Source: Macrostomum lignano (Eukaryota). From it: a DNA stretch of 64,000 nucleotides. Position 1 is the first letter of the stretch. Each line of letters begins with the position of its first letter. Positions 1-64,000 of the stretch are shown one piece after another. The notes below the pieces were generated by a model. That model ran no database searches, had not been told where the DNA came from, and was given only the letters and a program-made list of their open reading frames with translations. Position numbers and translations under genes: made by a program. Location: contig NIVC01001326.1 of NCBI GenBank assembly GCA_002269645.1, forward strand, positions 181,708-245,707, read 5' to 3'.

Positions 1-576
1 AGACTGAAATGCACTGCGCACTGATCGACGACTTAATTTCTGAAAAAATCGAGTTCTGTGGCTTAAATTCTACGTACTAAATTTTTACTCGTCTTCATTA
101 TTAAATAACCATGTTAAGATTCAAGTAACCTGCTCTGCTAAGTGTAGTATACTGTAAAAATGAAATTACAATTAACCTTTCAGATTTATAATGCACCATG
201 TTCTACACAGAAACCCATGGTTCCTTCTGGTTGATTTTGGAATAGCGAAAATTGACCCTTTAAAAGCTCACTGACCCCAACAAGTTTACTTGTAACATCT
301 ACATGTAGCTATTATATAATAGCTCGTACTATGTACATGTAAATGCCAAAATAAAAAACGTAGAAGCTGTTTTAGAGTTTAATAACTCGAGCTACTTCAC
401 ATTCTAATTATACATTTCATTAAAATGTTAAGCTTATAGTAGCTCCTATATTTATTAAAGAAGTCTCGGTACAAGAGAAAAAAGGATTGAAGAAATATTG
501 CAGTATAGCATTTTAGCCCGACATTGATAGCCTAAGTTATTGAAGGTTCGCCTAGTTTGATCAGATCGAAAGCGCA

Positions 577-2668
577 TCAAACTTGAATCATCATCCGAAA
601 CTCTTTCAAGGCCCTGAAGCCTTCTACAAAATACCACACAGCATAAGAAGCGGTTGTTGTTTGGCCGTAGTAGTAGTTACCATTGGGATTCGCATAGCTG
701 CAGCTGCTATATTTATGCCACCAGCCACCGTAGCCGCCCCAATTAACAGAACAGTGCGATGCAGAGTAGCCATCGTTATCAACATCGCGGGTTGAAAACT
801 TCTGACCTCTCGAGAGTTGCAGAGCGTCAAAGACCAAGCTTGATTTCGCTCTGACCATCGATCCGTACGACATCGTGTAGCTGGTGCTGGCGGAGCCAAC
901 AACGAAGTTCGAATATTCGGCGAACCATTCAGTGTTATTCCAAAGAAGAATTTCTACTCGCAACGCTGCAGTTCGAGAACTCGTCAGCCTGTGCATGGTG
1001 TCCAAACCTACAAAGAGTCAAATACACAAAATAACATGAATCAGGCCTAAACTGTTTCCTCGTTTAATAGCTATGCAAAATAAAAGTTACCAATCCAAAA
1101 GTTGATGTCATCACCGAATCCAGCCACATATTCCCGCCAGTATCGTTGAAACTGGCTGGTTCGACAGTTTCGTTGAAGCACGACTAAGAAACTTCTGTCG
1201 TCTCTGGTGACAGTTTTATTACTAAGAGCTTCCAGGTTCGATAAAGCAGCACGAACTGCTTGGCTGTTGACTGACATCCTGTCTTTCATTCTGAAAGCAA
1301 AGCGGCTCTGACTGGTGCGATATTCGCACTCGTCTTTGAGCGAAAACGAGCCGGACCATCGAATGCCCTTCCAGAAGTTGACCGGCTCAGACTGAAGAAT
1401 GGAGCTGAAAAACCAATCTAATTGTACAGTCACCGAATTAAAGTTAAGGCACTTCTAAAAATAACTCTTACATAAGCAAATCACACGATTCCAAAGCCCT
1501 ACAGTAAGCTCTCAGCTCCGCAGTCCGCCGGTCAACAGACAGTCTCAACGCCTCGAACCGCCACTGAGACAGCCTGCTGCTCACGTGGATGCTCGCGTGC
1601 CACAGCTTCATGAACTCCAGCGACTCGACTGACGCAGACCCGATCCGAGACCTCACCGCCGCGATCACGGACTCGTCTTCGATCAGAGCGGGCAGCCTCA
1701 CATAGTGGCTACGAGTGAGAAGTCTCTGAGCAGCTGGAAGCTCGGAGTCGGCACAGCAACGGTTCGATCACAAAGTGGCCTCTCTTGCCTCGTCTCTGGT
1801 GCACGTAGGCAGTGCAGTTGTCCAGCTGAACCACTCTGAACAGCTGGAGATCGGAGCAGGCTGGCAGAGCAGAGCTCCTGGGTCTCTGCAGCGACTCGAT
1901 TGGGAGGAACGGAGCGCGAGCGACGGTGACCGGGAAGGCGCGCTCGAAGGCGGCGCAGCCCTCGCCAGCTCGCATGCTGGCCACGAGACGGATGTTGTCG
2001 AATGGCTCCAAGCGGTCTCTCTCGAGGTTCATCCTGAACGACATTCGAACGATAACTTGAATTTGGCTTTCTACGAGCTAAATAGCATTCACCCTTAACT
2101 GTTATTCCATGCAAAATTATGAAACATACGCGAGGGACGGACACGCGAATTCGGCGCACATCAGCCGCAGGTGTCCAATGAACTCCGTCGGACCCCACAG
2201 AAATGAGGCCTTCGTAAACGCGAGGCTGTTCGAGCTGTTCATCCGAACGCTCGTCACCTCCAGAAACGACACCGACTTTGGCGACAGGTGGCTCAGCATC
2301 GACGCCGCCTCGGTCGCCAGAGTCTCGTCGGTCACGTTGACGGGGAAGCTGAAGTAGAACTCGTTGGTCAGCAGGTCGAAGTGGGCGCCGGGACTGCGCA
2401 GAGCGGCCGGCTCCGTGATGCAGAAGGTCGGCTCGAGCACGAAGCGACCGGCCTTGACGGCGCCCAGACGGTGCACGAAGACGGGACAGCCGCGGATCGA
2501 CAGGCTGGTAACGAAGGACATGGAAGGCAGCGAGCCGTTGCTGCAGGCGAACTCGATGCGTTGGGCCGGAGCTGGCAGCGAGTCGGCCGCGTCCTGCTCC
2601 GACGGGACTGCCGAAGCGCCGAGGCTGCAGAGCAGCAGCAGCTGAAGAAACTCTTGCAAATGACGCAT
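577..2668 (-). CDS. Secreted FReD gene, copy 1 (signal peptide, two 6-Cys repeat domains, fibrinogen C-terminal domain). Exons 2668-2130, 2033-1472, 1404-1091, 1007-577. Exon 2 is frameshifted as written.
   Basis: Signal-like MRHLQEFLQLLLLCSLGASA. FReD motifs QRNC..F.RYWREYVAGFGD..NFWIG|LDTMHRLT, FSTRDVDNDG, GGWW, NPNG and EFRMMIQV. GT-AG introns are phase 2/2/1, matching copies 2 and 3. Two single-base deletions versus copies 2 and 3 at ~1709 and ~1750. Confidence 0.85.
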
Positions 2669-3329
2669 TATGCTCTTCCGAGTGGATAATGAAAAAACCA
2701 GGTGGCAAAGTTAGTTATTAAATTAACAGCATTAAATTGTCTTTCAAACAAGCCCAGTGTGTTGCAGTCAACTGGTTTTGCATCGCGCGACTCTTCTGTG
2801 CTGATGCTATCGGAGTGGCAGTCTGCGGAATTCACCTTTGACTCTGTGCGGTCTGGTAGACAGCATCAGATAACAGCCCGTGTGAGGGACAGAAGTTTGT
2901 TCGAGTTCTCCATAGTAAGTGCAATGATAACGGATCTCGTGACTGGACATTGCACCCATAAAATTTGCACCAAGACAAGTTTGCGATTTAAGCATGCACC
3001 AGAAATATACAGGCAGTTAGTCAAGGTGGTCTGGATTCTAAACAAATCTAGAAAAGCATAGTTTACGAGTAAACAGTTTATGCATAAACATTGTTAAGTT
3101 TACATAGCAGTCATATCTAGCTTTTCTGGTATTTTTCTCTCATGATTCCACAAGAATTAAGCTAATGCATAGGGCAGTAATTTATATATCACTTGGTAAT
3201 TATTGGAGCAGTTTTCAGAATATTTGAGCGAGTGTTTAAAAATACCTTTGATAAGTGAATTTTGATGAGCATACGAGTAAATATTTGCAGGAGGGCTGCA
3301 ATGCAGAGGGCTGAACCCTGGTGCAACGC

Positions 3330-3575
3330 TTTCGGCGACATGGTGTCAAAACCAGCGCTGAGGCAGACACTCGCACACACGCTCACACAGGGTGTACAGC
3401 GGCCCTGACCTTCGAATCGGCAGGCATGTACACTCTCTGCGCCTTGGAGGTTGGCCCTCGTAGGTGTGAATCGCCCGCCTCCCCGCCCCAAATGAATGCG
3501 GCCGCGCATAGAATCGAACAGGCGTCGTAGCGCGAGTCAGACAGGCACGTTTACCGCTGGGCTGCTCTGCACTCT
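3330..3575 (-). mobile_element. tRNA-derived SINE, diverged copy
   Basis: On the minus strand, A-box-like CAGCCCAGCGG (3564-3554) and B-box-like TGTTCGATTCT (3520-3510), 33 nt apart. The body shares GAGGGCCAAC, AGTGTACATGCC and GCCGCTGTACAC..TGTGTGAGCGTGTG with the 20.9 kb copy. Confidence 0.7.
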
Positions 3576-3635
3576 CAATTTCGATCGAAGACTTCTTTAG
3601 GCTTTGTGGCACAATCTGTTGCAATCAGATTCCGC

Positions 3636-3922
3636 AAGAATATACTCAACAACATCGAACAGTCGCGCCATCACAGAAGATTCCGTCTGTGGTTGTCACT
3701 TTTGAGAGTGCAGGTAAAGTCTCTCAATCTTTGCGAGTGACGCAACTTTGCTACGCCACGGCAGACTTTGGTTGAGGAATGAAGTAGGGGGGGGGGCGGT
3801 GTGGGAGGGTTGGACGGATTAAAGCTGCCCCGATCAGTTTTCTCGGATCTCTTATTTCAAAATAGTCCAAGAGACATTGCTCACTGTTGCATGGAGTGGC
3901 GACTTTTCAATGTTGCTGAGTA
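3636..3922. repeat. ~280-bp dispersed repeat, second copy at 8936-9203
   Basis: Shared blocks such as CATCACAGAAGATTCCGTCTGTGGTTG, GTCTCTCAATCTTTGCGAGTGACGCA and GGCGACTTTTCAATGTTGCT occur in the same order and orientation. Confidence 0.85.
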
Positions 3923-4382
3923 TAATTAAATAAGAAAGGATTTAAGAAATGAATACTTGGAAAGGTGGGTCATTTTTTTACTTCGAGCTGCTCTTCTTTT
4001 AAACTGAGTACAACAGACTGCAGCTGCTCACGAAAGTTGCCAGTGTGATGTAACTGACTTTTCTACAAGCACTTAGCATCAGATCACTAACTCGTTCATG
4101 AACCAACGAATAATCAACACGAAGCGAATAATCAGATTTATAAAACTCATACACAGAAGACTAAAAAAGTTCTTTTTCGTAGAAACAGAAGGATCAAGAA
4201 AATGTTTGAAGCAACAAACAAAACTGAGCTATGGGGCTATTTTGCTTGCATTGTCTCCATTAATTATTATTGTTATTAGCGTGCAGGAACACGAGAGCTT
4301 TTATAAATTCAATGTTGGCGCAACGAAGATTGCGTAACCCGAATGTTATTAACATCAATTGCTGTCTAAAAAAACTGACGTT

Positions 4383-6633
4383 TCATATCTGCACCATCAT
4401 TCTAAACTCTTTAGCAGCTTTGTAGCTTTCCTTAAATTGCCAACCGGATATCGTTGTGGCTCTCGAGTCACCGTAGTTATAGACGCCGTTCGGGTTGGTG
4501 TGTCCGCAGGCTGCGTACCACCAGCCGCCGTAGCCGCCCCATTTTGTTGAGCAGTAGTTAGCAGTTGAATGGCCGTCGTTGTCTCTGTCTCGTGTGGAGA
4601 ACTTGGTGCCGTTTGAAGACGCCAGGGCGTCATACACGAGGCTGGACTGCTCCCGAAGCATGCTGCTGTACTTCATTGTGTACAGCCTCGCCGCGTTGCC
4701 AACAGAGAAGCCGGAGTACTCAGCAAACCACTCGGTGTCATTCCATAGCAGCATCTCAACACGCATTCGAACGCTCTGCGGACTGGTGAGCCAATGCAGA
4801 GTTTCCAAACCTGTAACAGATCAACAATAGGTTGCTGCAGTGTAGTACCATGTACTCGTAATGCTGACTGTCTAGTACAAAGAAAGAGCCTTAACTAAGA
4901 GGCTACCATTTTCGAGCCTTCAGAATATCCGAAAAGTATAACAAGTCCATCCTTGTAGTTACCTAATTTAGCTCGTAACTACGGCTACTAATTCTGTGCA
5001 GTAGTAACGGTGTTCATCTATTGTCAAGACGGCAGCCTTACCTATCCAAAAGTTGTGCTCGTCACCAAAGCCAGACACATATTCACTCCAGAAGCGGTTG
5101 AAATTGCTGCTTCTGCAACCACGCTGAAGCACAATAACGAAATGCCGATTGTTTCGCACCACCGTCTTGTTCCTCAGACTATCAACTTTCTGGCCAATTG
5201 CAGTTGACACTTGGCCTTCACCGCCAGACCGTTCCTTCATCCTGAAAACAAACCGAAGCTTTTCGGATCGGAGTTCGCAGTTGTCTTCCAACAAAAATTT
5301 CGCAGTCCACTGGACGCCTTTCCAGAAGTTCACTGGCTCTGATTTAAAAATTGATCTGGAAAGAATGAGAGAGTTTTTTCTGCATCTATTAGAGAGAAAA
5401 AATCCTAAAAAACCTGATTCAGCAGCCAAACATACACTAGCAACTCGCATGACTTTCGCGTATTGCAGTAAGCTCTCAGCTCCGCAGTCCGCCGGTCAAC
5501 AGACAGTCTCAACGCCTCGAACCGCCACTGAGACAGCCTGCTGCTCACGTGGATGCTCGCGTGCCACAGCTTCATGAACTCCAGCGACTCGACTGACGCA
5601 GACCCGATCCGAGACCTCACCGCCGCGATCACGGACTCGTCTTCGATCAGAGCGGGCAGCCTCACATAGTGGCTACCGAGTGAGAAGTCTCTGAGCAGCT
5701 GGAAGCTCGGAGTCGGGCACAGCAACGGTTCGATCACAAAGTGGCCTCTCTTGCCTCGTCTCTGGTGCACGTAGGCAGTGCAGTTGTCCAGCTGAACCAC
5801 TCTGAACAGCTGGAGATCGGAGCAGGCTGGCAGAGCAGAGCTCCTGGGTCTCTGCAGCGACTCGATTGGGAGGAACGGAGCGCGAGCGACGGTGACCGGG
5901 AAGGCGCGCTCGAAGGCGGCGCAGCCCTCGCCAGCTCGCATGCTGGCCACGAGACGGATGTTGTCGAATGGCTCCAAGCGGTCTCTCTCGAGGTTCATCC
6001 TGAACGACATTCGAACGACAACTTGAATTTGGCTTTTTACGAGCTAAATAGCATTTTTTCCCTTAACTAATATTTCACACACAATTATGAAACATACGCG
6101 AGGGACGGACACGCGAATTCGGCGCACATCAGCCGCAGGTGTCCAATGAACTCCGTCGGACCCCACAGAAATGAGGCCTTCGTAAACGCGAGGCTGTTCG
6201 AGCTGTTCATTCGAACGCTCGTCACCTCCAGAAACGACACCGACTTTGGCGACAGGTGGCTCAGCATCGACGCCGCCTCGGTCTCCAGAGTCTCGTCGGT
6301 CACGTTGACGGGGAAGCTGAAGTAGAACTCGTTGGTCAGCAGGTCGAAGTGGGCGCCGGGACTGCGCAGAGCGGCCGGCTCCGTGATGCAGAAGGTCGGC
6401 TCGAGCACGAAGCGACCGGCCTTGACGGCGCCCAGACGGTGCACGAAGACGGGACAGCCGCGGATCGACAGGCTAGTAACGAAGGACATGGAAGGCAGCG
6501 AGCCGTTGCTGCAGGCGAACTCGATGCGTTGGGCCGGAGCTGGCAGCGAGTCGGCCGCGTCCTGCTCCGACGGGACTGCCGAAGCGCCGAGGCTGCAGAG
6601 CAGCAGCAGCTGAAGAAACTCCTGCAGACGCAT
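4383..6633 (-). CDS. Secreted FReD gene, copy 2. Exons 6633-6098, 5999-5436, 5355-5042, 4810-4383.
   Basis: Continuous frame across GT-AG junctions (CTCGC|GTATGT..TTCAG|G; CTAGT|GTATG..CCAG|A; ATAG|GTAAGG..ACAG|G). FReD motifs WSEYVSGFGD, FSTRDRDNDG, GGWWY, NPNG. Confidence 0.9.
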
Positions 6634-7734
6634 TTAGTTTTCTTGCGCAATAATATCTGAATTAGTCTTGATTCAGATAGTGTCGCAGAACAGTGAACTT
6701 AAATTTGTCTGAACGAAACCTTTAATTTACTTTTCATCACTTACCCTCGAAACGATTCTGTTTCTTGCAAAAAGCATCGCTGCTGCAAATTGTGGCCCAA
6801 TCCTGCGGCTGATTGGCACCATCAGATTGGTATTGTAAAATGTAAACAACACGTTTGTTATCGTGTGTAGGCTGTGACTTCAGGGCCCCACAGCTGCAAT
6901 TGCAGCAGGAGGATAAGAGAGTTCTGACAATTACAGAATTTTTGTTCATTTTCGTTTGCCTATCAGCAGATGAAAATATCTCTGCACTCTAATGTCTAAT
7001 TGACGTGCTTTGAGTGCTGTCAGAAGCGCAATATGAAGGCCAACGAACAGGAGAGAAAATTATAAACAGATTAAATCGCTGTTAATACGCTCGTAAGCTT
7101 CTAAGTGCCAAAGTACTTAGTAGGGAGTTTCTGTGACATGTGACACGATGAAAAGACAGGAGATTATCAGCTCCTATGCTTTCGGCTTGTTAGCCTGAGG
7201 CAAGCGTCTGAAGCATGTATGAAGCAAGAACGTGCTTGTCTGGGGTGCAGTCACACGAATTTTTAAGTGCTTCGAAAATATTAGCTTTTTGCATGGCGCC
7301 GAATGGAGCTTTCGCCATGGACGAATTCGGTCGAGAATAATTAGTCCATAAAAATACACTAAAGAGACAGGAACTTGTTTTCTGGCTGGTCTTCGTTAGA
7401 ATTTCAGGAAAAATAGCTTCATAAACTCGTGGGTACGACTCGGTAAAAACGCATTTTTACTTCGTTTGCAATTCAGAAGGAATTCAGTGCTGAAAAACTG
7501 GAAACTTCTCATCTTGCTAAAGCATATCGAAGCGAAATCCTCATGATTTTGCGACTGCAACATCCTGCTTTAGATATCCATGCGTGATGATGCCCACTCT
7601 CTATCTATCCCGGTCTAAGAGTAGCCAATTACGAGCTATAGTCTATGGCCAAACCATCTTTAGCACCAATGACTGGCATGGGTTGGCTCTTGACTTTGGA
7701 TACGCTGTTTTGCATGAGAAGCATGCAGGCATGG

Positions 7735-7945
7735 AGGGAGCCGTACCTAGTCGTCCAGCGAGGCGCTCTTATGTGCCAGCGGCCCAAGCTCGATTCCAAT
7801 TGAAAATCACAACAATTCGGGGTTAAATTTGAATCTCGGCTTGGCTCTGCTCGTGCAATTAACGCCCGAGGGCCATTGAGGGCCAACACCCAAGACAGTG
7901 AAGTGTACATGCTTACGTATCCGCACCTTATGTGCCTGCTCAGGG
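7735..7945 (+). mobile_element. tRNA-derived SINE copy
   Basis: GGCGCTCTTATGTGCCAGCGGCCCAAGCTCGATTCCAA and the downstream body (TTAACGCCC..TTGAGGGCCAAC..CAGTGAAGTGTACATGC) are nearly collinear with 20925-21070. B-box-like AGCTCGATTCC at 7787-7797. Confidence 0.75.
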
Positions 7946-8389
7946 GAGTCGGCGGAACGGGTAGTGATGCCGCTCCCCAGTTGAGTAACAATTTCGCTTG
8001 AAGTACCCCTACCTCTAATAAATAATTCAGGCATAGAGGCTCCAGTTGATTTTTAAGGGTAAAATCTTTTTTCAAATCGTAAGAACAAATATTGTCTCCG
8101 ACGAGTATCTAGTACCTGACGCATGCCCAATTTTCAATGATATAAGTCACGTACATACAGTACTAATAGAAGGCTATGAATATTAAATATTCGACGTGAA
8201 AAAATCATCTATTAATTAGCAAGGTTAAGGGTCATAGGATTAATTTTATTGCTGACAGCAATCATAACGTTATTATAACAAAAAAGTATGAGCGTTTCGG
8301 CACTGTTTCTTAGAAAACATTTCACTCGAGCTTTGTGATCTGAAGTTGAGTGGACAAAGCAATCTTAAGCTTCAATCTTTAGCTTTTAA

Positions 8390-10854
8390 CTATATCTGAA
8401 CCATCATGCGAAACTCCTTCAGAGTTCTATAGCCCTCCTTGAAACTCCAAGTTGAGTAACCGGTGCTTGTTGACTGGGCGAAGTGATAAATCCCGTTCGG
8501 GTTGGCGTGACCGCAGTTGCTGTACCACCATCCACCGTTGCCGCCCCATGAACGTGAGCAATAGTGGCGCGAAGAATAACCATGGTTATCCTTATCCCTA
8601 GCGGAGAAGGGAGAGCCTTTAACCGAGCTGAGCGCATCAAAGACTAAGCTGGACCTCGACGGGATCATCTGCAAGTACCGCATGCGGTAATTGTTGCTGG
8701 CATTGTCAACGGAGAATCCAGAGTACTCGGCGAACCACTCGGTCTCGTTCCAGAGCAGCAGCTCCACCCGCATGAGGGTGCCCTTCCGGCCGGTCAGGCT
8801 GTGAAGAATGTCCAGGCCTGGAATTGGCGCAGATTAAATTCTGCACACTTTAGTCACGGAATTCTGCGGTTTGACCCGAGGTCTGGGACTCTGGTTGCTG
8901 GATTCACACAGCTAGAGCCAACCCACAAAGCGGCATATACTCAGCAACATCGAAAGTCGCCATCACAGAAGATTCCGTCTGTGGTTGCCACTTTTGAGAG
9001 TGCAAGTACAGTCTCTCAATCTTTGCGAGTGACGCAGCTTAGCTACGCCGAGGCAGACTTGAGTTGAGAAATGAAGTGGGGGGAGCGGTGTGCGAGGATT
9101 GGACTGATTAAAGCCACCCCGATCAGTTTTCTCAATTTCAGAATAGTCCAAGAGAAACTGCTCACTGGCATATAGAATGGCGACTTTTCAATGTTGCTAA
9201 GTAAATACACTACCTTCCACCGGACCTAAAACACCTGAAAATCAAAAACCATGCCATCACCTATCCAAAAATTGCTCTCATCGCCAAAGCCAGCCACGTA
9301 TTCCCGCCAGGTGCGCTGAAAATTGCTGGCCCTGCAGCCGCGCTGGTTAATAATGATGAAAGTGCGCCCGTCCCGCAAGACGGTGCGGTCTCGCAGATCC
9401 TGCGCATTCCATCGGCCGTCATTTCGCCGTGTCTTCAGCGCTGGGCCTCCCGGCGGTCGGTCTCGCATGCGCAGTGCGAATCGGCGCTGCTGGGTGCGGA
9501 AATAGCACTGGTCGTCCAGCAAGGAGACTGCGGTCCACTGGATGTTCTTCCAGAAGTTCACCGGCTCAGAGATCAGCACGAGGCTACAATCGGAGTTTGC
9601 TGCTTGACTTCTTAAAATTTAGCTAATCAAAGAACAGTCTAAAAGCAAAGGAGCACTAAAGTTAGACCCACCCAAGTGCATCGCAAGATGATTGAGTACT
9701 GCAGTAAGCTCTCAGCTCCGCAGTCCGCCGGTCAACAGACAGTCTCAACGCCTCGAACCGCCACTGAGACAGCCTGCTGCTCACGTGGATGCTCGCGTGC
9801 CACAGCTTCATGAACTCCAGCGACTCGACTGACGCAGACCCGATCCGAGACCTCACCGCCGCGATCACGGACTCGTCTTCGATCAGAGCGGGCAGCCTCA
9901 CATAGTGGCTACCGAGTGAGAAGTCTCTGAGCAGCTGGAAGCTCGGAGTCGGGCACAGCAATGGTTCGATCACAAAGTGGCCTCTCTTGCCTCGTCTCTG
10001 GTGCACGTAGGCAGTGCAGTTGTCCAGCTGAACCACTCTGAACAGCTGGAGATCGGAGCAGGCTGGCAGAGCAGAGCTCCTGGGTCTCTGCAGCGACTCG
10101 ATTGGGAGGAACGGAGCGCGAGCGACGGTGACCGGGAAGGCGCGCTCGAAGGCGGCGCAGCCCTCTGCAGCTCGCATGCTGGCCACGAGGCGGATGTTGT
10201 GGAACACTTCCGTCTGTCCTTTTGCCAGGTAAAGCCTAAACATTAAGTACAGTACGGTGTTAAACAATCCAAAAAGCATCTACTGAATCACTTTAAAACT
10301 GAAGATCACCACCTGTATATTTACTTTAGAGATTGGCAGACAAGCCCAGAACACACCAGCCGCAGGTGTCCAATGAACTCCGTCGGACCCCACAGAAATG
10401 AGGCCTTCGTGAACGCGAGGCTGTTCGAGCTGTTCATCCGAACGCTCGTCACCTCCAGAAACGACACCGACTTTGGCGACAGGTGGCTCAGCATCGACGC
10501 CGCCTCGGTCGCCAGAGTCTCGTCGGTCACGTTGACGGGGAAGCTGAAGTAGAACTCGTTGGTCAGCAGGTCGAAGTGGGCGCCGGGACTGCGCAGAGCG
10601 GCCGGCTCCGTGATGCAGAAGGTCGGCTCGAGCACGAAGCGACCGGCCTTGACGGCGCCCAGACGGTGCACGAAGACGGGGCAGCCGCGGATCGACAGGC
10701 TGGTAACGAAGGACATGGAAGACAGCGAGCCGTTGCTGCAGGCGAAGATGTCTTCTGTCAGTAGATTGGACACATTCAGAAGCTGTTTGGCTGAGGACCC
10801 TTGGCACAGTCCGACGCTGCACAAAAGCAGCATTAGAAATAATTTGAAGTGCAT
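8390..10854 (-). CDS. Secreted FReD gene, copy 3. Exons 10854-10325, 10235-9672, 9583-9261, 8817-8390.
   Basis: Signal-like MHFKLFLMLLLCSVGLCQG. Same intron positions and phases as copies 1 and 2. FReD motifs WREYVAGFGD, FSARDKDNHG, GGWWY, NPNG. Confidence 0.9.
8936..9203. repeat. ~270-bp dispersed repeat in intron 3 of FReD copy 3 (partner at 3636-3922)
   Basis: Direct visual alignment to 3636-3922. Confidence 0.85.
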
Positions 10855-11604
10855 CGTCAATTCCGTTAGAGAAACCCAATGATAACCGAAGTCTTTGGTT
10901 GCGAACGATGTCTTATACGTCTCCCCGGTGTCCAGGCCTCGCTGGATACTGAATTATCTGCCATGGCATCTACGGTGTATGCTTTTGTTTATGCGGTCTT
11001 GTCAGAAATTTCGTCTGACGGAGAGAGTTCGTTATTTCACTTAGACAAACTCGACTTTAGGGATGCAGGTATACGCGGCCTACTAACGAGTAGTAAGAAA
11101 TGAATGAGTAACGACCTAACAGTGCGGGCAAAAATATTACGCAGTGATCGTTAATCTTTGAATGTGGGCTCATGGTTTACGTCCTAGCAGCCCAGCGGTT
11201 AAAGCCAACTGAAAAAGAGCAAGAGTCCCGTTATTGTTGGACACACATGTAGGCTATAGAAAAAAAGCTTCTGAAACTTGATGGAACGCTAGTTTTTTTT
11301 AACTAGTCCCAGAACAATTGGGACTTTCTGAAAAAACAAGACAGTAACACAGCAAATAAGGTTTTATTTCAAATTTAATACACTTGTTTCGACACACAAA
11401 AATGCGTACAATTAATTGTATTTGACGTATCTGAAGAGAAGTTCAAAGAAGCAAAGAAACTACCGAAGCAAAAAACAAAGGAAAGAGACAACCAAAATCG
11501 CGGAGACATGTTCGACTACAACATATGAGAAGTTAATAAAAAATGATTCTGGATAAAAACAGTTCGTCACAGCTTCATCAGTTCTTAACCAACAAGAATC
11601 GGCC

Positions 11605-13700
<2,096 letters not shown>

Positions 13701-14458
13701 CAATGTTAATGGCAAGGAACTTATCGCTGTACTAATAGGTAAAACTACCAGTAAAATTTTCATGGACAATGTATGTATTTCTACTACTAGTAGGTTGGTA
13801 GATACTCTAGTTAGTAGATAAATAAAAATAAAAATGCAAAATACACATCGATTAAACTAGGTGTAGTAGCTTAACTAAATTTCTAAAATCTATAGAACAG
13901 CTGTCAAAGCTAATCTTATGAGCTAACAATAATCTGAATGATTCAGATTATACTGATACTTTCTTAGGCCTAGTAATGATTGACAAATTCAACTTCAAAT
14001 TGAAAGTTAAAATATCTAGTTCTTCCTTAAACATGCTAAAAAATAGTTTTTTTATTAATTGATGCAAATTGTTTTCAAAAAAGAACTTAAATAAAACAAT
14101 AATCTAGATATTAAATTGAATCTATATCAGGCAGAAATTATAAAGAAATTTCTAAGACTATTATTGGCAATATACATGTCTAAAACTTGGCTAAGAGGCT
14201 GTTAACCAAGGTTGACCCCTCAAAAAATTAAAAAGCAAGAAGAACTATGAAATGGCCAAATGGGATGAAAAAGAAATAAGAAAAAAAAATAAGAAAAAAA
14301 TAATCAAAAGTTGAAAAGTAGAACATTAAAGCTAAGTTACACTTTTTGTTAAAAAAAACTAAGCTGCATAGCCAGTTTAAATTATAGAGATAAACAAATA
14401 TATGATTGGCAAAATAATATTTTATTCTTTCTACAATACTTTACTAAAATGAATTTTT

Positions 14459-14549
14459 GGCATAGTTCTAGTTTACTGCGTTAAATTATTTCGCCCCCTA
14501 TTCAAGGGTAGGGGGGTTGGAATATAACGAAGTAAACTAGAACTATGCC
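14459..14549. mobile_element. 91-bp MITE with GGCATA termini (Merlin-like)
   Basis: TIR GGCATAGTTCTAGTTTACT matches the reverse complement of AGTAAACTAGAACTATGCC. Flanks GAATTTTT / GAATTTTC form an 8-bp TSD with one mismatch. Confidence 0.75.
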
Positions 14550-16633
14550 GAATTTTCTATACCTATCTACATGTAGAACCACTAGCAGTAGGATACAATT
14601 GATTTTTAGAAAAAAAGCCCAAAACCATTCTTCTTTCATTTTGAATTTTTATAACTATAATAAGCAAGAATAGGCCTATATATTTTATCTTTAATTTAAA
14701 TAATACATGCTTGTTTATATTATAAATTTTATTTTATTTAAATTAGCCACATTATTAGTAATTATATAACTAGGCATAGTTATATTATTTAACAAGACTT
14801 AAAAATCTAAACTTATTTAATAGGAAATGCTTAGCATTTAAAATACTGGATCTTATTCTTATAATCCTCTATACACTATATATAGCCAGCCAGGGCCTAG
14901 TCTGTGACCAATTGTTGAGAAAATTTATAGCACAAGCTCATTAGATAAACCATTATAGAATTCTTGCATAAAAATTGCAATACACTGAAATTAAAAAATC
15001 CTTTGATTTAAAAATTTAATGCCCTTCGATTTAAAAGGCCCTGGACGCCTCACCCCGTAAATCCGCCAATGCAATCTAAATATACTAAATCTAAATATAC
15101 TAAATCTCTAAGGTTTGTATGCTTGAATGTCCATAACGCTCTACAGATTGCAATTCTTCACCGATTTTGATCGTGTTTTCGCCAAAAGATTCAAAATTTA
15201 ATATACTAGGCCTACTTAATACTGATAGGTTCGGTTGCGCAAGGCTGAAATTAGCTAATAAATTCGATCGCAAATCACGTTTGAGCATTATTTCTATCCG
15301 TTTCTGTTTTTTCTGCTTACTAATATCAAAGGTCAAAGCAAAACAAAACATGCAAGTCTGTAATCTCTGATTCTACAGTAAGAATTACTTGAGTCCCACG
15401 TTACCCATTTTAAAAAATAAGTTGCGGCGTCATAAGCTTGAACTCAATTAATGTGTATTCGATTGTAAAGTTAAAAGTCTTTTTTGAAATAAAGAAATAT
15501 AAACTACGTGAACTTATAAAGCTACATACGTATTACATCATTTAAAAAGTACTAACAATAAATTTGTTATGTCAATTAATCCTTTCTAAAAAAGCTTTAT
15601 CGCCAAAATTTAACATGTGGAATTTCAGAGACTAATTTAAGTTGTTACCTTAACAGTTTGAGACTACTGGTGTTTATTCGTCATACTCAAAAGTTTTCTG
15701 GCTGTTACCCAATAAGAGGTTGATATTTAAACCATTTTTGTGCTACATGCTCTATTTTCGTGCAAGAGCAATGAGCATATTTGTCTATTGAGAACACACT
15801 GTTTTATAATTAAAAATTGTCCACCGTGTGCAGCCTAGAGCCTAGAGAGACATGACGCGTGGTAGATGTGCTCTTGTATTTGCTCCAGAAAAATTACAGA
15901 AAGGAAGTCCACACAACATTTACTGTATGTTGAGTTAACTATTTTGAAAAAGCAAGCAATTGTTTTACTATTTGTACTATTAATTAAGAGCAGTCACAAC
16001 AAGTTATTAAACGTGATTAGTTTGTTCAATTGTTATCAATCGAATTACTGTTACTTTATTTTATTTAAATACTCCTCATACTTGCTAAATTTAGTGGAGT
16101 ACATTATTTTTGAAGTCTCTTTTGCTGTTTTAGGTATACAAGTCGCATAGCGATTATGCTTTTTGTACTAGTCTAGGATTACAATATGTTGTACTATCAA
16201 TTGTTTATTATAGATATATTACATATACATCATCGAAACTTGCCTTTACACATAGGAACAAACTACACGTATAAACATTCCAGAATATGAATATAAAAAT
16301 AATATCTAAACAATGTTTAGCTAGGATGTATTGAATGCTAGCTTATAAGCTTTTATGCTGATTTTTTAGCTCGCAATTGGCTGTACTTTTGCGAACTGAA
16401 GTCGATAAATTAGATTATGTCTCGATACTCTAAAGCTATTAACTAGCTTGTTGTATTTTACAGACTTGTATGCAAAATATAACCTACATTTGTAAACTTA
16501 CGTTCAATTGGTTTTCCTAATTTTTATGAGGCGCAAAAACTTAAAGTAAATTGGATCTTATTTTAAATAATAAATTATTTACATGTTCTTCATTAACAAA
16601 GAGTAATTAAATTTCCTCCTTCATGCTGCCTCC

Positions 16634-19600
16634 ATGTCTCTTTTCAAAGCCAGAGACTGGTGGCGGTGCCAATGCGGCTCTGGTGAAGAGTTTGACAATG
16701 GTTGCTTAGCAACTGGTCGCCTTCTGCAAGACCTGCAGCAATTCGTTGCAATCGGCAGTCACTCTGGCATTCTCCGAATTTTCAAGCCGGTCAAAGGAGA
16801 TGCCACGGGTACGGAGAGCACCTGTCTGGAAAAGGATCTTCGAGGCCCAATCCTGGCCGTTGCCATTGGCAACCTGATCTCAGAGGGCCGGGGCCTGGCC
16901 GTGCTGCACGACCGCAAGCTGGCAGTGTACACCCTGAGCTGCACACAGGGCCATTCCAACGGGGGCTCAGCCTATTCTCTGCGACTTGCCTACGAGCACA
17001 GCCTGAAGAAGAGCGGCTACAATCTCTGCTGCGGCCCGTTCGGAAAAGTGGAACGACGCGACTTCATCGCCGTGCAGCATCTTGACGCCGCGGTGTCGGT
17101 CTTCGAGCAAGAGAGCTTCTCTTTTATTCGCTACCTGCCCAACGCTGTGCTGCCCGGTCCGATGGCCTACCTGCCCGCTAGCGACATTTTTGTGACTGGC
17201 AACTCTGCCCGGGTAGTTGAGGCATACAAGTACAACTCGCTGGCCGTAGCCACTGACGCTCAGGATGACCCGAAGGTAAAGCGAGAAATGACCAGCTCTC
17301 TATCCATTGTCAGTATCTGTACTGCTACACTGCTCTGCATGAACTGCATTACCCTGGTCATATGAAAGCTGAGAGCCATTCTAAGACGAACTGGAGGTTG
17401 GTTGTCGGGACCAATTAAGCTTTACACAAGGACCACTAGCAGTATATCAGGACGCTACACTCAAAGATCGTGTAATTTAGCATGCACAGCATGTTACTAA
17501 TAAGCATTGAAATGAAACTATGCCTAAAATAATGGCTCCAGAGTACCTGACTGTGCTAATCTTTAGTAATCCAAATCAAATGGAATAATTGATTTTGTAA
17601 TGAAAAAATGATGTTTTCCTATCTTCATAGTCTTAGTCTATTTTTTACGGAAATCGGCCACCAAGAAAATTACACGATCCTTTAAGTGTAGCGTCCTGAT
17701 ATACTGCTAGTGGTCCTTGGCTTCACAATGCAATGGTTCTAGAAAGGCCCGCATATGCACCATCAGTCGTCCTACTCACCCCAACTCGCCAGTCCCGTCG
17801 GGTGAAGCACGAATGGGTGCACAACTCCGGCGAGCTCGTGCTGGACATCCGCGCCTGGCCGCGCCAGGAGGCCGTGCTGGTGCTGAACTACCGCTCGGTG
17901 CTGTGCCTCTCCGAGGCGGCCGGGCAGCCAAATTGGGCGCTGCGATTTGAAGTGCCACCGGCGGCAATCCTGCCGCTGACGTCCAACTGGCTGGTGGCCA
18001 GCAGCACCGGCCAGCTGCTGGTGCTGCACGAGAACGAGCTGCTCTGGGGAGCTCAGCACAGCGCGACCCCCGTGCAGCTGCAGCTGGTGACGGCCGGCCA
18101 GACCGAGGGACTCATCGTTGCGCTCACCGAGGACGGCAGGTGCGACGCCCTGTACCTGGGCACCGACCCCAGCCTGCCGATCATGAATCCGAGCTCGGCG
18201 TTCCGCGACCTGGACGTGACCAGGCTGGACGGCGAGCTGCGGGCGATTCAAGGCCGAATCCGGCAGGCCACCAGCGGCGCCTCCCTGCCAGCCGTCAAGG
18301 AGACCGCCGACCTGCAGCTGAACTTCCACGTGGCCGCTTCGTCGCGTCCAATTGGTGCAGCTCCAGAAGTTTCAGTGACAGTTCAGGTAGATTTGCATTG
18401 CAGCAACCTCATAAATAACAATATGTTGTTAGTAGGTATTAAAGATGAGAGCAGCGTGAGAGGGCGCGCCTAACGATTTGAAAGCAGACATAGGCTGCAT
18501 GCAGCATGCCCGCATCTCATCATCGGTAGGGTGGCACTTGCAGCGTCAGCAGCTGTGGGCAGTATGACTCGGCGCAGTTGAAGTGACCTCCCAGATGGAA
18601 TTGTCAATGGCACAATAGGTTACCTGGACGGACCAGGCGTTGTGCAGCAGGGCAAAAATGATGAAGAATAACAACGAGTAAAACGGCCCTTTTCAGTCCA
18701 CATAATCAACTTTAATTAAACACAAAATTGCTTTATAAAAACAAATTTACAGGGCCGCACAAAGTCGCACATTCAAGAGGTGCAGCTGTGCCTGCAGCCG
18801 CCGGCGCCGTTGCAGGTGTCGCAGCCTCGCCTCACATTCTCCTTCGTGGACTCGTCGCATCCGTTGGAGGCCGAGGTGCAGTTCTCCGTCGGGCCCAACA
18901 GCACCGCCTGCGCCCCAGCCAGCCTGCAGGCCACGGTGGTGGCCACCTTCACCAGCACGGCTGGCTCGCCAAAGTGCGTCCAGTCCGTCATTCACCTGCC
19001 GTTCGCGGCGTGCGTCCAGCCGGTGCTGCCTGAGAAGCAGGCGCGCTGCAAGCTGACGCTGGAATTCAACAAGCCGCCGGTGCCGCTTGATCAGCTGTTC
19101 CCCGAGCTGCAGCTGCCGGAGCTCGAGCCTGGTGGACAGGTAAATAATCCTAACGGCAAGGTTTGACCAAATGTGTTGCAATTGCCAGCTTGTACTTAAT
19201 GATACAATGCTGTATGCCATTGGTTTTATGGACAACTAAAAGTAAAAACGGACGCTACATGCAAACATGCATAAGCATTAATGCAAACTACATCAGTTGA
19301 ACTTCTAGATCTCAGAAAATTAGACATCAGAGTAAATTTTGAGTATATCGTTCCTCAGCTGTACTTATCCATAATAGGCATGGCTTTTATTGTCTCTGTG
19401 AACCACTTAAATCATTCCTTCTATTCATTGTTGAATTTGTGAGCTCAGTGAACATTGACTTCCATACAGTAACGATTTAAGTTATCAACGTGTTTGCCTT
19501 TTTCTGTGTCTAAATCCACTACTGCCAAATTGGAATTCTCAACTTTTCTATCATGTTGCAGCTTCATTTACCTCTCTACTATCAGTAGTGCAAATTAGTA

Positions 19601-21792
19601 CCGCTTTTGACCAATCCCACTGCACACAGGCTGTGGCTTTTCGCTACCTGCCAGACAGCGCCACAGTGACTCTGGTGGCCTCCCAGACGGCCAGCAAGTA
19701 TCGCCTGCAGGGCGACAGTCTCGACCAGCTGACGCTGCCTCTGCGCGAGCTGCGTCAACGCCTGCGCGGTCACCATGGCGACGCGTTGCGCTGCAACCTG
19801 GCCTGCCCGCTGCCGCTGCCGGACTACTGCGAACTGGTGGACTGGCACTGGGAGTGCCGCCAGCGGGTGGCCAGCCTGGACGCTCAGCTGGAACAGAAGG
19901 CCGCTCAGTTCAGGTGCTGATGAACTCCGCTGACTTGTTGTTGATTATGGGCTGCACAATCGGCCAATGTAGAATGCACAGACAACTAAATTACATGTAG
20001 AATAATGCTACCCTTGCAAGTGCCTTAGAGAGATAGGAGATCTAAACTGATTTGGAAAAGACATTTTTACACAGCCCCTGAGTCAAATGGTTTCGCCATA
20101 AACAAAAATTTCTAGCCCTAGAAAAAGTACACTAAAAAGACAGGAGCACCACAAATTTCGCCACAACCTTGCTTGCTTGCCGGTCTCTGGTAGCATTTAG
20201 GAAAAAACTTCTTGATAAGCTTGTGAGAGCATCTCGGAAAAAACACAAATTTGCTTGTTTTGCCATTCGGAAGATTCCAGAAAGAGAGAAATATTGCTAT
20301 TTTCGTGTTTAAAAAACTGAAAACTTTCTGTCTCGCCAATGTGCAATTTGGCGAAATTTTTTGAAGGCATTCTCGTCTGTCATTTCAACAATGATGAAGT
20401 CTCCATCGTAGTTGCCCCCCGCCCCATTTGCTCACCCATTCGCAGGGCGGTGCAGAAGCGGCTGCTGGCCAAATTCAAGGACAAAACCGCCGGGCCGCTG
20501 CAGAGCCTCGACCTGCTGCTGGAAAGCGCCGGCGAGCAGGCCATGTCGCTTGCCGAAGAAGCCGAAGCCGCCAGCCAGGCGTTGCGAGCCTCCGGCCAGC
20601 GAGTCTGCGCCGCCGGGGCCGCCCTGGCCGAGTTGCTGCAGCTGGCCGGCCCGGCCGAACAGCTGGGCAGCGTTCTGAGCGACCAGCTGGATGATTTTCC
20701 CGAGTGTGGCCTCGCTGAACAATTGGACGCTGCTCTGACTCACCTACTGCGCACCGGGCTCAGCCGAAGCGGCGCAAAGGTAATTTCTATCGGAATTCTT
20801 TCTTCATCAGTGATGACGTAACACTTTTAAGGCCAAGTTTACTTTCAAAGTGACCGCAGTCGATAACAAACGCCGAGACATCCAATTCCGTACAAGGACG
20901 CGCCGTAGCCCAGTGGTCCGGCGCGGCGCTCTGATGTGCCAGCGGCCCAGGCTCGATTCCAAGTGCAGTCGCATTAATTTTGGGCTAAATTGGAATCTCG
21001 GATTGGCTCTGCTCATGAAATTAACGCCCTTGAGGGCCAACCCTCCCAGGGCACAGTGAAGTGTACATGCCTAACGATAAATAAAGTCTAACGCCGCTGT
21101 ACACTCCTGTGTGAGCGTGTGTCTATGCGTATGACTGCGTCCGTATCCGCGCGCTTATGTTTCTCTCGCCGGTTGTGTGACAAAGTCGCTTAAAGTGATG
21201 CGCCAGAGTACACAAAACCCCCTGTTTAGGCTTTCACGTCCTCATTGAAGCTTTCACACCCTCATTGAAGCTTTCACACCCCGGCTCCCCGTAGGACGCG
21301 ATGGTCAGCGGCGCCGGTCGGCTGGAGCCAGCCAAGGACGTCGCTAAGCTGAAGAAGCACGTCCAGATGCTGTGCGAAAAGCTGGCCAGAGGCGCCACAA
21401 TTGCGCCGTTGCCGGCGCCTGGCGCCGCCGCTGCCGCCTCGGCAGCCGCAGCAGCTGCCGGTTCGGTCGCTCCCACCTCTGCCCTGCCGGTGATCCGAGA
21501 GCCGGACAGCAGGGGCGGCATCGGCGGCGCCCCATCCGGTGAGGACTTCCTGAACGGCTCGTTGAACGCCAGCCAGCAGTTCATGAGCCCGCGAGCCGCC
21601 GACTCGAGCAAGAAGCAACGGCACAAGAAGAAGAAGAAGCAGAAGAAGCACCATCGCGACAGGGAGGACGGCGAGGAGGAAGAGGAGGCGGACATGTTCG
21701 GCTCGGCGCGCTCAAAGCCGGCGCCGAGAGAGCTGGAGAAGGCATCGGCGCTGCTGGCGCCTGCCGCTGAGTCGGCCGGGTTTTATGACTGA
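16634..21792 (+). CDS. BBS9: Bardet-Biedl syndrome 9 (PTHB1). Exons 16634-17275, 17793-18386, 18753-19139, 19630-19913, 20446-20779, 21295-21792.
   Basis: MSLFKARDWW start, EEFDNGCL, LAVLHDRKLAVY, LYLGTDPS, ASKYRLQG, QF|RAVQKRLLAKFKDK and KLKKHVQMLCEKL. All five introns are GT-AG and keep the frame. Confidence 0.96.
17427..17719. mobile_element. 293-bp MITE with ~52-bp TIRs starting CAAGG (P-superfamily-like) in BBS9 intron 1
   Basis: CAAGGACCACTAGCAGTATATCAGGACGCTACACT..GATCGTGTAATTT at 17427 is the near-perfect reverse complement of 17667-17719. Flanks GCTTTACA / GCTTCACA form an 8-bp TSD with one mismatch. Confidence 0.85.
20897..21170 (+). mobile_element. tRNA-derived SINE, best-preserved copy, in BBS9 intron 5
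   Basis: A-box TAGCCCAGTGG (20906-20916) and B-box GGCTCGATTCC (20950-20960), 33 nt apart, followed by a body shared with the other copies. Confidence 0.8.
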
Positions 21793-24126
21793 GAAGATTA
21801 TGAAGCATATGGAGCCTGGGACCTTTGGCTGGGATGGGCTGCGCGTAGAGTCATAATCTGAAATCCCGGTTCCAACAAAAACGCTGTTCAGGTGTCAATG
21901 CGGTCCGATGGAGAAAAAGAAGAACGTCGCTTGAGTTGCAAATCGTGCGATTATTGCTGGAGGCGGGTTTTCGGTGCAAAATGCATTGGTAAGATGGGAG
22001 GTACTAAGTTTTTAGCACTTCATTGACAGTGTCTCAGCGTCTGTACTTCAAGTAGTTAAGTTGTGCTCTTATCATAGACAAAACTGAGGTTTTATTTCGA
22101 ATATTTGAGCACAAACCGGCCGAATATGATCGAATGTGTTCAGAATTGAATTTAATATTATAATTAATCAAACAACTGAAAATACTCTGAGCTCCGTCCA
22201 TAATTAATAGCACTTATTTTTGCCTCTGGTCTACGAGCTATGGATAATTAACAGCAATTTTTTGTTATACTGTTGTTTCCCTTCTATACTGTCGAAAAGC
22301 GTAGATGATTTTAGGGTCTGTACCGTGCTCGCCTAATGGTGTCACTCGATTCTTGTTCAATTCTATTTTTAATCAGCCATTTGCGGCATGCTGTTACTGG
22401 TGGCCTGATTGTAGATCGAACGTTTCTATCATCAGCTAGTCTCTTTAGTCTGCAGCGACTCTGTTCTCGAAATGGGTCGCATTTTACCCCGCAGCAATGG
22501 GAACTGCGGTTGAAGGTTCCTCAAAAACTGGTAAATTATTCTTCTGTGAATTCTATTATAGTTAGCACGAGGTTGATAAATTAGTCTTAAAACTTAGTCT
22601 TCCCAGCCCTTTAATTTTTAACACCAAACCAACATATTGCTTATCATCATACACAAATGAAGGTCATAGGCAGCAATGGGCTTTTGACCATAAGACTTTC
22701 TCAGCGGTCGGGGCGAATATATACAGTTTTTGCGGATCACTTTGATCTCGCAGATGCAGGAGTTATACAAAGCAAGCTATAAAAGAGTTGGTCCCATCTT
22801 GAGAATAGATCGAGTTAATCTTTGATCTTGCTTTCATAAATGTTGTGATCGAGCACCGCGTGTACTTTTCCTACTAAGTTAGCTATACGTAACGACAGAG
22901 CAAACGAACGCATTGTCCGTTCTGGACTTGGCGTTAAGTGAGCTTTAAAGTTGCCACGTAATGGAGTTATAGTTTCTCTGGTAATAATTTTTGCACAGAT
23001 TTTTCTTCTTGCAATTTCTGTGATTTCACAAAATTCAATCTGCAGCACGCAGACCGCTCACTCTATACTACTTGTTACTGTAATATAGTAGCTAAGTTAC
23101 AATATTACCGAACTGACTTTACTTCGCCACAGTACAGGTTGGGTACACTTGAAGCAGTTACAAAATATCGTGATTTTGTTCAATCTAGACGACTATTGTT
23201 TCAAATTCGGATATGGTGTAATTGTCTATGAGAAACCTTGCTTGCTGACTGACTGCCCTTGTAAATTAACTTTTTTTTAAAACGACCCAGTCAAACTATA
23301 CCGCTAAGACTCAAGTAGTTAGCCCAACCCCGTTGCTTCAATGCCTAACATTCCGATAAAATGAATTCATAACTATTTTATCACTGCAAAGTAACACGGA
23401 TGCTGTTGTGCCACTGTCTCAATGTGCTTGTGTATCTTTTTTCTTCAATTTACAGAGTAGCAACTGATTTTCGAATCCTGTTATCTTGCTATTGTTAACC
23501 AACAGTAAGCGAATTCTCCTTTGTGTCTCAAATATTTCAGGTGTTCTGCACACTTGGCATAAGCCGCTCTTGATTTTCTGCCTCTAATAAATGATTAATA
23601 AGCATTCATTATTGTTTGATAATTAATTTTTAAAAATACTCGTAGTTTATATTTGATAAATATTTATATCACACAGACACCTTCGACATATTGGGGAAAG
23701 AAATCAATGGAAAACCAGTACATAAATGAAGCTATATATAGTTTTAAATAATGAAAATGAAAATAAAACAGCAACTACGCAAGTATCGTTAATGAAAAGC
23801 TGTTGGTAAATACCGTTTTAGGCTTAAATGAAGCAAAATATTCGAATACAACAGATAAAATCGCAATTCTACCAGTATCTAGTTATAATCAGTATAAATT
23901 TGTATGAACCGGAAAAATAAATGATTGCTGAAAATTTTGTTTGATACTTTAGTACACTACCTCTGCACTCTTTGCTCGGATCGGAAGGCGGCCGTCGGCA
24001 AACTAAGTGCTCTTGCACTGCAGGATAGACAGATGAGAATTAAGACAGGATGAGATGCGGGCGCGAGGCAGTGGTTCGGATAGAAATCTGGCGTGAGCTT
24101 CCTTTTAAAATGGTTTGAGGGTTTGA

Positions 24127-24460
24127 AAGCCTGATGTGAGGTGGGTGTGCGGGAATGGGTTTGAGGGGTAAGGAAAGAAGCGTGGCGTGAGGTGGGTGTG
24201 CATGAATGGGTTTGAGAAAGGGGCCTGGCGTCAGACGGGTGTGCTGGCATGGGTTTGAGGGGTAAGGAAAGAAGCGTGGCGTGAGGTGGGTGTGCATGAA
24301 TGGGTTTGAGAAAGGGGCCTGGCGTCAGACGGGTGTGTTGGCATGGGTTTGAGGGGTAAGGAAAGAAGCGTGGCGTGAGGTGGGTGTGCATGAATGGGTT
24401 TGAGAAAGGGGCCTGGCGTCAGACGGGTGTGTTGGCATGGGTTTGAGGGGTGAGGGCCTG
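24127..24460. repeat. 94-bp tandem repeat, about 3.5 copies
   Basis: The unit GAGGTGGGTGTGCATGAATGGGTTTGAGAAAGGGGCCTGGCGTCAGACGGG... recurs at 94-bp spacing. Confidence 0.9.
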
Positions 24461-24750
24461 GCGTAAGGGTGATGTGCGTGAGGGGGCCTTGCTAAAAAGG
24501 GGTAGAAGGTGATTTAAGCTTACTTGCTTTAACGCTGTAACAAAAAATTCGTCGGGAATTTCTTTTTTAGTTGATTGTTTTTATGCAATCAAGCTAGTAG
24601 GATCTTCCGAGATTATGCATAAGATTAATGCAACATTAAACAAATACGAGTACTAAGCACAAGAAAAGCAACGAAAGCATGAATAGACTTTGTGTGCAAT
24701 AGGAATAAAATTCAATGTTTTTATACACACGCGCTTAGTGCTGTATTGGC

Positions 24751-27700
24751 TTAACACCACATCGGCCACCAGAGAAACGGAGAGAACAGCAGAGCTCCGG
24801 CCGCGAATCCCAGAGCCGCGTCGCCGGCGCAGCACGACCGACAGCCGTAGCAGCTGTGCCGATGGCAGAACGGCGGCCGGCCATCCTCGTAGACGACCAC
24901 AGTATTGCCGTCCGGGTGATAGATTACCCTTGCCGGCACGTTGCAGCCGTTCTCAACGTAGATTACCCGCTGCGACTGGTACTGTCCCTGATTAGCCGGC
25001 TGAGGCCCGTAGCCGTACTGACTGTACGGAGGCGGCGGAGGCGGCTGCTGGTACTGCCTGTACTGATGGTACTGCTGCGGCAGCGGCGCCGATGCCGGTC
25101 TGGCCTGACGCGCCTCCTCAAGCGTCAGCAGCCAGGCGTCCGCATCGTCCGGATCGTCGGCGCAGAAGCGCCAAGTTTTGTCCGGCGTGGAGAAAGCGAA
25201 TACAGCGGCGTAGGGCCGACCGTCCGGCGGGCTGACCCGGCAGGCCTCGCCGCGCATTGTGCCCTGCACCTCCACAGGGATGGAGAGGGTCTCTTCGGCG
25301 ATCAGCTTGTCTGGCGATTCGAAGTACTTTAAGTCGCCGTTGGCGTAGATTACCGTCCAGCATTTCTTCCAACGGTGAAGGATGTCGCCTGCCAATGAAC
25401 GTAAAGCAGCGCTTTAAATGTTGCTTACAGCTGTCTACCGACTCCGACTCTCCTCAGTAGATCACTGCTGTCTACCGACTCTCCTCAGTAGATCACTGCT
25501 GTCTACCGACTCTCCTCAGTAGATTACAGCTGTCTACCGACTCCCCTCAGTAGATTACAGCTGTCTACCGACTCCGAGTCTCCTCAGTAGATCACTGCTG
25601 TCTACCGACTCCCCTCAGTAGATTACAGCTGTCTACCGACTCTCCTCAGTAGATCACTGCTGTCTACCGACTCTCCTCAGTAGATCACTGCTGTCTACCG
25701 ACTCTCCTCAGTAGATTACAGCTGTCTACCGACTCTCCTCAGTAGATCACTGCTGTCTACCGACTCTCCTCAGTAGATTACAGCTGTCTACCGACTCTCC
25801 TCAGTAGATCACTGCTGTCTACCGACTCTCCTCAGTAGATCACTGCTGTCTACCGACTCCCCTCAGTAGATCACTGCTGTCTACCGACTCTCCTCAGTAG
25901 ATCACTGCTGTCTACCGACTCCCCTCAGTAGATCACTGCTGTCTACCGACTCTCCTCAGTAGATCACTGCTGTCTACCGACTCTCCTCAGTAGATCACTG
26001 CTGTCTACCGACTCCCCTCAGTAGATCACTGCTGTCTACCGACTCTCCTCAGTAGATCACTGCTGTCTACCGACTCTCCTCAGTAGATCACTGCTGTCTA
26101 CCGACTCTCCTCAGTAGATCACTGCTGTCTACCGACTCTCCTCAGTAGATCACTGCTGTCTACCGACTCTCCTCAGTAGATCACTGCTGTCTACCGACTC
26201 TCCTCAGTAGATCACTGCTGTCTACCGACTCTCCTCAGTAGATCACTGCTGTCTACCGACTCTCCTCAGTAGATCACTGCTGTCTACCGACTCCCCTCAG
26301 TAGATCACTGCTGTCTACCGACTCCCCTCAGTAGATCACTGCTGTCTACCGACTCTCCTCAGTAGATCACTGCTGTCTACCGACTCTCCTCAGTAGATTA
26401 CAGCTGTCTACCGACTCTCCTCAGTAGATCACTGCTGTCTACCGACTCTCCTCAGTAGATTACAGCTGTCTACCGACTCTCCTCAGTAGATCACTGCTGT
26501 CTACCGACTCTCCTCAGTAGATCACTGCTGTCTACCGACTATCCTCAGTAGATCACTGCTGTCTACCGACTCTCCTCAGTAGATCACTGCTGTCTACCGA
26601 CTCTCCTCAGTAGATCACTGCTGTCTACCGACTCTCCTCAGTAGATCACTGCTGTCTACCGACTCTCCTCAGTAGATCACTGCTGTCTACCGACTCTCCT
26701 CAGTAGATCACTGCTGTCTACCGACTCCCCTCAGTAGATCACTGCTGTCTACCGACTCCCCTCAGTAGATCACTGCTGTCTACCGACTCTCCTCAGTAGA
26801 TCACTGCTGTCTACCGACTCTCCTCAGTAGATTACAGCTGTCTACCGACTCTCCTCAGTAGATCACTGCTGTCTACCGACTCTCCTCAGTAGATTACAGC
26901 TGTCTACCGACTCTCCTCAGTAGATCACTGCTGTCTACCGACTCTCCTCAGTAGATCACTGCTGTCTACCGACTCTCCTCAGTAGATCACTGCTGTCTAC
27001 CGACTCTCCTCAGTAGATCACTGCTGTCTACCGACTCTCCTCAGTAGATCACTGCTGTCTACCGACTATCCTCAGTAGATCACTGCTGTCTACCGACTCT
27101 CCTCAGTAGATCACTGCTGTCTACCGACTCTCCTCAGTAGATTACAGCTGTCTACCGACTCTCCTCAGTAGATCACTGCTGTCTACCGACTATCCTCAGT
27201 AGATCACTGCTGTCTACCGACTCCCCTCAGTAGATCACTGCTGTCTACCGACTCTCCTCAGTAGATCACTGCTGTCTACCGACTCCCCTCAGTAGATCAC
27301 TGCTGTCTACCGACTCCCCTCAGTAGATCACTGCTGTCTACCGACTCCCCTCAGTAGATCACTGCTGTCTACCGACTCTCCTCAGTAGATCACTGCTGTC
27401 TACCGACTCTCCTCAGTAGATCACTGCTGTCTACCGACTCTCCTCAGTAGATCACTGCCGTCTACCGACTCCCCTCAGTAGATCACTGCTGTCTACCGAC
27501 TCCCCTCAGTAGATCACATCACTGCTGTCTACCGACTCTCCTCAGTAGATCACTGCTGTCTACCGACTCTCCTCAGTAGATCACTGCTGTCTACCGACTC
27601 TCCTCAGTAGATCACTGCCGTCTACCGACTCCCCTCAGTAGATCACTGCTGTCTACCGACTCCCCTCAGTAGATCACTGCTGTCTACCGACTCTCCTCAG

Positions 27701-28283
27701 TAGATCACTGCTGTCTACCGACTCTCCTCAGTAGATCACTGCTGTCTACCGACTCCCCTCAGTAGATCACTGCTGTCTACCGACTCCCCTCAGTAGATCA
27801 CTGCTGTCTACCGACTCTCCTCAGTAGATCACTGCTGTCTACCGACTCCCCTCAGTAGATCACTGCTGTCTACCGACTCTCCTCAGTAGATCACTGCTGT
27901 CTACCGACTCCTTCAGGCTTCAGCTTCAAAATTTTACCATATCTATAGTCTATAGTTCAAACCAATACAAGCCAACAAACAAACAAAAATTTAGCATTCT
28001 GTATCAGATTAAACATGAGTCAGGCCCGAGGGATTTATGAAAATAACTCCCGAAAAAGGCATGTGTAATCTCGTATAAACCATAGACATTAAGACTTTGC
28101 GGTATATTATTGAATATTACCAAATAAAATCCCGGAGAACGCAAATATTGTCACGGAAAGTCTTTATTTCTATGGATTATAAATGAAAAAAGCAAGCGTA
28201 TTCGTAGTTGACTTACTCTGTCTGAGCAGCCAGCCAGCTTTCATGATTTGAAAGCACTGACTTGTTGCACCTCCGTGGGCCAT
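24751..28283 (-). CDS. PLEKHB2: PH-domain protein, PLEKHB/evectin-like. Exons 28283-28217 and 25388-24751.
   Basis: The spliced product MKAGWLLRQ|SDILHRWKKCWTVIYANGDLKYFES...PPDG...FCADDPDDADAW matches the evectin PH domain. It continues into a PPPPPY-rich linker and a C-terminal hydrophobic anchor (AALGFAAGALLFSPFLWWP). Phase-1 intron GTAAGT..GGCAG. The symbol reflects family similarity only. Confidence 0.88.
25431..27910. repeat. 31-bp minisatellite, about 80 copies, in the PLEKHB intron
   Basis: Unit CTGTCTACCGACTCTCCTCAGTAGATCACTG, with CCCC/CTCC and GATTACAG/GATCACTG variants. Confidence 0.97.
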
Positions 28284-28956
28284 TTCTCGATGCCAAAGAT
28301 TAGCAGAGCTTTGCTTGCAAAAGAGTGAAAGTTGGTTGTAGTTGCGTTTTTTGTGTCGATACAAAAGCTGCGTTGGCTTGCTCTTGACTTAGGCCTCTTA
28401 ACTCTTATATGAATTCTTATCGGAGAGACGGAAATGCAAGCAAACTGGCGGTGCACAACTTTGCGTCGCTCACGCTTTCTAGAAATTTCTAAACCAGTTC
28501 GTCCGCGGAGAGAACCGATCAATAGACTCCTGTACACGCGCTAAAAATAGAATCCCTCGGGTGAACAAGTCATGTGACTATGAATGTGCGTGCATTGGTT
28601 ACGTACGCACTCGCTTGTCATCATTACTTCTTTTCTCTCTCTCGACTCCGTACACGTAGTGCGTACGTAGTAGTTAAAACAAGCCATAACTGAGTTCGGA
28701 TTTGAGATGAAATTATTATGTGATTTTAAAAGTCGAAATAGATAAACGGTATTTTAAAAAGGTTAGATTTTTGCGTAAATTCAGAATGATTTTTGATATA
28801 CCGGAACCATAAAAACTGTTAATAACACCGTCAGCTGTTGAAATGTGAACTTCTTGTAATGATTGTATGGTTTAATTTATGATTATGATTTTCAATACGT
28901 AGCGAACTCTTATCTGTGCTGGTGAGTGAATTTTATACCGATGGGGATCATAAATA

Positions 28957-29120
28957 GCTCTGTGGCTCAAATGTTATCGCATGGTCCGAAACTGGAGCCA
29001 AAGTACCCGGGTTCGTATCTTCATTGTGCGTCCGCATTAATTTGGGGCTATAGTCAAGCCCACTGTACACCCAGCGTGAGCGCGTGCCCACTCGCGTGTT
29101 CGTGCTCAGGGGTCTCAGCG
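28957..29120 (+). mobile_element. tRNA-derived SINE, older or diverged copy
   Basis: A-box-like TGGCTCAAATG (28963) and B-box-like GGGTTCGTATC (29009), then CGCATTAATTTGGGGCTA and CTGTACAC..GTGAGCG shared with the 20.9 kb copy. Confidence 0.6.
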
Positions 29121-30611
29121 GAATGCTCCCTGTGGACTAACAACGAAGCTTATAAGGAACTAGGATGCTTCTTAAAAAGTGGATGAATTTTTCAATAATG
29201 GCTACTTTTTTATCTCAACAGTAGTATACTCGTGACCTGCTCATTGTTCATGTTTTGGCTGCAGTCTGATTTGCAAACCGCGCAGCTGTGAGCGACTGTA
29301 GGCTGATTCATATGCATTGGCTGAACAGCCAGCTCTTCATCCATTCAGCTGAGTAGGCCCGTGGCCAATAGGGACCCCTATGGCCAGCCTCCTGGTGGCG
29401 CATAAATCCGTCGGCCGCTCCGCGGGGAAGATTCGCTGCCATCCCGAACCAAGAAATAACCGACTTCATACTTGCGCGCGCTTTGACATTCGTCTCCTTA
29501 TTTGCGTTGAATTCCCTCGAGGACTTCCTGCATCGCCGAGCGACACGATTGGAAAATTACCGGTCAAGAAAGTTTGGTAAGCAAAGCAAATTGACCGCGT
29601 CGCAGTGAGGGTTCCGGAGATTAAGATCGCGCTGGATCCGGACCCGGCTCCGAAGCGCTGTTAGTTTACTCAAAGCTTCGTGCTCACTTTCGACTCTTGG
29701 ATTTCTGGGGGGGGGGAAGGAGCATTCCTCCAAGTCATGTCAGAATGTCATCTGACTAATGAGTTTTCTGCTGCTTTAACTTGGGCGGAACTCTTCCCGA
29801 CCTCCAGATTTTGCTTGAGTCCCGAAGAAATACTCTCAGTTTTCCAGTTAACTGCTTGAGACTAATTATTCCAATTATAATTTTTTGGCAGGTAAAATCA
29901 GCCCATTGAGACTACACGATGTCCAAGACTCTCTGCATCCAGCTCTGCATTGTGATTGGTAAGCGCAGCTCGATTTGCAACGAAAATTCCTATCACATTG
30001 TATTGCTAAAAAGTGACCAGTAACCTGACAGATGCCGCGTCTCTTCCAGAAGAAAATGCGATTAGTGTTTTTGTTTATATTTAGGAAAGAGGGATTGTCA
30101 ACCCCTCGGGGTTTCGGCAATCAGTCCTGCTCCAAATCTGTGGGAATACTTTCTTAGATTAAAGATGGAAAAGATGTCGAAGCTCCATCGCTCCCTGCAG
30201 CCTGTACTGCGCAGCGATAGCACGAGCAACATTTTAAGAGTGATGTAGAACTGACATGCAGACTCTCCATGAATAACTAACTTAGTTGAGTTGTTGCACT
30301 GGCTCCTCTGATTGATGACTATTAAAAAGTTTACACTGGGTACGTGGAGTTTTCCAGTCTCACTTTGAATTCTCACATGACACAAAATCGAACTTTCTCC
30401 CTACATGCATAGGTCTCAGTCGTTTAGATAGGACGTACTTGAACATTCTGCAGGAGGCTGTGGATGCTGCCTTTAACTTCTGAGCACATCCCGCACGTCC
30501 GTGAGCACGCACACGCACGAATGTTGTTACAATTTACCTTGATTTTCTCATCCTCAGGCCAAGTGCGTAAACTTTGCGCCTTGGGGTCCTCCTTGAGCCT
30601 AAATCACGCCA

Positions 30612-31820
30612 GTGCGAGTGTCAGTGCGATTGTCAGTGCGATTGTCAGTGCGAGTGTCAGTGCGAGTGTCAGTGCGAGTGTCAGTGCGAGTGCGAGTGCG
30701 AGTGTCAGTGCGAGTGTCAGTGCGAGTGTCAGTGCGAGTGTCAGTGCGAGTGTCAGTGCGAGTGTCAGTGCGAGTGTCAGTGCGAGTGTCAGTGCGAGTG
30801 TCAGTGCGAGTGTCAGTGCGAGTGTCAGTGCGAGTGTCAGTGCGAGTGTCAGTGCGAGCGTCAGTGCGAGTGTCAGTGCGAGTGTCAGTGCGAGTGTCAG
30901 TGCGAGTGTCAGTGCGAGTGTCAGTGCGAGTGTCAGTGCGATTGTCAGTGCGAGTGTCAGTGCGAGTGTCAGTGCGAGTGTCAGTGCGAGTGTCAGTGCG
31001 ATTGTCAGTGCGAGTGTCAGTGCGAGTGTCAGTGCGAGTGTCAGTGCGAGTGTCAGTGCGAGTGTCAGTGCGAGTGTCAGTGCGAGTGTCAGTGCGAGTG
31101 CGAGTGCGAGTGTCAGTGCGAGTGTCAGTGCGAGTGTCAGTGCGAGTGTCAGTGCGAGTGTCAGTGCGAGTGTCAGTGCGAGTGTCAGTGCGAGTGTCAG
31201 TGCGAGTGTCAGTGCGAGTGTCAGTGCGAGTGTCAGTGCGAGTGTCAGTGCGAGTGTCAGTGCGAGCGTCAGTGCGAGTGTCAGTGCGAGTGTCAGTGCG
31301 AGTGTCAGTGCGAGTGTCAGTGCGAGTGTCAGTGCGAGTGTCAGTGCGATTGTCAGTGCGAGTGTCAGTGCGAGTGTCAGTGCGAGTGTCAGTGCGAGTG
31401 TCAGTGCGATTGTCAGTGCGAGTGTCAGTGCGAGTGTCAGTGCGAGTGTCAGTGCGAGTGTCAGTGCGAGTGTCAGTGCGAGTGTCAGTGCGAGTGTCAG
31501 TGCGAGTGTCAGTGCGATTGTCAGTGCGAGTGCGAGTGCGAGTGTCAGTGCGAGTGTCAGTGCGAGTGTCAGTGCGAGTGTCAGCGCGAGTGTCAGTGCG
31601 AGTGTCAGTGCGAGTGTCAGTGTGAGTGCGAGTGTCAGTGCGATTGTCAGCGCGAGTGTCAGTGCGAGTGTCAGTGCGAGTGTCAGTGCGAGTGTCAGTG
31701 TGAGTGCGAGTGTCAGTGCGATTGTCAGCGCGAGTGTCAGTGCGAGTGTCAGTGCGAGTGTCAGTACGAGCGTCAGTGCGAGTGTCAGTGCGAGCGTCAG
31801 TGCGAGTGCGAGTGCCAGTG
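30612..31820. repeat. 12-bp minisatellite (TCAGTGCGAGTG)n, about 100 copies
   Basis: Directly visible. It generates spurious ORFs in four frames. Confidence 0.97.
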
Positions 31821-32580
31821 ATTTCAAAATAAAGCTATCCATATGTCAGATCATGTTGCAGTCACATCAGAGATGCTAAAAATAGCATTCCAAAACCGAG
31901 TTTTGCTGCAGCATGCAGGCAATCCCATATGATTAATTAATAAGTCAGTCACATAATTTCTTCAGCTTTTTGGAAAACGTTTGGAGAACGGCAAGAATGT
32001 GTGGGTGAATCACATGCCGCTTTGTTCATCAAGATTTTTAACAAAAATGCAAAATCTTAGCTCAATTTTAATCGCTTCAAATGATGAGGGCACAGCAACT
32101 GGCTCCCACCCACCTGCCTCCGTCAGCCAGCTCAAACAGAGCACAGTACCGCTCAATCAGTCAGTTGACTTGCCTAGCACAATATGGCAGCTGCTGAGTG
32201 CCCAGGAAATTTGACATGAAGAGGGCTATACCCCATGGCTTAGTGTATAGGTGTGAGTTGCTTTGAGTAAAAAATAATAGATTCCAATCAGTTTGATAGG
32301 AAGGCTGATAGAGACAGGGAGCAGAGAAGAGTTTACCTGGCAGCTCATGGGCTACCATTAATAGATTGGCTCTGACTATTAGAAATTATAATAGAGACAG
32401 AGGTAGATATGGGAGAGGAGAGACAGGAAGGCTGCAAGTAGGGTACAAGTAGAGTTTGTCTTGAGTTGAAATCCGATATGTATAGTTAGTAATTTTACTA
32501 GTAATTATAGTTAGTAATAATATACTGAATTGTATGAAACCATTAAAAACTGAAAAGCCAACGTCAGCTTGAAACCGGCA

Positions 32581-36882
<4,302 letters not shown>

Positions 36883-37040
36883 TGACGCCGGCCTGATGGA
36901 AAAACAGTTGACTCACTCTCCTCCATCAATATCTACATTAAGCTGCTCTGATATTGAAACTAATTGGTAGACAATAAAACCCTTCTCTACTATGCTTCAC
37001 CTCTAAATCTGTCTTGGATGAATTAGTGCGAATATTTTAT

Positions 37041-37250
37041 AGCCAATCGGAATCGAGCTGGAGGAGAGATTCTGGAGTGAGGTGGGTGATCGGAGGGGTA
37101 GAAGTTGTTTAACTGAATGCTACAAAACGCAAGAGCCACAGCCAATTAGAATCGAGCTGGTGAAGGGATTCTCTAGTGAGGTGGGTGATTGGAAAGGGGG
37201 TAGAAGTTTTTAAACTGAATGTTAAAACGCAGGAGCACCGTAGCCAATAG
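37041..37250. repeat. Diverged ~98-bp tandem duplication
   Basis: AGCCAAT..GAATCGAGCTGG..GATTCT..AGTGAGGTGGGTGAT..GGGGTAGAAGTT..AACTGAATG..AAAACGCA occurs twice. Confidence 0.8.
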
Positions 37251-39129
37251 GCTATAAAATACACAGAGAACAGAACGCAAATATTCATCCAAAGACAGAA
37301 ATTCAGTCTAGTGTTGCCCCCTCCACAGAAAAGTAACATACAGTACAAGCAATCTAGCAAACATCTACCACCAAATTCTTAAACAACCCGGAGCAGTGAA
37401 AATCTAAACCATTCAAATAAATATAATATTTTTGTTGACCAGCTTTGCTTCTGTATCCTGGACAACGCGCGGCAAATTAAAATATTTAAAAAATCAACAC
37501 AGTGCATTGAAAACACTATGGAGTTGCCTTCAGTTTGCTCGCTGTCGGGGTGATGTGCGGCGAGCCCAAAGACTCTCTGAGAAGTAAATAAATGTAACAA
37601 ACCTAAGGTCCCGAGACAAAGGTTCCCCGTCAGTTCTCTGCTGTTCCCACAATTCTCAAAGGGTCTGGAGTGTCTTGAGAAAAATTCTGGAAAGTGCAGC
37701 ACATTCGACTCGCGTCAACTTCAACGACACTGTATACATGTACAGCTGCGGACTGGCAAAACAGGCATCATTAGTCATCTGGCAGCAGCCGGGATTCGCA
37801 GCTGGTGTTTATCGGAGGAGAAGCCAGCCATGACTCGGAAAAAAGAACTTTTTTCCCTGAAGTGCGACGTCCTCCTGAAACGTTAACCCAATTAGGCCAG
37901 AAATTTTCAGACAAAAACTGAGGAAAAAAGACTTTTCTTAGCTGTGTGCCATTTTCAAGTGTCAGTTTCACGTCCTGGAAGCTGTTTTGTTGCAAATGAG
38001 CAAATACAGCTTGTCTTTAGGGCTCTCTTCCTACCTAGCAACTCGAAAAAGACGTCATGGAAATGACAAAAAATGTCTGGAAAAATTCTCGCGAAAGAGA
38101 AATAGCTGAGCAAGGAAGGCTACCGGGAATAACACGAGTGCTCAAGATGTCTGGAAAAGTGTCTGCAGCAGTCGAAATCCTTGGTATCTATGTTTTCTGA
38201 ATGAATTTTTGTCAATTACTTTTTTTCCCAGGATCAGAATTGCTGCGTCAAGACGAAGCTCTAAAAAAACGTTGGCACATTGGCATGCACTTGACTGGCG
38301 CATCAAGGGTTTTCCAACGAGGGTCAATAAAGGAGGGTCCACGAGCTGCCTGCAAGGAGTGGTCGAGCTGTCCCGAGCAGGAAAGACTCTCCAACTGAGG
38401 ATAATCATTAAAATGATTGAAAAAAGAAAAGTGTTCTCAACGGGCTCTTGGTGGCTGGAGACAGGCTAATTAAAAGCATTGATCGAGACGGCTAAAAGAT
38501 TGTAAGTGGGAAGCTGGACACCAGATGCAGCTAATCTCAGGAAAAATCTTGCTCAGTTCCCACCCATGCCATTGCTGTTGCTCAAAACATCAGTCAGTTG
38601 ATTTCGTCGAAATTTCCATGAATAGTTGATTTTGAGAGCGCAAGCGCGCGAAATGAATTCGATTTAAACAAAAAATGTGATCAGAAATATTCTTGAATGT
38701 AACATTTTTATAATCAATACTTTTATCCAATTTTGGTGGTTACTAACCAGTGAATGATAGCGAGTTTATGATACCAGCATGCACCAATAAAACGCGAATA
38801 TTCCTGGGAGGAATCACGTGACTAACTAATTCAATTGTCTGTGGCGATGTGAGGTTGTCCACGTTACCGGGAGTCACGTGACGCACACAAAAAACAGCCA
38901 TTAGAATCAGCCACGTCGACTGAAGTGGGCGACGATCAGGTCGGCATTGCCGGCTATGCTCAGCCCGGAGACTCGGCCCCACAGCGACTGCAGCTGGTCC
39001 CGAGTCGCTTGAAACACCGGCCGGTGGCAGATGAATATCTGGGGGCGGGGGGGAGTTGGATGCGGTGCTTGGCGAAATACAGTGAGTCTAGTGCACAACT
39101 CCTATTGATTGATGGTAATTTTGTACTCA

Positions 39130-39722
39130 CTCGTGAACTCACTCATGAACTCACTCATGAACTCACCCATGAACTCACTCATGAACTCACCCATGAACTC
39201 ACTCATGAACTCACCCATGAACTCACTCATGAACTCACTCATGAACTCACTCATGAACTCACTCATGAACTCACTCATGAACTCACTCATGAACTCACTC
39301 ATGAACTCACTCATGAACTCACTCATGAACTCACCCATGAACTCACTCATGAACTCACTCATGAACTCACTCATGAACTCACTCATGAACTCACTCATGA
39401 ACTCACTCATGAACTCACTCATGAACTCACTCATGAACTCACTCATAAACTCACTCATGAACTCACCCATGAACTCACTCATGAACTCACCCATGAACTC
39501 ACTCATAAACTCACTCATGAACTCACTCATGAACTCACTCATGAACTCACTCATGAACTCACTCATGAACTCTCTCATAAACTCACTCATGAACTCACTC
39601 ATAAACTCACTCATAAACTCACACTCATGAACTCACTCATAAACTCACTCATGAACTCACTCATAAACTCACTCATGAACTCACTCATGAACTCACGAAC
39701 TCATGAACTCACTCATGAACTC
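39130..39722. repeat. 12-bp minisatellite (TCATGAACTCAC)n
   Basis: Directly visible. Confidence 0.97.
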
Positions 39723-40464
39723 ATACTCATAAACGGAATCCCTTTATCAGTGGTTCATTCATTCAACTCAAAAACTAAGATACTCCATCGCAGGGTTGCA
39801 GGCTGGGTCCACAAGTGCGTCAGTAAGCGACTTCAGAAGACCCGTCTCAATGGGGGGGTCTCTCCTGACAGGAAGCTGCCAATCTCCGCTCCCGCTGTAG
39901 CGAGCCAAAGGAAAAAGATTCTGCTCGAGAGGACTCCACGAAAGTGTCGCATTCTAAAGGGGAAGCAGCATTTCTAGGAAAACGGAAGAAGGCGGAGAGG
40001 CCGGAAGCTTGCCAACTTTTTCTCGCCCCCGATCCCATTATCCACTTGGCAGTCTTTCGGGAAGTCGACGACGCGTCGTCAGGCTTCAGAGGCGACCGTG
40101 GCACGCAGAGGCTGAATTCTATCTGGGCAAGAAGCCCTCCACCAGCCTCCGCAGCCGGTTCCCCCGGCTTGGCTGGCTTTGTGTATTTTTGTTCGATAAT
40201 TTCCCTCTGAAAACTGGCGCGGCAGACTCCAATTGTTTGCTCAAATATGCGTTAACTATGAGCCTGGCATGCATTGCACTGTTGGCGTTTGCATATTTTA
40301 ACAATTTGTAACTAAGATTTTAATTTGACTTATTTTGCACCCGAAAATAGCCTTGATGTCATCAGAAATGTCAAGGATGTGTTGCAGTTACGGATACGAG
40401 TGCGCTGCAAACTACAGGAAGACCTGAGCAGAGTAAGAGGATCTTAACATATAGAGATCGGTGC

Positions 40465-41080
40465 TTGAAGTGAGGTAGACTGGAGTGAGGTAGACTGGAG
40501 TGAGGTAGACTGGAGTGAGGTAGACTGGAGTGAGGTAGATTGGAGTGAGGTAGACTGGAGTGAGGTAGACTGGAGTGAGGTAGACTGGAGTGAGGTAGAG
40601 TAGAGTGAGGTAGATTGGAGTGAGGTAGACTGGAGTGAGGTAGATTGGAGGGAGATAGATTGCAGTGAGGTAGACTGGAGTGAGGTAGACTGGAGTGAGG
40701 TAGACTGGAGTGAGGTAGACTGAAGTCAGGTAGACTGAAGTGAGGTAGATTGGAGGGAGGTAGATTGGAGTGAGGTTGACTGGAGTGAGGTAGATTGGAG
40801 TGAGGTAGGTTGGAGTGAGGTAGATTGGAGTGAGGTAGATTGGAGTGAGGTTGACTGGAGTGAGGTAGACTGGAGTGAGGTAGACTGGAGTGAGGTAGAT
40901 TGGAGTGAGGTAGGTTGGAGTGAGGTAGATTGGAGTAAGGTAGACTGGAGTGAGGTAGATTGGAGTGAGGTAGACTTGAGTGGGAGATTGTAGTGAGGTA
41001 GATTGTAGTCGAGTTGATTGGAGTGAGTTAGACTGGAGTAATGTAGACGGGGTGAGGTAGGTGAGGAGTGAGGTTGTGTC
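40465..41080. repeat. 15-bp minisatellite (TGAGGTAGACTGGAG)n downstream of galectin exon 5
   Basis: Directly visible. Confidence 0.95.
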
Positions 41081-41100
41081 GACAGTCAGCCAGCCCTCAC

Positions 41101-44100
41101 CCGCATGGCTGTGTCGGTACAGCAGACGCAAATGTCGACATGCCGTCGCCGGTTGAGTCCGATGAGGCTCCAGAGAGAGCAGTCCTTGGTCACCTTAGAT
41201 TCTGAGTGCAGGCTGACGCGGCCCTGGGAGTGGTTAACGTAGAGCTCCAGGTCCACGGCTGGCTGCCCGTCCACCCGGGTGAATGCGATGTTCAGGCTGG
41301 AATAGCGCGACACGGTGTGTGGCTGATGAAGGATAATGGATGCTGTGTGTCTCCGTGTGTCACTCTGGATCTGGATAATGAGAATAACTATCTGGATACT
41401 GAGATTCGCTATCTGGATACTCAGATTCACTATCTGGATAATGAGATTCACTATCTGGATACTGAGATTCACTGTCTGGACAGAGATTCACTATCTGGAC
41501 ACAGAGATTTACTATCTGGACACAGAGATTCACTATCTGGACACACAGATTCACTATCTGGACACAGATTCACTATCTGGACAGAGATTCACTATCTGGA
41601 CAGAGATTCACTATCTGGACACAGAGATTTACTATCTGGACACAGATTCACTATCTGGACAGAGATTTACTATCTGGACACAGAGATTCACTATCTGGAC
41701 ACAGAGATTCACTATCTGGACACAGATTCACTATCTGGACACACAGATTCACTATCTGGACACACAGATTCACTATCTGGACACACAGATTCACTATCTG
41801 GACAGAGATTCACTATCTCGACAGAGATTTACTATCTGGACACAGAGATTCACTATCTGGACACAGAGATTTACTATCTGGACACACAGATTCACTATCT
41901 GGACACAGAGATTCACTATCTGGACACAGAGATTCATTATCTGGACACAGATTCACTATCTGGACACACAGATTCACTATCTGGACACAGAGATTCACTA
42001 TCTGGACAGAGATTCACTATCTGGACACAGATTCACTATCTGGACACAGAGATTCATTATCTGGACAGAGATTCACTATCTGGACAAAGAGATTCACTAT
42101 CTGGACACAGATTCACTGTCTGGACACAGAGATTCACTATATGGACAGAGATTCACTATCTGGACAGAGATTCACTATCTGGACACAGAGATTCACTATC
42201 TGGACACAGAGATTCACTATCTGGACACACAGATTCACTATCTGGACACAGAGATTCACTATCTGGACACAGAGATTCATTATCTGGACACAGATTCACT
42301 ATCTGGACACACAGATTCACTATCTGGACACAGAGATTCACTATCTGGACAGAGATTCACTATCTGGACAGAGATTCACTATCTGGACACAGAGATTCAT
42401 TATCTGGACAGAGATTCACTATCTGGACAAAGAGATTCACTATCTGGACACAGATTCACTGTCTGGACACAGAGATTCACTATATGGACAGAGATTCACT
42501 ATCTGGACACAGAGATTCACTATCTGGACACAGAGATTCACTATCTGGACACAGAGATTCACTATCTGGACACAGAGATTCACTATCTGGACAGCACTCA
42601 CGTCTTGGCCAGAAAGTCAGGTTTCATGGTGATGAGCAGGCAGGCTCCTGCAGAGAAAAACCCGCCACCAGTTTTATCGACACCCTCCAGCGACATTCGG
42701 TAGGGAAGCTGGGGATAAACGGCCGAATAGATGGAGGCTGCTGATGAAGCTGCGGCTTTGTCACTATCTGCTTCGCTGATGGTGAAGCGCAATGGGCTGT
42801 ACTGCAATTGTGGGTGAGTGTGCATTCTCGAATGTGTGGGCCGCATTCCGTGATCGCTCTTCAGGAAGGACTGCCACCGATCTGGGAGAAGGGTTATGAC
42901 CGATGTTCGGGATGGGTTATGAGCGACCTTTAGGATGGGTTATGACCGATGTTCGGGATGGGTTATGAGCGACCTTTAGGATGGGTTATGACCGATGTTC
43001 GGGATGGGTTATGAGCGACCTTTAGGATGGGTTATGACCGATGTTCGGGATGGGTTATGAGCGACCTTTAGGATGGGTTATGACCGATGTTCGGGATGGG
43101 TTATGAGCGACCTTTAGGATGGGTTATGACCGATGTTCGGGATGGGTTATGAGCGACCTTTAGAATGGGTTATGACCGATGTTCGGGATGGGTTATGAGC
43201 GACCTTTAGAATGGGTTATGACCGATGTTCGGGATGGGTTATGAGCGACCTTTAGGATGGGTTATGACCGATGTTCGGGATGGGTTATGAGCGACCTTTA
43301 GAATGGGTTATGACCGATGTTCGGGATGGGTTATGAGCGACCTTTAGAATGGGTTATGAGCAGTCGTGAACAAGGCTGACAAAGGATCGGGAAGAAGGCT
43401 TATAAGCAATCTTTTCGAATTGTTATGAGTAATATTTGGGAAGGGTTTTGAGCAATCTTTGGAAAGGCTTGTGTGCAATATTTGGGAAGGGTTACGAGCG
43501 ATGTGGAGGAAGTGTTAAGCGATGTTGAGCGAGGGTCATAAGCAATGTGGAAGAAGGGTCATAAGCAATGTGGAAGAAGGGTCATAAGCAATGTGGAAGA
43601 AGGGTCATAAGCAATGTGGAAGAAGGGTCATAAGCAATGTGGAAGAAGGGTCATAAGCAATGTGGAAGAAGGGTCATAAGCGATCTGGGATGCAGTCTTA
43701 AATTAACTGTCATGAAGCATCACAGAGGCGCACATGTACCTTATAGTCCACTTCGTAATAAACGGCAGCCAGTTTCAGGCCCCTATAAATGCCAATCGAG
43801 TTCACCGACTCCGCGGGCATCCGGTGGGGAAACGCGGCGAAATGCTCCTCGTTGTAGGATATCTGACAGTGAGGAATACATGGGCTCTGTTAAAATTGGC
43901 TCTTTATTACAGTTGTTTGCTGGCATAAGATACCGCTAGTTGGAACTTTTAACAAGTGAATACCGTGTTCTGTAAAATGGTTGCTACAACTATTTAATCT
44001 AATCAACACCCGTAATCAGCTGACCTCACCTGACCTTAAATAGAATCATATGACCTCGCCTGAACTCACCTAGGCTCACCTAGACTCGCCTAGAATCGCC

Positions 44101-45341
44101 TAGACTCACCTAGACTCACCTAGACTCACCTAGAATCACCTAGACTCACCTAGACTCACCTAGACTCACCTAGACTCACCTAGACTCACCTAGACTCACC
44201 TAGACTCACCTAGACTCACTTGACCTCTAGAACTCTGACTCTGACCGACATAATTTGACATGGAACTCAACACTGACCTTCGATTTCGACTTAATTTCTA
44301 TATTCCCAAGCTTCAAAGCCATCCCATCCCATTGGGGTCATTCGATCCTCACCAAGAACGCCTTAGTCGTGACCAGCACCGACATGCTGAATGCGCGGCC
44401 CTTACGTAGCGGCAACTCGCGCACCTTCATCTCCGATTGCCACTTGCCGGCCACCGTCGAGTTCATCGCCAGCAGGCGGTCGTTGAGTTTAGCGCGCAGG
44501 TGCAGCGCAATCTGCTTCTGTGGCGCCATGAAGTCAACGATGAAATGCTCAGTCTCCGGCAGGACAAAGGCGGCCAGAGTGATCATGCAGCCTGGCGCCA
44601 GTTGAATGCCCTCCCGTGTGTACTCCGGCGTCTGCGATTTTAACATTCAATTTGGCTTGTCCTTTCGCTGCTAATACTGCCTACCCGGTTACATAAGTAG
44701 TAATATACGTACTAAGCAATACTGACTGCTGCAGACACAGCATCGCTAAACGCCTTACTAAGCACTGACTGCGGCACACACAGCATCGCTAAACTCCTCA
44801 CTGAGCAACACTGACTGCTGCACACACAGCATCGCTAAACTCCTCACTGAGCAACACTGACTGCTGCACACACAGCATCGCTAAACTCCTCACTGAGCAA
44901 CACTGACTGCTGCACACACAGCATCGCTAAACTCCTCACTGAGCAACACTGACTGCGGCACACACAGCATCGCTAAACTCCTCACTGAGCAACACTGACC
45001 GCGGCACACACAGCATCGCTAAACTCCTCACTGAGCAACACTGACTGCTGCACACACAGCATCGCTAAACTCCTTACTAAGCAACACTGACTGCTGCACA
45101 CACAGCACCGCTAAACTCCTTACTAAGCAACACTGACTGCTGCACACACAGCATCGCTAAACTCCTCACTGAGCAACACTGACTGCTGCACACACAGCAT
45201 CGCTAAACTCCACACACAGCATCGCTAAACTCACCAATGTCATCAGCAGCTCACCTGAATATCCAAATCACAGTTGTCCAGCTCATCTCTGGTTGGATCA
45301 AAGAAGCCGGCAGTACGAAACGGCGCCTTGAACAATGCCAT
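41101..45341 (-). CDS. Tandem-repeat galectin-like protein with two degenerate CRDs. Exons 45341-45255, 44631-44353, 43862-43740, 42801-42602, 41296-41101; last exon unresolved.
   Basis: CRD1 reads FIVDF...IALHLRAKL..AMNSTVAGKWQSE...PLRKGRAFSMSVLVT.KAFL|ISYNEEHFAAFPHRMP..VNSIGI. A linker and YPQLPY..GG follow, then CRD2 LNIAF...VDLELYVN...HVDICVCCTDTAMR. All four junctions are GT-AG and keep the frame (87, 279, 123, 200 and 196 nt exons). Confidence 0.8.
41365..42592. repeat. ~19-21-bp minisatellite (CACTATCTGGACACAGAGATT)n filling galectin intron 4
   Basis: Directly visible. Confidence 0.96.
42893..43690. repeat. 23-bp-family array in galectin intron 3: a 46-bp AB dimer block, a degenerate middle and a homogeneous 23-bp block
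   Basis: GGGTTATGACCGATGTTCGGGAT alternates with GGGTTATGAGCGACCTTTAGGAT. GGGTCATAAGCAATGTGGAAGAA repeats at 43535-43680. Confidence 0.92.
44061..44220. repeat. 10-bp tandem repeat (TAGACTCACC)n in galectin intron 2
   Basis: 16 units, about 10 of them perfect. Confidence 0.95.
44705..45232. repeat. 46-bp minisatellite filling galectin intron 1
   Basis: Unit CACACACAGCATCGCTAAACTCCTCACTGAGCAACACTGACTGCTG. Confidence 0.95.
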
Positions 45342-46149
45342 CCTAGAACCCTAGAATACTAGAATCTGCTAGCTTTTAATAAAATTTGAAACATTCGAAA
45401 TGATTTGGACAATAAGCAAGTCTTAGAAAATCAGGGCATTCACTTTTTATGGGCTAAAAGACTGTGAAAGATTGGAGAGGGAGAGAGACAGGGTCTGTAC
45501 ACTAGGCGAAGGAGGGGGGAAAGAAGGGAGAGAGAGGGCTGGTACTACAGATCATGAAAGTACATTGCACAGTACAGAATATAGGCCTAGTAAAGCCGTT
45601 GCGCTGATATCAAAGATTGACTCTACATTCTACCGTACAACCCACCACCCCAAAGAAGTGTTTGCTCGCGGCATTTCCGACTCCCCTAAACCCCTCAGTA
45701 TAGGGGCAGTACGCATTGGTCAAAGTTGACCAAAAACACTTCACCCTCTCCTACGAGTACTAAGCAAATGGTACGCTCGCGCACATGTGGGCCCGCACTC
45801 TGTGGCAGCAATTAAAGGGTGTCTAAGAACAGGTGGTTTTGGTTATTATTTTCTTATGTAAGTATGTATGCATACACGAATACATGAATAATATGCAGCT
45901 GCGCAAAAGGCCATGCATGCTGTTGCCAGATTTCGATTTCAGATCTTGGCAGCTTGTAGAACTTGGGTTGGCTGACTTTATTCAACTAATAATAGAGTTG
46001 CAATGCTCCACATAGCAGCAGCTCTGTTCCACAGGCATGAACGGGGGTTACTCGCTAAAACATTGTTCTTAATTTTAACTCAACTGAGCATGGCCTGGTT
46101 GTGTAAGAGAAAAAGCCAGGTTTAAGTGGAGTGAAAGAGAAAAAAGGAA

Positions 46150-46830
46150 TGAGAGCAGGAGGAGAGAAAGGTGAGATCGGGTTGAGAGCAGGAGGAGAGA
46201 AAGGTGAGATCGGGTTGAGAGCAGGAGGAGAGAAAGGTGAGATCGGGTTGAGAGCAGGAGGAGAGAAAGGTGAGATCGGGTTGAGAGCAGGAGGAGAGAA
46301 AGGTGAGATCGGGTTGAGAGCAGGAGGAGAGAAAGGTGAGATCGGGTTGAGAGCAGGAGGAGAGAAGGGTAAAATCGGGTTGAGAGCAGGAGGAGAGAAG
46401 GGTGAAATCGGGTTGAGAGCAGGTCGAGAGAAGGATGAGATCAGATTGAGATCAGGGTGAGCAGGTGGGGACCAGGGTGAGATCAAGGTAGGCAAGTGGG
46501 GACCAGGGTGCGATCAGGGTGAGCCGGTGGGGACCAGGGTGAGATCAAAGGTAAGCAGGTGGGGACCAGGGTGAGATCAAGGTAAGCAGGTGGGGACCAG
46601 GGTGAGATCAAGGTAAGCAGGTGGGGACCAGGGTGAGATCAAGGTAAGCAGGTGGGGACCAGGGTGAGATCAAGGTAAGCAGGTGGGGACCAGGGTGAGA
46701 TCAAGGTAAGCAGGTGGGGACCAGGGTGAGATCAAGGTAAGCAGGTGGGGACCAGGGTGAGATCAAGGTAAGCAGGTGGGGACCAGGGTGAGATCAAGGT
46801 GAGCCGGTGGGGACCAGGGTGAGATCAGGG
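46150..46830. repeat. Two adjacent related arrays: 33-bp (46150-46430) and 31-bp (46460-46830)
   Basis: GAGAGCAGGAGGAGAGAAAGGTGAGATCGGGTT, then GCAGGTGGGGACCAGGGTGAGATCAAGGTAA. Both share GCAGG and GGTGAGATC. Confidence 0.93.
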
Positions 46831-47449
46831 TGAAATTATTGTGAGATCCGCTATGAGTTCAAAGGATATCAAGGTGATGCCAAGTATGAGATTAGGGTGA
46901 GAGCAGATATGAGAACATGTTGAAGAGCAGGTTGAGAAGTAGACAACGAAAAGTTATCAAGTAAGCACTGGGCGGTAAGTATCTATGTATACAGCATTAG
47001 TGTATGTAAAAGCAGTAAAAGCAAATAACAAACTTCCGTGAAATTTTTGAAACCTGATCTATTATACAAGGCCACAAGTCTGTCTCTTTCTAATTATTTT
47101 TTTTAACAAATATAAACAGATAATCTGCACAAGCGCACATGTTACTAATAGTAGGAGACACATGTACGGGAGACGCAGCTCAGATTTCGTTGAAATTGTC
47201 TATGAAAATAAAGGACATAAAGTAACTGTTCGTACTAATTATATAATTTATTATTAATCGTATATTGTACACTGATAGCGCTTTGAACTGGCGTCACGTG
47301 ATGCCCCAACTCGAATCACGTGATTAGCCAAGGTCAATCCAGCGCGACTCCAGTATCAATTTCATTTTAACTCTATCGATAAAATTTACCAAAAGTTCAA
47401 AGTAAAGTCACGCGATTTGAATAGCTAACTTTCAAGGTCACGAGTTGTA

Positions 47450-55013
<7,564 letters not shown>

Positions 55014-56545
55014 CTAAAATTGTTGTAGAAATGTGTAGTAAGTGTTAAATTTCAACGAACTGAGTTGTCAATGTTTAGTCTTTGTCGCTAAACAGTTTTT
55101 GTACCTTGATTGTTATCTAATACTACTCGTATATCCATACGTTAGATACCTCGCAGTATAAAAGTAGCCTCTAATTGATAAGTAGGTAATTATTCGAATG
55201 TTACAATGTATGTAAGAATGCTTTCCTGTTGTAGCTTTTCAATTTCACTTTCACATCAAATCAAAATTACTGCGCATCCAACAGAGAACAGCTAGCAAAG
55301 GTACGAATTTCGCGGTTTCGTTTCTAGTCAAGTTGACTGAATTCGATCTAAATTCAAATTACATCTCGCACGCAATTAAAAATGGTTTGTCGAATTTTAG
55401 AACTTTGGCGCCGGTTTTAATATTTCTTTATGCATTGACTCGTCAGAAAAGTGAGCAAATCAGGTAAAATTGACGAAAAAGAAACTTTTTATCTTCCAAA
55501 AATTATCCGATTTTTTCAACCTTTAGACATAAAAAACATCGGTTGAGAATGAAAAATAGGTTTTCAGTCAACCGCAATCTATCAAATGTCATAGATTCAA
55601 ATTAAATAATTTACTAACTAAAATATACCATCATTAAACAATATTACTAAAATTACTTAAATATGAAAAGAAAGCAGACATACCAATGCCGCTTCCTCTT
55701 TATTTAGGTATGTACCCTGCTTTAATGAAGACATCTCTCTGTTGCTTTTTATGGGTGTGCGTGTGCATTCGATTGTAAAAATAAAAATACTAAAAAATGA
55801 ACAATTTCATTTAAGTTGAAGTTGATTCGAGTTGTTTACTGTGACTATGTAATGGGTAATTTTTTAAATTCTGAAACTAAAATTTTTTCTTCTAAAACGC
55901 ACATTTCAGTAACACTATAAGCTAAATTTAACGATAAAAATATTTTTTTGCGTATTTTTGATTTAATCTGCTCAAAGTTCAAAACTATTGAACGAGGGGG
56001 GCCGGCCCGGCCCGGCGCGAGACTTAATTTAAGATTTAATTGCCAAAGGCGCCAAAGATATAATTGGCATTAGCAATTAAAAAACATGATTTTTTAAGAA
56101 AATAGAAAATAGTCTAGTTATTGAGTATTATATTTTTTGTTAATTAAAGCAACGCTTCTGTTCTATATTGATATTGTGATAACTAGTAAATTGTTTCCTA
56201 ACTCAAACTCAAATTCTAACATTTTTAGATACATCGGGCCTATGTTCTCTAATATGTTATATAATATAGTATAGGGCCTACCAAAAAAGATATTCTATGG
56301 CTATGTTATAAATTCAAGTTTACATAAAAAAGATTGCTGCACATGATATGTATACCAGATTACCAGAACAAAATTTTGATACATAGGCCTATCGGCCTAG
56401 TTACCTAGTAGGGCACAAATTTACTATGGCATAGCTGTTGTGTTATGTAGGATATTATAAACTAAGTAAATATACATTTAGGTATTACTAATTGATTTAA
56501 AAGCAAGTTGACTATTGGAAGGCTTATTATTATAATCATTATAGG

Positions 56546-56736
56546 CAGTAGCGCAACCAGAAATTTTTCAAGGGGGGGGCGGATTCTGAGGGTAAAGTCC
56601 CGGGAGGGGGGGGGCGGCGGAGGGGTGGCTCTGTTTTTGGCGAAAATTCGCTTGGTCCCCCCTTTGATTTTTTTTCGGTCCCCCGCCTAAGGGGGGGGCG
56701 ACCGCCCCCCCCCCCCCCCCCCTGGTTGCGCCACTG
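56546..56736. mobile_element. 191-bp hAT-type MITE
   Basis: TIRs CAGTAGCGCAACCAG and the reverse complement of CTGGTTGCGCCACTG. Perfect 8-bp TSD ATTATAGG at 56538-56545 and 56737-56744. G/C-run subterminal regions. Confidence 0.9.
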
Positions 56737-57755
56737 ATTATAGGCCTATGCATTTATGCCCAATACCTAGCCCATTTAGCAAGAGGTCTGGATAAGGTAG
56801 ATTGCAAAAATGTTTACTTAAAAATACAGATAGTAGGCCTACTTATTAGATAATAAGGCATATAGGCTAAATAATATAATCATAGTTACTCTAGCCATTT
56901 ATCAAAAATTACATTAATTTTTTATTTACAATTACTTATAAATAAGTTACATTTTTGGTAAAAAAGTAATTCACATGGTTAGGTAAACTTTAAAAGTTAG
57001 GCATGTCTAACTATATAAAAATGACTATTTATCTTAACTTTAGCTACTTAATCTAATAATACAATGTATATGTCATCAAAGATTGATTGCTTCTTAGTCT
57101 TTGACAATGAGGGCTTAAGGGCTTCTATAGGCCCTTTGTATTGAATGTGAAAATATTTATTATATATTATATATTAATTAATTAAGTAATGATATAATAA
57201 AATTGCACTTTTTGATGCATATAATAAACAAGTCAGAAGTACTGTTGTGTCTAAACTGTTAGATTTCATATGCTCAATCAGATGTCTTCATATTCTAAGC
57301 AGTAAGGCAGGAAGTGCCTTAGCAAACTAGGCTGCAGTTTTGGCAATGGTAATGATAACCTTACCAGACTTTACAATTCTTAGCAGTATACCATAAAATA
57401 TCAATATTGTAGTCTAGGTTTTTTATGCAATAGAGATGCTATAATATCCTGACTTACCAAATTCTTCCTGAAGTTGGACCTTGGATGAGATTCACATCCT
57501 AGTGCCAGCTTAAAAACCCAGCTTGTAGATTGATTTTGTCTAATAAATTCTCTATAGACTCCATCGTCATAAGTTTGCATTGTGAAATGACTAGTCTGAA
57601 TTTACTATTCAGTTCTGTCTGAAATTCAATAGTAGAATGCATTGCAATAAATGCTCGAATTCTTAGATAAAATGAAAAATTGCTGTATTGCAAAGGAAAC
57701 TCAATTCTGGATTTCATATTTTTGCTCTCTTTTAGCACTTAATTGATGCCTATCC

Positions 57756-59237
57756 ATGCAACCAACTCCCATATATGCATGCCCGATTGCCTTCATGGCC
57801 AGTCCGCACAACACCAGCAAGCAGCAGCGGGAGCTCGAGCAGGCCGCCAGGCGGGCGGAGCGCGAGCGCAAGCGGCTGCAGAAAGAGGCGGAGAGGCTGG
57901 CGAAAGAGGCGGAGCGGCAGAAGCGAGAGGAGGAGAGGCGGCTGAAAAAGGAGGAGGAGCTGCGCAAGAAGGAAGAGGAGCGACAGGCGAAGGAGGAAGA
58001 GAAAAAGGCCAAAGAGGAGGAGCGGGCCAAGCTGAAAGAAGCCAAGGAGGAGGAGAGGAAAGCGAAAGAAGAAGAGAAAGCCAAGCTGAAGGAGGCCAAG
58101 GAGGAGGAGAGAAAGGCGAAAGAGGAGGAGAGGAAGGCCAAGGAGGACGAGAAGCAAAAGAGGCAGGAAGAAGAGCGCAGGCAGAAGGAGAAGCAGGCGA
58201 GTCTTCTGGCCAGCTTCTTCATCAAGAAGCCGGCAGCCTCCAGCGGAGCCCAGTCGGAGGTCGGGGGTTCGAGTCAGACTGAGGAGTCGGCAGCGCCGGA
58301 GGAGAAGCGGCGCTTCATGCCGTTTCCGCTGCGCCGAGACGCCCGGCTGTGCCCGGCGATTCGCAGGGAGCTGCTGACTGAGTCGGAGAGAAATACTCTT
58401 GAGCAGTTTTTGAGCAGCGATGCAGCGCCGCAGGCTGAGTCCTACCTCACTGAACTGAAGCATCGCCGGGGTCGCAGCTGCCCTCAGACCTGGCCACTTA
58501 GCGAGTTCCTGCAAGGCGGCTCCGATCCCGACGTTGTCATGGGGACGGAGACGCAGTCGCTGCGCAAGTGCAAGCTGTTGCAGTTCTGCGAGAATCACAG
58601 GCCCGCCTACTTTGGCACCTGGGGCAGGCGGAGCAGCGCCATCTCCGGCCGGAACCCGCTGAGCAGAGACGCGGCCACCCTGGACTACGATGTTGACAGC
58701 GAGGCCGAGTGGGAGGAGGAGGGCGAGGGCGAGGATCTGGACAGGTCTGAGGGAGATCCAGAGGAGGCTGGGTCGGATGATGATGACGAGGATGAGGCTG
58801 CCTTTGTTGTCCCCCACGGCTACCTGAGCGATGACGAAGGCGAGAACCCTGCGGAAGCTGAGGATGAGGCTGAGGATGCTGAAACCAGGAAGAAGCGGCA
58901 GCAGCTGAGGCAGCGCGCGTTCGAGGAGAGCCAGCAGAGAAAAGTGCAGCGGCTGAAGCCGATTTTGTTCGGCATCAGCTTTGCCGAGCTCGCGGAGATC
59001 GCCGAGGAGGCGGCCTTCTGCTGCCACGAGGCTCTGCCAGTCGACTGCGACCCGCCACCCAGCCAGCCTCCGACACCTGATGAGGCTGGACGCAAGCGCC
59101 CGGGATCGGCCAAGCGGGCTCGCGGCTCCTCAGCCTCTGCCGCATCTCCGGCCGAGTCTGGGAAGAAAATGCGGCGCCCCATCACCGACTTTTTCCAGTC
59201 TCCGTCTTACGGGAAAAAGCTGCCTGTACAAAATTGA
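57756..59237 (+). CDS. CHAF1A: Chromatin assembly factor 1 subunit A (p150), compact single-exon form
   Basis: Long K/E/R-rich helix, PIP-like KQASLLASFF, RFMPF, KLLQFCENHRPAYFGTW, GRNPL..D..LDYDVDSEAEWEEEGEGEDL and FVVPHGYLSDDEG. The start is Met 57756 or 57795. Confidence 0.93.
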   Translation: MQPTPIYACPIAFMASPHNTSKQQRELEQAARRAERERKRLQKEAERLAKEAERQKREEERRLKKEEELRKKEEERQAKEEEKKAKEEERAKLKEAKEEERKAKEEEKAKLKEAKEEERKAKEEERKAKEDEKQKRQEEERRQKEKQASLLASFFIKKPAASSGAQSEVGGSSQTEESAAPEEKRRFMPFPLRRDARLCPAIRRELLTESERNTLEQFLSSDAAPQAESYLTELKHRRGRSCPQTWPLSEFLQGGSDPDVVMGTETQSLRKCKLLQFCENHRPAYFGTWGRRSSAISGRNPLSRDAATLDYDVDSEAEWEEEGEGEDLDRSEGDPEEAGSDDDDEDEAAFVVPHGYLSDDEGENPAEAEDEAEDAETRKKRQQLRQRAFEESQQRKVQRLKPILFGISFAELAEIAEEAAFCCHEALPVDCDPPPSQPPTPDEAGRKRPGSAKRARGSSASAASPAESGKKMRRPITDFFQSPSYGKKLPVQN

Positions 59238-60307
59238 CTGACTTTTGCACCTGTCCTACTGTTGCACTGGCATTTTATGGCATCCTTTTGACCCTTTAGT
59301 GCATTTTTATGACTGGTTCAAGTTTGTTAGGACCCGAGTGAACTTATCGTCTGAGCATTTGTTTAAAACAGGTTCTGGACACCCTGTTGTCGGAGAAAGA
59401 AGGGTATTTTGTCGTTTGCAGGATTGCGTTCAAAAATCTAAATGAAGGTTTTTCTGGTAATGGCTAAGTACGAGCTAATAATATCACATGACGTTCAATG
59501 TTCAGTATCAAAATTCTCGAAAGCACAGTTGGTTGTCCAGAGACTCACTAATGCAGCGTAATCTGATCTTGCATTCACAATATTTACTATTTTTTTCTTA
59601 TAACGTTGGTAATATTTTATTGCATATTGAGTTTATAATTTATGCTTTACTAAAACTCTATTGTGAGTTATTGCAATATCCATATCTGCTTTTACAGTTT
59701 GTTATATAGTCAATATTTATAAGCAAAAATATATAATTCAAGTTCCAAACAAATGTCGCAGCTTGTAAACTTCAATGTATTTGAATCACTTGAAACAAGT
59801 AACAGAAAAATATGAAGTGTTCTCGTCTGTCGCAGCACAGGCTATGTAATGTCTAATGTCTTTTAAAAAGTGCCTTAAGCCTATCCTTGGTTCAAAGTTG
59901 GTCGTCGCGAAATGAAAATTCGAATTTGTGAGGCTTAACGAGAATTAACCCACCTTGGCTAAACTAAATCGTAATCTTGATAATGTCTAGATAAAACTCA
60001 AAAAATTATTAATAAGATTGAAAGTTAGTCAAGTGCAAGAACGACTTTAGGTAGACCTAAGTCATTTCTTGATTTAGTTATTATGCCCTACGCAAGGGCT
60101 TCCGTCGAGTTAGACATTTGTAGTTAGTTTAAATTAAGTTTTCAGTAAAACTAAATTTGGCCGTATTCGCGGTATTCGCCTTTCTGTCAACAGAAGCGCC
60201 TAAATTACTCCGTTAAATTCGCTATCCAAGACCAAGAAATCTGTTCTATCTATTGAAACGTGTTCGAAACATCAGGAATTTTGAAATGAACCGAAGAACA
60301 TTTTGCA

Positions 60308-60344
60308 CAAGGACGACTTAAGTAGTCTACTTAAGTCGTCCTTG
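60308..60344. mobile_element. 37-bp TIR-only remnant (18+1+18) with perfect 8-bp TSD; probable transposon excision footprint
   Basis: CAAGGACGACTTAAGTAG-T-CTACTTAAGTCGTCCTTG, flanked by ATTTTGCA on both sides (60300-60307 and 60345-60352). Confidence 0.8.
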
Positions 60345-60869
60345 ATTTTGCATTGAAACGAAGTGGTAAAAATATCCTAAAATTTGTATTGAAATCAATA
60401 CTTTTAACGAATAAATCACAAAAAAGTTTTAAAAATTATAGCAATTAGTAAAATACCGTAAATTTAATAAAGTATTACGGTCTTGTTTACCTTTCAATTT
60501 TAAATTACAGAAAATGCATAATTATGAATTAACTTTAAGCTTGCAAGGAACCTATCTAGTTATCATTTTTAAAGATAGGGCTAGTACTCATTATAATTTA
60601 TTTTTGTGTGTTATAAATAAGAATAAAATTTCACTATTTATTAGTCACTATAATAATAATAATAACTACCTTTTAATTTCTACAAAATGCTCTGCCTTTA
60701 TCTATTATATTATAGTATATAATATTATAATCCAAATATACTAAATCTTGTTATACTAATAATAGTTTTTAAATAGTTAATTATTCAAAAGTCTAGCCTA
60801 GGTCGAGAAAATTTAGGAACTTGAAATTAAGTCATAGGCTAAGATTTCTTTACTAATCATTGATTCCTT

Positions 60870-61312
60870 GGCATAACTATGGTTTCGTTTGTTACCTTTT
60901 TTTTCAAAGTGACAAGTTATTAAATATTATGACAAACCATACTCTGAGAAGTTCAGAAAAGATGACCCACTACCAAAAAAGTTCAAATTTGAGTTTCAAA
61001 GTCACAAGAAAGATAATTAATAAAGGGGATAATAATGTGACACCCAGTAGAGAAAGTTGCCAAACACATTCCGTGGATATAGATGGTGCCACAGAAATTC
61101 CTATAGATGAGTTTCAAATCAACCATCACTCGTCCCGTACATGTTGCAAAACTTCACCTTGCAGTGCACCATGTTCCCTGGATAGTGTTCGTATGAACCG
61201 TTGGGTCCTAGGGGTCCACAAAATGGAGCTGGTGGTCATCTAGCCATTTCTTTGTGCGCTGGAACAAATCTGAAACAAGAAATAATATAACAAACAAAAC
61301 CATAGTTATGCC
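60870..61312 (-). mobile_element. 443-bp internally deleted Merlin (IS1016/ISXO2-like) DNA transposon with a transposase remnant
   Basis: TIR GGCATAACTATGGTTT(C/T)GTTTGTTA. TSD GATTCCTT / AATTCCTT. The minus strand reads HQLHFVDP*DPTVHTNTIQGTW and, after a frameshift, YGTSDG*FETHL*EFLWH, matching the Merlin-type FVDP..HTN.IE..W and L.EF.WR motifs. Confidence 0.82.
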
Positions 61313-61462
61313 AATTCCTTTTGTTATGTTGTAGGCCTACTAAATCTCTTGTAGTTAAATTATATTTTAATATATAGCCTAACATAATTTAAACTTGAAT
61401 TAATAGTATTTTATAATATAATGTATGATTTATCATGAGTCATGACTATAATTATTATGGGT

Positions 61463-61615
61463 GTAACCTAGGGATTTACCTGGCCAATTCTATTGGCAAT
61501 ACATTATATGTAAGTTGCTATTAGACAGAATAGTAGTCACGTGACTACTCTTAGCCTATAGCTACTTACATGTGTATGTTGCCAATAGAAACAGCCGAGT
61601 GATTCCCAAGGTTAC
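61463..61615. repeat. 153-bp imperfect foldback palindrome centred on GTAGTCACGTGACTAC
   Basis: Arms GTAACCTAGGGATTTACCTGGC / GCCGAGTGATTCCCAAGGTTAC and TTCTATTGGCAA..ATGTAAGTTGCTA / TAGCTACTTACAT..TTGCCAATAGAA pair, centred at 61540/61541. Confidence 0.8.
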
Positions 61616-64000
61616 GTATGTATGAATCAGTATTATATTAGGGCATTTGGCATAATATCAAAAATGTTTTAGTAGAAAGCAATATTCCAATACCCTTTCT
61701 GAAAAAGAATCCTTGATATTGAAGTGGGGCAGAGAAAAGAAAATGAGATTTAAAAAAATTAGTTGGCCATTGTGTTTGCACAAATAAATCTCAAAAAATC
61801 ATGCAGATTAATTGCAATTTTTCTCCTATTTTACTCTAGCTGCTAGGGTCTTCAAATTCTGGGGGAGGGTAGTCATAATTGTAGCTAAGCGGTTGTTTAG
61901 TGGCATGGTCATTCAAATGGTAGACACCAAAGATTCTAACACTGTAAATTAATGTGTAAATATGTTGAGCTGATTACTATCAGTAAGGTAGAGCTGCCAC
62001 CACTGTAATTCTCATATTATGGAACAAAGAAGTCTCATAGCTTTCTTTGAGATGAGAACTTTGTGTTGTTTTATGTCCCACAGACAAATAATTCAAAATA
62101 GGCTATGGCTTAAAGATTAACATAAATATTGAAAATAAGATATATTTATAGTTTATTAATTGTTTGGTGGTTAAAACTGGATAAAGTATAGTAGGTCAAG
62201 TTTATTAGGAAATAATGTTGTGCTACTAAATTTACGACTGAGACTGACTTTGTGGGTGCCAAGTTGCTAAACTACAATAACAAAATTAAGGCTTACAATC
62301 AAAGCTTCACAGTTGGAATAAATGAGCTTAGTTGAGCAAGATAATGAGAGTAGGCTAGCAAAGTAAACAAAATGAAATACAAAATGTAAACAATTGAGAG
62401 AGAAGAGACTAGGGTTTTCATACATGCGCAACCCCCTGATTTACACTGGCCATGCAACTTACTTTTTGACCAAAAATGCAACTTACCTATAAAAGAAACC
62501 CTAATGCAATTTTGGATAAACAGCAGGAAAAATATGACTGTCTTATAAGGGCTAAATGCCTAGTCATCTAATTAGTACTATGTCTGTATTCTTTAGGCTG
62601 GGCATTTTCGCAACTTACCCCTGGTCTACCACAATTTACGGTGGCTAGATTGGCCAGGTCAGCCAGCAGTTGCGCATCTATAAGGGTTTTTGTAAACACG
62701 CAAAAGTAGGAAATTAAATAGTAAGCAGCCAGCAATCCAATAGGTAGGGGTGGATGCTGGACATAGTGGTAGGCATGGATAAACACAAAAGGGCAAAATT
62801 CCAAGAAAACAACAAAAATTAACAAAAGATCCATAGAGGGGATATTAGTAGGTTAGAACATAGAAAACAGAGAAAATTGCACTTGGACAAGCAAAGATAG
62901 GCCACGCTGGGGATAAACTGACATCAGGTAGTCAGAGCATAGAGGACTTCACATGCAAAAATTAATTCAGCTAAAATTAATAAGGTCAAGTCACAAATTT
63001 CAAGTGGCAACCTGCCTGCCACAATACCCTAATTCTAATACTTTATTCTCTTATTAGATTGGAATAAATGTTAAAAACCCATAGATGTGGATTTTAGAAT
63101 TTAGAATAGAATCAAATTATTTTACTACACTTTAGCATTATTTTGAGATGTTCCAAAATAGCATTTTCTGTCAAAATTGAAATTTTCTAACTTTCCTAAA
63201 TCAAAATTGAAAATTTCCAAAATCAAAATTCAGAAAAACAAAGTTTAGTTAGTATGACCAACACTCACTTTTTTACTTTTGATTTATTGCTTATGCAAAA
63301 CAAATTACATGTAAATATAATTAAAAATTAGTTTATTTTTAGCCACTTTTTTAGACTTTTTCAAAGTTTTAATTTCCAATTTTTTAAAATTAAAATTTGC
63401 TTTTAAAAATTCCAAATTTTAGAAAATCAAAAGTGAAATTTTAAAACATCTCTAAGCATTATAATATAAAATAAGCATTATAAGCATTATAAAAGGCACT
63501 GCAGTTCTGATGAAAAAACTAGAGTTCTACTACAGCTATGGATATAGCTATGGGAAGTTTTTGAATATAGTGGTTTTTAGATAAAGCATATGGATATAGT
63601 TATAGTTACAAGAACACATTTCCCATATCTAGTTTTTATTCAAATTTTTTAGAATAATGTGTTGCCGGGTGTGCCTCTCTCTTTGACAATGACTGCAATT
63701 GTCGATGTTTCTATTGAATTAAATAAGTTAGAGGTTTGATTTGTTTCTCTCAATCTCTAACCTTCAACAAGATGTTTATTACTAATTAATATTAGTAGCA
63801 ATTCCTAATAGGATATTGATCATGCAATTTTGCAAATTTGTTACGCAATTCAATGAAAATGGAGCCACAGGCTACTTATTGATATTGTCACACAAATTGA
63901 CATTTGTCCATATTTATCTCTGTTAAATTGGGATATTAGAGTTCAGGCCCGATTGTTGGGACAAGCTAGTGGAGCAGTTGAGGAGGCAAAGAGGCGGAGA

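Follow-up and report, generated by a model that had tools for sequence, protein, structure and literature searches.

Short-tract interlocus gene conversion as the probable source of near-identical 5' halves in three old tandem FReD genes of Macrostomum lignano

Tandem paralogues that evolve partly in concert through interlocus conversion are known from the globin, opsin, RH, MHC/KIR and sea-urchin Sp185/333 clusters. Among proteins ending in a fibrinogen recognition domain (FReD), ficolins are defined by a collagen-like Gly-X-Y stalk N-terminal to the FReD, and snail FREPs by one or two N-terminal IgSF domains. Gene conversion has been reported in snail FREPs, in which the FBG domain is more conserved than the IgSF domains (median 67% versus 63% and 50%; PMC7588048). 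The recognition molecules of free-living flatworms are little known, and a literature search returned no paper tying M. lignano to fibrinogen-related genes. A cluster of three FReD genes in this flatworm is described here, in which a uniform N-terminal module stands beside diverged heads.

Three four-exon FReD genes and their locus copies

The window, the whole 64,000-nt stretch of M. lignano DNA analysed (assembly GCA_002269645.1, contig NIVC01001326.1, 181,708-245,707 of the forward strand), contains three neighbouring four-exon FReD genes, c1, c2 and c3, all on the minus strand. Gene c1 occupies 577-2668 (exons 2668-2130, 2033-1472, 1404-1091 and 1007-577), c2 4383-6633 (exons 6633-6098, 5999-5436, 5355-5042 and 4810-4383; intact, 613 aa) and c3 8390-10854 (exons 10854-10325, 10235-9672, 9583-9261 and 8817-8390; intact, 614 aa). 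The models are clean: every intron is GT-AG and intron phases are conserved. They agree with the initial annotation in describing three same-strand paralogues of common exon structure. The gene family that it proposed amounts to three genes per locus copy and not to a large repertoire, with no other family member within the 64-kb window. Public annotation of the locus contains chimeric c2/c1 gene models. A dispersed repeat found by self-BLAST occupies 3640-3922 in the c1-c2 spacer, with no strand assigned and outside the conversion tracts described below; a second copy, 85% identical by self-BLAST, lies at 8935-9203 in intron 3 of c3.

Two further copies of the locus, L001 on NIVC01002029.1 and L002 on NIVC01000142.1, were compared with the window, to which each is 97-99% identical. 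They probably represent other subgenomes, and their divergence of 1-3% from the window fits the published SNP divergence of 1.9-2.4% among the S, L1 and L2 subgenomes (PMC10733133). All compared DNA derives from a single inbred line assembled from long reads. Since L001 is identical to L002 over c2-c1, the comparison holds only two independent versions of c1 and c2. The c1 product comprises a signal peptide, two orphan domains and a FReD, with a frame broken in the window copy, a defect that had been overlooked. Two 1-bp deletions in short homopolymer runs of exon 2 (1712-1752, minus strand; CCC to CC near 1751 and GG to G near 1712) each break the frame. Both are missing from c2, c3 and the c1 genes of L001 and L002, where c1 is intact, and they are probably assembly errors.

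Near-identical blocks within old flanks

At 98.4-99% identity, synonymous sites included, c1, c2 and c3 have in common one core block of about 395 bp and another of about 505 bp. Core 1 (FACSNGSL..GHLRL, orphan domain A) lies on the minus strand in exon 1, at 2157-2551 in c1 (dS 0.02), 6125-6519 in c2 and 10352-10746 in c3, the latter two delimited by self-BLAST, sliding window and alignment. Core 2 (NIRLVASM..ELRAYC, linker plus orphan domain B) lies on the same strand in exon 2, at 1499-2002 in c1 and, by self-BLAST and alignment, at 5466-5968 in c2 and 9699-10204 in c3. Self-BLAST matches c3 10352-10746 to c1 2157-2551 at 99.0% (4/395 mismatched), c3 9699-10204 to c1 1499-2002 at 98.4%, and c1 1502-2669 to c2 5466-6634 at 98.2% over 1172 bp with intron 1 inside the match. 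No substitution separates c1 from c2 in core 2, where two 1-bp gaps are the sole differences. Outside the cores, self-BLAST among the three genes gives at most about 68-80% identity, over short stretches. The longest identical runs measure 645, 260 and 269 nt against shuffle maxima of 91, 65 and 53 nt (0/2000 shuffles), and dS is 0.008-0.04 in the cores versus a pS of 0.69-0.95 in the other gene parts. By both the dS/pS contrast and the shuffle test, tracts identical at silent sites thus lie within saturated flanks, as in interlocus conversion.

The borders of the blocks are sharp. In a 50-nt sliding window identity drops from 0.96-1.00 within the cores to 0.2-0.7 beyond them inside one window step. 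In all pairs the 3' border coincides with the codon for the Cys of ELRAYC (TGT in c1, TGC in c2 and c3), at c2 coordinate 5465/5466, about 29 nt upstream of the exon 2 donor. The initial annotation had described near-identical exon 1 and exon 2 cores, silent sites included, ending at one shared point in exon 2, and had asked for sliding-window identity and dS per exon; the step at the borders and the non-uniform dS support it on each count. Similarly upheld is its view that promoters, introns 2-3, exon 3 and the FReD exon are heavily diverged. The old part of c1 (577-1498, minus strand; exon 2 tail, intron 2, exon 3, intron 3 and exon 4 with the FReD) and its minus-strand equivalents in c2 (4383-5465) and c3 (8390-9698) display pS values of 0.69-0.86, dN values of 0.27-0.46 and 51-60% amino-acid identity, and introns 2-3 and the gene flanks are not alignable among the three genes. 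The divergence of the FReDs themselves, with dS saturated and dN 0.33-0.46, looks like old divergence.

In c3 the two cores are separate tracts flanking an unconverted island of 147 bp (10205-10351, minus strand; VCSGLVCQSLK/LYLAKGQTEVFH), while the tract common to c1 and c2 has other 5' limits. The island is 40-66% identical to c1 and c2, with a pS of 0.95 and a dN of 0.53, and comprises the final 27 nt of exon 1, intron 1 and the initial 31 nt of exon 2. An own signal peptide and an own intron 1 had been attributed to c3 and both are present; the divergence is not confined to the intron, the island reaching into both exons. Its counterpart (c1 2003-2156, c2 5969-6124, minus strand) is common to c1 and c2. 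Intron 1 of these two genes differs at 10 of 96 nt (about 10%) against 3 of 1050 sites in the flanking exons (Fisher p = 2.5e-9), a divergence that had gone unremarked. Base composition follows the mosaic in coding sequence, GC3 being 0.78-0.88 in converted parts versus 0.20-0.74 elsewhere, and 0.52 in the c3 island versus 0.83 in its c1/c2 counterpart. The raised GC3 would be compatible with GC-biased conversion, but the AT-rich intron 1 within the c1-c2 tract (GC 0.33) appears to misfit a simple model of that kind.

An orphan domain pair joined to FReD heads

The uniform region, previously treated as a single constant module, consists of two copies of an orphan domain of about 125 residues, a makeup overlooked before. 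Each unit contains an alpha/beta domain, then a C-x5-C helix, then a linker. The domain is undescribed and flatworm-restricted. Neither Pfam nor the PDB, by sequence or by fold, holds a match to the module. AF2 models the domain confidently (pLDDT 94, pTM 0.82), and the PDB fold search with this model returned no Ig-fold or other match (best E 0.05, TM <= 0.29). With no Ig-family Pfam match at E <= 1 in these proteins either, the earlier statement that the module is not IgSF stands. The domain occurs once, twice or six times in Macrostomum proteins whose C-terminus is a FReD or a C-type lectin domain; the latter pairing, seen in other proteins of the genus, was absent from the initial annotation. 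Among other family members the modules are 26-38% identical versus 32-45% for the FReDs, and the unconverted module pieces of c3 show a dN of about 0.5. Family-wide, the module is thus no slower to evolve than the FReD, and its uniformity in this cluster would therefore come from conversion and not from constraint. The idea that the module is kept uniform by its function is weakened by the same figures.

At the C-terminus, Pfam PF00147 (Fibrinogen_C) matches c2 residues 439-611 (E 2.4e-30) and c3 residues 436-612 (E 8.1e-31), well over the gathering score and covering profile positions 39/43-218 of 221; with E values of about 1e-30, the cluster is one of tandem FReD genes, as first annotated. 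The best PDB relatives are tenascin-R, ANGPTL2 and ficolin-1 (E 1e-19 to 3e-20). The P-domain Ca2+-site reads DVDND in c1, DRDND in c2 and DKDNH in c3, the disulfide Cys pair is conserved, and the canonical His after the second P-domain Cys is offset by one residue. The translated proteins contain no Gly-X-Y repeats. The three products may be secreted carbohydrate-binding lectins whose different heads recognise different ligands.

Origin of the uniform blocks and comparison with known systems

The mosaic of sequence ages, the silent-site identity and the mosaic tracts are best explained by gene conversion, as the initial annotation proposed. In the probable scenario, c1, c2 and c3 would be ancient tandem duplicates encoding secreted FReD lectins, laid out as signal peptide, two orphan-domain units and FReD, whose 5' halves have been overwritten repeatedly by interlocus (ectopic) conversion in short tracts of roughly 0.4-1.2 kb. 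Tracts between c1 and c2 would run from about the start codon to 29 nt short of the exon 2 end, and those involving all three genes would be limited to the two blocks of about 395 and 505 bp. Conversion would end where the flanks are too diverged for pairing, so that borders would stay sharp and fall at the same points. Three lectins would result that share an all but identical N-terminal scaffold yet differ in promoters and FReD heads, the signal peptide and linker of c3 differing as well.

The locus copies indicate when exchange took place. Paralogues differ at 0-14 positions per 390-500 bp of core, of the same order as the differences of one gene between its window and L copies. Variants confined to one locus copy yet common to its paralogues occur at alignment columns 813, 1259 and 1286; within a haplotype, paralogues thus share variants missing from their counterparts, as under concerted evolution, although such sites are few (3-5) and all come from assemblies. 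The c1 gene of the L copies carries an unconverted 96-bp patch with 10 substitutions (5 amino-acid-changing) that is missing from the window c1 and from all other copies. These variants and this patch point to interlocus conversion having gone on after the separation of the M. lignano subgenomes.

A simpler history, to which we give a small though real chance, involves one or very few copying events near the genome duplication, by non-allelic recombination or one long patchy conversion, with no sustained homogenisation and no selective meaning. Paralogue core divergence (0.3-2%) about equals subgenome divergence, and data on timing alone would not separate such events from sustained homogenisation. 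Only three genes are involved, and the P0006 and P0011 loci, another pair of paralogues, present an identity gradient of 94/86/76-79% with no step. Against this history, the tract limits of c1-c2 and of c3 are unequal, the intron 1 differences between c1 and c2 predate the exon differences, and the number of core sites separating c1 from c2 is 3 in the window and 17 in the L copy. The L-copy patch and the variants shared within a locus copy require some exchange after the split, and the higher GC3 of converted parts suggests a longer history.

It is considerably less probable that the cores are truly diverged and that cross-mapped short reads or collapsed long reads feign their identity. The genome has three near-identical subgenomes and many chimeric scaffolds, amounting to 36% of the Mlig_3_7 assembly (PMC10733133). 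Pilon polishing of Mlig_3_7 drew on Illumina and RNA-seq reads (PMC5730564), so cross-mapping could have partly inflated both the counts of residual differences and the lead of exons over intron 1 in identity. Exons more uniform than intron 1 are indeed what RNA-seq polishing would produce, and single-base indels are present within the cores. Polishing, however, cannot turn about 55% identity into 99%, and the three separately assembled locus copies carry the same blocks with the same borders. The pattern was thus not created by polishing, an origin that the initial annotation had named as fatal to its reading. At column 522 a difference specific to c2 is present in all of its copies, and like the 10-substitution patch it persists inside exons. 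Between window and L copies the cores are no less diverged (0.9-1.5%) than the variable parts (1.0-2.5%), and the same core sequence occurs in P0002, a protein present only in UniRef. The residual homopolymer indels suggest cores that are under-polished, not over-polished.

Extreme purifying selection on the core nucleotides (for example by an overlapping RNA element or an antisense gene), without any exchange, would suit the sharp borders and the nearly homologous domain positions at which cores 1 and 2 end (after the ...LRL and ...LRAYC strand), but is scarcely credible given a dS 20-100x below that of the remaining gene parts, a 90%-identical intron inside the c1-c2 tract, fast evolution of the module in other family members and paralogue-shared variants within one locus copy that conservation alone could not generate.

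Conversion between old duplicates, as the favoured reading, makes the cluster a compact natural case in which the domain that is normally the fastest to evolve in a lectin family has been made uniform, while putative carbohydrate-binding heads, promoters and one linker retain their old divergence beside it. It also exposes an undescribed, confidently foldable domain paired with two types of lectin head. Near-identical blocks in a three-subgenome assembly mislead gene prediction and read mapping, which is relevant to expression quantification. Since transgenesis and RNAi exist in M. lignano, the cluster is directly testable. That the uniform scaffold is itself selected, for instance through a shared partner or mixed oligomers, and that the genes act in immunity, is speculative, as is the effector or oligomerisation role that the initial annotation gave to the module. 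A bolder and doubtful proposal is that the orphan domain is a new fold serving as the common macrostomid stalk for a FReD or, after six repeats, a C-type lectin head, a non-IgSF counterpart of FREPs and CREPs. Conversion might then be favoured because identical stalks let three heads co-assemble or engage a shared partner, giving combinatorial recognition.

Like the snail FREPs and the VIgL set to which they belong (FREP, CREP, GREP; Biomphalaria glabrata), the c1-c3 proteins are of a putatively secreted type in which one or two tandem domains, none of them a lectin, make up the N-terminal module and a FReD the C-terminus. The snail type of N-terminal module is combined with C-type lectin heads too, in CREPs, just as the orphan domain is combined with either head. 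In contrast to FREPs, the module has no IgSF, Pfam or PDB fold match and c1-c3 lack the one or two N-terminal IgSF domains; the polarity is also opposite, the FReD being the diverged part here, and conversion in this cluster would be a germline homogenisation. The heads resemble the FReDs of ficolins, tachylectin-5 and angiopoietin-like and tenascin proteins in their B and P subdomains, the P-domain disulfide and, in c1 and c2, the D-x-D-N-D Ca2+ motif, from which DKDNH of c3 departs. Unlike those proteins, c1-c3 have no collagen-like or evident coiled-coil stalk, including the Gly-X-Y stalk that defines ficolins. The first 40 or so profile positions (A subdomain) are unmatched relative to ficolin-type FReDs, and the His of acetyl-binding FReDs is aligned to Gly in c2 and c3 and to Ser in c1. 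A further likeness, in sequence pattern, is to the globin, opsin, RH, MHC/KIR and Sp185/333 clusters, which share near-identical tracts inclusive of silent sites, a few hundred bp to about 1 kb in length, with sharp borders against old diverged flanks and with within-haplotype variants common to paralogues. The mechanism would be the same as in those clusters; what is new is the host gene family and the undescribed domain pair that is homogenised.

Structure of the FReD cluster and borders of its cores

The window carries three tandem FReD genes at 577-10854 (-), c1, c2 and c3, with four exons apiece, GT-AG introns and conserved intron phases. The exons of the gene models, all on the minus strand, lie at 2668-2130, 2033-1472, 1404-1091 and 1007-577 for c1, at 6633-6098, 5999-5436, 5355-5042 and 4810-4383 for c2 (613 aa, intact) and at 10854-10325, 10235-9672, 9583-9261 and 8817-8390 for c3 (614 aa, intact). 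Exons 3-4 match Pfam Fibrinogen_C at E-values of 2.4e-30 in c2 and 8.1e-31 in c3, over profile positions 39/43-218 of 221, and Pfam returns no match besides Fibrinogen_C for these two proteins. No further family member is found in the 64-kb window by tblastn.

Self-BLAST aligns c1 and c2 over 1172 bp at 98.2% identity, from approximately the start codon through intron 1 and into exon 2. In c3 the identity to c1/c2 is confined to two blocks, 395 bp at 99.0% and ~505 bp at 98.4%, which contain core 1 (FACSNGSL..GHLRL, exon 1) and core 2 (NIRLVASM..ELRAYC, exon 2), respectively. Between the two blocks lies an essentially unalignable 147-bp island (10205-10351) that comprises the final 27 nt of exon 1, all of intron 1 and the opening 31 nt of exon 2. 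The initial annotation had credited c3 with an intron 1 of its own; the intron is indeed diverged, but the island takes in the exon ends as well. At every border the identity in a 50-nt sliding window falls within one step from 0.96-1.00 inside the cores to 0.2-0.7 outside, and every pair loses it at one common point, the ELRAYC Cys codon, which lies ~29 nt short of the exon 2 donor. At their 3' ends, cores 1 and 2 stop at nearly homologous points of the two domain units, directly past the last beta-strand (...LRL / ...LRAYC) and ahead of the C-terminal helix.

Synonymous divergence (Nei-Gojobori) is far from uniform across the exons, the cores displaying dS of 0.008-0.04 and dN of 0-0.007 whereas the island, the exon 2 tail and exons 3-4 are saturated (pS 0.69-0.95) with dN of 0.27-0.55. 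The longest identical runs measure 645, 260 and 269 nt against shuffle maxima of 91, 65 and 53 nt, and were reached in 0/2000 shuffles. This run-length shuffle of all sites (2000 replicates) took the place of a Sawyer-type test on polymorphic sites alone, which gives no information on c2-c3 or c1-c3, the cores being monomorphic across c1, c2 and c3. The position and description of the near-identical cores in the initial annotation are thus borne out by self-BLAST, sliding-window identity, dS and the shuffle test. Dispersed repeats of 80-85% identity, which are unrelated to the conversion tracts, are located at 3640-3922 (c1-c2 spacer) and 8935-9203 (c3 intron 3), at 7740-7915 with 20902-21073 and, inverted, at 3375-3459 with 21032-21122.

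Gene conversion and the copies of the locus

M. lignano is the only organism that the protein searches match. The same three-gene cluster, 97-99% identical to the window, is present on two contigs of GCA_002269645.1, NIVC01002029.1 (L001) and NIVC01000142.1 (L002). M. lignano, a recent polyploid, has the subgenome variants S, L1 and L2, which display SNP differences of 1.9-2.4%; all three are represented in this assembly, where chimeric scaffolds account for 36% of the length (PMC10733133). The simplest reading is that the window, L001 and L002 correspond to these subgenome variants. L001 and L002 have 0 differences over >8 kb spanning c2 and c1 and differ by ~1-1.5% in c3, where L001 is 99.3% identical to the window. 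Thus c1 and c2 are available in two independent versions and c3 in three. The change in similarity at c3 reflects a chimeric end of a scaffold or else a subgenome variant that is recombinant.

The evidence for gene conversion as the source of the core identity is good. Identical cores with identical borders are found in all copies of the locus, and core differences among the paralogues number 0-14 sites per 390-500 bp, similar in magnitude to the difference between window and L copy for one gene. Core differences between c1 and c2 number 3 sites in the window and 17 in the L copy, whose c1 retains in exon 1 a 96-bp patch with 10 substitutions, 5 of them amino-acid-changing, that is missing from window c1 and from every other copy. 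At alignment columns 813, 1259 and 1286 the variants are limited to one locus copy yet common to its paralogues, which requires exchange between paralogues after the subgenome split. That polishing produced the core identity is a legitimate worry, the Mlig_3_7 assembly having been built with Canu from PacBio reads, with Illumina and RNA-seq reads serving for the Pilon polishing (PMC5730564). However, making 99% identity out of 55% is beyond what polishing can create, differences specific to a gene or a copy persist within the cores, and the divergence between window and L copy is not lowered there (0.9-1.5% versus 1.0-2.5% in the variable parts). Homopolymer indels left uncorrected in the cores suggest under-polishing rather than over-polishing. 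The core pattern is taken as real, with the exact residual counts and the excess of exon over intron identity uncertain. Partial concerted evolution of tandem paralogues is a well-known mechanism.

The initial annotation had reported few substitutions between cores, and this holds, but besides the exon ends of the c3 island two features had escaped notice. The first is a pair of 1-bp deletions in short homopolymers of c1 exon 2 (near 1751 and 1712), which disrupt the reading frame. Other assembled copies have different single-base gaps in these near-identical blocks, four in c3 of L001 and one in exon 4 of c1 of L002, and this suggests leftover long-read errors where short reads map ambiguously. 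The c1 frameshifts are probably assembly errors; a true pseudogene is less likely because, over the ~500 bp of core 2, nothing but the two deletions distinguishes window c1 from c2, and the other copies are gapped differently. The second feature is the raised divergence of intron 1 within the c1-c2 tract, with 10 mismatches in 96 sites versus 3 in 1050 exon sites (Fisher p = 2.5e-9). The intron differences are mostly common to the window and the L copy, and those in the exons are confined to a single copy. On the simplest reading, the cores would be exchanged among c1, c2 and c3 and the island region between c1 and c2 only, because c3 is too diverged there, and the cores would thus be refreshed more often than the island region. 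Alternatively, a bias from polishing with RNA-seq reads may have made the exons more uniform than intron 1. cDNA-templated conversion or repair is unlikely because conversion has also spared the c3 exon ends adjoining intron 1.

Across the cluster (L002 9086-15097; L001 1731-11286) the public annotation contains chimeric gene models: that of the database protein P0004 fuses the N-terminal half of c2 with the FReD of c1, and that of P0001 spans ~9.5 kb. The near-identical cores probably misled transcript mapping. Upstream of c3 lies a rhomboid-like ORF (13242-13769 (-)), the matching part of L002 being called as Rhomboid, and ORFs starting MSLFKARDWW, which may resemble the ciliary protein BBS9/PTHB1, neighbour the cluster at 16634-20821 (+). 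The gene beyond c1 in L001 encodes a large WD40 protein; the corresponding L002 gene call has faint NACHT/AAA_16 matches only. The window contains no tRNA genes, and its remainder is dense in micro- and minisatellite arrays (12246-13243, 25444-27910, 30610-31820, 39125-39723, 41369-42593, 50239-50854 and others), including (TCTA)n of 1 kb, a 31-bp unit x79, a 12-bp unit x102 and a 21-bp unit x60.

The orphan domain and the N-terminal module

A ~125-residue domain is encoded twice, once by exon 1 and once by exon 2, and behind each unit come a C-x5-C helix and a linker of 55-70 residues. Searched exhaustively with HMMER, a set of 1.84 billion representative proteins yields 13 relatives, nearly all from M. 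lignano and a few from metagenome or read-archive contigs. One or two copies precede an FReD, or six copies precede a C-type lectin domain, the latter in the Macrostomum proteins P0005, P0007, P0019 and P0020 (~1300-1460 residues, encoded outside the window). AlphaFold2 with a 26-sequence alignment of single units, which replaced a run on full-length c2 without alignment (pLDDT 35), confidently models an alpha/beta domain with pLDDT 94 and pTM 0.82 (m02ce5ec3a602, c2 residues about 235-366). Foldseek finds no PDB fold match for this model (best E 0.05, TM <= 0.29) and a profile search no PDB sequence match. In the viral structure set, Foldseek gives one marginal and uninformative match, an uncharacterised Medusavirus stheno protein (E 0.01, TMq 0.58), the sole structural neighbour with TMq >0.5. 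Because PDB matches are absent in both fold and sequence and the relatives are nearly all from M. lignano, the domain is considered undescribed and lineage-restricted; it is a carrier for two kinds of lectin head and the most original element of the finding.

The premise that the N-terminal module is a constrained constant part is weakened. Among the related proteins P0006, P0009 and P0014 the module is 26-38% identical and the FReD part 32-45%, and the unconverted pieces of the module display a dN of ~0.5, not below that of the FReD. Of the two halves, the module would ordinarily evolve faster, and its uniformity, 90% between c2 and c3 compared with 57% for the FReD, is on these sequence comparisons not due to constraint. 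GC3 reaches 0.78-0.88 in converted coding sequence and 0.20-0.74 elsewhere, following conversion status even inside the island (0.83 in c1/c2, 0.52 in c3). Such values are compatible with GC-biased conversion, although AT-richness persists in intron 1. In a second paralogue pair, P0006/P0011 (L003 10049-13227 versus L004 9231-11773), the step pattern is absent and identity declines as a gradient only, from 94% in domain A through 86% in domain B to 76-79% in the FReD exons, the protein identity falling directly past the homologous ...LRLLC position. The P0006 gene is intron-free between its two domain units.

FReD heads and known lectin systems

The sequence encoded by exons 3-4 can be aligned to the B and P subdomains of tenascin-R, ANGPTL2 and ficolin-1 (E 1e-19 to 3e-20). 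The P-domain disulfide is kept, c1 and c2 have an intact Ca2+-site motif and c3 an altered one (DKDNH), and the acetyl-pocket His is offset by one residue. The heads of c1-c3 are pairwise 52-60% identical with saturated dS, and their divergence reads, from the sequences, as old. The three proteins are members of the FReD superfamily, neither FREPs in the strict sense nor ficolins, and the literature search found no paper describing this family in Macrostomum. An immune or effector role as constant-variable receptors is putative. The closest functional analogue would be the molluscan FREP/CREP set, in which a one- or two-domain N-terminal module is likewise joined to FReD or C-type lectin heads and for which gene conversion has been reported (PMC7588048). 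In contrast to c1-c3, the molluscan proteins have an IgSF module, and conservation is higher in their FBG domain (PMC7588048).
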